DNA from: an uncultured Methanoregulaceae archaeon
GTDB lineage: Archaea; Halobacteriota; Methanomicrobia; Methanomicrobiales; Methanospirillaceae
Direction: 5' to 3'
Assembly: GCA_963705255.1 (NCBI GenBank)
Contig: OY970061.1
Location: 480,001-544,000, forward strand
Length of the DNA: 64,000 nucleotides
The notes under the pieces are model-generated. The model saw only the letters and a list, made by a program, of their open reading frames with translations. It ran no database searches and was not told the origin of the DNA. Made by a program: the position numbers and the translations under genes. This document shows positions 1 to 64,000 of the stretch, in pieces; the first letter of the stretch is position 1; every line of letters starts with the position of its first letter.

Positions 1-1034
1 AGGATGGTCCGTCTGATTGCCGTATCCAGGTCAAGGGTAATTTTTAATCCAAGTTTCTTTTCAGCTAACCCGATATCCGGTACGAATTTTGAACTTCTTA
101 ATAATGTATCGCGGGATAATCCGGTAACAATCTGTGGGGATTTTGGAAATTGCCCGGAAATTTTCTGAGCAAGTTCCTGCAGGGTTACTGCTTCCGGACT
201 CCCCACATTGTAATTCGCCCCGACAGAGCCCCGAACGAGTATGTTCAGCAGCCACCAGGCCATATCGCTGGGATACATATAACTGCGGACCGTCTGTCCG
301 TCCCCGAGGATACGTATCGGCCCGCCAAGCAGACCATCCCGGATAAAATTATTGATCGCCCATGGTCGATCCAGGTACTGGTATGGCCCGATGAAAGCGA
401 AAGGTCGTGCATTGACGAGGGGCAGTCTTTGCTGGTTCCGGTACACTGAACATATCGTCTCTGCCATCCTTTTGGACTCCGGATATGAAGCATTGAAAGC
501 GCTGCAGTCGAGGCTCCCGATAAAGGTCTCGGGAATTCCCGGTATCTCCCAGGGCTGGGCTCCATATACCTGGCCGGAGCTGATGTTCAAAATCTTTTTC
601 ACATCCGGGAGTCTGGCCGCATATTCAAGCACAGCACGTGTCCCGTTCACAATGACATCGATAGTCCTGAGCGGATCAGACGCATGGGTACGGCTGTCAG
701 GATTGGCAGCGGCATGGATGATCCACGATATATTGCTGGGAATGTCCGTGAGATTCCGGATGTCCCGTTCGATCAAATCCACATCCCGGCGTGATGCGAT
801 GTGGGGAACTCTGTCTTTAAAACTATGTGCTCTGCTCGATAACAGGGTAATATGGGTATTAAAATCAAAATTATCATTCAGATACATGATTATTTCCGAT
901 AGCCAAGTCCCCATGAAACCCGTCCCGCCGGTTATCAGAATACGCTCATTTCTCAGGGGCTCCAGAAGGGATGCCTGGCCTGCAGTGACCCGTTTACAAT
1001 CTTCCTGGACAATCTCTTTCGGTGTCAGGCTCAT
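1..1034 (-). CDS. NAD-dependent epimerase/dehydratase/reductase (extended SDR), 3' end runs off the window
   Basis: Translated by hand (not in the ORF track): MSLTPKEIVQEDC...ILITGGTGFMG...HAAA...YPESKR...RPFAFIGP. The ATG overlaps the aldolase stop (ATGA). Confidence 0.9.
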   Translation of the reverse strand, partial: MSLTPKEIVQEDCKRVTAGQASLLEPLRNERILITGGTGFMGTWLSEIIMYLNDNFDFNTHITLLSSRAHSFKDRVPHIASRRDVDLIERDIRNLTDIPSNISWIIHAAANPDSRTHASDPLRTIDVIVNGTRAVLEYAARLPDVKKILNISSGQVYGAQPWEIPGIPETFIGSLDCSAFNASYPESKRMAETICSVYRNQQRLPLVNARPFAFIGPYQYLDRPWAINNFIRDGLLGGPIRILGDGQTVRSYMYPSDMAWWLLNILVRGSVGANYNVGSPEAVTLQELAQKISGQFPKSPQIVTGLSRDTLLRSSKFVPDIGLAEKKLGLKITLDLDTAIRRTI

Positions 1035-2050
1035 GGTTTCTTCCCACCCCTTTTCGCAGAGAGCTCCGAAGCAACTTCAATGATCATGTCCTCCTGGCCT
1101 GCCACTACCTGGCGGCGACCGAGTTCAAAAAAAACATCCCGTGGATCGACATTATATTCCTTTGAAATTCTCTCTACCGGTTTGGAAAATGCAGAAAATA
1201 CCCCGGAAAGCCCACTGATAATACTTAAAGAACGAATTCTTGGGATCTCTTTCATCAGATCCGTTTCAGCAATCTCCGATGCATCGAGGATTTTATAAAG
1301 ATCAATTCCCGTGGAATATCCAAGTTTTTCCAAAACCGCGACCACTGCTTCTATCTGGGCATTCCCGGCACCGGCACCAAACCCCCGTGCAGAACCATCG
1401 ATGATCGTCGCTCCGGCCTGGGCAGCAGCGATTGAATTTGCGATTGCCAGTCCCAGATTATTATGGGCGTGAAAGCCGACAGGTATATTTAGACTGCTTA
1501 CAAGCAGCGAGATGCGTTCGCTGACCTCATCGGGCACATAAGCACCCGCCGAGTCAAATAGTATGACCCCTTCTGCGCCATACGATTCCATCTTTTGTGC
1601 TTCTTCAACCAGCGTCTCTTTTGATGCCATGTGGCTCATCATGAGAACCCCGTAGACCTCTTTTCCCCGGTCCCGTACGAAGTTGATATGACGCTGGGTG
1701 AGATCAGCTTCTGTGCAATGGGCAGCGACTCTGACTACATCCACTCCCAAGTCAAGAGCCCTTTTCAGATCTTTGTTGATAGTTGCAAATCCCGGGATAA
1801 CATGGATGGCAAGTTTGGACCGGGTCAGATTTTTCTTTGCTTCCCGCAGCATCGCTTCATCGTCGATTGCGCTTTCACCAACCTGCAACGAAGATGCACC
1901 AATACCATTTCCGTGACCTACCTCGACGGCAGGTATTCCCGCTGCATTTGCTGCGGATGCATATACGGCGATCTGGTGAGCGGTCATTTTATGGCTTATA
2001 GCGTGATTGCCATCTCTCAATGTTACATCGTGAATTAAAATTTTAGACAT
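1031..2050 (-). CDS. dmpG: 4-hydroxy-2-oxovalerate aldolase (DmpG/MhpE-like)
   Basis: DVTLRDGNH, EVGHGNG, GFHAHNNLG and GAGAGN motifs; C-terminal VAGQED communication domain. Confidence 0.92.
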   Translation of the reverse strand: MSKILIHDVTLRDGNHAISHKMTAHQIAVYASAANAAGIPAVEVGHGNGIGASSLQVGESAIDDEAMLREAKKNLTRSKLAIHVIPGFATINKDLKRALDLGVDVVRVAAHCTEADLTQRHINFVRDRGKEVYGVLMMSHMASKETLVEEAQKMESYGAEGVILFDSAGAYVPDEVSERISLLVSSLNIPVGFHAHNNLGLAIANSIAAAQAGATIIDGSARGFGAGAGNAQIEAVVAVLEKLGYSTGIDLYKILDASEIAETDLMKEIPRIRSLSIISGLSGVFSAFSKPVERISKEYNVDPRDVFFELGRRQVVAGQEDMIIEVASELSAKRGGKKP

Positions 2051-2067
2051 GAAAATTCCTCCGGATA

Positions 2068-2949
2068 TTAACTCCCCGGAACCGTTAACGTTTTTCTGGC
2101 ATATCGTTCGGCCATCGCAATTGCTGCACAGTTGATGATATCCATATTTCCTGCATATTTTGGCAGATAATCTCCTAATCCCTGCACTTTTACCATGATT
2201 ACAATGCGGTTGGACTCAATTAAGGGAGAAACGAGTAACGTATACCCCGGTACATATTCCTGGATCCTGGAAACCATGGTATCGACTTCTGCCTTGAGAC
2301 GTTTCATGTCCGGCTTTTCAACTTTGGCAAAAATCGTGGTCTGCATATCAACACATGGCTGAGCAGGGTTTAATATAAGGATTGCCTTTGTGTCGTTACA
2401 ACCGGAAAATTTTTTTATTCCCTTTTCTGTAGTCTCAACATATTCATCCAGATTCATCCTTGTTGCCGGCCCGGCGCTCCGCGAAGCGATGCTTGAGACC
2501 ACCTCAATATATCTGACATTCTCCTGGGTTTTTCCTATCACGTGGGCAAGGGGGATGGATGCCTGGCCCCCGCAGGTAACCATATTTACATTGTCAAACC
2601 GGAGGCAATTTTCAATATTGATCGCGGGAATACACATCTCCCCAATACCGGATGGCGTCATATCGATGACCGTTTTATTCATCTTTTTCAGAACAGCCCA
2701 GTGTTTCTTATGATCGAGAGCGGAAGTTGCATCGAAGACCAGATCACACGAATCAGGATTTCGTTCTATCGCCTCGATACTGAGATCCGAAGTTTTGACT
2801 CCCATACTGTTGGCCTTATTCATTCCGGGGGAGTTTAAATGGCGCCCGATAAATAATGTACATTCAATAACCTGGGAGCGCATGGTTTTGACCAGTAAAT
2901 CGGTCCCGATATTGCCGCTGCCAAGAATTGCAACTTTCAGTTTTTTCAT
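2068..2949 (-). CDS. dmpF: Acylating acetaldehyde dehydrogenase (DmpF/MhpF-like)
   Basis: GSGNIGTDL, NVNMVTCGGQA (catalytic Cys), SAGPATR and GDYLPKYAGN motifs. Confidence 0.93.
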   Translation of the reverse strand: MKKLKVAILGSGNIGTDLLVKTMRSQVIECTLFIGRHLNSPGMNKANSMGVKTSDLSIEAIERNPDSCDLVFDATSALDHKKHWAVLKKMNKTVIDMTPSGIGEMCIPAINIENCLRFDNVNMVTCGGQASIPLAHVIGKTQENVRYIEVVSSIASRSAGPATRMNLDEYVETTEKGIKKFSGCNDTKAILILNPAQPCVDMQTTIFAKVEKPDMKRLKAEVDTMVSRIQEYVPGYTLLVSPLIESNRIVIMVKVQGLGDYLPKYAGNMDIINCAAIAMAERYARKTLTVPGS

Positions 2950-2995
2950 CTTTCCACCAAAAAGGGTCGTTCCGTTCTCCTCGCGCCGGCGAAAA

Positions 2996-4786
2996 TCAAA
3001 GTATTTTATCTCTCACGGAATTTTCCAGATATTCTTCTCTCGGTAAAAAAGGAAACATATCATCGTAAGGCATTGAGATCATACTTCCGTCTTCAAGGAT
3101 CTTCGAGGTCACTCTCGGGATCAACACCTGATCTGCCGGACTGATAACCTCACACATCATCGGCCCGGATTCGGCGAATATCCGTTTTATCTGCAGGTTC
3201 AGATCCCCGGACTGCGACAGTTTCAGGTATTTCATTCCATATGCCATTGCGATTTTCTCCAGATCCGGGAAGCTGACACCGCTCTTTTTATCTGTACCGA
3301 TATAACGCCCTCCCTGGAAATTGTCCTGGGTCAACCGGATGAGAAGATATCCATTATTATTCAAAACGATTAATTTTATTGGAAGTGAATTATACACAAT
3401 TGTCTGAAGTTCCTGAATATTCATCTGGAGAGATCCATCACCGGTTATGCAGTACACGTTTTTTCCCGGATTTGCAGCGGCCACCCCAATCGCTGCCGGC
3501 ATGTAGCCCATCGTTGAGAGCCCTCCGGTGATAATGTGGCGCTGACCGTATTTTACCTGGAATGCCTGCGCATATGCATGGAAACAGGACCCGGTATCGA
3601 CCAGAAACAGGGCGTCTTCAGGAGCGTTCCGGGAGAGCATCGTGTAGAAATGATAGGAATTTATCCCGCCGGTTTTATTGCCATACTCGGGTAAGTCCAC
3701 GGGGTATTTATTTTTCCAGTTCTGTGTCTGGGAGATCCAGGGTACATTATCGAATTGAAAATCTGACAGTTCCCTGTTCAGTTCAATGAAAAATGCCTTT
3801 GCGTCTGCCTGAATTGCGATGTCAGGAATAATTGAGGGTTTTGAAAGTTCTTTCTCATCGATGTCCACGATTATTTTTTTTGCGTATTGTGCAAAGTTCT
3901 CGTACTGATAACTGACAAGACCAATTGCCAGTCTGCAACCGACACTTAAAAAAAGGTCTGAATTCTGGATGGTGAAATTACTGGCCCGGTCTCCATAGGT
4001 TCCGGGTCTCCCCACAAACAGGGGATGGTTGTGATCTATCAGGTCCATTCCCAGACGGGATGTCATAACAGGAATTTTTACAGTATCTGCGAACTGGTGA
4101 AATTCCTCTATTGCACCTGCGAGCCGGACTCCCGCACCTGCAAGAAGGCATGGCCTGCGACTGTTTCTGATACTGTCAGCAACCAACCGGATCTGTTTCC
4201 GGAGATCTGATTTTCGAGGGTCCTGAGGTGCCGGGGGAATATATCCTTCAAAGTCGTCGGGGTCGAATGAAGCCCCCTGGATATCAATGGGGCATTCAAT
4301 CCAGACCGGCCCGACACGGGGGGATTTTGCAAGATAAATGCATTTTTCGATCTCATATTTTACCCGGGATACATCGTCCAGCATTACGGCATATTTAGTG
4401 ACATTTTGAAAAATCGGCAAGGTATTGAAACCCTGAAGGGCAAATTGGCGGGGCCCCTGAATTTTTGCCTGGGATACTTTCGACTGACCGGAGACGATAA
4501 TGCAGGGGGAACTATCAACATATGCCCCGACAACACCCGTGAGAGTATTGAGTGCCCCGGGGCCGGCAGTCACGTATGCAACCCCGAGTTTTCCCGTTGC
4601 CCTCCCATATGCTTCTGCAGCCATTACCGCTGCCTGTTCATGATGGCAGCATATGAATTTCTGATTTTTGTGCTGCAGCAGTGCATCGGTGAGATGCATT
4701 ATCATTCCCCCGGCAATTAAAAAAACACATTCTCCGCCGGCATCGTATAATTTTGAAGTGATGTAATCAGCGACGCGAATTTTCAT
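2996..4786 (-). CDS. ThDP-dependent enzyme (acetolactate synthase/YerE-like)
   Basis: HHEQAA motif and GDGS...NN ThDP-binding motif; start MKIRVADY. Confidence 0.9.
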   Translation of the reverse strand: MKIRVADYITSKLYDAGGECVFLIAGGMIMHLTDALLQHKNQKFICCHHEQAAVMAAEAYGRATGKLGVAYVTAGPGALNTLTGVVGAYVDSSPCIIVSGQSKVSQAKIQGPRQFALQGFNTLPIFQNVTKYAVMLDDVSRVKYEIEKCIYLAKSPRVGPVWIECPIDIQGASFDPDDFEGYIPPAPQDPRKSDLRKQIRLVADSIRNSRRPCLLAGAGVRLAGAIEEFHQFADTVKIPVMTSRLGMDLIDHNHPLFVGRPGTYGDRASNFTIQNSDLFLSVGCRLAIGLVSYQYENFAQYAKKIIVDIDEKELSKPSIIPDIAIQADAKAFFIELNRELSDFQFDNVPWISQTQNWKNKYPVDLPEYGNKTGGINSYHFYTMLSRNAPEDALFLVDTGSCFHAYAQAFQVKYGQRHIITGGLSTMGYMPAAIGVAAANPGKNVYCITGDGSLQMNIQELQTIVYNSLPIKLIVLNNNGYLLIRLTQDNFQGGRYIGTDKKSGVSFPDLEKIAMAYGMKYLKLSQSGDLNLQIKRIFAESGPMMCEVISPADQVLIPRVTSKILEDGSMISMPYDDMFPFLPREEYLENSVRDKIL

Positions 4787-4972
4787 TGGCCACACCTGAT
4801 ACTTTATACAAAATTGGGTAATCATCAGGTATAAACATATACTCCCTCCTATCCCGCTCACAGATTCGTAAACTTTTGAGGATCACACCACCATTTCCTG
4901 GAATAGAGTAATCATATACGTAGAGATCTCACGGCATTTTTGCGATTTTCCAGAAAATGCGGGTGGTTGGAT

Positions 4973-5911
4973 TCAATCTCCAAACCCGATTTCCTCACGA
5001 ACGATATACAAAGGCCGTTTTTTTGATTCATCATATATCCTGGATATATACTCCCCCATTACACCCAATATCAGGAATAACATGCCGAATAAGAATGAGA
5101 TCACAAAGATGATCGTTGCAATCCCGGGTACTTCACGGCCATAGATCAGATACAACGCTATTTCGATAAAAAGAAGGAGAAAAGATAACGCGGATATGAC
5201 AAATCCCAGGACCGTTGCTATTTTCAGCGGGATATCAGAAAAAGAAAAAATCCCGTTTAATGCCAGTTTAAATATTGTGATAAAATCCGCTTTCGATTCA
5301 CCGGCAAATCTGGGCGGACGTTCAAACGGGATACCCGTCTGTTTAAAACCCGTCCATGCTATTATCCCCCGTAACAAACGGTTTGTTTCTCCGATCCGGT
5401 TTACCGCTCGTAAGACTTTTTTATCGATGAGTCTGAAATCACTCGCATTCTCGGGCATCGTATTATTCGTCAGTCTGCTAAAAATTTTATAGAATAGTTG
5501 CGAAGAGATACGCCTCCCGACAGATATCCCGACCCGCTCCTGTACGATCGCGTATACGATCTCAAAACCCTCTTCCCATTTTTTGATAAGTTCGGGAATT
5601 AATTCCGGAATATCCTGCAGATCTGCGCACATTATCACCGCCGCATCCCCCCGGGCATACTGCAAACCGGCAGTTACACCCCCATCACACCCGAAATTAC
5701 GGGAGAGCTGGATAATTTTGAATCTGGGATCTTCCGCATGGATATGAACTAATTTTTCAAAGGAGGAATCCCAGGACCCGTTTTCTACGATTATGACTTC
5801 AAAATCATAATTGCTGCAATTATTCATGACGTTCTGGAGCCGGCGTTTGAGCTCATCCAGCACTTCTTCTTCATTGTACGCCGGAATAACGATACTGATT
5901 AATTTTTTCAT
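4973..5911 (-). CDS. GT2 polyprenol-phosphate glycosyltransferase (GtrB/ArnC-like)
   Basis: VIPAYNEE, SRNFG, ADLQD and DFRL motifs; two C-terminal TM helices; RPLYIV. Confidence 0.9.
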   Translation of the reverse strand: MKKLISIVIPAYNEEEVLDELKRRLQNVMNNCSNYDFEVIIVENGSWDSSFEKLVHIHAEDPRFKIIQLSRNFGCDGGVTAGLQYARGDAAVIMCADLQDIPELIPELIKKWEEGFEIVYAIVQERVGISVGRRISSQLFYKIFSRLTNNTMPENASDFRLIDKKVLRAVNRIGETNRLLRGIIAWTGFKQTGIPFERPPRFAGESKADFITIFKLALNGIFSFSDIPLKIATVLGFVISALSFLLLFIEIALYLIYGREVPGIATIIFVISFLFGMLFLILGVMGEYISRIYDESKKRPLYIVREEIGFGD

Positions 5912-5915
5912 AGAA

Positions 5916-6902
5916 TTATCGCACCTGCATCCTGAAAAAATCCCGGTACCACTCGATCGTTTCTTTCAGCCCTTCTTCATATGCATATCCGGGTGACCAG
6001 TTCAACATTTTTCTGGCTTTCTGTGCAGAAAGGTACTGATCTTTTATTTCATTCGTCGCCTGGTTCAATACCACCGGTTTCAGGGGACTCTTCATGATCC
6101 TCAGGATATCATTGACAATTTCGATGACCGACTTGGGCGATTCGGTACTGAAGTTAAATGCCTCTCCCAGCAACCGTTTATCATCCATCTTTTCTGCCAG
6201 ATGAAGATAGGATTCTACCCCGTCCCTGATGTAGAAGTAATCCCGCAAAAACGTACCATCACTGCGGATCACCGGATTTTCATTATAAAATACCGAACGG
6301 ATGGTTCCCGGGACAATCCTGTTGTAATTGAGATCCCCGCCACCGTAAAAATTGCCGCATCGCGTCACACAGACCGGAAGGTTATAGGTCTCAAAGTAGC
6401 ACCGGCACAAGAGATCGGCACAACTTTTCGAAACATCGTAGGGATGACGTCCTTCAAGAGGGGTACTCTCGTCATAGGGTAAATTTTTCTGATCCCCGTA
6501 GGCTTTATCACTGGATGCAACGACAATTCTCCGGACTGTCGGAACATTACGGCAAGCTTCAAGAATATTCCAGGTTCCCTCGATATTGGATTTGAATGTG
6601 GAGACGGGCCCGCGGTTTGCCGTAGTCACGATGGTCTGGGCGCCCAGGTGGAAAACCGTCTCGATCTCATATTCATTGAGCGCACGTTCAATAAGGGCAT
6701 AATCCTCGATCTCGCCCCGGACCGTCGTGATCCTGTTTATCGTCCCGGAAAGGTACAGGTGCGACTGAGGCGTCGTATCCCTGATGAGACCTGTGACCTG
6801 TGCCCTCCTCTCAGCAAGTGCCTGGGACATCCAGGAACCAAGCAGGCCGGTACAGCCGGTAACAAAAACCGGCCGGTTTCTCCAGAAATGTTCATTTTTC
6901 AT
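5916..6902 (-). CDS. NDP-sugar 4,6-dehydratase (CDP-glucose 4,6-dehydratase-like)
   Basis: FW...[18 protein letters not shown] and PYDVSK motifs; close to rfbF. Confidence 0.8.
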
Positions 6903-6926
6903 ACCTAGTCCCCTTCGGCAATAAGA

Positions 6927-7352
6927 TCAGCACTTTTTTTCGGTAATCTGTCTGAAACTGAAATATTTTTGTCCAGCATAACTAATTAAGGTAATTAATG
7001 GCAGAATTGCAAGTTGCGCGATCTTGGGATTGAAGGTGAAAATGGAGACGCTGATATATAATGTCACCATGTTGGCAAGCAGGACAAAAAGGTATACAAA
7101 ATTAAATTTTGCAAATTCAAGAATCTTGAACTGTTTTGATTTGAACACCCAGAATTTGTTCCAGAGAAAACTATGGGTTACCCCGATGATATGCGACAGG
7201 ATAAGCGCAAGGAGATAATAGAAATAATCCGAAAGGATGAAAAATGCGCCGTAACCGACAATAGTATTCAGGATCCCGACGCAGGCAAATTTTGGGAACT
7301 GATCGAGCAGGGAATGCTTTCTTAAATACTCCCGGATCTGTTCGGATTTCAC
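6927..7352 (-). CDS. GtrA family membrane protein (polyprenol-P-sugar translocase)
   Basis: KFACVGILNT...SFLWNKFWVF pattern; four TM segments. Confidence 0.88.
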   Translation of the reverse strand: MKSEQIREYLRKHSLLDQFPKFACVGILNTIVGYGAFFILSDYFYYLLALILSHIIGVTHSFLWNKFWVFKSKQFKILEFAKFNFVYLFVLLANMVTLYISVSIFTFNPKIAQLAILPLITLISYAGQKYFSFRQITEKKC

Positions 7353-7394
7353 TACCTGGTACTCCGTTTAGGTATAGTGCGTGGAGAATGGAGA

Positions 7395-8177
7395 TTAATC
7401 ATCCCATACTCTCCATGGGGCATCCGGGGTTTGCCACAGGGAGTTGAGAAGTTCCAGTTCCCGGTAGGTGTCGCAGCACTGCCAGAACCCTTCATGGGGG
7501 AACATCATGAGTTCATTATCTGCCGCCAATTGTTCTATGGGTTCCTTCTCGAGTATACAGGTGTCATGGTCATCCAGGTAGGAAAAGAAATCCTTCCTGA
7601 AAACGAAGAAACCCCCGCTGACAAAACCACCCATCGTTTGTGGCTTCTCACTGAATTGTTTTACACAGTGGGAATCAGTACACAGTTCGCCAAACCGGGA
7701 CACCGGGTGTATTCCGGTGACAGTCCCGATCTTTCCATGGGACCGGTGAAATGCAAAAAGTTTGCTGATATCGATATTCGCCACAGCATCGCCGTACGTC
7801 AGCATGAATGTATCGTCATCGATATATTTTTCAATCTTTTTAACCCGTGCGCCGGTCTGTGATCTTTCACCGGTTTCAGCAAGGGTGACATTCCAGTCGC
7901 GCTCTGTGTGGTCGTTATGGAGCGTAATATTACAGCGGTCCCCCAGGTTTACCGTAAAATCGCTGTTCATGACCTCATAATTCAAAAAATAGTCCTTGAT
8001 CATGGCGCCTTTATACCCCAGGCAGATGATAAAATCTTTAAATCCGTAATAACTGTAAATTTTCATTATATGCCATAATATCGGTCTATTGCCAATCTGG
8101 ACCATCGGTTTTGGCCGGTATTCCGTCTCTTCACGGAGCCGTGTCCCCAGACCCCCCGCCAAGATTACTACTTTCAT
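7395..8177 (-). CDS. rfbF: Glucose-1-phosphate cytidylyltransferase
   Basis: MKVVILAGGLGTRLREETEYRPKPMV, ILWHIMK, TYGD and GFWQCCDT motifs. Confidence 0.93.
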   Translation of the reverse strand: MKVVILAGGLGTRLREETEYRPKPMVQIGNRPILWHIMKIYSYYGFKDFIICLGYKGAMIKDYFLNYEVMNSDFTVNLGDRCNITLHNDHTERDWNVTLAETGERSQTGARVKKIEKYIDDDTFMLTYGDAVANIDISKLFAFHRSHGKIGTVTGIHPVSRFGELCTDSHCVKQFSEKPQTMGGFVSGGFFVFRKDFFSYLDDHDTCILEKEPIEQLAADNELMMFPHEGFWQCCDTYRELELLNSLWQTPDAPWRVWDD

Positions 8178-8986
8178 GAGAAATCCGTGTATAATTAAGA
8201 ATTTGAGATATTTAAATCGAATCTGTTTTAATTGTCGTGATGTTAGTCTGGATAAACCGGCGTGGAGTGTCAAGCTTGAAAAAAGTCGGTCAGATTTTTT
8301 CGATTTTTTTTGAATATGTCCTGACCGCTCCTCAAGACAGGATAACCGGAGGCCTTTACGGGCTTAGTCAGGATACGGTCCCGGGCAGTTCGAAAAATAG
8401 AGTGGGGAGGGACTTACGATCCCCACGCCAAATCCGGCCCCGAACCAGCCCCCGATTCCCCGGTTCCCGATCCCGTCTTCCGGTTCCACAGGAAGCGATG
8501 TCCACGCCCATGAAAAAATAGTGTTTTACTTGCGTTTTTTCCCGGACAAATTGTTTTCCTGCGTTTTTGACCCTGCAAAATAGCGGCCCTGCAGCAGCCC
8601 CGGAAAACGGGAGGTATTTCGGATCGGTTTCCGGGACGATCGGCCACGGAAAGGGCCGTGGAGTCCGTTTTTTGAAAAATGCCGGAAAACACGTTATAAT
8701 CGGGTATTTTTACGAACATGGTGATTACATCTGTTTTCACGGGGGGGCACCGGTGGGAACATCTTCCAAGGAAGTATTCGTGAACGGTGCCCGACCGGAG
8801 GGATGCCTGTCACGATATTTCCCGAGGGCATCGTTGTTCTTTAACATAACAGGACAATTTCAGCCGATTTACTCTTTGTGGAATTGGTGCCGGGTAGTAT
8901 AAGATCGGTCAGATCTCCCCTATAATAAAAAATCACAATACAAAATTTTATCTACTTTTTTGTATTATGATAGTATACAACATGCG

Positions 8987-10243
8987 ATGACAGTCAGGGA
9001 CGCTCTTTTACAGCAGAAACGCGAACTGGATCTCCGCAGTCGGGAGCCGTATATAGAACGAACCGCAGAAATCCGCGAGGGAAACAGTCGGCTCGTCAGA
9101 ATTGTAATTGGTCCGCGCCGGGCAGGCAAATCATTTTTCATAACCCGGCACCTCATGGCTCAGGGCCCGTTCGGCTATGTAAATTTCGACGATGAAGAAC
9201 TCAATAATGCAGACAAAATCCCTGACATCCTTACCGCAGTAGCTGAACTCTATACCGGATCAAAAACGCTCCTGCTCGATGAGATACAGAATATACAGGG
9301 ATGGGAACTCTTGGCGAACCGTCTCGCACGGCAGGGTTACACGCTGTATATAACCGGGAGCAATGCCCATCTGCTCAGTAAAGAACTCGCGACACACCTT
9401 ACCGGGCGGCACACGGTAACAACCATTTTTCCCTTCTCGTTTGCTGAATTCCTCAGGACAAAACGGGGAGAATTTACTGAAAGCGAATACCGTTCACACC
9501 TTGCAGAATATTCTGTCACCGGGGGATTTCCCGAGCTCCTGACAACAATGATCGATAAAAAAGAATACCTCCTCCGGCTTTTCGATGCAGTTGTATACAA
9601 GGATATCATACGGCGCTACCGGGTCCGGTCCCCGCAGGGATTGGGGGATCTCGCCCAGTATCTCTGTTCCAACGTGGCGGGAGAATATTCTGTCCACCGA
9701 CTCTCCCGGGTGACAGGATGCAAAAGTGACCAGACCGTACGGAAATACCTTGATTACCTTGAAGAGGCGTTCCTCTTTTTTTCCGTCCCAAGATTCTCGT
9801 TCAAGGTAAAGGAACAGGTACTCTCAAACAGGAAGATCTATTGCATCGATAACGGGTTTGTCGTTGCCAAAGGATTCCGGTTTTCCCATAATCACGGAAA
9901 CCTCATGGAAAACCTTGTAGCAATTGCACTCCACGAGCTCGAACTTCCCGGCAACCTGAACCTGTACTACTGGAAGAATGCACAGCAACAAGAAGTCGAT
10001 TTTGTTCTCCATAAAAGCGGGAAAGTGGTCGTACTGATCCAAGTCTGTACCGATCTGGAGGATGAAAAGACACGACGCCGTGAAGTCAATGCGCTCCTGA
10101 CTGCAGGCCGGGATCTTGCCTGCAAAAAACGCATCATCCTCACCATGGATGAAGAGAGGACGAAGACTGAAGAATGGTTCGGTATTAAGGGAGATATCCA
10201 GTACATCCCTCTCTGGAAATGGTTGCAGCGGCCGGGAATATAA
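8987..10243 (+). CDS. AAA+ ATPase (AAA_14 + DUF4143 type)
   Basis: Walker A GPRRAGKS, Walker B LLLDEIQ, TGGFPE, KIYCIDNG, EVDF C-terminal nuclease-like motif. Confidence 0.9.
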   Translation: MTVRDALLQQKRELDLRSREPYIERTAEIREGNSRLVRIVIGPRRAGKSFFITRHLMAQGPFGYVNFDDEELNNADKIPDILTAVAELYTGSKTLLLDEIQNIQGWELLANRLARQGYTLYITGSNAHLLSKELATHLTGRHTVTTIFPFSFAEFLRTKRGEFTESEYRSHLAEYSVTGGFPELLTTMIDKKEYLLRLFDAVVYKDIIRRYRVRSPQGLGDLAQYLCSNVAGEYSVHRLSRVTGCKSDQTVRKYLDYLEEAFLFFSVPRFSFKVKEQVLSNRKIYCIDNGFVVAKGFRFSHNHGNLMENLVAIALHELELPGNLNLYYWKNAQQQEVDFVLHKSGKVVVLIQVCTDLEDEKTRRREVNALLTAGRDLACKKRIILTMDEERTKTEEWFGIKGDIQYIPLWKWLQRPGI

Positions 10244-10249
10244 TGCATG

Positions 10250-10587
10250 CAGAATGCAGCAGTAGAATCTGATCTGCATATAAAGTGGCTGCAGAAATAC
10301 TGGCAGGGTTCTCAGGAAAATTCGCAAAACGGCAGTGATACAGAGAGATGAACAACTTGCACGCCCTGGAACCGCTCTCCGGAATTTCCGGCACCGGATA
10401 CTGTGCCGGAGATAACACTGGTTACCGCGACCCATGCAACGTGGTTTTCGATAAGAGTACGGTCATCATCGGTGATTCGACCATCATGCAGAGCTTTCGT
10501 GAGCGAACGAGTGGCGTACTCAGGTTTGATGTGGTGAAACCCGACGGTTTCAGGAGGGGATGAACTAGAACTCCTTTCGCTGAACAC
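10250..10587 (-). pseudogene. N-terminal remnant of a tyrosine recombinase/integrase
   Basis: FHHIKPEYATRSLTKALHDGRITDDDRTLI continues in another frame as SRACKLFISL...ISAATLYA. This resembles N-termini of Methanomicrobiales integrases (from recall). It starts about 90 bp from the tRNA-Leu 3' end and has no catalytic domain. Confidence 0.6.
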
Positions 10588-10677
10588 ATTAAATTCAGTC
10601 TTAGGGGTTATCTTAAAACTTCTCAGGGAATTAGGATTCTGAACACTTTGAGAAAAGATTTGACCCTTAGAGCCGGA

Positions 10678-10762
10678 TGCGAGGGATGGGATTCGAACCC
10701 AAGAACTCCTACGAGACTAGGCCCTCAACCTAGCGCCTTTGACCTGGCTTGGCTACCCTCGC
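10678..10762 (-). tRNA. tRNA-Leu(GAG)
   Basis: 85-nt cloverleaf GCGAGGG...CCCTCGCA, anticodon arm CTAGG-TTGAGGG-CCTAG, long variable arm, GGTTCGAATCC. Confidence 0.97.
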
Positions 10763-10990
10763 TCTGTGCCATATCAAAGAGGTTGTCTATCTAATAAAAT
10801 CTTATGTAAGTTGATGCGGGATACGGAAACAAGATCCGGAACAATGCTGGAACGATCTGTGGGATGCAGAATATCTGAACGAATACGAGCCTGCATCCCC
10901 GTTTATCTGGGCAGAATAAAAAACGCGTGAATTCACCGGCACTGGTGCAGCATGGGGAACATAGATGTATATTTATAAGCGTCATACCCA

Positions 10991-11500
10991 GTGGTGAGTA
11001 TGTGGTCAGATATCATCCACGAATTTGCCGACTCGCCCTCGCAGAATCGCGTGGTGAGGTTCCTCCTGGAGAACGGGTTTGGGGTAACGGAAGACGGGCG
11101 GATCAGCTGCAACGGGATCGAAGTGCCGGCAACTGCCGTAGCCAAGGTGATCGGTTCCGACCGGAGGGTCGTGGACTCCACCGCGCGGCGCATCCTTGAG
11201 CGCCCGATGCTGCGGGACATCTTTCTCAACATGCGGGCAACGCCGGACCTGAGCAGGGTCGCAGAATCGCTGGGGTTCTTTGTCATCACGGTCCTGCCGA
11301 AGAATGCCAGTGAGCGGGGCATCGTTGGTGCGGCAGTCAGGGTGCTGTCCGAGCACTCCGTTGCAATCCGCCAGATCTTCGTTACCGACCCCCAGTTTTC
11401 CGAAGAGCCGAAACTGGTCATCATCATAGAGGAGGCTCCCCCGGCAGGCGTGGTCGAACAGATCCGGGCGCTGCCTCAGGTAAAACAGGTCATTATCTGA
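10991..11500 (+). CDS. ACT-domain regulator of amino acid metabolism (COG2150-like)
   Basis: N-terminal HTH-like DRRVVDST; C-terminal ACT domain (IRQIFVTDP). Confidence 0.8.
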   Translation: MVSMWSDIIHEFADSPSQNRVVRFLLENGFGVTEDGRISCNGIEVPATAVAKVIGSDRRVVDSTARRILERPMLRDIFLNMRATPDLSRVAESLGFFVITVLPKNASERGIVGAAVRVLSEHSVAIRQIFVTDPQFSEEPKLVIIIEEAPPAGVVEQIRALPQVKQVII

Positions 11501-11534
11501 AAAAATTCATACCGGTTCAGAACCGGTTCTCTTT

Positions 11535-12036
11535 TCAGCTGCACAGCAGCTCGACTTCGAGGGAAAGACGGTACATCCGCTTTCGGGCTTTCCGTGGAAG
11601 CGTAAACGCGGAGGCCAGGCAGACTCTCAATACTCTCCTGTTTCCGGCCGGCAATCAGGTTATCGGAGTGTGTTACAATCTTCTGCTCGGTCGTCACCGG
11701 CATGCAGTCCCGGGGAGAGAGCCCAAGCAGCGTACACTCGTCGGCGGTGAGGCCGGCGCCGGTATGGCACTCGACAATCCGGGCGACTGCCTCGGGAAAC
11801 CCCTGTTCGCGGAGGAGGTCCGCACCTGCCTGGGCGTGCAGGATAGAATGGGTCCTGCTCCGTCCGATATCATGGAGCATCGCACCTTCTTCCACAAGAC
11901 CGGCATCCACCTCAGGGTTGTGCCCGGCATATCCGCATGCGCACTCCCGTACAGCCCTGCAGTGGGCTATGACTTTCGGGCTGCACCCTGCCCCGTGCAG
12001 AAGATCTTCGTACCTTTTCTGCTTCCGGTCAGGCAT
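11535..12036 (-). CDS. HDIG-domain phosphohydrolase (TIGR00295-like), +1 frameshift near 11620
   Basis: VIAHC, LHDIGR, ECHTGAG and HSDNL motifs; a plausible C-terminus RKRMYRLSLEVELLCS* lies in the shifted frame. Confidence 0.8.
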
Positions 12037-12550
12037 GGCCGAGTGACTTTTTTATCGCTTCTATCCTGAGCTTGAGGGATTTTAAGAGCATCTCGTTGTC
12101 GAAATGCCCCAGCGGCTGGTCGCAGTCGGGGCAGCGGAAATCGCTGTTCATTGCGAGGGGGAACGTGAAGATGAGGTGACACTCTTTGCAGATGTAGAAG
12201 TCGTTCTCCTCTTCGAACCGTTCCCTCCGGGAGAGTTTCTCAAGGACGAGCCCCATGTCCTCCCGGATCGCATCATAGATCCGGTCGGTCCGGAGCTGCC
12301 AGAGATAGGTGAGCCAGCCGGTCTCATTGTTCTTGATCCGGTGGTACTCGGCGAGCCGCTTTTCATAGAGGGTATAGAGCGTGTGCCGTACCGAGTTTAA
12401 GTTGATACCCGTACTTGCTGCGAGATCTTCGTCGCTGTGTTCCCCCTCTTTTGGGAAGCGTTCGAGAAGATTGAGCCCTTCATCGCCGACAAGGCGGTGG
12501 AGGTACGCACGTATTGCCGGATCGTTCAGCGTTTCTTCGGTTGGATCCAT
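12029..12550 (-). CDS. tfe: Transcription factor E (TFIIE alpha)
   Basis: Winged helix (VRHTLYTLYE, GWLTYLW) plus zinc ribbon CxxC...CPxC. Confidence 0.93.
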   Translation of the reverse strand: MDPTEETLNDPAIRAYLHRLVGDEGLNLLERFPKEGEHSDEDLAASTGINLNSVRHTLYTLYEKRLAEYHRIKNNETGWLTYLWQLRTDRIYDAIREDMGLVLEKLSRRERFEEENDFYICKECHLIFTFPLAMNSDFRCPDCDQPLGHFDNEMLLKSLKLRIEAIKKSLGHA

Positions 12551-13626
12551 CAGCGCATATATTGTCGGACGGTAGTAATATGCTTATCCAGCACCGACAG
12601 CGCTTCCGTGCGGGTGGCACCGCTGCCGTACACGCTGACAACTGCCTGCCCTTCCTCAAATCGGGTTCCGGGCCACGGGATGTCGGCAACGAGGCCCTTC
12701 AGCTGTGCAAGGTCGGCGTTGACGGTCAGGTCCCGCTCTGCGAAGAGGATCCTTCGGGCAGCCACCTGGTTCGGGGGTGGTACGGAGTCCGGGAGTCTTC
12801 CCGCACAGGCATCTGCATGGAGCTGGAACAGGTTGCACCCGCACGCCATCTCGACCGTATCGACCGTCCCCTGGAAGCGCGGGTTCACCTCAATTGCCCA
12901 TGCCTCCCCGTCACCGGCCACGAAATCGATCCCGATGGTCCCGCTGCAGCCGCTCGCTGCTGCGATCCGTTCGGCAGCTGCGACCATGCGTGCATGGAGC
13001 GGGTGGCCGAACGGTGTTACCGAACCGCAGAAACCGAATACCGACTCTCCCCTGCCCTGGAGGAACTGCTCGTTCGTGGCAACGGCCCGCGCGCCGACAC
13101 CGTCCGTGATACAGCAGACACTCGCGGGCACGCCCCTGGCCAGTTCCTGGCGGATGGAGGGGACATCAGGGTAGAGCGATTCCCAGGCACGCAGCTCTTC
13201 TGCGTTCTGAACAACTGCATTCCGCCACCCGCCGGCTCCTCTCCGGGGCTTGACCATGGCGGGAAACTCCCCGGCCCCCATGAGCCGGGGGACCGGGACG
13301 TCCAGCTGCTCAAAAAAATGCTGGGTATCCAGCTTGTCGAGAAACCGTGCGATCTTCTCCCGGGGGGTCCCGCAGAGCGGGATCGTCACCGGCAGGTCTT
13401 CTGCCCCGGACGTTGTGACGAACAGGTCAAATGCATGGCGCCGTGCCATCCGGTCGATCGCCCCGGGAAGGTCTTCGAGGGCCTCGAACTTCTCCCGGTC
13501 CCGGGTGCACCACCCCAGGTCCTGGTCGCAGAAGTGATCGACGGCACACACTTCATACCCTGCACGATATGCCGACTGTGCGACGTGGCGTGTCGCAAAG
13601 CCGGCGACCAGGACCCTCCCCTTCAC
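12550..13626 (-). CDS. ATP-grasp domain protein (COG2232-like)
   Basis: [12 protein letters not shown] and EVNPRFQG motifs. Confidence 0.85.
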
Positions 13627-14153
13627 CGTTCCTCCGTCTGCTTTCCGGCTTTTGACGGCACGATGCGGATCTGCGCCCCGGGAAACTCGTTCCGCAGTTC
13701 CTCCCCGGAGAAGAGGTGGTCGAGGAAGAGCGCCAGGCTCGAGATCTCGGAATGGGGCTGGGCAGTGACGGCCACATTGTAGTCGGCAAGGCCGTAAATC
13801 TCGCCGGGCACTTTCTCTGCCCCGACAATGACGAGTATCTTTTCATGCGGCCGTATCCCGCTGACAACGTCCGGCAGGTTCAGGCCGTACATCGTCAGGT
13901 GGACGACCGTTCCCCCGGAGGCCTTCCACTCCTTTATGCAGGAGCGCCACTTCACGTTATCCTCGCAGAAGAAGTCCCCGCCCCAGCGCTCCACAACGTC
14001 CGCGATGCTCCGGACAACCCCCTTGTCGGATGCAGCAAGGTACATCCCCGCCGCGCCCAGCGCCCGCCCGGTCAGGCCGACATGGGTGGTGACGCGCTGG
14101 TCGCGTTCGGGACGGTGGCCGATCCGGAGAATAACAACCTCGCGTGCCGGCAT
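13623..14153 (-). CDS. tRNA (cytidine56-2'-O)-methyltransferase aTrm56
   Basis: [30 protein letters not shown] and QPHSE motifs. Confidence 0.95.
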
Positions 14154-14154
14154 G

Positions 14155-14427
14155 TCAGGTCTTCCTCTGCTTTACCACGCCGTTTTCGATGGTGAACGGG
14201 AGACTGTCATCATATTTTGCCTGGTTCCGGATGAGGGACTCGCCGAACGTCAGCACCCGTACCTGTTCCCCGTCCCGCTCGATGAGGCAGGAGCGGTCAA
14301 GGCGTACCAGGGAGGCTTCGACTGATGACCGGCCAAGCCCGCTCTTGTCGACAAGCATCTCCACGCTGGCCGGTGATGCCGGGGGGATCAGGTGGTAGAC
14401 CAGCCAGTCCGCATCCTCTTCTTTCAC
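14155..14427 (-). CDS. Small winged-helix (MarR-like) protein
   Basis: HTH-like [15 protein letters not shown]; abuts aTrm56. Confidence 0.7.
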
Positions 14428-14529
14428 CTGTATTCATTCCATGCGGAGGTGAATAAGGGTTGTTGTCCCGGGCTGCACAGGGGTGCGGTCTTCAGCGATT
14501 TTTTTATCCTCCGCAACCAATACGTGGCA

Positions 14530-14940
14530 ATGAGTACTGACCGTTCGGTAGTCCCGTATCCCACGCTGGTTGCCACAGCCGACAAACTCCTCGATGACTG
14601 CGAGGACGATGTGGTCTGCCTCTCGATACGGATAGGCTCTCTTGATGCGGACCTGCAGAGCGAACTGCTGGTCTCCGACCTGCTCAACGCGTACCAGGCA
14701 TTCTATCACTCCTTCCGGACTGCCCCGGATGATCTTCTCAGGGAGCGCCTTGAACTGGAGCCTGCGTCCGCGCTTGTCCACGGCCTGAAGATCGCCGAGA
14801 TCGATCTCCTCGAACTCTTCTTTCTCGTCCGGGACAACGAGCCAATCGTCGCTATCAGTGACGGGGAAAAGGTTGTTGCTGAATATACCGGCCGGAATGC
14901 CTATGCAAACGCGATGAAGTTCGTTGAAAACCCGCAGTGA
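14530..14940 (+). CDS. Hypothetical protein
   Basis: Acidic 136-aa ORF with coding-like composition, starting MSTDRS. Confidence 0.7.
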   Translation: MSTDRSVVPYPTLVATADKLLDDCEDDVVCLSIRIGSLDADLQSELLVSDLLNAYQAFYHSFRTAPDDLLRERLELEPASALVHGLKIAEIDLLELFFLVRDNEPIVAISDGEKVVAEYTGRNAYANAMKFVENPQ

Positions 14941-15380
14941 ACAGACTGAGTGAACAGACCGGAAATCTTTTGCATACGGCTCCGGAAAAAATGTATCCGG
15001 AAGAAAGCCGGTGCCACACCCGGGTACATTTTTTTATTCCCTATTCTTCTTTGGTTCCCGGTTACTGTTATGCGATCGAATGATGACTCGTCCGAACTTT
15101 CGTAAACATTTGCGGGTTCAGGTAGTCATATATATTTTTGTATATAATACATTAAGAATACAATATCTGGCCCGCGCGAATCCTGCGGCAGTTGTTGAAG
15201 GCTGGTGTCTCGTATGGCCAGGACGAGTGGTTGAATGATTGGAGTGAGCTTTATAGACGTGAAAGAGGAGAAAATTGCTGTAGCTGCCGGGCCGGCATGC
15301 ATTCCGCCCGGCAGGATGCCGGGAAATTTCATCGACAAACTTTGGTGCACGGACGGATCGTCTCTACCCGGAGATACCGC

Positions 15381-15842
15381 ATGACCCGGGGGCGCATACC
15401 GGTTCGCGCCCTCGGGTTCGCGGAGCCGATCGCGGAGAAGCGGGGACTGGTCCAGCATTACGTGCGCGAGCCCGGAGCGATCTGTAATTTTGAGATCCTG
15501 AGCCCGGGCATCGTGACAAAGGTGGCACTCAGGTGCGTCCGCAGGCTCGGCTGTTCGATACGGGAGATCGAACGGGACCTCGGGGCGGAGATCGCGGAGA
15601 TCCGGATCATCGCGTCTTCGCGGGAGATCTCCCGCGAGCTCTGGCTCTGCTCGCCCCGGTACGCGTACCGCTTCTTCCGGGTCCTGGATGACGAGCTCGT
15701 CGAGCTCGATCGGGACGGCTCTCCGCTGCCGGTAACGATAGCCGGTGCCGGGCTGCCGGGTCCTGGCCCGGTACCACCCTCCGGCCCCCAGCCCGGAGCT
15801 GATCAGCCTGACACGGGGAAAAAAACCGGAACCGTTCCTTAG
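15381..15842 (+). CDS. Hypothetical protein with Pro/Gly-rich repeat tail (frame stays open past TAG to 16091)
   Basis: MTRGRIPVRA...ISRELWLCSPRYAYRFFRV globular part, then 17-aa repeats. Confidence 0.65.
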   Translation: MTRGRIPVRALGFAEPIAEKRGLVQHYVREPGAICNFEILSPGIVTKVALRCVRRLGCSIREIERDLGAEIAEIRIIASSREISRELWLCSPRYAYRFFRVLDDELVELDRDGSPLPVTIAGAGLPGPGPVPPSGPQPGADQPDTGKKTGTVP

Positions 15843-15960
15843 TCCGGTTCCAATCCACCGGGCACGGACAAAAAATCCGGAATCAGTTCTCAACCCGGTG
15901 CCGAGCAACGGGACAATGATAAAAAATCCGGAACCCTCTCTGAACTCGGTCCTGGCAATC
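15789..15960 (+). repeat. About 3.3 degenerate 51-bp tandem repeats
   Basis: Recurrent AAAAAA(T/A)CCGGAA core at 51-bp spacing. Confidence 0.7.
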
Positions 15961-16361
15961 CGATCACGGGCACGCCGGCCGCTTCCGGACCGGTGCCCGG
16001 CGCCATGACGCCAGCACCCGGCCCTGCGTCCGGTACCGGGCCGGTTACCCCCACCAATCCACCGGATGGTCAGACGCCCGGCAGGGACTAACCCGGCGGG
16101 GTCACGCGCTTCGCGGGCGTCCGGGTCACTTCCCACGCCGCTCTTTTCGATCTGCTCTTTCTGCCTGGACTACGAAATGACGCAGGATCTCCTTGGAGAT
16201 TATACTAATTACTAATTAGCAGAAATAGTGAAATCTTCTCATTGGCAGTTAGTGACCGCCGGTAATGCAGGATGTCCGGTTTGCCCGGGGCTCCTGGGGG
16301 GCGGCAAGGTTCTTCGACGAGCAGATCCCTACCCGGACATGGGGGGCAAGACTACCGCCCA

Positions 16362-16390
16362 TTCGAAGAACCCCTCCGGGGTTCTTCTCG
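16362..16390 (-). repeat. REP-like palindrome (GAGAAGA-stem-TCTTCG family)
   Basis: CGAGAAGAACCCC-GGA-GGGGTTCTTCGAA. Confidence 0.6.
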
Positions 16391-16936
16391 TAGTTCACCC
16401 CTTCAGGGTTCACTATTTTCAAATCTGGCTCCTTTTCGAAAACGGGGGCTAATTTGCGGGAATTCACCCGGGCCGGGATCTTCAGGAGTTCCGGAAAAGT
16501 GCGTAATTCCGGGAAAATGGATGTAAATTCAAAATAATTCGCTCGTTACGGCCACAGTTTGTTGAAAATCACATCTGAATCCCAAAGTGCGCTAACAGAA
16601 GCAATTGGCTGATAAAACCCTTTTTTTCCAGGGTACAGCAGGCAGATCGAAGGAAACCCCTGTTTTTACGGATCCGATCTTCCGTCGGAAATTGTTATTT
16701 CTCCGTTGTAGAATCTGATGACGCTCCTCCTTTAGGTGAGATGATCGGTCGGATGTTGGAGTTGAGTATAACCCCTGACGTTCTGAGATCATTGATCTAT
16801 TGGATTTATAGAGAATATTTTCTGCACTTTCACACCGTGGATCAGCAGGTTTATTGTGTGACGCAATGAAGGGGAAATCAATCAATAAAATTCAAGTGAG
16901 AACGATAAAATTCTTCGATAAAACCCAGTGTTGACT

Positions 16937-19109
16937 ATGTATTATGCTCATTCAACAAAAAATCCGGATAAATCTGACTGGCAGCTCCTCCGCGATCATC
17001 TGACCAATGTTGCAACAATCTCGGGAGAGTTCGCTTATGATTTCAACGCCGGTGAATTGGCATATACGAGCGGACTCCTTCATGATCTCGGGAAATATTC
17101 CCTGGAATTCCAGAGGCGTCTTGAAGATCCCTGCATTCGGGCAGATCACTCGACAGCCGGTGCCCTGGAAGCCGGTAAATCCTACCATCAATCCTATGGC
17201 CGCGTCCTCTCGTACGTTATCGTCGGCCACCACGGCGGGCTCCTGAATTTCGGCAGCGTTGAGAGCGGGCTCGAAGAACGGTTGCGGAGGACCAGCATCC
17301 CGGATTATTCTCAGCTACAGAGACGAGATCGCTTTGCGTGATCAGAATTTATTCCAGCTCGCACTGAAACCGCTCCCCAAAAAATCCGGGTTTTGTCTCT
17401 CTTTTTTCACACGATTACTATACTCATGCCTCGTGGATGCGGACTCGCTCGACACGGAAAGATTCGTGGCTCCGGAAAAATTTTCCGTACGCGGGACATT
17501 CGACTCGTTCGAAAAACTCCGGGAAAAGTTCGATGCAGTCATGCAGGAAAAAAATTCCCGGGCAACCGATTCCCTCATCAACCGGGAGCGAAAAAATATT
17601 TTCGACCAGTGTGTCGCGGCCGGCTCGCAACAGCCTGGATTTTTTTCCCTGACCGTTCCAACGGGCGGGGGCAAGACTCTCTCCTCCATGGCCTTCGCGC
17701 TCGAACACCTGAAGAAAAACAATCTGAAGCGGATCTTTTATATCATCCCCTACACGAGCATTATCGAGCAGAATGCCAAGGTTTTCCGGGATGTCTTCGG
17801 GAACCCGAATGTGCTGGAGCATCATAGTAATTTTGATCCCACGAGCTTGAAAGACGACAATGATCCCGTTTGCGAATCGCTCAAGCTCGCTACCGAGAAC
17901 TGGGACATGCCGATTGTGGTCACGACTAATGTCCAGTTCTTCGAGTCGCTCTTCTCTAACAAACGATCCCGGTGCCGGAAACTGCATAACCTTGCCAGGA
18001 GCGTGATCATTCTTGACGAGGCCCAGATGCTCCCGACCGGGTACTTTCTCCCCTGCCTCGCTGCGTTGTCGGAACTTGTCCGGAATTATGGTGCAACGGT
18101 CGTCATCTGTACCGCTACCCAGCCGAAACTTGGCGCACTGCTGGACGAGAGCCTCAGGCCACGGGAGATCATCGATTCACCGGATAAATTGTATGAATCC
18201 TTCAAGCGGGTACGGGTGACTGATCTGAAATCTCTCAGCGATTCAGACCTTTCATCGAGGTTGAAAGAGCTTCCCCGTGTCCTGTGCATCGTGAATACCC
18301 GGAATCACGCAAAGAAATTGTACGATCTCCTCCAGCCCTCCGGGTCCTGCTATCATCTCAGTGCGCGGATGTGTCCCATCCATCGCAGAAAGATGATTGT
18401 GGAGATCAAAGATCTGCTCAAAGAAGGCAAGGACTGCCGGGTAATTTCAACGCAGTTGATCGAAGCCGGGGTTGATATCGATTTCCCGGTTGTGTATCGG
18501 ATAATGAGCGGAATCGATTCGATCGCTCAGGCTGCCGGGAGGTGCAACCGTGAGGGTAAATTACAAGATCTTGGTGAGGTCTTTGTCTTCAAGTCCGAGG
18601 AGAAATACGCTAGGGCAACCGCATGGCAGAACCGTATCGCCGAAATTGGCGAAATGGCGATGAGTTCGTCGCCAGACTCACTTTCGCTCGAAACAATAGC
18701 AGATTATTTCGGGCGATTATACCACTATGAAGATCTCGATATCGAGAAGATCCTTCCCAGAATCGAAGAGCGAAACCGGGAACTTGCATTTCCTTTTGAA
18801 GATATTGCCACGGATTTTCAGTTTATTGATGAGGGTACTAAAGACGTAATAATTCCATTCGACGCTAATGCAAAATTAAAGATTGAAAAACTTCGCAATT
18901 CCGATTCCCCATGGAAGACAGCCCGGGAACTTCAGGGATATTCAGTCAGTATATATCCCAATGAATTCGGGGAGATGGTGAAGATGAATGCGGTCGAGAT
19001 GATTGCCGACCGGTTTTTCATATTAAAATCCTGTGAGGATTATTCCGATGAAACGGGACTGAAGAACCGGTACAATGTCGGTTATGATGGATCGTTATTG
19101 ATGACTTAG
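16937..19109 (+). CDS. cas3: Cas3 HD nuclease-helicase, +1 frameshift near 17312
   Basis: YAHS, LHDLGK and GHHGGL (HD domain); PTGGGKT, DEAQ, TAT and QAAGRCNREG (helicase). Confidence 0.93.
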
Positions 19110-19115
19110 AAGGAG

Positions 19116-19829
19116 GTGGTGGATATTGGATTTGGAATCAAACTGAAAGTCTGGGGCGATTATGCCTGCTTCACACGCCCCGAGATGAAGGTCGAGCGGG
19201 TGAGCTATGACGTGATGACGCCTTCAGCTGCAAGAGGAATTCTCGAAGCAATCTACTGGAAGCCTGCGATTACATGGGAGATTGACCGGATTCACGTAAT
19301 GAACGAGATCAAGTTCGATAATATCCGGCGGAACGAAGTGCTCGGAAAAATATCGTCAAAGACTGTCAGCAATGCAATGCAGGGAAAAGAGATTTCGTTA
19401 TTCATTAATGCAAATGATAAAAATGTCCGGGATCAGCGAGCTTCGGTTATCCTCCGAGATGTTTTGTATTATATTGAAGCTCATTTCAACATGACCGGAA
19501 AAGCAGGTCCCGACGATACCGTTGAAAAACATTACAATGTAGCCCTCAGAAGAATGCGAAAAGGCCAATGCTTTCATAATCCGTATTTTGGGTGTAGAGA
19601 ATTTCCGGTCGCATTTGAATTGGTTGAGGGAGAAATTCCAAAGTCTCAATTTTATGGAAAAACCGGAGAAACAAAAGACCTTGGGATGATGCTTTGGGAT
19701 ATGGACTTTTCGAAAGTAAAAGAGGATTTTTCGAATATAAATGAAATCAAGGCCGTTTTTTTCCATGCGTCTATGGTAGATGGCGTGATGGACGTGCAGA
19801 AGTGCCTCAAGGAGGGATCATTCTCATGA
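19116..19829 (+). CDS. cas5: Type I-C Cas5 (Cas5d)
   Basis: WGDYACFTRPEMKVERVSY, TPSAARGILEAIYWKP and PYFGCREF motifs. Confidence 0.95.
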   Translation: MVDIGFGIKLKVWGDYACFTRPEMKVERVSYDVMTPSAARGILEAIYWKPAITWEIDRIHVMNEIKFDNIRRNEVLGKISSKTVSNAMQGKEISLFINANDKNVRDQRASVILRDVLYYIEAHFNMTGKAGPDDTVEKHYNVALRRMRKGQCFHNPYFGCREFPVAFELVEGEIPKSQFYGKTGETKDLGMMLWDMDFSKVKEDFSNINEIKAVFFHASMVDGVMDVQKCLKEGSFS

Positions 19830-21815
19830 TCATCCAATCGCTGGTGAGATATTATGATTACCTCATTGGGGAAGGAGTGAAAATTCCCCGTTTAGGCTAC
19901 AGTCCCGCAGGGGTTTCATTTGTATTAGTTATATCGCCAGATGGAAAATTAACGAATCTCATCGATCTTCGCCACGATGAAAAGAAAAAGCGATCAAGAC
20001 AATTTGAGGTTCCATACCAAAAAGATCACACAAACAAGGTGGAGCCACATTTCATTTGCGACAATGCAAAATATGTTTTTGGCGTAGAAAAAGTGAAAGA
20101 GGATACCTTAAAAAAACTCAATGCCAAACCGGAAGATGTAAAATTTCTTGAAAAAATACCTGACGCCGCCATAGTCGTTACCTCCAGATCACAAAAGTGT
20201 TTTGAAGAATTCCGTTCTTTCCATCATTCTTTGCTTGACAGCGCAGACGATTCGAAGATCAAAATATTTTTGCATTTTCTTGATTCATGGAAACCATTGG
20301 AATTCCTCAGCAACCGGAAAATTGCCGAATACAAGGATGATATATTTTCCAGCGGTAATTTTGTGTTCCAGGTTGATGGGATCTGTCTCCACAAATCTCC
20401 TATTGTCATGAAATTCTGGGAGGCGTACTATTTGGCGCATATAGCCTCCGGTAAAACTACTGATGCACAATGTCTCGTGACCGGACAAAAAGGTGCAGTT
20501 TCACGATTGCACAAAAAGATACGAGGAGTTGCCAATTCACAATCCGCCGGAGCACCGTTAGTAAGTTTCAACAATGATGCCTTTTGCTCCTATGGTCAAG
20601 ATCAAAGTTTCAATGCACCTGTCAGCGAAGTTGCAATGTTCAAGTATACGACAGTCCTGAATTATCTCCTTGAATACAATAGTAAAAACAAAATTCAGAT
20701 TGGCGATGTCACTACAGTATTCTGGGCTGAGACATCAGCCCCCTATCAAGACCTTACGAATATACTTCTAAATTCTATTGGGAAGCAGCAAGAAAAAGAG
20801 AAGGTTGAAACATCAGAAATTGTGAAGGTCAGGGATCTGTCCACCCAGCAATTAATTGGTGACATACTTGATAAGCTAAGGAAAGGCCAAAAATTGCAGC
20901 AAATAGATATCGGCACCAATCCGGATAAAAATTTTTACATCCTCGGATTAACTTCAAACAACGGACGACTTGCCGTCCGATACTGGTATCAGGACAGTTA
21001 TGGGAATTTTATAACCAATCTTGCACGACATCATCTCGATTTGGAAATTTCACGCGGAAAATATGGTCCGGATTACATTTCCATTCCGAGATTACTTAGT
21101 GCTACATTACCGAGAAAAAGAAATAAAAAATTGACCCAAAAATCATCGAAAAAAGAAACAAAGATTATCAGTGATTCAAAACCAGCCAAATTTTCTCCGC
21201 TGATTTCTAGCCTATTAATTAATGCAATTTTGAAAAATCGCCCGTATCCGCAACAAATGTTCAGTGCAATGATAAACCGGGCAAAAACCGGGAGTATTGA
21301 AGATTATGTCCAACTTGATTACGTTCACACAGGCTTCATGAAAGCATACCTCATTCGATTAGCACGAGCTGGATTATCCAATTTCAAAGAGGAGGAAATT
21401 ACTATGAGTTTAAACAAAGCAAGTCCGAGCGTCCCATATCATCTGGGAAGATTATTCGCTGTCCTGGAATTAGCACAGCGGTCAGCACATAACCAACCTG
21501 AAAACCCGAATGCGGGAATTAAGAGAACGATTCGGGACAGTTATTTTGCCGGTGCATCGCAAACTCCGACAGTCTGTGTTTCCGATCATTCTGAAGCTTC
21601 ATCAGCATCATTTGTCTAAACTGAAATCCGATAAGCCCGGACTAGGGATTTATTATTCAAAATTGGTTGCAGAAATTCTCGAGTCTGTGGATAAAATCCC
21701 CGCATATCTTAGTCCGGAAGAACAAGGCATGTTCATGCTTGGATATTATCATCAAAGCATTTACCGGAAAGGTGAAGAGAACGACAGAACTGAAAAGGAG
21801 GATGACCATGAGTGA
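19826..21815 (+). CDS. cas8c: Type I-C Cas8c (Csd1), +1 frameshift near 21572
   Basis: QCLVTG, LVSFN..AFCSYG, NNGRLAVR, YHLGRLFAVLE and FMLGYYHQ motifs. Confidence 0.92.
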
Positions 21816-22664
21816 ACCCATAAAAAACCGTTATGAATTTGTATTGTTGTTCGATGTTGAAAATGGAAACCCAAACGGGGATCCGGATATGGGAAACATG
21901 CCGAGGATTGATCCCCAAACAGGCTTTGGTATTGTGACCGATGTTGCCCTGAAGCGGAAAATCCGAGATTATGTCGATCTCGTTAAGTCAGGTCAAAAGG
22001 GCTACGATATTTATGTAAAATCCGGCATCGTCCTTAACGATCAACATAAAAAAGCCTATGATTTCATCAAAAAACCTGTATCGAAGAATCCCAGCACAGA
22101 AGACGAAATGAAATTGATCTCATTCATGTGCCAGAATTTCTTCGACATCCGTGCCTTTGGAGCGGTGATGACCCTTGATGTCAACTGCGGCCAGGTCCGG
22201 GACCGGTCCAGCTCACGTTCGCCCGGAGCCAGAATCGTATCTTCCAGCAGGAAGTCACCATCACCCGGCAGGCCGTGGCAAACGCCAAGGATGCCGAGAA
22301 GGGCCAGACGATGGGGAAGAAACAGATCGTTCCCTACGGCCTGTACCGTGCCGAAGGCTACATCTCTGCACACCTCGCAAAGAAAGTCACCGGATTCTCA
22401 GAAGACGATCTCGCCCTGCTCTGGGAGAGCCTGGTCAACATGTTCGAGCACGACCATTCCGCGGCACGGGGAAAACTCTCCGCACGGAAACTGATCGTCT
22501 TCAAGCACGAGAGCGAACTCGGCTGCTGCCAATCGCACGTCCTGTTCGACAAAGTCAAAGTCGAGCGGCTACCTGGTGAACTGCCACCACGATCATTCAG
22601 TGATTACAAAGTCACCGTCGCCAAAGACGTGCCAAAAGGAGTCGAGGTCATCGAGAAGTTATGA
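21808..22664 (+). CDS. cas7: Type I-C Cas7 (Csd2), -1 frameshift near 22200
   Basis: NGNPNGDPD..N.PR, FFDIRAFGAV, TMGKK and MFEHDHSAARG motifs; one missing G restores QVRGPVQ. Confidence 0.93.
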
Positions 22665-23353
22665 GCGGGAGACGATACACGGACGACGAGCTTCTCCTGC
22701 TGTCGGGGATCCAGCACTTCCGGTTCTGCCGGCGGCAGTGGGCGCTTATTCATGTCGAACAGCAATGGGGCGAGAATCTCCGGACACAGGAAGGGCACTT
22801 CGTGCATGAGCGGGTCGACGATCCGTTCTTCAGTGAGAGCCGGGGGGATGTCGTCATCTCGCGGGCGTTCCCTATCGTCTCGTATTCGCTCGGGCTCACC
22901 GGTATCGCTGACATGATCGAGTACACCCGCTCCGATTCCGGTATTCCACTGTCCGGGCATGAAGGGCTGTGGCGGATGAAGCCGGTCGAGTACAAGCGGG
23001 GCAAGCCGAAGGTCGACGAACGCGACGAGGTCCAGCTCTGCGCACAGGTCATGTGCCTCGAAGAGATGTTCGGCATCGGGATCGATTCCGCGGATTTCTA
23101 TTATAACGAAATCCGTCGGAGGCTGCCGCTGAAGATCACCGACAAGCTTAGGAATCTCGTCGCCTCGCTCGCTGAAGAGATGCACGAAATTTTCCGGAAG
23201 GGGATCACGCCTTCGGCCGAGAAGTCGATCCACTGTTCACAGTGTTCACTCGTCGATGTTTGCGTCCCGAAACTGACGAAGAAACGCGTCTCTGTCCGGA
23301 GTTATATCGGGCGGCATGTAGGGGAAGCCTGCCTTATGGACGGGAAATCCTGA
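22661..23353 (+). CDS. cas4: Cas4
   Basis: FCRRQW, PVEYKRG, QLCAQ..CLEEM and C..CSL...C motifs. Confidence 0.95.
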   Translation: MSGRRYTDDELLLLSGIQHFRFCRRQWALIHVEQQWGENLRTQEGHFVHERVDDPFFSESRGDVVISRAFPIVSYSLGLTGIADMIEYTRSDSGIPLSGHEGLWRMKPVEYKRGKPKVDERDEVQLCAQVMCLEEMFGIGIDSADFYYNEIRRRLPLKITDKLRNLVASLAEEMHEIFRKGITPSAEKSIHCSQCSLVDVCVPKLTKKRVSVRSYIGRHVGEACLMDGKS

Positions 23354-23394
23354 GTCATTGATCCCTTCGGGAGATGGCGGGAGATTGCGATATC

Positions 23395-24426
23395 ATGAGA
23401 AAACTGCTGAACACCCTGTACGTCACAACCCCCGAGTCTTTCCTGCACCGGGACGGGGAGAACGTCATCATCAAAGTCGGCACCGAGGAGAGGTTCCGCA
23501 TTCCCATCCACAATCTCGAAGGGATCGTCTGTTTTGGATACATGGGCGCAAGCCCTGCCCTGATGCGCCTCTGCTCCGACAACAATGTCGGGCTCTCGTT
23601 CCTCACACCACACGGGAAATTTCTCGGCCGGGTCTGCGGGAGGGTCAGGGGCAACGTCCTGCTCCGGAGAACCCAGTACCGAATCGCCGATGATGCCCGG
23701 GTCTCTCTCGCGATATCGAAGAATTTCATCGCAGCAAAGATCGTCAACTGCCGGACAATCCTCGGGAGAGGCCTCCGGGATCACGGTGATGTGGTCCACT
23801 GTGATCGAATCCGGTCTGCCGATGCCCTGCTGATCGAAAATCTCCGAAAGATCGAGGACTGCCCGGATGCGGACTCGCTCCGGGGTATAGAAGGGAACTG
23901 CGCGAAGTTCTACTTCGACATATTCGATGAGCTGATCCTGAAACAGAAGAACAATTTCTTCCTCACCGACAGGAATCGCCGGCCACCCCGCGACAACATG
24001 AACGCATTGCTCTCGTTCTTCTACACGCTCCTCGCCCATGACGTCGAGTCAGCGCTCGAGACCGTGGGGCTCGATCCATACGTCGGATTCTTCCACACGG
24101 ACCGGCCGGGAAGGGCGGGCCTCGCGCTTGACATGATGGAAGAGCTCCGGCCGTTCATTGCCGACCGGCTTGCGCTCAATCTCGTGAACCTGCAACAGAT
24201 CTGCGGGGACGATTTTCTCAAAAAAGAAGGTGGTGGAATCATCCTGACTGAGAAGGGGCGGAAAGACGTGCTTGCCGCATGGCAGAAGAGGAAGCAGGAG
24301 GAGATCGTGCATCCATATCTCAACGAAAAGATCCAGATCGGGCTTATCCCGTACGCTCAGGCGATGCTGATGGCCCGGTTCCTGCGCGGGGATATTGACG
24401 GGTATCCGCCGTTCTTCATGAATTAG
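23395..24426 (+). CDS. cas1: Type I-C Cas1
   Basis: MRKLLNTLYVT, LRGIEG, RNRRPP.D..NALLSF and LALDMMEELR motifs. Confidence 0.96.
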   Translation: MRKLLNTLYVTTPESFLHRDGENVIIKVGTEERFRIPIHNLEGIVCFGYMGASPALMRLCSDNNVGLSFLTPHGKFLGRVCGRVRGNVLLRRTQYRIADDARVSLAISKNFIAAKIVNCRTILGRGLRDHGDVVHCDRIRSADALLIENLRKIEDCPDADSLRGIEGNCAKFYFDIFDELILKQKNNFFLTDRNRRPPRDNMNALLSFFYTLLAHDVESALETVGLDPYVGFFHTDRPGRAGLALDMMEELRPFIADRLALNLVNLQQICGDDFLKKEGGGIILTEKGRKDVLAAWQKRKQEEIVHPYLNEKIQIGLIPYAQAMLMARFLRGDIDGYPPFFMN

Positions 24427-24438
24427 GTGATTGCTGTG

Positions 24439-24725
24439 ATGGTCCTGGTTACGTATGATGTGAACACAGAAACGCCGGAGGGCGGAGACGGCTCCGGCAG
24501 GTTGCAAAGGAATGCGAAAATTTCGGTCAGCGTGTACAGAATTCCGTCTTCGAATGTCTCGTCGACCCGGTCCAGTTCGCAAAACTCCAGCACGCGCTGA
24601 AAGGGATCATGGATAAAGAGAAAGACAGCATCCGGTTCTATTATCTCGGCGACAACTGGCAGAATCGTGTCGAACACTGTGGAAGCGGGAAGGGATACGA
24701 TCCGGAAGGTTTATTGATCACGTGA
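24439..24725 (+). CDS. cas2: Cas2, -1 frameshift near 24481
   Basis: MVLVTYDV, then RRRLRQVAKECENFGQRVQNSVFEC...DSIRFYYLG after restoring one G. Confidence 0.9.
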
Positions 24726-24943
24726 TCGCGAACCGAAAGCTCCCATCGCCTTCCCAAGAGGTTCGCGGGGAAAGTGAAGAACATGTATTTCAATATTCTT
24801 CGGTCTTTCCCAATCTCGAAGAGATTTTATTGCAGAACCTTCGGGGATTTGATCTTTCCCGTTCCGCTCAGATTTTCCTGCGATTGAGGTTTGATGAATG
24901 GGTAGCCTTTAATTTTTGGTGAGCGATGATCTAAACATTTGCA
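24726..24943 (+). promoter_or_regulatory. CRISPR leader
   Basis: AT-rich stretch between cas2 and repeat 1, with inverted repeat CGCGAACC (24727) / GGTTCGCG (24760). Confidence 0.75.
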
Positions 24944-26886
24944 GTCACGCCCCTCGCGGGCGTGTGGATTGAAATGTCTTCATCGATGTCTGCATGTATA
25001 TGGATGGGAACGTCACGCCCCTCGCGGGCGTGTGGATTGAAATAAGTTCTTCGGCAGTCATGATGGGGACGTCACAAGTCACGCCCCTCGCGGGCGTGTG
25101 GATTGAAATACGCTTCTCCCCATCGGTGTGACCCCGACCCCGACGTCACGCCCCTCGCGGGCGTGTGGATTGAAATCCGAGGGGATCGCAAGGTTCCATC
25201 CAGTCAACCGTCACGCCCCTCGCGGGCGTGTGGATTGAAATTGGTCAAGACGGATTAATAAATCGTGGTCAGTGAGTCACGCCCCTCGCGGGCGTGTGGA
25301 TTGAAATCCAAACCAATTACCGTAATTTGAACCTCCAAAAAGTCACGCCCCTCGCGGGCGTGTGGATTGAAATTCGTGCGCAGATCATAATTTGTCTGAC
25401 CCATTAAGTCACGCCCCTCGCGGGCGTGTGGATTGAAATCTGGCTTCCGATGTCACGGGGGGCAGCTCGTCAAGTCACGCCCCTCGCGGGCGTGTGGATT
25501 GAAATTCATCCAATTATTATCTTCAGACACCGATCATTGGTCACGCCCCTCGCGGGCGTGTGGATTGAAATAATGCTGGTCAAGCGAACGGGACCAGACG
25601 GTGTGTCACGCCCCTCGCGGGCGTGTGGATTGAAATCGATCCTTGTAACTGCGATCATATGGCTCTATGTCACGCCCCTCGCGGGCGTGTGGATTGAAAT
25701 CACAGTGGCCATATCCGATCACATCGTGGCTCTGGGTCACGCCCCTCGCGGGCGTGTGGATTGAAATGTTTACCGGGCATATTGACTCGTTTAGTGTGCC
25801 GTGTCACGCCCCTCGCGGGCGTGTGGATTGAAATTCTTTTACATCCCGCCGAGATGCACGATGCGGAGCGGTCACGCCCCTCGCGGGCGTGTGGATTGAA
25901 ATTTGATGATCTTGATATATTCCGGGTTTAGTTCGGTCACGCCCCTCGCGGGCGTGTGGATTGAAATTTCCCCCACCTCCAGCGTGACCGTGCCGGAAGT
26001 GGTCACGCCCCTCGCGGGCGTGTGGATTGAAATCTTTCGCTACGGCTTTAGTAACGACTTTATTGAGTCACGCCCCTCGCGGGCGTGTGGATTGAAATCG
26101 ATCCTTGTAACTGCGATCATATGGCTCTATGAGTCACGCCCCTCGCGGGCGTGTGGATTGAAATGGCAGAGCCGGTCAAGACCATGGATGAGATCAGTCA
26201 CGCCCCTCGCGGGCGTGTGGATTGAAATTCATCCAATTATTATCTTCAGACACCGATCATTGACGTCACGCCCCTCGCGGGCGTGTGGATTGAAATAGGC
26301 TTCTTTGTTTCAGGGGCCTTGACAGGTTCCGTCACGCCCCTCGCGGGCGTGTGGATTGAAATCCTGAGCTCAGCCATCATTTCCTGCCGGATCTGGGTCA
26401 CGCCCCTCGCGGGCGTGTGGATTGAAATGGCGAGCTCGGGTCTCTTGTCGGGTCTGTGGTCGTCACGCCCCTCGCGGGCGTGTGGATTGAAATTTATACC
26501 CGGACACGTTCGTCCGATACCAGGAGGTCACGCCCCTCGCGGGCGTGTGGATTGAAATAAAATGGGGAAGGGGAAGAAATAAATGCCCTCATGTCACGCC
26601 CCTCGCGGGCGTGTGGATTGAAATTTGCTATCAAACGGTTTATGCCGGCACGAATGCAGTCACGCCCCTCGCGGGCGTGTGGATTGAAATATCCTAGTCG
26701 TTGAAATCGAAACCAAGACCGTAGTCACGCCCCTCGCGGGCGTGTGGATTGAAATTCGCCCCTGCAATAACCAATCATCAACAGAACTGTCACGCCCCTC
26801 GCGGGCGTGTGGATTGAAATTATATCTATAAAGAACTCCTGCCGATGTATGTCCGTCACGCCCCTCGCGGGCGTGTGGATTGAAAT
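24944..26886 (+). CRISPR. Type I-C CRISPR array, 30 repeats and 29 spacers (32-36 nt)
   Basis: 32-bp repeat GTCACGCCCCTCGCGGGCGTGTGGATTGAAAT. Confidence 0.99.
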
Positions 26887-27016
26887 ATGAAATCCTCCAC
26901 ATTTTTTCACGATCTAGTTGAACATCTACCGGCCTTTCGCGACCCCCCTCATATTGCATCTTTTTAATGCAGAAAAAGACACATAGTACATTTGGTCCAA
27001 AAAGGAGTAATAGGAT

Positions 27017-27292
27017 ATGCCAAAGAACACCACTCCACTTACCGAGAAAGTTCTCGTCTCCATCGATACAAAACAGGCGTTGATGTCCATCAGGGAGCCG
27101 GGGGAACGGTACGGGGATGTAATCGAACGGGTGCTTCAGGACCGGAAGCGTCATGACTTCCTCGCACACCTGGATAAGATCGCAGAGGAAGGGGAATTCG
27201 TCCCGCTCAACAGCGATCCCGAATACGCGGCACTGAAAAAAGAGAGGCGTCGTGAGAGTAAACATCGACAAGCGGGCGCTGCAGTACGTTAA
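27017..27292 (+). CDS. Putative antitoxin (RHH-like)
   Basis: TKQALMSIREPGERYGDVIERVL; overlaps the downstream RelE-like gene. Confidence 0.75.
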   Translation: MPKNTTPLTEKVLVSIDTKQALMSIREPGERYGDVIERVLQDRKRHDFLAHLDKIAEEGEFVPLNSDPEYAALKKERRRESKHRQAGAAVR

Positions 27293-27518
27293 CCGCCTGC
27301 CGGAGAAGGATCGCAGGATCGTCAAACAGCATCTGATGGAACTTGAAGATCCCTATACTGCCCCGGATGTGGAGCTGTTACAGAACGGTCACTGCCGGAT
27401 GCATATCGCTCATTCCTATACTGCGTTCTTCGATGTCCTGCCCGGGGGCATTGTCAACATTCTCGAAGTTATGACAATCGAGGAAGCGCATAAGCGGTAC
27501 AAGCGGTTCGGGGGGTAA
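27252..27518 (+). CDS. RelE/ParE family toxin
   Basis: 88 aa; LEDPY, RMHIAHSYTAFF and VMTIEEAHKRY motifs. Confidence 0.75.
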   Translation: MRVNIDKRALQYVNRLPEKDRRIVKQHLMELEDPYTAPDVELLQNGHCRMHIAHSYTAFFDVLPGGIVNILEVMTIEEAHKRYKRFGG

Positions 27519-27553
27519 TCGACCCTTTCGAGGTCCGCGAGACAGAGCCAATA

Positions 27554-27643
27554 AAGTTCCCCACACACGTGGGGATGAACCACTGTCTGTCTCGGCCCGG
27601 ATGAATACCGGCGCGAACTCCCTACACACACTGGGATGAATTA
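27554..27643 (+). CRISPR. Orphan type I-E-like mini-array (one good repeat, one degenerate repeat, 32-nt spacer)
   Basis: AAGTTCCCCACACACGTGGGGATGAACCA (29 nt) and GAACTCCCTACACACACTGGGATGAATTA (20/29 identical), 61-bp period. Confidence 0.7.
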
Positions 27644-27719
27644 TTTCACTGCAATCCTCCAGGCGAAACATCCGCGGGAATAGGGATTGATCCCGGGGAA
27701 GAAATGCGGGGGATGAGAA

Positions 27720-28004
27720 TTACAACCGCTTATACTTTTTATGGGCCTGCTCAATAGTCAGGATCTCGTTGACGTAGACGGTTTTACCCTCGATCTCATA
27801 ATATACCGTGAAAGTGTGGCCGATATGAAGACGATAAATTTTGACACCCTCCTGGAGATTCAGCAGTTCTTTGTCCCCGCCCTTTCCGGGGTACGGATCG
27901 GTTTCAAAAATCTTGAGATGTGCCTTGATGATCCTTCTGCTTTTAACGTCAAGAGATAGAAAAAATTCACGGGCATCGGTATCGATGCAAACAGAAAAAC
28001 TCAC
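27720..28004 (-). CDS. RelE/ParE family toxin
   Basis: DPYPGKGGDKE, YRLHIGHTFTVYY and ILTIEQAHKKY motifs. Confidence 0.8.
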   Translation of the reverse strand: MSFSVCIDTDAREFFLSLDVKSRRIIKAHLKIFETDPYPGKGGDKELLNLQEGVKIYRLHIGHTFTVYYEIEGKTVYVNEILTIEQAHKKYKRL

Positions 28005-28207
28005 GCTTCTAACTCCGAGAGCGAGACGTACTTATTTCGCTTTCTGATTCGCTTGGTCTCCTCGATCAGCAGGTTCTCTGAGTTTTTCCGGATAAGTTCA
28101 TTGATGACATCGTCATATGTCTGCCCGGGTTTCCTGAGCTGGTGAACTGTCTCCCATGTGCTTGGGCAAACGGGTATTCGCTTTGTTGCGCATTCCTGTG
28201 CAGTCAT
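28001..28207 (-). CDS. Putative antitoxin (RHH-like)
   Basis: ATKRIPV...RKPGQTYDDVINELI; stop overlaps the toxin start. Confidence 0.75.
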   Translation of the reverse strand: MTAQECATKRIPVCPSTWETVHQLRKPGQTYDDVINELIRKNSENLLIEETKRIRKRNKYVSLSELEA

Positions 28208-28406
28208 GACAAGATTGTTAGTATTGTAAATATTTACTGTTTCTGTGCCGGACACTGTCACCGGTGTGGCCACACCTGCTGACCGGGGATTCCCATGTTA
28301 AGAACCCGCCGGATAGCATTTTCATCAAAACCAATTGATCCATTTCCTCCGAAAGCGGTGCCACTCACTAATAATCATCTCGTATCGCACTCACCGGATC
28401 CTTTCC

Positions 28407-29117
28407 TTACCGGTCCCCGGCACTGATCAGCTGCTCGTCCACCACCGCGTGGACAAGGGGCGGGAGGTCTCCCCAGCGGACCGTCGTCCCGCCCATGATG
28501 GCGAGGACGCCCCCGACCTCCCCCGGATCGAGCAGGTCCAGGACCGTGCGGTCGTCGGACCGGATCCGGTTGCAGACCGCGGTGGCCCATGCGTCGGCAA
28601 GGGCAACATCGTGCGAAAAGATGGTCACGGCGTCGGCAATGCCGAACGAGATGGAAGGGCCTACCGTTGCCGAAGAGGTGCAGATGCCGAGGATCCGGTC
28701 CTGTGGCGGGACAACGAACGCGACCCGGTTGGAGAGTGCAGCCTCGCCCGCGTGGACCCCGACCCTCACCGGGCGGTCGCTCACGAGGGCGATGTCGCCG
28801 CCGTTGTCAATAACCCCGAACGGTGCCCCTGCGGCCTGCATAGCCTCGACGCCCGCCCATGCGATCGCCCCGGCAACGGCAGCCATCGGCCCCACTCCCG
28901 CCCTGCGGGCCGCACCTGCCATGCGGACGATGATCCGCTCGTCCGAATCCGGCGTGTAGGGATCGAAGGTGGCTGCAAAAAAAGGGTCGCGGGCGATATG
29001 CCGTTCGAGCGCCTGCCGCGCCCCGAGGATGCCCTCCTTTGCCGCGGCGATGTGGGCCGGGTCATCGGCGAGGATCGTGGCTATGGTCTCCCGGAAGCGG
29101 AACGGCTCCCGGATCAT
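28407..29117 (-). CDS. UPF0280/ApbE-like protein (COG2122, sulfide assimilation)
   Basis: VGPMAAVAGAIA, DNGGDIA, CTSSATVGPSISFG and ADAWAT motifs. Confidence 0.9.
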   Translation of the reverse strand: MIREPFRFRETIATILADDPAHIAAAKEGILGARQALERHIARDPFFAATFDPYTPDSDERIIVRMAGAARRAGVGPMAAVAGAIAWAGVEAMQAAGAPFGVIDNGGDIALVSDRPVRVGVHAGEAALSNRVAFVVPPQDRILGICTSSATVGPSISFGIADAVTIFSHDVALADAWATAVCNRIRSDDRTVLDLLDPGEVGGVLAIMGGTTVRWGDLPPLVHAVVDEQLISAGDR

Positions 29118-29500
29118 AGCGGCAGGGAGAGCGCCCGGTGCGGGCACGCGTCCACGCACTTGCCGCAGAGGATACACCGCTCCTCGGCAAGGACCATCTT
29201 CCAGTCCGGGTCGAACGAGAAGACTTCCCGGGGGCAGACACTGATACAGGCACCGCAGTCCACGCACTCGCTCTCGTTCTTGTTGATGCCGTGCTCGAGG
29301 ATGCGGACCTGGGCGCCAAGACTGGTCATGGAGTCCCGGACCAGCCTGCACTGGTCGTCCGGCACATCGATCAGTGCCTCTCCCTCGGACGAATCGATCA
29401 CCGCACGCTCGACATTGATCAGGACACCGGTATCGCGGACTACCTGCGCGATGATCGGCTTCCTCCCCTTTCCCCGCGAGAAGTTGACGAGGAGTTTCAT
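29114..29500 (-). CDS. NIL domain + 2x[4Fe-4S] ferredoxin (MA1822-like)
   Basis: Two CxxCxxCxxxCP motifs after a NIL-like domain. Confidence 0.9.
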   Translation of the reverse strand: MKLLVNFSRGKGRKPIIAQVVRDTGVLINVERAVIDSSEGEALIDVPDDQCRLVRDSMTSLGAQVRILEHGINKNESECVDCGACISVCPREVFSFDPDWKMVLAEERCILCGKCVDACPHRALSLPL

Positions 29501-31004
29501 TTCAGCCACCTCCCGCCGAGCAGTTTCCCGAGGTCCATTGCCGTCAGGAGGGCCACCACCCGGTGCTGCGGGTCGACCACCGGTAACGCGCTGATATTGT
29601 TCTGTTCCAGTTTCCTGATGGCAATATCCACCGATTCATCCGGGGTCGTCGTGATCACCTTGGTCTTCATGATATCCTTCACAAGATGTGCCTTGCCGGG
29701 GTTTGCCACGGCCTTGGAGACATCGAATGTCGTGACGATCCCGACCAGGGCCTGGTCGCCGTTCACCACCGGCAGGTGGTTGGTCTCTCCCCTGAGGAGT
29801 TTCTTTGCCGCAGTCCTGATCTCCTCGGTCTCCCCGATGGTGATCACGCTCTTGTCCATGATGTCCAGCACCCTCGGTCCCTTGGCGGACTGGTGCATCG
29901 GCCGTGCCACCTTTGCCGGGTCGATCATTCTCGTCGGCAGCGAGAGCTGCATGGTGCCTTTCTCCACCCACTTCTTCAGCTCGAGCGCGACCTGACGGGC
30001 CCTGCGGAAACTCGAGAGCGAGGAGGTCCGCACCTCCTCGCCATTGAGCTCCACGGTCCCGCTGCGGAGCTCCGCGTAGGTGACCTTCCTCATGACCGGG
30101 CGGTTCCGGCTCGGGACCCCGTAATCGAGGATATCGACGCTGATATCCTCATCGCCGACCGCGGTGGCACGGACAACGTCGATGTCGAGCACCGGGAGCG
30201 GCACACCGAGGCCGACATAGAGCGTCACCCCGTAGCCTGTCATGGTCGCGGCCCTCAGGAAGTCCTGGGACATCCGCTTGAGGTCGCCGGTGACCATCAG
30301 GGTGCCGAACCCCGCCGGGGAGTGCTGGGTGCCCTCCCCCACGACCATCCCCGGGGCCCCGCACAGGAAGATCGGGACGCCGCCGCCGATCAGCCTGAGC
30401 TTCGGGTCGTTCGAGAGCGGGTTTAAGAGGCCGGCACCCGAGTAGGTGATATTGGTGCACCCGGGAAGAAGGGTTCCCATGTAGGGTACTGAGCGTCCGA
30501 TCCGTCGTATTCGTTGCCGCATTGTAGCGCTGGTAGGCATTGCGCGGGTTGCACATGATCGCCTGGTTGAGGTTCTCCAGTACCGAGCTCCGTTGTGATC
30601 GTCCGCCTCGGGTAGCAGTCCGTCCCCCGTGAACTCGCGCGCAGTTCCACCGATTTCCCGGCAACAAGATCCTCTAACACGTGGGCCCCTCCGTACTCTT
30701 CCTCCAGGGTATCGGACTGCTGGGTTGCGCCGATGTAGGTATCCACCGCTGCCAGCCCGCCATAGGCCTCGACGTTGTTGAGCCAGATCCGCTCCATCCG
30801 TATCGGGGGTTCGGCATGCCCGAAGTTGATGAACGCGCCCGAGGAGCACATAGCCCCGAACGTACCGGTCGTGACAACGTCGACTTCCTTCAGTGCGCCC
30901 TCTTCCCCGAGTTCGGCAACGATCGCGGGCATCTCCTCCGCAGTCACCACGCGTGCGCTCCCGTCCCGGATGCGTTCATTGATCTGGCTGATGGACTTCT
31001 GCAT
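29497..31004 (-). CDS. DUF39-CBS homocysteine biosynthesis protein (MA1821-like), two +1 frameshifts near 30585 and 30485
   Basis: VDVVTTGTFGAMCSSGA, GTDCYPR, NPRNAYQ and YMGTLLP motifs; C-terminal CBS pair; three ORF pieces join into 501 aa. Confidence 0.9.
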
Positions 31005-31094
31005 GTTTTGGGATATGTTTTCATGAATATTAAAAGTAATTGCTATTACCTCAAGTAATAAATGCTATTTAATCCCCGGCGTCCATGATCCTGT

Positions 31095-31802
31095 ATGCAT
31101 GTTCGTACCTTCATCGAGGGGATGGAACGGCTTGCCCCCCCGGAACTCGCGGAGGAGTTCGATGCCGGGAAGATCGGCCTGGTTGTTGAGGGAATGACGG
31201 AGATCGCAAACGTCTTCTGCGCACTGGACGCGACACCGTTCGTAGTGAAACAGGCGGTTGCCGGCGAAGCTGATATGCTGGTGGTCCACCATACCCCCCT
31301 CTGGACGCCGGTCACGGCCATGACCGGGCGGACGGCCCTCCTGATGCGCGACCTCCTCTCATCCGGCATGAACCTCTATGTCATGCACACCAACTTTGAC
31401 CGGGCAGACGGTGGCGTCAACGACGCACTTGCCGGACTGCTCTCCCTTGGTGATTGTATTCCTATGTCCCTTGGAAAAGTCGGCAGCTGCACCATCCCCC
31501 TCCGGGAGATCTCCCGCAGGCTCGGGGGAAACCTCCGGGTCTGGGGAAAGATCCCGGAGATCAGAAAACTTGCCATCGTCGCGGGAAGCGGGTTTGACTT
31601 ATCGCTGCTGGAAGAGGCAGCAGATCTCAGTGCCGATGCTTTCCTATCGGCGGAGATGAAGCACTCGGTGGCGCGGTCGGCCCCGCTCCCCTGCATCGAA
31701 GCCAGCCATTACGCGCTCGAAGCCCCGGCCATGCGACAGCTTGCGCTCCGGCAGGGCTGGGATTATATTGACGATCCCCCGCTCTTCCAGACCGTCCCAT
31801 GA
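31095..31802 (+). CDS. Nif3/YbgI-like dinuclear metal protein
   Basis: ALDAT, VVHHTP, HTNFD...GGVND and SHYALE motifs. Confidence 0.9.
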   Translation: MHVRTFIEGMERLAPPELAEEFDAGKIGLVVEGMTEIANVFCALDATPFVVKQAVAGEADMLVVHHTPLWTPVTAMTGRTALLMRDLLSSGMNLYVMHTNFDRADGGVNDALAGLLSLGDCIPMSLGKVGSCTIPLREISRRLGGNLRVWGKIPEIRKLAIVAGSGFDLSLLEEAADLSADAFLSAEMKHSVARSAPLPCIEASHYALEAPAMRQLALRQGWDYIDDPPLFQTVP

Positions 31803-32140
31803 GCGGGGTCTGGCAGCACCTTTCCGAAAGAAAGGTGCTCGATTCCGCCATGCGGGAGGAGATCGAAGCGGTATTCGGCAGCCGCGGGAAGAAGGCACTG
31901 GCGGCGATCGATGGAGCAAAGATCAAAAAGTACCTTGATTTTTTTGTTGTCGAAGGAAAGACTGCCCGCTACATCGTAGACGAGGACTTCTGCACGTGCG
32001 GGGACTTCATGTACCGGGGCAGGACCTGCTGGCACCTGCTCGCTGTCAGGATAGCGGAGATCACCGGCACTTTCGAAACCGTAGATAGCTGGTACCAGGA
32101 CCAGCTGAAAAATACCTGCGAGCCTGCGAGCAAAACCTAG
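31799..32140 (+). CDS. SWIM zinc-finger protein
   Basis: CTC.D......CWH motif. Confidence 0.85.
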   Translation: MSGVWQHLSERKVLDSAMREEIEAVFGSRGKKALAAIDGAKIKKYLDFFVVEGKTARYIVDEDFCTCGDFMYRGRTCWHLLAVRIAEITGTFETVDSWYQDQLKNTCEPASKT

Positions 32141-32182
32141 ATTAGCGTTCGGCATCAACAGTACAGACGATACGTGTTACTT

Positions 32183-34924
32183 ATGCTCGAAGAGGAATAC
32201 CAGCTCGACTATTTCAAGACCCAGGGGCTGACACGGAAGATCTGCAAAAGCTGCGGTTCGGCGTTCTGGACCCGCGACAGCTCGCGCGAGATCTGCGGGG
32301 ACGCCCCCTGCGAGCCCTATACCTTCATCGGCAACCCGGTCTTTGCGCCCCACACCCTCGACAGTATGCGCGAGGCATACCTCTCCTTTTTTGAGAAGCA
32401 GGGGCATACCCGGGTGGAACGGTACCCCGTGGTGGCACGCTGGAGGGACGACATTTACCTCACGATCGCGTCCATCGCGGACTTCCAGCCGTTCGTGACC
32501 GGCGGCATCGTCCCCCCGCCGGCCAACCCGCTGACCATCTCCCAGCCCTGCATCCGGCTCAACGACCTCGACTCGGTCGGCAGGTCCGGGAGGCACCTGA
32601 CCACGTTCGAGATGATGGCGCACCACGCCTTCAACACTCCCACGGAAGAGATCTACTGGAAAGACCGGACCGTCGAACTCTGCGACCAGTTCATCGCGTC
32701 CGTCGGCGGGGATATCAACCGGGTGACCTACAAGGAGCACCCGTGGATCGGCGGCGGGAACGCCGGGCCGAGCGTGGAAGTGCTGATCGGCGGGCTCGAG
32801 GTGGCGACCCTCGTCTTCATGAGCCTCGGGCGGCAGAAGACCAAGGACCCGGGCTACGAGCTGAACGGCGAGATGTACTACCCGATGAAACTCAGGATCG
32901 TGGACACCGGCTACGGCCTCGAGCGGTTCGTCTGGGCATCCAAAGGCTCTCCCACGATCTACGACGCCGTATTCCCCGAGATGGTCAGCAGGGTGATGAG
33001 CTCGGCCGGGCTCAGCCACATGCTCGACAACAAGGACTATACCAAGATCCTTGCCCTCAACGCGAAGTTCGCCGGGCTCATGGACATCTCCGGCACCAAC
33101 CTCTTCAACCTGCGCAAGAAAGTAGCGGCTGCAATCGAAGTCTCCCCGGAAAAACTCGACAAGATGATCACCCCCATCGAGAAGGTGTACGCCGTCGTCG
33201 ACCACACCCGCTGCCTTGCCTATATGCTCGGGGACTGCATCGTGCCCTCGAACGTCAGGGAAGGCTACCTCGCCCGGCTGGTCATCCGCCGGACCCTGCG
33301 CATGATGGCCGAGCTCAAGATTGAAGAGCCCCTTGCCGATCTCATCGAGCAGCAGACCAGGATCATCGGCACCCGGAAGTTCGAGCAGGACCTCGGCGTA
33401 GTCCGCGAGATCGTCGACCGGGAGACAGAGAAGTACGCGTCCACCCTCGAGCGCGGCACCAGGATCGTCCAGAAAGTCGCAAAGACCTACAAGGCAAAGA
33501 GCCAGCGGGTCCCCTTAAGCGAGATCATCACGCTCTACGACTCCCACGGGATCCAGCCGGAGATGATCAAGGATATCGCCGCCAAGGAGGGGGCCGTGGT
33601 CGACCTCCCGGACAACTTCTACTCCATGGTCGCGGACATGCACTCCGGGTCGAAGAAGGAAGCCGAAGAGGACCGGACCGGGAAGTATGCCGAGCGGGTA
33701 CAGGGCCTCCCGCCGACCAGGAAACTCTATTATGAGGAGCCTTCGGAGATCGAGTTCGAGGCCGTCGTGCTCGACTTTTTCGACGGCTATGCGGTGCTCG
33801 ACCAGACCCTCTTCTACCCGGAAGGAGGGGGCCAGCCGGCAGATACCGGGACGCTCGTTTCCGCGGAGAGCATGGTCCGGGCCGACGGGGTCGTCAAGGT
33901 CGGCGAGGTCATCCTCCACCACGTGGGCGGGGGCGTCCTCCAGCGCGGCGACCGGGTGAAGGGGATGGTGGACGAGGAACGGCGCTGGTCGCTGATGCGG
34001 CACCACACGGCTACCCACATCCTCCTCCATGCTGCAAAGGAAGTGCTCGGCGCCCATATCCACCAGGCCGGGGCCCAGAAAGGGAGCGAGTCCTCCCGCG
34101 TGGACCTCCGCCACTTCAAGCACATCACGGCCGACGAACTCCGCCGGATCGAGATCGCGGCAAACCGGATGATCATGGCAGGCCAGCCGGTGGAGATCAC
34201 GGTCGAGGACCGGACGAAAGCCGAACAGAAATACGGGTTCTCCCTCTACCAGGGAGGAGTGCCCCCGGGCAGGACCATCCGTATCGTGAAAGTTGCCGGG
34301 GACGTAGAGGCGTGCGCAGGCACCCACTGCCGGAACACCGGTGAGGTCGGCGTCATCAAGATCATCCGGGTCGAGCACATCCAGGACGGTATCGAACGCA
34401 TCGAGTTTGCGGCCGGCGTTGCCGCCATCTATTATATGCAGCACCTCGAGCAGATCGTTGCATTGGCCGCAGACACCCTCTCCGTGCAGTTCGAGAACCT
34501 GCCGCCAACGGTATCTAGGTTCTTCTCGGAATGGAAAGACCAGAGGAAGGAGATCGAGCGGATGAGCGCAAAACTGGTCGAGCTGGAGATGCAGTCACTG
34601 GTTGCCGAACCGGTCGGCGGCGTATCGGTCGTGGTCAGACGGATCGACCTCCCGCAGAAAGAGCTCTCGGCCATTGCCACCTCCGTTGCGGAAAAAGGCG
34701 GCGTGGCACTCCTCGCCGGTGCCGGGGAGACGGTCCGGGTGGTCCTCGCATCGGGAGACCCCCGGGTGAATGCCGGGGAGATCATCAGCCAGGTCTGCAG
34801 CCTGCTCGGGGGAAAAGGCGGGGGGAAGGCAGCGATGGCCCAGGGTGGCGGGCCGGATGCGAACCAGCTGGACCTCGCACTGAAAGTCGGACGCGAACGC
34901 ATCCTTGCGGCACTGCATGGCTGA
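32183..34924 (+). CDS. alaS: Alanine--tRNA ligase (archaeal type)
   Basis: ASIADFQP, HLTTFEMMAHH and DTGYGLER motifs; HHTATH and CAGTH editing motifs; GGKGGG. Confidence 0.98.
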   Translation: MLEEEYQLDYFKTQGLTRKICKSCGSAFWTRDSSREICGDAPCEPYTFIGNPVFAPHTLDSMREAYLSFFEKQGHTRVERYPVVARWRDDIYLTIASIADFQPFVTGGIVPPPANPLTISQPCIRLNDLDSVGRSGRHLTTFEMMAHHAFNTPTEEIYWKDRTVELCDQFIASVGGDINRVTYKEHPWIGGGNAGPSVEVLIGGLEVATLVFMSLGRQKTKDPGYELNGEMYYPMKLRIVDTGYGLERFVWASKGSPTIYDAVFPEMVSRVMSSAGLSHMLDNKDYTKILALNAKFAGLMDISGTNLFNLRKKVAAAIEVSPEKLDKMITPIEKVYAVVDHTRCLAYMLGDCIVPSNVREGYLARLVIRRTLRMMAELKIEEPLADLIEQQTRIIGTRKFEQDLGVVREIVDRETEKYASTLERGTRIVQKVAKTYKAKSQRVPLSEIITLYDSHGIQPEMIKDIAAKEGAVVDLPDNFYSMVADMHSGSKKEAEEDRTGKYAERVQGLPPTRKLYYEEPSEIEFEAVVLDFFDGYAVLDQTLFYPEGGGQPADTGTLVSAESMVRADGVVKVGEVILHHVGGGVLQRGDRVKGMVDEERRWSLMRHHTATHILLHAAKEVLGAHIHQAGAQKGSESSRVDLRHFKHITADELRRIEIAANRMIMAGQPVEITVEDRTKAEQKYGFSLYQGGVPPGRTIRIVKVAGDVEACAGTHCRNTGEVGVIKIIRVEHIQDGIERIEFAAGVAAIYYMQHLEQIVALAADTLSVQFENLPPTVSRFFSEWKDQRKEIERMSAKLVELEMQSLVAEPVGGVSVVVRRIDLPQKELSAIATSVAEKGGVALLAGAGETVRVVLASGDPRVNAGEIISQVCSLLGGKGGGKAAMAQGGGPDANQLDLALKVGRERILAALHG

Positions 34925-35516
34925 CCCTGTCCTCGTCCTCGAACCCGGCGACGAACGGGCTCAGAAGATCGCAAAAGCGATGTCCAGCCAGACCGCCGGG
35001 GAGATCCTCCGGCTGCTCGGGGAGGGCCAGAAGAGCCTGACCGACCTTGCCGAACGGCTGGCCCTCCCGATGAACACGGTGAAATACCATGTCGGGAACC
35101 TGCTCGATGCCGGGCTGATCTCGGTCGCCGATACCAGGTACAGCGTAAAAGGGCGGGAAGTGAAGATCTATACCCTCACCAACCGGCTCCTCATTGTCGC
35201 CCCCCGTCAGTCCGATGTCCGCTCGCTGCTGCTGAAATATGCGTCACTGTTCGGTATTGTCGCCGTTGCCTCTCTCACGGTCGCTGTCATCCTGCCCCTG
35301 CTTGAAGAAAACGTGAACGCCCCCGTCATTGCGCCCGCAGCTGCCGGAGTGATGCGGGAGACACCTGCGGTGGCATTGAAAGCGGGCTGGGGGGGGACTG
35401 CCGCCCCGGCTGCCACTGCTGCGATCGATCCGGCACTCGCCTTCTTCCTTGGCGGGGTTCTTGTTATCCTTGTACTGCTCTGCTACGAAGCGTGGCTCTG
35501 GAAGAGACGGGGATGA
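34917..35516 (+). CDS. ArsR-type HTH protein with C-terminal TM segments
   Basis: SLTDLAERL...TVKYHV.NL..AGLI, YSVKGREVKIY; two hydrophobic helices. Confidence 0.85.
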   Translation: MADPVLVLEPGDERAQKIAKAMSSQTAGEILRLLGEGQKSLTDLAERLALPMNTVKYHVGNLLDAGLISVADTRYSVKGREVKIYTLTNRLLIVAPRQSDVRSLLLKYASLFGIVAVASLTVAVILPLLEENVNAPVIAPAAAGVMRETPAVALKAGWGGTAAPAATAAIDPALAFFLGGVLVILVLLCYEAWLWKRRG

Positions 35517-35640
35517 ATGGCAAAGCCTTTCATGACATACCTGAAGGCAGGGCGGGATATATTTTTTAAGCGGGATAAAAAATCCTGTCAGGTACATTTT
35601 TATAAATCTCCCGGGAAATCGTTGGAACACTATTCTAACG

Positions 35641-36085
35641 CTCTTGGGGGCGACGAACCTCACGGAACGTGAGGTGAGGCGGGAGAAGAACGCGAAGCGT
35701 TCTTCGACTATCTCGAATCCGCAGTCGAAGAATTCTGACGAATTCGGCGAAGCCTGCGGGCTTCTTCTGTCTCAAGTCTGATGACTCTCGACATTCTCCA
35801 ATTAATCCTCGCTGTGTGACGAAGGAACACGAGAAGAGAGCCATAAGGCTCTCTTCGCTGATGCGACGATTAATTCCCCGCCGCTGGGGCATCCCCCATA
35901 ATGTGATAATCACTCAGAAGGCAAGCGAGAAATTCCCAAAGGAAGGGAGGAATAATTGACGGGTCGAAGATTTACTTCGTAAATCTTCTCCTCTTCGAGG
36001 TCTGAAGACCTCTCGGAGATTCAAGGGGACGCGCCCCTTGGGCTGCCTCCCCCTCTGGGGGAGAGAGGGGGTCACCCTCACATAC
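35641..36085. repeat. Cluster of REP-like hairpins (BIME/MITE-like element)
   Basis: At least 8 hairpins, including family copies at 35682-35708, 35830-35859 and 35963-35991. Confidence 0.7.
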
Positions 36086-36148
36086 ATTCCAGAATCTTTT
36101 TCCAGTCTGGTCCTTACCCGGAATCCCGCTTTAGAAAATACATTTGCG

Positions 36149-36976
36149 TTATTTTCCGCGTCTCGCCATGACAGCCAGAAGCAGGCCTGCTACGGTAACA
36201 GCACCGATGACCGGTAAAGGAGAGAGCGGGGACTTGGTCTCCGTAGGCCACGGGGTCGGGACCGTAATGGTGGTCATGGTTTTCTGCACCGGTGCAACGG
36301 TCGTCGGCACAGCGGTTATCACCGCCGTTGCAGGTGCTGCGACCGTGAAGGTAGCCCTCCCGATATATCCGTTTGCATCCGAGAAATCCACCTCATATTC
36401 TCCTGCCGACGTGACGATCACGTTCTGGCTGAACGTTCCCGCACCGGTCCGCATGTCACTGGTGGTCCCGATCCACTGTGGCCCGAACATCCGCCCGTTC
36501 GGGCCGGTGACTTCAATCTCAACGCCTGCAGAGCCTTCTTTTGCTACAGAGCCCGCGATCGTAAGTGCGTTATCAAGGTTCTGGGTCAGGGCCGATGTCA
36601 CCGTGAGATCCCCGGAGCGGTCGATCACCTGGACAAACTGGAGGGTCACCGAATCGGACCGGGCGGTCAATGACCCGGGGACCTGTGCTTCGACCTTGTA
36701 ATTTCCCCCGGGCAGGCCGGTAGTATCGAAAATCGCAGTCTGGTTTTTCTGGTCACCCTGGCTGGTTACGGTCTGGCTACTGACTTCGGTTGCGGTATAC
36801 TGCGTCTGGTACAGGACAACAGTAAATGCGGTTCCAGCCGGGAAGTCCCCGCCAAGAGTACACTGGAGCGGAACACCGGTCTGGACCTTGGGGGGGCAGG
36901 TGAGGTAGACCCCGTAGGCCGATACTGTTCCCACGATGCACATCAGGAACAGTGCGATGAATATGAACCGTTTCAT
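36149..36976 (-). CDS. Exported protein with Thr/Pro linker and C-terminal membrane anchor
   Basis: Signal peptide ending TVSA; KSPLSPLP followed by a TM helix and RRGK. Confidence 0.85.
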   Translation of the reverse strand: MKRFIFIALFLMCIVGTVSAYGVYLTCPPKVQTGVPLQCTLGGDFPAGTAFTVVLYQTQYTATEVSSQTVTSQGDQKNQTAIFDTTGLPGGNYKVEAQVPGSLTARSDSVTLQFVQVIDRSGDLTVTSALTQNLDNALTIAGSVAKEGSAGVEIEVTGPNGRMFGPQWIGTTSDMRTGAGTFSQNVIVTSAGEYEVDFSDANGYIGRATFTVAAPATAVITAVPTTVAPVQKTMTTITVPTPWPTETKSPLSPLPVIGAVTVAGLLLAVMARRGK

Positions 36977-37146
36977 ACCTACAGGTTCGAATGGCTGAAA
37001 TTAAAATGATATCCCTTGGACTCAAGCGTGAGGATGCAGGAGAACATACCTGCAGGTTATGGGAACAGCCAGCGGACTCCCGGAACATAATCAAAAACTG
37101 AAAGACCGGAAAAGAACGGTACAGGCAGGAAAGGTGCGGCCGCGGA

Positions 37147-37752
37147 TCAGATCATGCCGATGAAATTTTTCAGGATGCGGAGACCCGCGGCCCCGCTTTT
37201 TTCCGGGTGAAACTGGACACCGTACGCATTGCCGTTCCCGACCGATGAAGCGAACCGGCAGATATAGTCCGTGGACGTGAGCGTATACTCCGGCAGGGTA
37301 TCCGCATGGTAGGAATGAACGAAGTACACGTATTCTTCTTTCCCGAGACCGGCAAAGAGCGGGCAGTCGTCCTTCGCGAGGGTGAGCGAGTTCCAGCCCA
37401 TGTGGGGTACCTTGAACCCCGGCACGCGGGGGAACCTTCTGACGCCCCCGGGAATGAGCCCGAGCCCCGCGTGGAGCCCGTGTTCCTCGCTCGTCTCCAT
37501 GAGCATCTGCATGCCAAGGCAGATGCCGAGGAGCGGCACGTCGCGTGCGGCGTTCACCACGGTCGTTTTCAGTTCCCCGAGCTGTTCCATCCCTTCATGG
37601 AATGCCCCGACCCCGGGGAGAACGAGGCCTTCAGCAGCAGCGATCTCTTCTGCACTGCCGGTTATGACCGCATCCGCCCCGGCTTTTTCAAGCCCCCGGA
37701 TAACGCTGCGGAGGTTTCCAAGACCGTAATCAACAATGGCTATCTTCGTCAT
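37147..37752 (-). CDS. hisH: Imidazole glycerol phosphate synthase subunit HisH
   Basis: DYGLGNL, LPGVGAF, GICLGMQ, VPHMGWN and QFHPEKS motifs. Confidence 0.97.
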   Translation of the reverse strand: MTKIAIVDYGLGNLRSVIRGLEKAGADAVITGSAEEIAAAEGLVLPGVGAFHEGMEQLGELKTTVVNAARDVPLLGICLGMQMLMETSEEHGLHAGLGLIPGGVRRFPRVPGFKVPHMGWNSLTLAKDDCPLFAGLGKEEYVYFVHSYHADTLPEYTLTSTDYICRFASSVGNGNAYGVQFHPEKSGAAGLRILKNFIGMI

Positions 37753-38209
37753 CCTCACGTTCCTCCCGGATCCGCCACCGCCCCTCCGGGACCCATGCCG
37801 GCGGGAGTCCCCGGGCCCGCTGCCATTCCGACAGCCGGCGGGGCCGGTCCTCCCGGAGGTCCGGGTATTCCTCTGCGATCATATGGATCAATGCCATATC
37901 GCTTGACGGGCACATGAAACAACCGATCCGGCCGGGGCGGCGCCCGTACGGGATGTTCCAGGGTGCCGAATCCGGCACCTTGTTCAGGAGCGCCAGGTGC
38001 CCCTCCGGAATGAGGGGAACCCCGAAACGCTCTCCGTAGATCCGGTTGATACGCGCCACGTCGGCGGGAAATGCGGGGCGTGCATCTCCCCGGGGGGTCA
38101 ACGGCACCTCGCGGGTCCCTGCGCCGCAGGAGCACCTGCGGGCCAGTACCCGGAGAATGGCAGGTATCGCACCAGCGCAGAAGGATCCTGCCAGGATATG
38201 GGGGGGCAT
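37730..38209 (-). pseudogene. Internally deleted PAPS-reductase-family gene
   Basis: N-terminal (L)RWCDTC...CSCG...TP.GDARPAF...LLNKVPD joined directly to C-terminal RIGCFMCP...GRWR; catalytic core absent. Confidence 0.7.
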
Positions 38210-38346
38210 CTCTCTAATCATACGTCATGCGGGGTTAAAAAGGGAAGGGGGACGCCGCAGGCTCCCGGACTCCTGACGGCAGGTCAGGTGCGTTGCTGAT
38301 GCGGGAGTATTGATATATACCATTCTTTCCCACTTTACTGGGACGC

Positions 38347-38607
38347 ATGATCGACACATGGCTTGTTGCCGCACTCTGCTTCTCTCTCCTGACATTCGGA
38401 GCGCTCTTCCGGGTGAACCGCGCCAGGACATGGTACGACGGACTTGTAGCGGCAGTCGTTGCCATCACCCTTGCAGCAGGGGCAGGACTCTTCCTGAGTA
38501 TCACGCTGGGAAACCTCCTTGTCCTTGACGGGACCATCATCGCAGCGCTGACGGCCTACATCATCGTCATTGCGCTCGCAAAATTCCCGGGAGGCGATCG
38601 GGAATGA
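38347..38607 (+). CDS. MnhF/MrpF-like membrane protein
   Basis: Three TM helices; D.LVA and LD..I...L..Y motifs. Confidence 0.6.
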   Translation: MIDTWLVAALCFSLLTFGALFRVNRARTWYDGLVAAVVAITLAAGAGLFLSITLGNLLVLDGTIIAALTAYIIVIALAKFPGGDRE

Positions 38608-38975
38608 ATCCGGCAGCCGACATTCTCATATGGGTTCTCCTGGTCGCCGGGGTGGGTTTTGCAGCCCTCGGGTTCACCGCCCTTCTGATATTTCCTGATA
38701 TCCGAAGCCGGATGTATACCGCGGTAAGGGCAACCATCATCAGTGCCGGAGCGTCTGCAACCGCCATTATTGTTTTCGGGCTGAATGCCCTGCTCGGGGG
38801 CGGCGGTTACCAGTACCTTACGCTCATCCTGCACACCCTGGTTCTGTTCTGTGTCATCGTAACTGCCAGTCTGGTCATCTCCGGGATAATTCTTGAAAAG
38901 ACCCGTTCCCCGGAATTCTGTACGGCATCCGCCCGCACAGCTCCTGCGGAAACGGATGAAAAAGATACATCCTGA
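38604..38975 (+). CDS. MnhG/MrpG-like membrane protein
   Basis: LLIFPDIRSRMYTAVRAT resembles the MnhG RFPD.Y.R.HA motif. Confidence 0.65.
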   Translation: MNPAADILIWVLLVAGVGFAALGFTALLIFPDIRSRMYTAVRATIISAGASATAIIVFGLNALLGGGGYQYLTLILHTLVLFCVIVTASLVISGIILEKTRSPEFCTASARTAPAETDEKDTS

Positions 38976-39069
38976 AAAAAATTCTGATATCGTCTGTCCT
39001 GCTGAATTTCACGGGAGGAAGAAATTCACGTGAAAAAAGGGCGCCCGGAAGGTCTCCCCCCGGCCGGAA

Positions 39070-39408
39070 TTACTCTTCGGCGGGCGGGGCCTCTTCCGGC
39101 TCCATGAAACAGAGCACCCCGGATATCCCCAGGATGATAACCGCGGGCAGATAGAGGAAGAGCAGGTTGAGCGTCCCTGCGAGCGGGACGGACAGGGTGA
39201 TGAAAATCGCCGAAAAGAGGAGCATCCACCCGGCAAACCGCGTCTCTTTGTTCGCGATTGCGACCCCCATCAGCCCGAGACTTGAGAAGAGTGCGGTCTG
39301 GACCCCGGAGAGGGTCACGTCATGCGATGGTGCAGAAAGTATGACAAAGAGTGCGGTCAGGATCCCAAGGACACTCCCGGTGACCCCCAGTATGAACTGT
39401 CTTTTCAT
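39070..39408 (-). CDS. Small hypothetical membrane protein
   Basis: Four hydrophobic segments. Confidence 0.7.
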   Translation of the reverse strand: MKRQFILGVTGSVLGILTALFVILSAPSHDVTLSGVQTALFSSLGLMGVAIANKETRFAGWMLLFSAIFITLSVPLAGTLNLLFLYLPAVIILGISGVLCFMEPEEAPPAEE

Positions 39409-39782
39409 GTTTTTTAAAAAGGTGCGGGTGAGGATAAATGTTGCCCTCCGGAAAAATGCGGCCCGCTCACTGCCTGCAAACGACTGGTATGCCCGGAACA
39501 CCTTCAGAATGCGCGTTTTTTTCCAAACGGACGGTCATTTTTGAAATTGCAAATCCTTTGATTTGTTGAGTTTTTTGAAAACCGGGCAAAATTGTAACAA
39601 TTGCGCATTTTCTGATGTATTACTTTGATAATCAGTTTTTTCCTAATATCGCGCCAGTTTTCTTTGGTAAAAGTGGTGGTTTAGTGCAATTCTATGCCTC
39701 AAAATGCCATTGCGACCAAAATATTTATTAATTGATAGATTAAGAGAAAATATAACCCTTTCCGGTAGGAGGTGGAAACCAC

Positions 39783-39860
39783 ATGGCAGCAGCAAAGAAG
39801 GCGGCAAAGAAGCCGGAAGCAAAGAAGCCCGCAAAGAAGGCGGCAGCAAAGAAGAAATAA
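39783..39860 (+). CDS. 25-aa Lys/Ala-rich small protein MAAAKKAAKKPEAKKPAKKAAAKKK
   Basis: GGAGGTG at 39768-39774, TATA-like TTTATTAA at 39724, T-rich downstream tract. Confidence 0.75.
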   Translation: MAAAKKAAKKPEAKKPAKKAAAKKK

Positions 39861-40065
39861 TCTTTGCAGTTATTTTACACATTTTTTCGCAGCGATTTTT
39901 TTCCGGATCTCCAAGAACGGATTCCGGAATGGCTCTTGAAACCCGGCAGATACGCAGTTTTTTCAACAACCGGCGCGTGACGACCAGAACCGGCACGCTA
40001 CCGGATTAAACCGCCCGGGACCTGGCACCCCACCATGAATTTTCCGGCAATAAAAAAATCCCTGG

Positions 40066-41145
40066 TTAACCAACCAGCACCGGATAATCGGTATATCCTC
40101 TCTCCTCACCTTCATAGAACGTTGCAGCATCCTCCTGGTTCAGGGATGCGTGCCTCCGGAACCGCTCGGGAAGATCCGGGTTGGCGAGGAACGGGACGCC
40201 AAACGCGATGAGGTCGGCTCCACCCTCCTCTATTGCCGCTGTTGCACTCTGCCCGTCATATCCCCCGTTGAGCATGAGAGCTCCGCCGAATTTCGCCCGG
40301 ATGACGGAAGCCAGCCGGTTACCGGCTGCCGGGACCGGCGTCCTGCCCCCGAGAGACTCTACCAGGTGGACGTACCCGATACCAATCCTGCCCAGCCCCT
40401 CAACAAGGCAGGAGAAGGTCTCCCGGGGATTTGAATCCGCCATGCCATGGACCAGGAAATGCGGCGAGATCCGGTACCCGACCCGTTTCCCGCCCCAGAC
40501 ACGGGCAACTGCCCCGGCGACCTCGAGCGGGAGGCGTGCCCGGTTCTCTATGCTGCCGCCATAGGTGTCGGTCCGCCGGTTCGAACCGTCCCGCAGGAAC
40601 TGGTCCAGCAGGTAGCCGTTGGCCCCGTGAACCTCGACGCCATCGAAACCCGCAGCCTTCGCATTCACCGCCCCGTCCCGGAACTGGCCGATGATGGAGG
40701 GGATCTCGTCGATCCCGAGTGCACGGGGGACCGGGATCATCTTCTTGGCACCGGACGGCGTGTGGATCTCCTCGCCGACGGGGAGCGCTGAAGGAGCCAA
40801 TGGGAGTGCGCCGCCAAGGAAATCCGGGTGCGACATCCGCCCCACGTGCCAGAGCTGGAGAAAGATCTTCCCACCGGCTCCGTGTACGGCTGCGGTCACT
40901 TCCTTCCAGCCGGCGACCTGCCCCTGCGAGTAGATCCCGGGAGTCCGCTGAAAACCGACACCCATGGGGCTCACCTGGGACCCCTCGGTTATGATGAGCC
41001 CTGCCGATGCCCTCTGCCGGTAATAGGTGACCGAGAGCGGGCCGGGAACATTGCCTTCGAGTGCGCGGCAGCGGGTCATGGGCGCCATGACCATGCGGTT
41101 CGGGAGCGTCAGATCGCCAAGAACATACGGAGAGAACAGGCTCAT
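40066..41145 (-). CDS. Old yellow enzyme family alkene reductase (NemA-like)
   Basis: MAPMTR, QLWHVGR, HGANGYLLDQF and NRRTD.YGGS motifs. Confidence 0.93.
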   Translation of the reverse strand: MSLFSPYVLGDLTLPNRMVMAPMTRCRALEGNVPGPLSVTYYRQRASAGLIITEGSQVSPMGVGFQRTPGIYSQGQVAGWKEVTAAVHGAGGKIFLQLWHVGRMSHPDFLGGALPLAPSALPVGEEIHTPSGAKKMIPVPRALGIDEIPSIIGQFRDGAVNAKAAGFDGVEVHGANGYLLDQFLRDGSNRRTDTYGGSIENRARLPLEVAGAVARVWGGKRVGYRISPHFLVHGMADSNPRETFSCLVEGLGRIGIGYVHLVESLGGRTPVPAAGNRLASVIRAKFGGALMLNGGYDGQSATAAIEEGGADLIAFGVPFLANPDLPERFRRHASLNQEDAATFYEGEERGYTDYPVLVG

Positions 41146-41271
41146 CATTGCTCCTTTGTGTCGGGAAACGGGTTGCTCCCGACCTTCTCCGGGCAACCCG
41201 GGAATGGCTCCGGTCTCCTGCAGGCCTGAGACTGCGCGGACGGGGTTTTCCCTGTTCCCTTGGAAACGATA

Positions 41272-41802
41272 TCACCTCTGGTATGTGGCAATAGCCTGAC
41301 CCCCGTACTGCACCATGTGGCCTTCCATGGCCTTCATGAGGACATCCAGGTTTGAGCCCGGCGGGATCTCCAGTTTTTTGTCAAGCCCGTACACGTTGAA
41401 ATAGTACGTGTGGACTTCCCCGGGTGGCGGACATGGACCGGTATACCCGATCTCTCCGAACTCGTGCTGCCCCTGGACTGCGTCAAACGGGCGGGTGACC
41501 ACGACCTCTCTGGGAATATTCTCCGGAATAATGTCCCGTGCCGCGATATTCCAGATGATCCAGTGGGTGTACATCCTGTCAGGACCGATGCCGTCCTGCA
41601 GGATGATCGCAAGGTACTCCGAATGGATCCGGTCGATATGGATCTCCGGTGAGATGTTCTCCCCGTCGCAGGTATATCGTTCCGGGAACATCTGGTAATC
41701 GAAACCGGTACTGACAAGCAAATTTTCTGTCTGCTCCTCCGCCATGTATGCCACGACCTGTAAGATTCCTGTCTCTGTGGATGGAGGTGTTGGTATATCC
41801 AT
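41272..41802 (-). CDS. YbhB/YbcL (PEBP) family protein; start uncertain
   Basis: YTCDGENISP, THWIIWNI and GYTGPCPP...HTYYF motifs. Confidence 0.88.
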   Translation of the reverse strand: MDIPTPPSTETGILQVVAYMAEEQTENLLVSTGFDYQMFPERYTCDGENISPEIHIDRIHSEYLAIILQDGIGPDRMYTHWIIWNIAARDIIPENIPREVVVTRPFDAVQGQHEFGEIGYTGPCPPPGEVHTYYFNVYGLDKKLEIPPGSNLDVLMKAMEGHMVQYGGQAIATYQR

Positions 41803-41915
41803 GGTGAGAGATAGTCCCATTCCCTGTTTTCAAAAAATGAAAGATAGTATCAGGACCGGATAGTGCAGGGAGGCATATCCGGGAGAGACCCGGGTTCTGT
41901 GAATGTCTCCGGGAA

Positions 41916-44188
41916 TCAATCGTACTTCCGGAACAGCGCCGGGTTCTGCCTCCGGATCCACCAGCGCCGGATCAGGAGGATGGCAACCGCGATGAGGATG
42001 ATAACCGCGATGGCGATCGCGAGGGTCATCAGCGGAAAACCCTCTTCCGGCAGCGGTGCCGGGGCAGGGAGCGGTGATGTGGCTGCCGGGTGAATGAGAT
42101 CCGCTCCCGTTATGACCGGCGTTGCAGGTACGGGAACCGTGGTTACAGCCGGGGATACCATTCCACTCGTTACGGCAGCGTTCGGGGTGTCTCCTGTCGC
42201 GTTCAGCCTGCCTGCAATCGCAAAGTAGCAGAAGCCGGGAGTGGTTGCACCATAGTAGTTCAGGTCTCCTGCGGTGTGATCCAGCCGGGTCGGGAGCTCC
42301 TGCCACCCGTTGTCATGATTCCGGAGCATGACGACATCACCCGGAGCGAGCCCGTGCCCGGCAAGCCACGCACTGCTGACCGTGAACTGGATATCCGCGT
42401 GGTCAACCGAGGATTCCGGGTTGACCCAGTTGAGATCGATGCGCTGGTATCCGGCAACCTCACGCCCGCTGATCTGTAAGGCCGGGCCGGGAGTTACCTG
42501 CTGGACCATGAGCTCTGACTCACCGATATTTATGGACGGGTACAGGGTGACTGACTGCACGCTCACGGTATTCCCGGATGACGGGGGAGCAAACCCGAAG
42601 GTGACCGGGCTTCCCGCCGACGCTGCCTTGCCATAGGCGGTCTGCACCCCTCCCGAGGGGGAACTGCCCGAGTCCATGGGCGAGGGCGTCGGTGGAGGGA
42701 CCACCCTAACGCTGAACGAAGCACTGGTTCCCGGAACGGTGTTTCCCAGCGTATCCATACCGACAAGGCTGACCTGGTAGGTACCAAGGGTCGTCAGGGT
42801 GGTGAACTCGGACCCGAACTCGAAGAGCGAGTTATACCGCGTCGTGCTCCCGGGCGTGAAGTACCGGGAGAGATTGACGTCATGGGACGCGGTGAGGACC
42901 GTTCCGCCGCTTGAATTCGTAATGGTATAGGCGATCTGGGAGGTCCGGTTGCTGATCGAGTAACCAGTAGGGTGCCGAAGTTGTCGTCACGGCCGATGCG
43001 ATCGGCTTCGTGACTCCGAAGACGATGAACTCCTGCCCCTGGGTGATGGTAACGCCACCGGACAGGTCCGTGTAGACCGTCTTTTGCGCGGTATCGTTCG
43101 GGTCATAGAGGTTCTCGTAGCTCGAAGGGGGGATAGAGCGGACCTCGACCCGGGTGAGGGCGAGCCGGTTCGCGCCGGTAAAGGGTGTGATCGCAGACGC
43201 AATGTTCCGGGAGGTTCCGCTCGTGTCTACGTATTTTAAAAAGGGTTCCCCGTTGCTGTAATAGAGGAATGTCGTATTCGGCGAATCCTGAAGGTTGTAC
43301 TTCAGGATCGGGGCCAGTTCGACCGAGTAGGTCTGTACTGGCGGAATTGATGTTGTACAGGAACATCGTGTTATTGGCGACGGCAATGGTATCGAGAACC
43401 GTCCCGCTGAGGTCGTTCACCACCTCGATCCCGTTGTTGGGGTACGCCCGGAAAACGAAATTGGACCAGTTCGACCCGCCATCCGAGAAATAGCCGGGGA
43501 ATGCGTCGAAATACGTCCGGAGGTTGTGCTGGATGGCATAGCTGATGCGGGCATTCTTGTTGTCGGGCGGGCGGTTCGTGCCGAGCGCGGTATTGGTGAT
43601 CCCGAACGTGATGTTCTCGGTGATGTTCTCGCCGTTGAGCGTTCCGGAAAGGCCGGTCACGAGAATCGTGTAATCCCCGGCGGTCAGGTTCTGGAGGGTT
43701 GTCCCGGAACTGTCCTTGTAGGTCGTGTTGTAGGTCTGGGTGACTCCTCCGAGGACAAGCCCTGCATAATACCGGTCCGTCACCACGACTTTGTTGTTGG
43801 GATCGGTGAAGCCGCTCCCGTCCGGGTTGATCACGATATCGGGGACATACCCCCCGCCCACCGTAACGCCGTTGACGAAGGAGAAGTCGAGGCAGCTCCG
43901 GTTCGTGGTTCCGCTCACCGGATCGACATGGCTCTGGATCTGGCGCAGGGGAAGGCCGGTGCAGACGGTCCCGGTGCAGGAGGCTGCAGGGAACAGCCGG
44001 ATCATCACGTCGCCGGGGGTCGCGAGCGGGGAGTTCGGGAAGATACCATAGACATAGAAGTCCCGCATCTCGGCAAAGCTCGTCTCGTTCACGCTCGGCT
44101 GGGTGATGGCGAGATCATTTGCTGCGTGAACTGACGGGATCAGGAAAAAGATGATGAAAACCAGAAAAAACCCGGTGGACGCCTTCAC
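41916..44188 (-). CDS. Large secreted surface protein with PGF-pre-PGF domain, two +1 frameshifts near 43333 and 42962
   Basis: Signal peptide ending VHA; many NxS/T sequons; WQELPT...ATTPGFCYFAI; C-terminal TM plus RRWWIRRQNPALF; pieces join into 756 aa. Confidence 0.75.
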
Positions 44189-44710
44189 AGAAATCCGGTT
44201 GAGATAGAGAGTGATATATTTTGTGAAATGCACTTCCCTCTCGGAACCGGGCTGAGGCGATTCCCGATCGCGGTACGTGCCTTCACGATACGCGGGCAGC
44301 ACCTGTTCCGGTACGGTTGGGGGGGCTGTCTTCGCCCGATAACCTGCTGCTGATGTTTCACCGTGCCTTCACAAGCGAACCGGCGACACTCCCCGCTCAC
44401 GATTCAGAACCCGGGCTTTCACCAGCCCGGTTCAGGACAGGGAGGGTACGATCAGGAAATTCCGGAATACCCGTCAGGATTTTAACCGACATGGATTCCG
44501 GTGCTGTACATCGTGTAAGGTATCCGGTCGCGGCCCGGGAACCATTGCGGTGGAGCCGGACCCTCTCTGATGGGCAGAACAGGAGATAAGGATTTCAGGG
44601 AAAAGCACGTAATCCGGCCCGGTTGTCCCTGACACGGTCCCTCCATGTACTAACGCGGGCGTCCGGGGGAGATTGCAAACTCTTTTCACCCTGCACCCGG
44701 ATTGTGATAT

Positions 44711-46409
44711 ATGCATCCGCCCCCTCCCCTCCCGTCTCTTCCCCGTCGCTCGCCCGGGATCTTTTTTCTTGCCGTTCTCCTCGTCTCCCTCGTGCTCGCC
44801 ACCACCCTGGCACTTCCGGTCTCCGCGCAGGTCACCGGCGGGGGATCGCTCCTCGCGAATGAAGAGCTGACCTCCCGGTACTTCGATGCAATCCGGGACA
44901 ACCCGGCAGAACTCCGGGCGTTTTTTGCGGATATGCCAAAGGGCGGCGACCTCCACACCCACATCAACGGGGCGGTTTACACGGAGACCCTCATCGATCT
45001 CGCCGCTGCCCAGGGTCTCTGCGTCGTTCCCTCCGACGGCACGGTCTTCCCGCCTCCCTGCAGCGGAAGCGGGACGGTGCCGGTCCGGGAGGCGTACCGG
45101 AACGCGACACTCTACCAGAACCTGATCGACTCCTGGTCGCTCCGCGGCTATACTCCGGTCACCATGTCGGCCTACGACAGGTTTTTCCTCGTGGTCTTCC
45201 CTAAGATCGGCCTCATAACGAGGAACGCGAGCCCGGTCCTGAGTGCCGACAGGTCGGAAGCCGCGGTGCAGAACATCCAGTATATGGAGACCATACTCCA
45301 GGTCCGCGATGAGACCGGCCGCGCAAACGCGCTCGCATCCTCTCTCGGCTATGACAGCAATCTCAGCCGGTTCCGGGAGAACCTCCTGGCAGCGGGTCTC
45401 GGGAATATCGCACAGAATGCAACGCTGGCGCTTGCGGATCTCTCCCGCTCCTCGGACGAGGCCCTCCGGTGCGGAACCGCAGGAGCGGATCCCGGCTGCA
45501 ACGTCACGGTCCGGTACCTGTACCAGGCGTCACGCACCCTGCCCAAGGAGAACGTGTTTGCGCAGCTCCTCCTCGGGTTCGAGGTGGTGAACCGCTCCCC
45601 GCTTGCCGTGGGCGTCAATATTGTCGGGGCAGAGGACGATTATACCGCCCGCACCGATTACTCCCTCCACATGGAGATGGTGGGGTACCTCAGGTCCGTC
45701 TATCCCGCCGTGAACGTCACCCTCCATGCGGGCGAACTCGCCCCCGGGCTCGTACCGCCCCGGGATCTCCGGTCCCATATCCGGGAAGCGGTCGTAACCG
45801 CAGGGGCGCAGAGGATCGGGCACGCGGTCGACATCGCCTCCGAGGAAAGGTCATCGGATACGATCCGGCTGATGGCGAGCAGGCATATCGCGGTCGAGGT
45901 CCTGCTGGTCAGCAATGCGGAACTGCTCGGGGTAGAGGGAGGAGCACACCCCTTCCCGCTCTATATCGAGAACGGTGTCCCCGTCGTGCTTGCCACGGAT
46001 GACGAGGGCATCGAGCGGACCGATCTTACGGAGCAGTTCGTGATTGCGGCCGGGAGCTGACCCGGAGGTGACCTACCGCGACCTGAAGCAGTGCGTGAGA
46101 AATAGCCTGGAATATTCATTCCTGCGCGGCGGGAGCCTCTGGGCCGGGACCGGGGAGTATTCGCGGACTGTTTCCCCCTGTTCCGGAGACGTTCCCGGTT
46201 CATCCGACCCGTCGGCGGGATGCAGCGCGTACCTCGGGAGCAATGAAAAAGCCCGGATGCAATGGCAGCTTGAGCGAAATCTTGCGGACTTTGAGGAGCA
46301 AATCGCATCGAACCCTCCGGTACCTACGCAGGCCGGCATGGGCCGGCAGTCATGGCTCCTCCCGGCCATGTACTACCAGGGATCTTTCCACCCGTTCTCT
46401 CTCGTGTAG
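44711..46409 (+). CDS. Secreted adenosine deaminase-family protein, +1 frameshift near 46059
   Basis: MPKGGDLHTH, LHAGE, RIGH and ATDDEG motifs; N-terminal signal peptide. Confidence 0.85.
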
Positions 46410-46550
46410 GAGTCTTCAGTCCGGGCCTGAACCTCAACGCCTTTTAGGTAAGAGAACGCTCCCGGTATCGTTTCAAAAAGTGTTTCAAATTTTGGTTTTC
46501 AGGTAACTGCCTATAAACCCCATCTTCACATGCTTTTGTGGAGATTCAAA

Positions 46551-46976
46551 ATGTCCGCTACAAACAGTCAAGCAACCTGTATCGCAATCAGGACACTACG
46601 GCCGGAACAATTCCACCAGACCGCGGGAGACTTCCTCTCACAGGCCTTCCCGGACAAGGCAGGCACCGGGATGCCGGGCCGGGTTGGCGACCGGTTCCGG
46701 TCGGCCGGGATCGATATCAGCCCTGAGGAATCCAGCGAACTCGATATCTTCGATGAGTTCCTGGCGAGCCATGTGCAGCCGAACCGGATCTGCGATGTCC
46801 AGTGCATGCTGCTCTGGAGCGAATGGGTCCGGACCTTCCGGCGCCGGGCGCCCGGGTTCCCGAACCTGATCCGGGAGAACGAGTTCCGCAGTGTCATCAC
46901 GGACACGTTCGGCATCGAGATCGCGGATGACGGATTCCGGGGTAAAGTGTACCCCGGCATCCGGTTCGTCCCGTGA
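46551..46976 (+). CDS. Hypothetical protein
   Basis: Coding-like ORF with upstream GGAG; ends VYPGIRFVP. Confidence 0.65.
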   Translation: MSATNSQATCIAIRTLRPEQFHQTAGDFLSQAFPDKAGTGMPGRVGDRFRSAGIDISPEESSELDIFDEFLASHVQPNRICDVQCMLLWSEWVRTFRRRAPGFPNLIRENEFRSVITDTFGIEIADDGFRGKVYPGIRFVP

Positions 46977-47614
46977 CTGCGTTCTCTGACTGCCGGTCCT
47001 GTGCCGTGCCTGTCGAGAGAAAGAGATGAATCCTTTTTAGCAAACAGTTGGACCGGACTAGGTAACAGATAGTTATGTGACACCCCTGGGTCTGGGGGTC
47101 AAGTGGGTTGCAAAGGTCACTATGGTCGGGGGTCTGGGGGGGGTCGGATGGGTACATTCCATCCGGCACGAAACGAGGGTGACCGGGATGATGCCGTCGT
47201 AATTTTCCGCTTTTTCCGGCACGGCTTAGGCTGCGAAAATACAAATGTACCTGCCCGACCCCCCTCTGCTGCATCCGGTTTTTGGGCAAAATTGAACATA
47301 TTTTACACCGTTGTACTGAGAGAATCATGGGCTTGTGGGTGGGAAGGGGTCGGGTGGGGACAAATGGAATCTGCGCCGGGATCGTTGTCCTGGAGCAGTG
47401 GTTTGCACGCAAAAATGACCCGAAGACTAGCTTTGCCGAACTGAATTATCCATTCCATAACAGTATAAAAAATCAGGATTATATGATCGCGTAATATTTT
47501 CTGTCCCTCATAAATCCAATTTAATTTTACATTTTGTGAGGGGCAGAGATTTTTGAATGGATTAAATAAATAAACATACATAATTAGACACTACAAAATG
47601 TCGATCAGTAAATT

Positions 47615-49741
47615 ATGAATTCTATTGAAGGGGAAACGGAATTTGATTTCATAAAAATGGTAAGTGACGCTCAAAAGGAATGCAATGATATTAAAAATAA
47701 ACTGGAAGAAAAAATTAATTCAAAAAATAAACTGGAAATTTTATCAAGGATTTCTCTACTGACACAAACCCGCCCAAATGGAACTTCATACTCAGAATAT
47801 TATGGCACTCTTTCTGACACAGCCTGTATGCCTTTTATTGTTGGATTATCTCTAAAAAAAGAAACAATTTGTGGACTAGAACCCTCTTTTGAAGATATTG
47901 AAGATATTTTGAATTTATTGGATTCATATTTTAATAAATATGGACTTTCATTGCACCCCATTTCAAAAAATTCAGATAACAGAGAGGATATAATATACTC
48001 AGCAAGGATTCATGGATTAATCGGACAAATAAATCCAGAGAAATATCCGTTTCAGATATTAGAATTACTAAGAAAAACATTTGGACATTTGGATGATTAT
48101 TTCAAAAAGAAGTATGGATTTACTGTAAATGATGCAATTTTTTTTGGACAATTGATCGAAGATCATTATGTCAATAATGTGAATCAAAGGAAGAGAGGTG
48201 TTCAAAAAGAAGAATTAAAAGAGGAAGAAAAGAGTCGGATATTTTATTCAAAAATACGAGAAATAATCGAAATATCTCCTGAAAAATTTTGCGAGGACAA
48301 CCACATAGAAGATCCTGAAACATTTGGAAAATATTTATCCACACTCTCTTGCAATTTTGGTGAAGGAAATGAAAAATACGATTCTCCTTTAGATGATAAC
48401 CTCATTTTTAATAAACCGTTGATACACAATAAAGGAAAATACTACTCATTTATTCCATTAGATTTGATCCAAAAATTACCTTCTATTTTTGAAGATTTAT
48501 TATATAAAGAAAAAATTGCAAATTCTAAAAATTGGCAGAGATACAAGGAAACCAAGTCAAAATATACTGAAACCAAAGTTCATGAAGGCATTTCAAAAAT
48601 TTTTCCCGAAAGAGATATTTTTAGAAATTTGTTTTATAAATACAACGGAACTCCGTTTGAAGTTGATCATATTATCCAATATTGTAACAACGTAATCGTT
48701 ATCGAATCAAAATCCGGAAATTTTTCACTTTCCGCAAAAAGAGGCGGATTGGAAAGAATAAAAACAGACCTAAAACGTTTAGTCTGTGATGCACATTCTC
48801 AAGCTTTACGAGTAAAAGATTTTATAATATCTAGAAAAAGTGCAGAATTTAAAGATTCTAGTAAAAATGTGGTTTTAAAGATCGAATATAAGGAAAACGA
48901 TACTAATTTTATTTTGATCAATGTTACCTTGGAGCCTCTTCATAGTTTTTCGAGCAATTTAAAACGTTTAGAAAATTTGGGGATATTTTCAAAATATGAT
49001 TATCCTTGGTCTGTTAGTCTTTTTGAATTGGAAATTATAACAAAATTTTTGAATTCTCCAGCAATTTTTATTCACTATATAGAAAGACGGTTGAAAGCAC
49101 AAGAACAGAATAACTTTTCGACATATGATGAGTTGAGCTTTTTAGGCCTGTATTTAGAGAAAGGGAATTTTGATTTCTCTACAAAAAATGGTAAAAAACT
49201 TGACATGATCTCGCTTAATCCCGAGTTCTTAGCAGATTTTGACAATCATTATCTCCTAGGAAAAGAAGCTCCTCAACTAAAAATTGAAAAAGAAATTAGA
49301 ACAATCATAACCGAACTGGAGAAATTGAGACCAGATAACTTTACAAAAATAACAAATGTCCTATTAGATTTGAATCATGAAAGTAGGACGAATTTCATAA
49401 TGTGTCTAAAAAAAGTTATATCAGATACACAAATTGACGGCAGACGTCATGATTTTAGTTTTGTTGTCGAACCAAAAAAGATTGGGATCACCGTTTTCTC
49501 TCAAGTTGGAAGAGAAAATTTGTTAAACCATCTCGCCTCATTTTGCGAATTGAAAAAATATCAGATTAAATCTGATTCTTGGATAGGATTAGGAATTGAT
49601 ATTTTAGACTCTGATTACTTTGTTAATGAATATTATTTCGATGATGAAAAATGGAGAAAAGAGCCAAGGAAAGAGAAATTGCTAAAGTGGGTTTATGATA
49701 ACAAAATACTCCGACCAAATCCCGACTTTATTTTAAAATAA
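47615..49741 (+). CDS. Low-GC 708-aa protein with NERD/PD-(D/E)XK-like nuclease motif
   Basis: EVDHII...VIVIESKS...AHSQALR; very AT-rich. Confidence 0.75.
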   Translation: MNSIEGETEFDFIKMVSDAQKECNDIKNKLEEKINSKNKLEILSRISLLTQTRPNGTSYSEYYGTLSDTACMPFIVGLSLKKETICGLEPSFEDIEDILNLLDSYFNKYGLSLHPISKNSDNREDIIYSARIHGLIGQINPEKYPFQILELLRKTFGHLDDYFKKKYGFTVNDAIFFGQLIEDHYVNNVNQRKRGVQKEELKEEEKSRIFYSKIREIIEISPEKFCEDNHIEDPETFGKYLSTLSCNFGEGNEKYDSPLDDNLIFNKPLIHNKGKYYSFIPLDLIQKLPSIFEDLLYKEKIANSKNWQRYKETKSKYTETKVHEGISKIFPERDIFRNLFYKYNGTPFEVDHIIQYCNNVIVIESKSGNFSLSAKRGGLERIKTDLKRLVCDAHSQALRVKDFIISRKSAEFKDSSKNVVLKIEYKENDTNFILINVTLEPLHSFSSNLKRLENLGIFSKYDYPWSVSLFELEIITKFLNSPAIFIHYIERRLKAQEQNNFSTYDELSFLGLYLEKGNFDFSTKNGKKLDMISLNPEFLADFDNHYLLGKEAPQLKIEKEIRTIITELEKLRPDNFTKITNVLLDLNHESRTNFIMCLKKVISDTQIDGRRHDFSFVVEPKKIGITVFSQVGRENLLNHLASFCELKKYQIKSDSWIGLGIDILDSDYFVNEYYFDDEKWRKEPRKEKLLKWVYDNKILRPNPDFILK

Positions 49742-49781
49742 CGCGACGTCTAGACCATCAAACTTCAAATCAGAAAAAGAA

Positions 49782-49853
49782 TGCGCCGACCGGGACTCGA
49801 ACCCGGGTTTAGGCGTTGGCAACGCCTAGTGATAACCACTACACTATCGGCGC
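49782..49853 (-). tRNA. tRNA-Gly(GCC)
   Basis: 72-nt cloverleaf GCGCCGA...TCGGCGCA, anticodon arm AGGCG-TTGCCAA-CGCCT. Confidence 0.97.
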
Positions 49854-50004
49854 AGTGTGCTCTACAATGTGGGAATTCAAACAATTTAAGTATATCGAAG
49901 GGAAGGACGGCGCTGGATGGGTTCCCGTTCCCTTCCTGCAGACCCGGTGCCACAAGCATTATCTTTTCCACCCCTCTATTAAATGATAACCGAGCCGGTT
50001 TTTT

Positions 50005-50208
50005 ATGTCCGCAATCAAGACAAATGCTGTTTACAAGGATGGCACACTGGTACTGGATGCTCCGATAAACCTGCCGGATCAAACCCGTGTGGAAGTCGTG
50101 ATCCGGAAAAAATTTTCAGCATTCGTCAAAAAATTCGGGGAACCGGAGGCAAAGGCTGATGCCGATCGCCTCCTGGCGAAGAACCGGAGAAGAATCAGGA
50201 ATGGCTGA
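50005..50208 (+). CDS. Antitoxin (DUF104/AF2212-like)
   Basis: AVYKDGTL...PINLPD...VEVVI; overlaps the PIN gene. Confidence 0.8.
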   Translation: MSAIKTNAVYKDGTLVLDAPINLPDQTRVEVVIRKKFSAFVKKFGEPEAKADADRLLAKNRRRIRNG

Positions 50209-50677
50209 TATCTCCTCCTGCGTCGTGGACACATCGGTGATCATCAAGGCACTCTTCTCACCTTCCCGGCGGCATGCGGGAACTACGTATTCCCGTGAGA
50301 TGAAGACGCACAAAACCTGTGTCAACCTGCTTTCCGTACTCGATGAACGGGGAACGGAGTTCTTCCTCCCCCGTTGCGGCATCATCGAAATTGCCGCGGT
50401 ATCGGGCAGGCTTGCAGATCCCCATGGTGCAGAAGAGATCTGTAATGAGATCGAATCCAGTTATACGATCGTCCCTGAGGAACAGATAATAACAACCGCG
50501 AAAATCATCGCGTTGTCTGAAGGATGTCCGGGATTCGACACCTATTTTATTGCCCTTGCGGAACAGGAATCCCTCCCGCTTTTCACTGACGACCTGGGAA
50601 TGCATCGGGTCTGCGAAAGGAGGAATGTATCCTCACGGCTGGTGCGCGAAATGGATCCGGAAATATTTCTTTCCTGA
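50201..50677 (+). CDS. VapC/PIN toxin
   Basis: VVDTSV, E, FDTYFIALA and LFTDD motifs. Confidence 0.88.
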   Translation: MADISSCVVDTSVIIKALFSPSRRHAGTTYSREMKTHKTCVNLLSVLDERGTEFFLPRCGIIEIAAVSGRLADPHGAEEICNEIESSYTIVPEEQIITTAKIIALSEGCPGFDTYFIALAEQESLPLFTDDLGMHRVCERRNVSSRLVREMDPEIFLS

Positions 50678-50679
50678 AT

Positions 50680-50783
50680 TCTGTAATTGCCCGGTAGTCT
50701 CTTTTAAGAAACCCGCAAACCAATGCCGCGTTGGCGCGATTCAGAAGAAGCTCAAGAATGATATTGGTATCGACCAGGTACAT
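50680..50783 (-). pseudogene. Truncated VapC/PIN toxin
   Basis: MYLVDTNIILELLL start; PIN-like sequence ends after about 30 codons where it meets the opposing gene. Confidence 0.65.
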
Positions 50784-50995
50784 CAGATACGCAACCGGGA
50801 AATGGTATGCTGGAGATCAACGGAAGTCGTTGTTTCTGCAAGGTAGGAGAGCCCGCCTGCCCAATCGAGCTTGAGCGAGCGCCTGCGGCCGGATTTTGCC
50901 CGCTCTGCAAGATGCATAACATACTCGATGACCTCTTCCTGGAGTTCCGGGGGCAACTGCCGGACTATCGGCCCGAGTGAATCGATGGACTGCAT
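50783..50995 (-). CDS. DUF2281-like antitoxin
   Basis: LPPELQEEVIEY...LKLDWAGGL...TSVDLQH. Confidence 0.8.
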   Translation of the reverse strand: MQSIDSLGPIVRQLPPELQEEVIEYVMHLAERAKSGRRRSLKLDWAGGLSYLAETTTSVDLQHTISRLRI

Positions 50996-51148
50996 ACAAT
51001 ACCCTTCCTTGGAACCGGATATCCTGTTTCTTCCTGTTATTGATAGTCCTGTCGGGGTGATAAAAATATCTTCGGATCCAGCCCACAACTGTCAATCCGC
51101 TTCAATTCCAACATCTTAAAGTAACGCAATCGCCCTACCTTATACCAG

Positions 51149-51775
51149 ATGATCCCTCTCTTCGTGGATTGTTCCGGCAGGCGCATCGTGATCTTCGGAG
51201 GGGGGGAGGTGGCCGCACGGAAGGCCGCCTACTTTGCCGGCAAAGCTGACGTGATCGTGGTGAGCCGCTCCTTCTCGGAGAAGTTCGACGGGATGCAGGT
51301 GACACGGCACACCCTCGACATCGGCACGGTCCCCGACGAATGGCTTGCGAATTTCATCCACGGCGCATTCCTGGTCATCGCGGCCTTGTCCGGGACCGGA
51401 CAGAACAACCGGATTGGGGGGCTGTGCAGGAGCAGGGGGATCCTGTTCAACAACGCGGACGGGGAGCCCGGGGACGTGATCCTCCCGGCGGTCAGCGGCG
51501 GCAGCGAATATAGCATCGCGATCAGCACGGACGGGAAGAGCCCGGCGGTGGCCCGCTTCCTCAGGGAGCAGATCGACCGGGGGTTCCCGGCCCTGGATGC
51601 GATGGTCCGGCTGCAGGAGCGGCTGCGGCAGGAACTGAAAACAACCGAACCCGACCAGGCGAAGCGTAACGCCATCCTCAGGGAAGTGCTGGACGACCAC
51701 GCCGTCTGGGAGTCCCTGAAGACAGATCCCGCCCGGGCGTGGGAGACGGTCAGCGGGAGGTACCTCCATGGCTGA
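51149..51775 (+). CDS. sirC: Precorrin-2 dehydrogenase (SirC/CysG N-terminal type)
   Basis: MIPLF...GGGEVAARK and IAISTDGKSP motifs. Confidence 0.9.
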   Translation: MIPLFVDCSGRRIVIFGGGEVAARKAAYFAGKADVIVVSRSFSEKFDGMQVTRHTLDIGTVPDEWLANFIHGAFLVIAALSGTGQNNRIGGLCRSRGILFNNADGEPGDVILPAVSGGSEYSIAISTDGKSPAVARFLREQIDRGFPALDAMVRLQERLRQELKTTEPDQAKRNAILREVLDDHAVWESLKTDPARAWETVSGRYLHG

Positions 51776-53042
51776 CCCGGCAGTCCCGCTCGCGATCGCC
51801 GGGGTCAGCCATCACACGGCCAACGTGATGACCCTCGAAGGGTTCCGGTTTGCGGACGAAGCTGAGTTCCTTGCCGCTGCACGCGAACGCTTCCGCGGCG
51901 TCATTCTGCTCCAGACCTGCAACCGGGTGGAGGTGATCGTGGAAGGCGGCCGGGAAGCCCTCGGGGAGTTCCTTCTTTGCCTCGGGCGGAAGGAGTTCTT
52001 CATCCACGACGGCAGCGGTGCCCTCCGCCACCTCTTCGCCCTCGCGTCCGGCATAGACTCGATGATTGTCGGCGAGGACCAGATCATCGGGCAGCTCCGG
52101 ACCGCGCTTACGAATGCGCAGGAAGCCGGCACGGCGAGCAGCCTCCTCGAGACCTGTCTCAACAAGGCGATCCATGTCGGCATCGAGGTGCGGAGGCGGA
52201 CGCTCATCAACCGGGGGGCAGTCTCGGTCGGGTCCGCCGCCGTCCAGCTCGCCGAGGCGGAGATCGGCACGCTTGCCGGCCGGCACATCCTCGTCGTCGG
52301 CAGCGGGGAGATGGGTCTCCTCGTGGCACAGGCGCTTGCGGCCAAGCACCTGACCGCCATGTACGTCGCCAACCGCACGTACGGGCGGGCGGTCATCCTT
52401 GCAAACAAGATCGGCGGGAAAGCCGTGCGGTTTGCCGAACTCTACCATTACATCACCCTCTCTGACGTGGTGATCTCCTGCACCTCCGCCCCCCACCCGG
52501 TCATCCACCGGAAGGAACTCGCCTGCGCCATGAAGGACCGCTGCTGGCCCACCGAGGGCCACCCGCGCCCCCTGATCCTCGTCGACATCGCCCAGCCCCG
52601 GGACGTCGAGGACGGGGCAGGGACCGTGGACGGCGTGCGCCTCTTCACCATCGACGACCTCCGCACGGTCAACGAGCAGGCCATGGGCACCCGCAGGGCC
52701 GAGGCGGAGCGGGCGCACGGGTTCGTGGAGGCGGAGCTCGCAATCTTCCTGCGCCACCTCAACCGGAAGACCGCCGACGACCTCCTCGCCACGCTCCACA
52801 CGTGGGCGGAGACCGTACGGGTGCGGGAGCGTGAACGGGCGATCGCCCGGATGGGCACGGTCGACGCAAAGACCGCCGGGATCGTTGACGACCTCACCCG
52901 GGTGCTCACCAAGAAACTCCTTACGGATGTGACCTTTGCCATCCGCTCGTGTGCCGAGGAAGGCGACCTTGCAGCTGCCGAGGCGCTGGTGAAGGCTATA
53001 ACGCAGGGCGACCGGATCGAAGGGGCCGGTAAGCTGGAGTGA
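51768..53042 (+). CDS. hemA: Glutamyl-tRNA reductase
   Basis: TCNRVE, SGIDSMIVGEDQIIGQ, GSGEMG and DIAQPRD motifs. Confidence 0.96.
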   Translation: MADPAVPLAIAGVSHHTANVMTLEGFRFADEAEFLAAARERFRGVILLQTCNRVEVIVEGGREALGEFLLCLGRKEFFIHDGSGALRHLFALASGIDSMIVGEDQIIGQLRTALTNAQEAGTASSLLETCLNKAIHVGIEVRRRTLINRGAVSVGSAAVQLAEAEIGTLAGRHILVVGSGEMGLLVAQALAAKHLTAMYVANRTYGRAVILANKIGGKAVRFAELYHYITLSDVVISCTSAPHPVIHRKELACAMKDRCWPTEGHPRPLILVDIAQPRDVEDGAGTVDGVRLFTIDDLRTVNEQAMGTRRAEAERAHGFVEAELAIFLRHLNRKTADDLLATLHTWAETVRVRERERAIARMGTVDAKTAGIVDDLTRVLTKKLLTDVTFAIRSCAEEGDLAAAEALVKAITQGDRIEGAGKLE

Positions 53043-53159
53043 GCTAAGGCATAATGCCGCTCCGGTTCCTTCTCCAGTCAATTGGGAAATTTCCTGTCCG
53101 GATTCGATTTTTGTTGTTTAGATTTGGTGAGGGGATGAGTTCACAAAATGATGTGATGA

Positions 53160-53418
53160 ACGCCGCCGCCCCCGGCGGGGCGCAGTCGAAGAACTCTGAT
53201 GAGTTCTTCTCCAGCCAATCTTTGCTGAAGCAACTATTGTCTCCCCGTGGCGGATCAGTGACGAATAAATTCTGAAAACCTTCCTGCCCCGCCGTGCCTC
53301 GGAGAGGCCCTGAGGCGGGGAACCCTCGCTCCTATGAATTTTCCGATCCGGCCTCCACGGTCGAAGAACTCTGATGAGTTCTTCTCCTCCTCGAGGTTCT
53401 GACGAACCTCTTCGGATT
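53160..53418. repeat. Second REP-like hairpin cluster
   Basis: Identical 28-mers GTCGAAGAACTCTGATGAGTTCTTCTCC at 53185 and 53360, plus further hairpins. Confidence 0.75.
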
Positions 53419-54018
53419 CTAAAAAAAGATCTCCTCCCTCGGCAGCCGCCATTTCGGGTGCTGGGTGTCGGCCGCGTACCCGATCGCGCACAGGACCACC
53501 GGCACGTACTCTTCCGGCAGGAAGAGGACTTCGGCAAAGCCGGCCGGTTCGAAACCCCCCATCGGGCAGGAGTCGAGCCCGAGCGATTTTGCGCCGTTCA
53601 CCGCGTTTGCAAGCGCGATATGGACCTGCTCGCGGGCAAAACCGAGCCGCTGTTCCGGGCTCATGGACCCGATATAGCCCCGTATCATGGCTTCATGCCG
53701 CCGGATATCGTCCTCCGGCATCCCGGTCAGGTCCATGACCTCGAGCACCTTGTCGGCAAGCCGTTCCAGTTCGGTATTGGCGCAGAAGACCAGCAGGTGC
53801 GAGCAGGTGGTGATCTGCGGCTGGTCATGCGCGAACGGGCGCAGCAGTGCCTTGATCTTGGCCCCGGTGACGACCTTGACCTTCCAGGGCTGCAGGTTGA
53901 ACGCCGACGGTGAGTAGCGGATGAGGTCAAGGAGCGCAAACAGTTTCGGTTCCTCCACCATCCTGCCATCGAACTCCTTGGTGGCGTACCGCTGCATCAG
54001 GATATCTTTGAACTCCAT
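53419..54018 (-). CDS. Nitroreductase family protein
   Basis: RYATKEFD, SPSAFNLQPW and SCPMGGF motifs. Confidence 0.93.
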   Translation of the reverse strand: MEFKDILMQRYATKEFDGRMVEEPKLFALLDLIRYSPSAFNLQPWKVKVVTGAKIKALLRPFAHDQPQITTCSHLLVFCANTELERLADKVLEVMDLTGMPEDDIRRHEAMIRGYIGSMSPEQRLGFAREQVHIALANAVNGAKSLGLDSCPMGGFEPAGFAEVLFLPEEYVPVVLCAIGYAADTQHPKWRLPREEIFF

Positions 54019-54089
54019 TCCCGTCCTCTCATGATCTCTCTGATCCTACCTGACCTGTTGGGGTTACCAGATAAAAAATGGTGGCAGGC

Positions 54090-54752
54090 CTACGGGATCT
54101 TCGCGTACGCTTTCTGTGCAAGTGCTGTTACGGTTGCCACGTCTGCCCCGGGGCCGGTCACGCTGATCACTTCAAAGGTGGTCCCGCGGGAGAAGACGAC
54201 CTCCGCGATATCGTCTTTCGCGAGCGTCTCGACATCATGGTTCTCCGGCCCGGAGACAAGCGGGTTCGCATTGGTGGGCTTTACCAGGACCGGGGCACTC
54301 GCTCTGCCGTAAAATCCTGTGCCCTGTCCTCCCGGGACACCGGTACCGATCTCCGTATAATTCAGGTCAGTGTCGGACTGGTCCTGGGTATCAACCATTT
54401 TCACAATATCAGGCATGGTACCCCCGGGATACACAGCGATGGACTGGACGATCACGGTCTGCCTGCCTCCGGCAGGGGGGGTGCTGGACCAGCGCACGAC
54501 ATACCCCCCCTGCCAGCCGAGTTGCCGTGCCAGTGTCCCGACCTCAGAACTGTTTTTTGCCCTGCTCTCGACCAGGGTAAACCCCGGGGCGAGATCCGCC
54601 GGGGTCAGGGCGAGGTCTGCGAGGACCGGTCCTGCAGCGGGAGAGACCGTGGCGGTGACCGGAACCGGGGCCGGTGTACTGTGGGTACAACCAGCGGCCA
54701 GGAGAAGAGAAAAGACAAGAAATACGAGGATCAGGGAGCGCGAAACAACCAT
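54090..54752 (-). CDS. Putative lipoprotein
   Basis: Lipobox LLAAGC after a hydrophobic signal; LALTPADL. Confidence 0.8.
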   Translation of the reverse strand: MVVSRSLILVFLVFSLLLAAGCTHSTPAPVPVTATVSPAAGPVLADLALTPADLAPGFTLVESRAKNSSEVGTLARQLGWQGGYVVRWSSTPPAGGRQTVIVQSIAVYPGGTMPDIVKMVDTQDQSDTDLNYTEIGTGVPGGQGTGFYGRASAPVLVKPTNANPLVSGPENHDVETLAKDDIAEVVFSRGTTFEVISVTGPGADVATVTALAQKAYAKIP

Positions 54753-54831
54753 GGTACAGTATCGATGTGACCGGCACAAAAAGGTGTTTGTTTGTGCCGG
54801 ACCGGGCATTCAGCACCTGTCCGCACGCGGA

Positions 54832-55074
54832 TTATTGCTGCCCGGCTTCAGGACCTTTGATGCAGTAGTAGGCTTTCCTGAAGCCCAGCCCCAGAAAGAC
54901 CGGGCAGGCAGGGCAGGCGCAGCCCTTCTTCTCAAAGGTGCACTCAGGGGATTTGCCGGTCAGGCAGAACAGGAGTCCATCGCCGGCCCGCATGCACTCG
55001 TTGTAGGTGGGGCACGGCTCGCACAGGCACTTTCCCCTGTTCTCTTCGGTCATTTTTTTCAGGTCTCCGGTCAT
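54832..55074 (-). CDS. Cys-rich small protein (DUF2769-like)
   Basis: CLC..CPTYN.C...LFC..GKS..C....GC.C..CPV.......YYC. Confidence 0.8.
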   Translation of the reverse strand: MTGDLKKMTEENRGKCLCEPCPTYNECMRAGDGLLFCLTGKSPECTFEKKGCACPACPVFLGLGFRKAYYCIKGPEAGQQ

Positions 55075-55225
55075 CCCATACCCCCATGCCCGTCCCGCCG
55101 GGGCCGGACAGGATCTGTACGTAAATTATCGGACGCTCCCAGATAATACTAGTGCCGCCCCCGGTGCGGGGGACGGGAAAAAGTACGGCAAAAAGAATAA
55201 GAGGGTGGTCTTAAAATTATATTCC

Positions 55226-55955
55226 ATGCCTGCGCCACTTGTCGGAAGAAAGTTCGGTGTCAATATCGTCCCGGTCCCGGACCGTGCCTCCTGCCAGAAG
55301 ATCCGGGTGCTCGGGATCTCGGGGTCGAGCCGCCAGCAGCCGGCGATGAGCAAGTCCGAACGCCTCCTCAAGGCGGCACTTGAGACATGCAGCAGCTACG
55401 GGTGCCAGACCTCGTTCCTGCGCTTAAAGGACCTCAGGATTTATGACTGCGAAGGGAACTATTCAGAAAACCCTTCGTACTGCACCTATCCCTGCCAGAG
55501 CTCGCTTAAGTACCGATGACGACCAGATGCAGGCCGTGTACGATGCCGTCCTGTCCTCCGACATCCTCTTCCTCGCGACCCCGATCCGCTGGAACAACCA
55601 CTCGGCGCTCGTCCAGAAGTTCGTTGAGCGGATGAACTCCATCGAGAACCAGTACTCGTGGTTCGGGAACCGGATGATCCGGGACAAGGTGGCCGGCCTC
55701 ATCATCATCGGGCACGTGGACGGGATCCAGCACGTGGCGGGAAACCTCCTCAACTTCTTCTCGTGGCTCGGGTTCCATATCCCGGAGATTGCGATCGCCT
55801 CATGGGTGGGGGAGAATGACGAGGACACGACCAAGGACTGGGCCCTGATCGAGAACAACCGGTACACCCGGGAAGACCTGCAGAACCTGGTGGCGAGTTC
55901 CATCCGCCTTGCCTGCGCCCTCCGGAGCCACGTAGCGGAAGAGACGGCCGCGTAG
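55226..55955 (+). CDS. Flavodoxin/iron-sulfur flavoprotein-like FMN reductase, frameshift near 55514
   Basis: LGISGSSR, CEGNYS....CTYPC, DDQM, ATPIRW and KVAG motifs. Confidence 0.85.
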
Positions 55956-56161
55956 TTCACGGGTCGCAACGGGCCTCATGTACGCCGCCCGCCTGCCGGA
56001 GAAGATCGACTGGACTGGCGACAGACCGTTGCAGTCCATGAGCAGAGATGTTTTTCCGGCCCTGACATTCACCGTCCCGCGGGACAGCGATACTGTAATC
56101 ATAAATACGATGGATCTTCAAACTGTACTTACCAGAAAGGAAGCAGGAGTGGCATCAGAGC

Positions 56162-57139
56162 ATGTTTCCCCAGAGACGGATGAGGAGGGCACGGTCACGG
56201 AATATCCAGCCGCTCCTGCGCGAGATCACCCTGACAAAAGATGATCTCGTGGCCCCGCTTTTTGTCGATGAGACGATCGCGGCCCCACGACTTATCGATT
56301 CGATGCCGGGACAGTCCCGGTACCCGGTCAGCGGTATCGGGAGTGCGGCGCAGGAGTTGTGGAAGAAAGGGATCCGGGCGGTACTGCTGTTCGGGGTCCC
56401 GGAGAAGAAAGACCCGGAAGGGCGGTCCGCGTACGAACCGGAAGGGGTAGTCCAGCAGGCTGTCCGGCGGGTGAAGGCAGAGGTCCCGGGCATGGTCGTC
56501 ATCACCGACGTCTGTGCCTGCGAGTACACCGATCACGGGCACTGCGGGATCGTCGGGGAGACCCGCTACGGCCTCGACCTGCTCAACGACCCGTCGCTCG
56601 AACTCATGAACCGGATCGCCCTCAGCCACGCAGAGGCAGGTGCCGACATCGTGGCCCCGTCGTGCATGCTCGACGGCATGGTCGGGTCGATCCGCACGGC
56701 GCTCGACACCGCAGGGTTCGGGGAGGTCCTGATAATGTCCTATTCGACAAAGTTCGCATCGGCCCTGTACGGCCCGTTCCGGGAGGCGGCCGACTCCGGG
56801 TTCGCGTTTGGCGACCGCACCAGCTACCAGATCAGCCCGGCGAACGGCCGCGAGGCGTTCCTCGAGTCCCGGATGGACGCAGAGGAGGGGGCCGACATCC
56901 TGATGGTGAAACCCGCGGGGTTCTACCTCGACGTGCTCTCGGAAGTCGCGACCCTCGGCCTGCCGGTTGCCGCGTACCAGGTGAGCGGCGAATACTCGAT
57001 GATCAAGGGCGCCGCAGCGAACGGGTGGCTGAATGAGAGGGAGACGGTACTCGAGAGCCTGACCTGCATCAAGCGGGCGGGTGCCGACCTGATCATCACG
57101 TACTTTGCAGGCGAGGCCGCCGGGTGGCTCGATGAATAA
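56162..57139 (+). CDS. hemB: Porphobilinogen synthase
   Basis: [27 protein letters not shown] and AYQVSGEY motifs. Confidence 0.97.
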
Positions 57140-58382
57140 GGAGAGCAGCAGCGAGCTCTTCGGGCTTGCAAAGACCCTGATGCCCGGCGGCGTCAGCAGC
57201 CCGGTGAGGGCGATCAAACCCTACCCGTTCTATACAGCAAGGGCCGAAGGTTCCCGCCTGACTGTTGTCGACGGTTACCAGCTCATCGACTGCTGCATGG
57301 CCTACGGCCCGCTCATTCTCGGGCATGCACACCCGCTCGTGAAGAATGCCATCGCGGCCCGGCTCGGGGACGGCTGGCTCTACGGCACGCCCTCGCCACT
57401 CGAACCCGAATTTGCCGGCATGATCACCGCCGACCACCCGGGCATGGAGATGGTGCGGTTCGTCTCGAGCGGTTCGGAAGCGACCATGGCGGCAATCCGG
57501 CTCGCCCGCGGCTTTACCGGAAAGAAGGATATCGTCAAGATCGAAGGCGGGTTCCACGGGGCCCACGACGGGGTGCTGGTCAAAGCCGGTTCAGGTGCCA
57601 CGACCATGGGGGTCCCCGACTCGGCCGGCGTCCTTGCCGACCTCGTCGCCCATACCCTGCAGGTGCCGTACAATGACCCCGGGATGCTGGAATCCGTCCT
57701 TTCCGCTCATGACGATGTTGCAGCGTTCATCCTCGAACCCGTCCTCGGAAACATCGGCCCCGTCCTGCCGGAGGACCACTACCTCCGGGAGGTCCGGGAG
57801 ATCACGAAGGCCCACGACGTGCTCCTCATCTTCGACGAAGTCATCACCGGTTACCGGGTCGGGATCGGCGGAGCCCAGGTGAAGTACGGGGTCAGGCCGG
57901 ACCTCACCACGCTCGGCAAGATCATCGGCGGGGGGCTGCCGATCGGTGCCTTTGGCGGGAGGCGGGAGATCATGGAACTGGTGGCGCCGCAGGGACCGGT
58001 CTACCAGGCAGGGACGTTCTCGGGGAACCCGCTCTCGCTGACCGCGGGCATCGCCACCCTGCGCTACCTCCACAGCCACTCGTCCCTGTACGACAGCCTC
58101 GACCGGAAGACCCGGGCCCTCGGGGAGTCGCTCGGCGAGGGAGGGAGCGGATCCTTTGTCCGGCTCGGCTCGATGTTCAAGTATTTCTTCCGGGCTGAAC
58201 CCCCTCAAAACTACCGGGAAGTGAAGGAATGCGACACCGCGGCATTCGGCATGTTCTGGAAACGGATGCTGGACGACGGCATCTTCCTGCCGCCCTCCCA
58301 GTTCGAGACCAACTTCCTCTCGGCAGCGCACAGCGATCAGGACCTTGCAACCCTCGCACGGGCGTACACACAATGCCGGTAA
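57132..58382 (+). CDS. hemL: Glutamate-1-semialdehyde 2,1-aminomutase
   Basis: [25 protein letters not shown] and [10 protein letters not shown] motifs. Confidence 0.97.
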
Positions 58383-59257
58383 AGATCGGGACCCGGGGCA
58401 GCAAGCTTGCCCTCGTCCAGACAGAGACGGTCATGAAAAAACTGACCGCGCTCGGCATCGAATCGGAAAAAGTGATCGTCAGCACTCAGGGGGATACCTC
58501 CACCCAGGTGCCCCTCCACGAGATCGGCGGGCAGGGGGTTTTTGTCCGGGCCCTTGACGACGCGATCCTTGCCGGGGAGATCGACTGCGCAGTCCACAGC
58601 ATGAAAGACATCCCCGCCTTCCGCCCGAGCGGGCTGGTCACAGCGGCCGTGCTCAAGCGCGACTCCGCGGCCGATTTTCTCGCCCACCGGGGCGCGATCT
58701 CATCCGTGAAGATTGTCGGCACCTCGAGCACCCGCAGGCGCGCCCAGCTCCTCCGCCATGACCCGGATATTGTCACCAAGGACCTCCGCGGGAACGTGGA
58801 CACCCGGATCCGGAAGATGAGCGCCGGCGAGTACGACGCCATCGTCCTTGCCGAGGGCGGGCTGACCCGGCTCGGGATCCGGATCCAGGGCGAGCGGTTT
58901 CCCCCGGAAAAATTCGTCCCGTCGCCCAACCAGGGGACCATTGCGGTCGTGAGCCGGGCCGACCCCTCCTTAATGGAGGTCCTGTCGGCACTCGACCACC
59001 CGCAGACCCGGACGGATGTCGCTATCGAACGGGCGGTCATGGAGCAGCTGGGCGGGGGATGTTTCACGCCGCTCGGCATCTACTGCCGGGCAGGGCACCT
59101 CATAGCAGAGGTTCTCTCGCTGGACGGGCAGCGGACGGAACGGATCGAGACGGATATCAAAACCATCGAACAGGCCCGTGAGCAGGGGCGGCAGCTGCGG
59201 ACGAGGGCACAGGACCTGATCGACGAGGCATACAAAAAACTGGGGGTTCATGCATGA
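58373..59257 (+). CDS. hemC: Hydroxymethylbilane synthase
   Basis: [28 protein letters not shown] and GGGC motifs. Confidence 0.97.
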
Positions 59258-60012
59258 ATGGTAAAGTGTACCTTGTCGGGTCCGGCCCGGGCGGCGAAGG
59301 GCTCCTCACCCGGCGCGGGCGGCACGTGATCGACATGGCCGATGTCGTGCTCTTCGACCAGCTGCCCGGGGAAGAGATCCTCGCCTCGCTCCCGGCCCGG
59401 GCCGAGAAGATCGACTGCGGCAAGTACGGCGGCAGCCACACGCTCGAGCAGGACGAGATCGAGGCCCTGCTGGTGGACCGGGCACGGAAGGGAAAGGTTG
59501 TGGTCAGGCTCAAGGGCGGCGACCCGTTCCTCTTCGGCCGCGGCGGGGAGGAGATGGAGACGGTCCGCGCCGCCGGGATCCCGGTCGAGATGGTGCCGGG
59601 CATATCGAGCGCCCTCGCCGTCCCGGCATCGGTCGGCATCCCGCTCACCCACCGGAGATATGCCTCGCAGGTGACTATCCTGACCGGCAACGAGGACCCT
59701 GCCAAACCCGGGCCGGCTCTCGACTGGAGACTGCTGGCGGAGAGCCGGGGGACCATCGTCATCCTCATGGGCGTTGCGAACCTTCCGAAGATTGCCGAAG
59801 CGCTGCTGAAGAACCACAAGCCGGCGGAGACCCCGGTCGCCATCATCGAGCGGGGCCTGAGGAGGGACCGGAGAGTAACAACGGGAACCCTTGCGGCCAT
59901 CGCGGAGACAGCACAAGAAGCCGGTGTCAGGCCCCCGGCGGTGATTGTGATCGGCGACGTCGTGAACCTGTACGACCCGGGCCTGCCGGACCTGATCCCT
60001 TACGAGGGTTGA
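59254..60012 (+). CDS. cobA: Uroporphyrinogen-III C-methyltransferase
   Basis: VYLVGSGPG, RLKGGDPFLFGRGGEE and PGISS motifs. Confidence 0.96.
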   Translation: MNGKVYLVGSGPGGEGLLTRRGRHVIDMADVVLFDQLPGEEILASLPARAEKIDCGKYGGSHTLEQDEIEALLVDRARKGKVVVRLKGGDPFLFGRGGEEMETVRAAGIPVEMVPGISSALAVPASVGIPLTHRRYASQVTILTGNEDPAKPGPALDWRLLAESRGTIVILMGVANLPKIAEALLKNHKPAETPVAIIERGLRRDRRVTTGTLAAIAETAQEAGVRPPAVIVIGDVVNLYDPGLPDLIPYEG

Positions 60013-60013
60013 G

Positions 60014-60466
60014 ATGAAAGATATGCTTGATATCGTTGCGAAATTTGAGAAGATCCTGTACGGGACGCTCATCCTCATGCTGATGGCCGTCCTTGTCTTT
60101 GCCGTAGTGCAGCTCGCGTGGACCCTGATCACCTCGCTGACCAACTTTTCTCCCGGGCTGCCCGAGAGCTACGGACTGGCGAATGTCCTGGGGGCCTTCC
60201 TCCTGGTGCTGATCGGTATCGAACTGCTGGACACCATGATGGAGTATTTCCGGGAGAATGCCATCCATGTTGAGATCGTCGTGCTCCTTGCGATCATCGC
60301 GATCGCCCGGAAGGTCATCCTCCTCGACCCGGCGGCCACGACCGGCTTCGAGCTGATCGGGATCGGCGTCGTGATCCTCGGGCTCGCGGGGGCCTATTAC
60401 CTGATCAAGAAAGCCGGGTTTACGATCGGAAAGGGCGGGATCGGGAAGCAGGAAAAGCGTGAGTAA
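60014..60466 (+). CDS. PsiE family membrane protein
   Basis: LLVLIGIELLDT and AIIAIARKVI motifs. Confidence 0.85.
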   Translation: MKDMLDIVAKFEKILYGTLILMLMAVLVFAVVQLAWTLITSLTNFSPGLPESYGLANVLGAFLLVLIGIELLDTMMEYFRENAIHVEIVVLLAIIAIARKVILLDPAATTGFELIGIGVVILGLAGAYYLIKKAGFTIGKGGIGKQEKRE

Positions 60467-61941
60467 CAGGATGACAATTTCCTTTTTGATGAATTTTTTC
60501 CATTCCCGGACTAATTCAGAAAACTCCAATCCGGCAACTAACAGTCGCAGCCAGATCAAGACTGAAGCCCGCCCCCGTCCTTTCACACGGACCAGCACGG
60601 AAAACTTCAACCGGACCCCGCTCAAAATGTTTTCCACCGCCATCCGGATTGCGATCGAACATCGTTTCCCGATCAATCAAACCATGGTTAAAAATTTTCA
60701 ACCGAGCTTTGATTGAACAATTTTCAGCAGACCCTGCTTGAAAAATATTCATCAGCCCTCTCATTGGAAAATATCACTCACCTCCTCCTCCTCCCCAGCC
60801 CGGGCTCACGGCGATATGCGATGAGAAAAATATCTCGATCAGGCCCCTAAAACAGGGGGTTCTTTTCGTTTCAGCCTGCCGGGGGTCGATCCGGGGCTGA
60901 AATCGGCCGCTGGAACGCTGCTAAATACGTCCTCAATTCTCCGACGTGGAAATAAGAAAAATCCGGGAATTATTCCCCCATTTTCGCGAATTATTGCCTC
61001 TCCGGGATCTGTGCCAGCAGTACAGGAAGAAAGTCTCCGACGGAGAAGTGCAAATTGGAGAGAGCTGGTCCTCAAGGTCCCGGATAATATCTCCCATGGT
61101 TCCCGACATCAACCTACCCACTGCCAGAAAACCACCCTCAGGCAATGCTCTCCAGAGTAGAACCCCTGTACTCAGGCGGCAGCCCGGACCTGCAATCCTG
61201 CCGAAAAATAACTGCCTGGAATGACCCCTTTTTGCCAAACGGAGCCCGATTCGAAAGGTCGGATTTTTGATAGTCGCGTTTTTTTGCGAATTACAACACA
61301 TCGTTTTCAAGATACGTCCGTTTCGTCGTCCTTTCGTCTGTTTGAGGGGTATTTCAGCCTCTAAAAAACGTCTAATTGTTGCCTTTTGTGTACCAGGGAA
61401 CCGGAATCCTGGAGATCAGGTCGCGAAATGAAATGGCAGGGGGTGGGAAGATCTCCACGATCTTGCCGTCGTCTCCTGGAGGAGTGACGAGGTAACGATA
61501 AACCTTGCCGAGCTGAAGAAGCGTGTGAGGTGGGTGACCCGCTGGCCTCCGTCTCCAAAAATTTTTCAAAATCCCTGGACCCGCATTGAAAGTATTTGAG
61601 AGTCCCATACCAGTCTTCAAAAATTTTCCGGACTCTTCAATCATTCATCAAGATTTTTTCCGCTCTGAAAAATTTCTCTAAAACAAATTATTTCCGAAAA
61701 TTTTCCCGGCTCAAAAAAAAATTCCCGCCGCCAACCTGTCAGATCCCCCGGACGACGTACCGGGAGCCGGGGCCCGCTCCCGCCACACCTGCCCGGGCGG
61801 CATCACCCGCCGGCCTCTCCCCAGGAGACCCGTCGGGCAGAGGCATTTAAGAATATTCATCATATCAGAAGGAAAATACTCCCCACTCATGCCCCCGTCT
61901 GTACTGTCTGGCGGGGTAACACCGGGGCGGAGTGTGATACC

Positions 61942-63634
61942 ATGTATACGCTCGACATCAGAACCCTTTTTGTGACGCTCTTTCTCGTCAATGTCGTCCT
62001 CACGCTGATGCTCTTTGTCTTCTGGAGGTCCCAGAAGACTCATGACGGGTTCAGGACATGGATGCTCTCCCTGCTGGTCACCACCTGCGGGTATTTTCTG
62101 TACCTGATCAGTGGGTCCCTGGCTGTTCAGCTCTACTCAACGGTGGCAAATCTTTTGATCGTGCTGTCGGTCATGATGCGGCTTGACAGCACCAGGAGAT
62201 ATTTCCGGTCAAGAGCGCTCCCCCGGATCATGTACGCCACCCTGATACCGGCCGCCCTCCTCTTACTCTGGTTTACGTACCGTGTCGATTCGGTTGTCAT
62301 GCGTGGCGTGATCATCGGGCTGCTCATCGTTCCCTCGTTCCTCGCGACCTCCTTCATCGCGGTACGGGCCAGGGAACCGGAGACGCGGTTGCTCAGGTAC
62401 AGCTTCGCTTCAGCCCTCATGGTCACGGCCCTCCTCTGGACCGCGATAACCGTCATCGCGATCGTCACCCCCGGGGACCACTCGCTCCTGGGCCCGGATC
62501 CCATAAACCCGATCTTCTTTATCGTCACGATCCTGATGGATATCGTCTCCACGGGATCCTTCCTGATGCTCAATATGGCCCGCTCCCAGACCGAGCTCCG
62601 GAAGAGCGAGGAGGGGTACCGGAACCTTGCGGACAACCTCCCCGATTATATCCTCGTACACGACGGGGAGTCCATCCGGTACGCCAACCCGGGCAGCGGC
62701 CCGGCTCACGGGATCGTCCGGAGAAACCCTTGCGGGAAGATCGATCTCTTCGTTCATGACCGCTGCGAGTGCTGAGGCTTTCCGGGCGTTCACCAGTGCA
62801 ATCCGCAACGGGGAATCCCCCTCACCGCTCGGTGGGATCGATATCCGGCTCGGGGACGGCACTATCAGGCACTGCCTGATCAAGACCGTCCGGATCGAAG
62901 ATGTGGGGATGCCGGCATTCTTGTCCGTGATCACCGATATCACCGAGCGGAAGGCAGCAGAGGATGCACTCTCCCGGTTGAATAAGAAGCTCACGATCCT
63001 CTCATCGATAACCCGGCACGACATCAAGAACCAGCTCATGGCCCTCTCGACCTATCTCGAGCTCTCGGGAGAAAGTCTCGGCAACGTTCCCGCCGCATCG
63101 GGGTATCTCAGAACGGGGATGGAGATTGCCCGGACGATGGGGCAGCAGATCGATTTCACCAAAGTCTATGAGGATATGGGAACGACAGCCCCTGCCTGGC
63201 AGAACATCAGTGCAAGTGTCCGGCGGGCAGTTGCCGCCCTGCCCATGCGGGATGTACGGGTGGAGGTCGACCGGTCGGATCTTGAAATTTATGCCGATCC
63301 CCTGTTCGAAAAGATCTTTTATAATCTGATCGACAATGCCCTGAAATACGGCGGCGGGGCAATGACGACCATCCGCATATCCTCAAATGAAACGGGCGGG
63401 GGACTCGTGGTTGCCTGCGAGGACGACGGGGTCGGCATTCCGGGCGGGGACAAGCAGCACCTCTTCGAGCGGGGCTACGGGAAACATACCGGCCTCGGCC
63501 TCTTCCTCTCCCGCGAGATCCTCTCGATCACCGCTATCGCCATCGCCGAGACCGGTGAGCCGGGAAGAGGGGCCCGCTTCGAGATCCTGGTGCCGAAGGA
63601 CCACTACCGGGTGATACCGGATACGGGTAAATAA
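61942..63634 (+). CDS. Membrane-bound PAS sensor histidine kinase, +1 frameshift near 62691
   Basis: About 7 TM helices, PAS domain, H-box TRHDIKNQL, NLIDNALKYG, DDGVGI and GLGL motifs. Confidence 0.9.
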
Positions 63635-63729
63635 TGCGCCGGGTTCCCGGGCAGGGGAACGAACCACGCTTCTTCTGGTGCACATTTTGCAATGAACCTG
63701 CCCGGCCCCCGGCCACGCCGGCCCCGATC

Positions 63730-63999
63730 CTATCCCAGAAACTTCCGGATGTTTGCTGCCTGCAGGATCATTGGCTGGAGATCGTTGTTCCGGTTATCGT
63801 GAAGCGCCTGGAGAATTGAATTCGTGACCAGCCGGTGCACATCATGTACCTCATCTCCGCAGATCCGTTCTGCTGCTTTCTTCATGGACGATGAAAGGAA
63901 CGGCGAGTCCGGATTCATGTACCGGATCGCATCGAGAAGATCCCGGTCAAAATTCACGTACACTTCACGCACGAACGCAAGGTCATCACGGTCAAGCGC
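63730..63999 (-). CDS. Hypothetical protein, C-terminal part (begins beyond the window)
   Basis: Frame is open to the window edge (ALDRDDLAFVREV...). Confidence 0.65.
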   Translation of the reverse strand, partial: ALDRDDLAFVREVYVNFDRDLLDAIRYMNPDSPFLSSSMKKAAERICGDEVHDVHRLVTNSILQALHDNRNNDLQPMILQAANIRKFLG

Positions 64000-64000
64000 T

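Follow-up and report, generated by a model that had tools for sequence, protein, structure and literature searches.

Gene content of the operon and its surroundings

Eight genes, all on the minus strand, occupy positions 1-8177 of the window (the whole stretch of 64,000 nucleotides that was analysed). The first gene of the operon (7395..8177) codes for RfbF/DdhA, a glucose-1-phosphate cytidylyltransferase of the type leading to CDP-glucose, with a length of 260 aa from the ATG at 8177 and a TIGR02623 score of 344.5 bits (cut-off 300.25). Further downstream lie an extended SDR resembling CDP-glucose 4,6-dehydratase (DdhB/RfbG-like, 5916..6902; TIGR02622 217.5 bits, below the cut-off of 278.45), a YerE-like ThDP carboligase of 596 aa with all three TPP_enzyme domains (2996..4786, with an ORF that stays open back to 4861), which is a candidate ErwE equivalent, and an acylating acetaldehyde dehydrogenase of the DmpF/ErwJ type (2068..2949; TIGR03215 383 bits, cut-off 282). 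The last two genes code for a class II pyruvate aldolase of the DmpG/ErwI type, which would act in the 4-hydroxy-2-oxopentanoate synthase direction (1031..2050; TIGR03217 396 bits, cut-off 286), and an extended SDR of 355 aa (1..1034; PF01370 120 bits), the best candidate for an ErwF-type branch ketoreductase, whose gene extends 33 nt beyond the left edge of the window. The operon is tight, with intergenic gaps of -4 to 64 nt and a sole exception of 186 nt ahead of the ThDP gene.

Two genes within the run had been left unmentioned in the preliminary description. One, starting 42 nt downstream of RfbF, codes for a small membrane protein of the GtrA family with hydrophobic segments (6927..7352; PF04138 79.4 bits), which may be a flippase or a partner protein acting on a sugar linked to polyprenyl phosphate. 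The other codes for a GT2 glycosyltransferase of the polyprenyl-phosphate-sugar synthase type (PgfS/ArnC/GtrB-like, 4973..5911; PF00535 92.9 bits), which among the NCBIfam models comes closest to PgfS (251.5 bits) and ArnC (158.4 bits), without reaching the cut-off of either, and which carries hydrophobic C-terminal segments across residues 221-290.

The left neighbours of the operon are glycan genes and the right ones are housekeeping and CRISPR-Cas genes, with no aromatic-catabolism genes in either flank. The profile matches and flanking genes thereby bear out the preliminary description as to the presence, position and common orientation of the genes that it named, and as to the lack of catabolic neighbours. 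It had also placed a C3-deoxygenase outside the window as one possibility, and inspection of the genes to the left located RfbH (E1, C3-dehydrase) two genes left of the window (L002:15613-16956; NF011936 732.8 bits, cut-off 423). The left flank also holds a 312-aa SDR (L002:16964-17902) and, beyond RfbH, Wzm and Wzt (L002:13038-15241), all on the minus strand. The host is a Methanoregula genome (completeness 89.5%), in which the operon sits in a low-GC surface-glycan island and its DmpG is the only DmpG-family gene above the family cut-off.

A set of 79 loci was compared, 20 with DmpFG and 59 without. The ThDP/DmpF/DmpG set adjoins RfbF/RfbH genes in 20 of the 79, across 12 phyla, which argues against a grouping by chance. 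DmpF and DmpG adjoin the ThDP gene in all 17 loci with a ThDP enzyme at least 50% identical to that of the window, and these also contain RfbF (16/17), RfbH (15/17) and the 355-aa SDR (15/17, at least 46% identical). The latter is 42-50% identical in the remaining 3 DmpFG loci, and thus travels with DmpFG. A sister Methanoregula (L032) combines the scaffold operon with another branch module, containing an HpcH/HpaI-type aldolase.

Enzymes of the putative branch module

The best solved relative of the ThDP enzyme is the YerE-like 8rph (JanthE, 408 bits), compared with 240 bits for PpYerE (5ahk) and 234 bits for plant AHAS, and its HEQ49, GDG449 and NN477 motifs are intact. It scores 372 bits against the AHAS model TIGR00118 (cut-off 538), and a housekeeping IlvB with which it shares 30% identity is encoded elsewhere in the genome (G000:C1:638774-640426, 845 bits). 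Together with the YerE-like closest structure, this sets it apart from the housekeeping AHAS. The preliminary description had named grouping with IlvB as the outcome that would speak against its proposal; in the tree, the window enzyme instead forms one 17-row clade (SH-aLRT 100) with those from 16 other loci, and DmpFG adjoins it in 17/17. A donor signature shared by all DmpFG-linked enzymes was also sought, but the 34 columns marking this clade are absent from the other DmpFG-linked enzymes, in L047, L052 and L065, and no common donor signature was thus found. The donor specificity of the ThDP enzyme would be assigned from its neighbour genes rather than from its own sequence.

DmpF retains the TCGGQA motif and has 7z3s as its best solved relative (281 bits), while DmpG retains Arg12, Asp13, His16, His194 and His196. 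The residues at the positions of Leu87 and Tyr290 of BphI are His83 and Phe285, respectively. In BphI, Tyr290 stands in the way of the 4R substrate, and the double mutant L87N/Y290F becomes 4R-specific (PMC3962088). Of the 21 aldolases from sugar loci, 19 have Phe at position 285, 2 have Val and none has Tyr. In the aldolase tree (71 rows) they fall within a 43-row clade (SH-aLRT 100) where 40 rows have Phe or Val and none has Tyr, all 13 Tyr rows being outside of it. The pair of His and Phe at these positions predicts that the window aldolase makes the 4R rather than the 4S product, and this pointer to 4R is what is new here.

The locus has two SDRs, and the data do not separate their roles. 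The 355-aa SDR carries the YxxxK motif as YPESK, and its best solved relative is UDP-glucuronate decarboxylase (103 bits). The 312-aa SDR, beside RfbH, is of a type that 20 of the 59 DmpFG-free loci also have.

Proposed pathway and alternative readings

In the scheme published for Pectobacterium atrosepticum, ErwJ converts acetyl-CoA to acetaldehyde, ErwI adds pyruvate to give 4-hydroxy-2-oxopentanoate, the ThDP enzyme ErwE decarboxylates this and passes the remaining C4 unit to CDP-4-keto-3,6-dideoxyglucose, and ErwF reduces the branch (PMC9306805). Each of the steps proposed in the preliminary description (DmpF/G in the biosynthetic direction, ThDP-dependent transfer and SDR reduction) matches this scheme; the implied novelty of the chemistry does not stand, as the scheme has been in print since 2022 (PMC9306805).

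We consider it probable, at roughly three in four, that the operon encodes an erwiniose-type pathway for a C4-acyl-branched CDP-3,6-dideoxyhexose. From family membership, RfbF would provide CDP-glucose, the RfbG-like SDR the 4-keto-6-deoxy sugar, and RfbH (E1) the removal of the 3-OH group. By analogy with ErwJ and ErwI, DmpF would produce acetaldehyde from acetyl-CoA and DmpG would join it to pyruvate, giving 4-hydroxy-2-oxopentanoate with the 4R configuration predicted from His83/Phe285. The ThDP enzyme, like ErwE, would decarboxylate this compound and graft the resulting 3-hydroxybutanoyl unit onto C4 of the CDP-4-keto sugar. An SDR would then reduce the carbonyl of the branch, as ErwF does, leaving a 1,3-dihydroxybutyl group. 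The membrane GT2 and GtrA may next load the sugar onto dolichyl phosphate so that it can be used on the outside of the cell, or else it may be built into a polymer exported via the adjacent Wzm/Wzt transporter. GT2 enzymes of the PgfS/ArnC/GtrB-like type are known with UDP- or GDP-sugars, and the use of a CDP-sugar by the window GT2 is putative. The assignments made here for the donor, the sugar product and its glycan acceptor are all putative. No report of a branched sugar from a Methanoregula glycan was found in the literature searched, within which the view that such sugars are known from bacteria only still holds.

An improbable alternative is a yersiniose-type route, in which the ThDP enzyme moves a two-carbon unit from pyruvate like YerE, and DmpF/DmpG extend the acetyl branch later or serve otherwise. 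The placement of the enzyme within the YerE-like group would allow this, as would a pocket that its sequence does not link to a long donor, and the 312-aa SDR of a type also found without DmpFG. However, every member of the clade to which the enzyme belongs has DmpFG beside it, and the predicted 4R product fits the preference of ErwE for the (R)-donor. Published ErwE took 4-hydroxy-2-oxopentanoate, preferring the (R) form, and rejected pyruvate, from which the authors excluded aldol extension after branching (PMC9306805).

The same donor chemistry on another acceptor, with the branch on a 3-hydroxy (6-deoxy-4-keto) or otherwise modified CDP-sugar, is likewise improbable. No E3/DdhD reductase was found in the locus, and the only NAD_binding_1 match in the genome (89.5% complete) is about 450 kb distant; the 3-deoxygenation may therefore fail or differ. 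Among the 70 unmatched ORFs of 18 DmpFG loci, E3-like genes occur only in L052, L008 and L009. The dehydratase-like SDR, with its score under the family cut-off, is also of a divergent type, and has CDP-glucose 4,6-dehydratase 1wvg as its best solved relative (142 bits). It retains the SDK and YxxxK motifs (SSDKAY and YDVSK align with 1wvg), and it has orthologues of 56-71% identity in L018, L007, L005, L031, L030, L032 and L048. Against this alternative, RfbH matches its equivalog model over the full length and has both His220 and the Cys193/251/253/261 pattern, and the CxCx7C motif is retained in 42 of the 42 RfbH homologues with more than 45% identity in the loci compared, which argues for a working Fe-S dehydrase served by another reductant.

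It is very improbable that the ThDP enzyme and DmpFG belong to ordinary metabolism (synthesis of branched-chain amino acids, or acetoin or aromatic catabolism) and merely happen to be located in a glycan island: relatives are publicly annotated as 'acetolactate synthase large subunit', and DmpF and DmpG exceed the cut-offs of catabolic equivalog models, but this reading is contradicted by the separate IlvB, the absent catabolic context, the RfbF/RfbH linkage kept across 12 phyla and the lack of the Tyr of catabolic aldolases.

Relation to known systems

The erwiniose cluster of P. atrosepticum SCRI1043 (Steitz et al. 2022, PMC9306805) combines ErwE, ErwF, ErwJ and ErwI with CDP-4-keto-3,6-dideoxyglucose genes. 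The likeness, drawn by enzyme family and for ErwE by description, covers a YerE-like ThDP enzyme, an NAD(P)H reductase, an acylating acetaldehyde dehydrogenase, a BphI/DmpG-type aldolase and RfbF/RfbG/RfbH-type genes, and extends to the same predicted logic, including the stereochemistry of the donor. The window locus differs in its methanogenic archaeal host, in that no E3 was found, in having a second SDR, and in having GT2 and GtrA inside the operon. Its gene order is ThDP-DmpF-DmpG-SDR, compared with ErwE-ErwF-ErwJ-ErwI by accession order.

The yersiniose A pathway of Yersinia pseudotuberculosis (YerE/YerF) shares the ThDP-dependent C4 branch on a CDP-4-keto-3,6-dideoxyhexose and the SDR reduction that follows, but YerE takes pyruvate, makes a C2 branch and has no DmpFG partner, whereas the window enzyme belongs to a separate, always DmpFG-adjacent clade. 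JanthE (8rph/8rpi/8rpj) and PpYerE match it over the full length with the same ThDP-binding architecture; the available parts of their descriptions mention no DmpFG partner. In place of the canonical GDG of the window enzyme, the 8rph chain reads CDG, which PMC12247030 names as the motif of JanthE.

The window aldolase and dehydrogenase agree with the catabolic DmpG/DmpF, BphI/BphJ and HsaF/HsaG complexes in fold, in metal and catalytic residues, in the communication domain and in the catalytic Cys motif (aldolase 255-262 bits, dehydrogenase 214-232 bits). Unlike those, the window pair would run synthetically, has Leu87 and Tyr290 replaced, and lacks meta-cleavage genes. In caryophyllose- and gastriose-type clusters (MMAR_2331/2332, MygI/MyGE), an HpcH-type aldolase likewise builds a keto acid that a ThDP enzyme grafts, and the sister operon in L032 resembles them in its HpcH/HpaI-type aldolase. 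The window has a DmpG-type aldolase with DmpF instead, from which a branch of C4 rather than C6 or C7 is predicted.

The operon thus adds a methanogenic archaeon as a new host to a pathway that was already published in 2022, rather than a pathway of its own; with the same gene set, Pectobacterium, a plant pathogen, is thought to make a surface sugar with a four-carbon branch.

Organization of the operon and its genomic context

The host genome (G000) is a single contig (C1) of 2.6 Mb, in which the window occupies C1:480001-544000. The preliminary description had placed a set of co-oriented pathway genes at window positions 1-8177, and eight genes, all on the minus strand, were indeed confirmed there. 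In the order of transcription, they code for RfbF (7395-8177, identified as DdhA by its profile), GtrA (6927-7352), an SDR resembling CDP-glucose 4,6-dehydratase (5916-6902; DdhB-like, with a score under the family cut-off and the motifs kept), a GT2 with C-terminal membrane segments (4973-5911), the ThDP enzyme (2996-4786), DmpF (2068-2949; TIGR03215, 383 bits, over the cut-off), DmpG (1031-2050; TIGR03217, 396 bits, over the cut-off) and a 355-aa SDR (1-1034), whose gene ends 33 nt outside the window. The intergenic gaps range from -4 to 64 nt, with the exception of the 186 nt separating the GT2 from the ThDP gene. DmpF and DmpG lie 17 nt apart, directly downstream of the latter.

The 18 kb fetched to the left of the window continue on the same strand with a 312-aa SDR, RfbH/DdhC, and the genes of a Wzm/Wzt ABC transporter. 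The gene beside Wzt codes for a 485-aa protein that has a single hydrophobic segment and matches no Pfam family. Further leftward are methyltransferases, a WbuX/HisH/HisF-like amidotransferase set, a CMP-sugar synthetase and NeuB. The operon has a GC content of 46.7%, against 54.6% for the genome, and is the closing end of a low-GC stretch (32-49%) of about 60 kb, from about 428 kb to 488.3 kb of the contig. This stretch is rich in glycan genes and includes several methyltransferases, one of the sugar C-methyltransferase type. The archaeal marker genes TFE-alpha and aTrm56 are found a few kb to the right of the operon.

Three other features of the window were noted. An ATPase gene with AAA_14 and DUF4143 domains (8960-10243, plus strand), divergent from RfbF, delimits the glycan island on the right. 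A type I-C CRISPR-Cas system (Cas3, Cas5d, Csd1/Cas8c, Cas7, Cas4 and Cas1) and, after it, a CRISPR array (about 24943 to 26691; repeat of 32 nt, period of about 66) are found within 17259-26700. Finally, there is a sharp GC trough at 48001-50000 (32.5%, with flanks at about 60%).

The ThDP enzyme and the deoxy-sugar genes

The sequence of the ThDP enzyme was compared with those of acetolactate synthases and of solved structures. It scores 372 bits against TIGR00118, under the cut-off of 538, while a separate IlvB of the host (G000:C1:638774-640426) reaches 845 bits; the two proteins are 30% identical. Amongst solved relatives, the best matches are 8rph, 8rpi and 8rpj (408 bits), ahead of 5ahk (240 bits) and plant AHAS (234 bits). 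HEQ49, GDG449 and NN477 are intact in the window enzyme, and the chain of 8rph carries a CDG motif. According to PMC12247030, the YerE-like enzyme JanthE is marked by the CDG motif, and PpYerE is the other solved member. A phylogeny of 77 sequences was inferred with a quick IQ-TREE run (LG+G4), after a length filter had left out those of loci L013, L051, L064 and L077. The window enzyme and those of 16 loci form one clade (SH-aLRT 100) in which every member is accompanied by DmpFG, with the Methanomicrobiales sequences nested among bacterial ones and IlvB as a distant outgroup. The separation from housekeeping IlvB, which had been proposed as a check on the pathway, is thus borne out, and the identity as a housekeeping IlvB was rejected on the basis of the sub-cut-off score, the 30% identity, the distant outgroup and the existence of a separate IlvB in the host.

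The clade of DmpFG-linked enzymes is characterized by 34 specific alignment columns, such as that of Gly119, a position occupied by Glu in all 56 other YerE-like sequences and in IlvB. These columns are unusable as a marker of donor specificity, because three other DmpFG-linked ThDP enzymes do not have them; no signature common to all DmpFG-linked enzymes was found. No protein from Pectobacterium (the source of ErwE, WP_011093010) or Yersinia (the source of YerE) was among the 120 best matches listed for each protein search. Krug et al. reportedly found upwards of 200 YerE-like enzymes in silico in 2024, and JanthE is said to be the subject of a study by Lanza et al. from the same year.

Since no C3-deoxygenase was visible in the window, the preliminary description had suggested that it might lie beyond the edge, and RfbH is found just there. 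The protein scores 732.8 bits against NF011936 (cut-off 423), which identifies it as DdhC, and contains Cys193, Cys251, Cys253, Cys261 and His220, the signature residues of the E1 dehydrase for its iron-sulfur cluster and PMP. No DdhD (E3 reductase) was found at the locus, and the genome, which is 89.5% complete, has a single, distant match to NAD_binding_1. Within 18 of the loci carrying DmpFG, a scan of 70 unmatched ORFs found E3-like genes only in L052, L008 and L009. The locus codes for two extended SDRs, candidates for an NAD(P)H reductase of the branch carbonyl such as ErwF, of which the 355-aa one travels with DmpFG.

Linkage with DmpFG and predicted stereochemistry of the aldolase

The surroundings of the ThDP enzyme were examined in 79 loci, with one genome per species. 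In all 17 loci with a ThDP enzyme sharing 50% or more identity with that of the window, DmpF and DmpG are found beside it. The same 17 loci also contain the 355-aa SDR (at least 46% identity) in 15 cases, RfbF in 16 and RfbH in 15, the exceptions being L004 (at a contig end), L011 and L031. Only 3 of the 62 other loci have DmpFG (L047, L052 and L065), a count to be read with the fact that several of these 62 loci are short contigs (3-4 kb), on which the absence of a gene is uninformative. The 20 loci with DmpFG are distributed over 12 phyla, of which three are archaeal, the archaeal loci belonging to Methanomicrobiales (L003, L004 and L006), Methanomassiliicoccales (L013) and Micrarchaeota (L031). 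In a locus from a Methanoregula sp. MAG, the ThDP enzyme is 97% identical to that of the window. Of the 151 genomes sampled from the order (counting the host), 4 were found to have the aldolase; within the genus, it was found in 2 of 12 genomes besides the host. Taken together, the low GC content, this sparse distribution and the nesting in the tree fit a horizontal acquisition of the operon, with variation at the level of strains.

Two of the loci show variations in or beside the cassette. Locus L065, from a Desulfobacterales MAG, has an additional aldolase gene of the HpcH/HpaI type (9251-9994), flanked by the DmpFG-linked SDR and the ThDP gene; the presence of two aldolases within a single branch module hints at a side chain that is longer or doubly extended. 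In L005, from an Acetobacterium MAG, the intact cassette is followed by two short ORFs (9181-10267) whose sole matches are to the middle and C-terminal ThDP domains, and which are probably the leftover of a second ThDP gene.

The residues that determine the stereochemistry of the aldolase have been studied in BphI. As stated in PMC3962088, this enzyme exclusively forms and cleaves the 4S acid, its Y290F variant loses stereocontrol, and the L87N/Y290F and L87W/Y290F variants are 4R-specific. BphI numbering was mapped onto our sequences via alignments to 8ih7, 4jn6 and 1nvm (offsets) and the conserved Arg and His (R16/H20). Leu87 and Tyr290 correspond to His83 and Phe285 in the window aldolase, while the catabolic structures 8ih7 and 4jn6 have Leu and Tyr at these positions. 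The 21 sugar-locus aldolases (the window and 20 others) carry either Phe (19 sequences) or Val (2) at position 285, and His (17), Leu (2) or Phe (2) at position 83. When 1.84 billion representatives were searched, 487 relatives were found at E ≤ 1e-30. In a tree of 71 sequences, all aldolases from sugar loci fall into one clade of 43 sequences (SH-aLRT 100), of which 40 have Phe or Val at position 285, the remaining 3 have Cys, Thr or His, and none has Tyr; all 13 sequences with Tyr are outside. The identity as a meta-cleavage DmpG/BphI of aromatic catabolism was rejected, given His83 and Phe285 instead of Leu and Tyr and the lack of catabolic neighbours.

Because of the residues at the Leu87 and Tyr290 positions and the absence of Tyr at position 285 throughout the clade, the window aldolase is predicted to be a natural 4R-forming class II pyruvate aldolase, in line with the (R)-preference of ErwE. 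The aldolases of the sugar clusters have natural counterparts of the stereo-inverting substitutions engineered in BphI (L87N/Y290F), and as such are a lead for biocatalysis. A separate observation concerns the wider DmpG family: 71 of its best 150 representatives form one subfamily (P0278, P0287-P0289, P0293 and others) of fused, aldolase-like proteins, mostly of 600-840 aa with a few of about 340-500 aa, in which the catalytic-site His16 is replaced by Tyr, and positions 83 and 285 are occupied by Phe and His, respectively.

Relation to erwiniose biosynthesis and variation of the branch module

The biosynthesis of erwiniose in Pectobacterium atrosepticum provides the closest published scheme (Steitz et al. 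2022, PMC9306805), its enzymes ErwE, ErwF, ErwJ and ErwI having the accessions WP_011093010 to WP_011093013. In this scheme, ErwJ converts acetyl-CoA to acetaldehyde, the BphI-like aldolase ErwI condenses it with pyruvate to 4-hydroxy-2-oxopentanoate, the ThDP enzyme ErwE joins the keto acid to the deoxy-keto sugar, and the branch is then reduced by ErwF. When assayed in vitro, ErwE accepts 4-hydroxy-2-oxo acids with a preference for the (R)-enantiomer, and refuses pyruvate (PMC9306805). The erwiniose cluster and the window have in common a YerE-like ThDP enzyme distinct from AHAS, with an adjoining BphI/DmpG-type aldolase and acylating acetaldehyde dehydrogenase. Of the genes for CDP-4-keto-3,6-dideoxyglucose (DdhA, DdhB, DdhC and DdhD), DdhA and DdhC are represented here, the DdhB-like SDR is a candidate for DdhB, and no DdhD was found at the locus. 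The preliminary description had deduced that DmpFG run in the biosynthetic direction and supply 4-hydroxy-2-oxovalerate to the ThDP enzyme, with an SDR reducing the branch. This follows the same logic as the published and partly tested scheme (PMC9306805), and is therefore a re-derivation of it. By analogy with that scheme, the proposed mechanism is very probably right for the window operon.

The chemistry is thus already published and the type of cluster is widespread, the host here being a methanogen. The additions made by the present analysis, namely the 4R-type signature of the aldolase and the exchange of the branch module between Methanoregula strains, are modest. Among the papers listed by our search of the literature on erwiniose, yersiniose and archaeal dideoxyhexoses or branched sugars, none concerns an archaeal case, and a search for work linking the aldolase, the dehydrogenase and CDP-glucose found none.

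The branch module seems to be exchanged independently of the rest of the operon. Although the aldolases of L047 and L052 nest in the main sugar clade, the ThDP enzymes of these two loci come from a different YerE-like lineage, which suggests, from the two trees, an exchange of modules. The scaffold of the window operon is kept in a sister Methanoregula sp. MAG (L032:5214-15784), with RfbF (87% identity), RfbH (86%), the dehydratase-like SDR (71%), the 312-aa SDR (55%), GtrA and the GT2. The segment between the GT2 and the SDR there contains a ThDP enzyme of a different lineage from that of the window (44% identity), a HAD hydrolase and an HpcH/HpaI-type aldolase, and fragments of a DDE transposase are found at the junction between the GT2 and the ThDP gene. 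This module resembles the caryophyllose-type design described in PMC9306805.

The GT2 and GtrA hint at a lipid carrier. The GT2 has a PF00535 domain at residues 6-168 and hydrophobic segments at residues 221-290, and GtrA is encoded two genes upstream of it within the operon. With its C-terminal helices and GtrA partner, it has the architecture of polyprenyl-phosphate GT2 enzymes (GtrB/ArnC/PgfS type), with scores under the NCBIfam equivalog cut-offs (251 vs 500 bits for PgfS, and 158 vs 529 for ArnC). Homologues with at least 50% identity are present in 9 of the 79 loci, both with and without DmpFG. Two membrane proteins with multiple segments come after RfbH in L006; a search of the host genome for a GT-C partner, with the 10-segment protein of L006 as query, found none. 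That the GT2 uses a CDP-sugar is something we only infer. It is conceivable, though we hold it to be rather unlikely, that in methanogens the acyl-branched CDP-sugar is transferred by the ArnC/GtrB-like GT2 to dolichyl phosphate, flipped by GtrA and attached to the glycans of the S-layer or archaellins on the outside of the cell and not in the cytoplasm, with its branch module swapped between strains (DmpFG here, the HpcH aldolase in the sister Methanoregula, and the transposase at the junction). If true, this would imply serotype-like variation; the sugar would be the first with a C-branch to be shown in a glycoconjugate of archaea, and the GT2 the first polyprenyl-phosphate glycosyltransferase to depend on a CDP-sugar.

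The labels which these genes carry in public records, acetolactate synthase and aromatic catabolism, are misleading. Read correctly, the operon predicts a rare branched C10 sugar on the surface of methanogens from peat and sediment, and the loci in Methanomicrobiales, Methanomassiliicoccales and Micrarchaeota widen the reach of the scheme of Steitz et al. The swap of cassettes within Methanoregula suggests that archaeal surface glycans may vary in the way bacterial O-antigens do.
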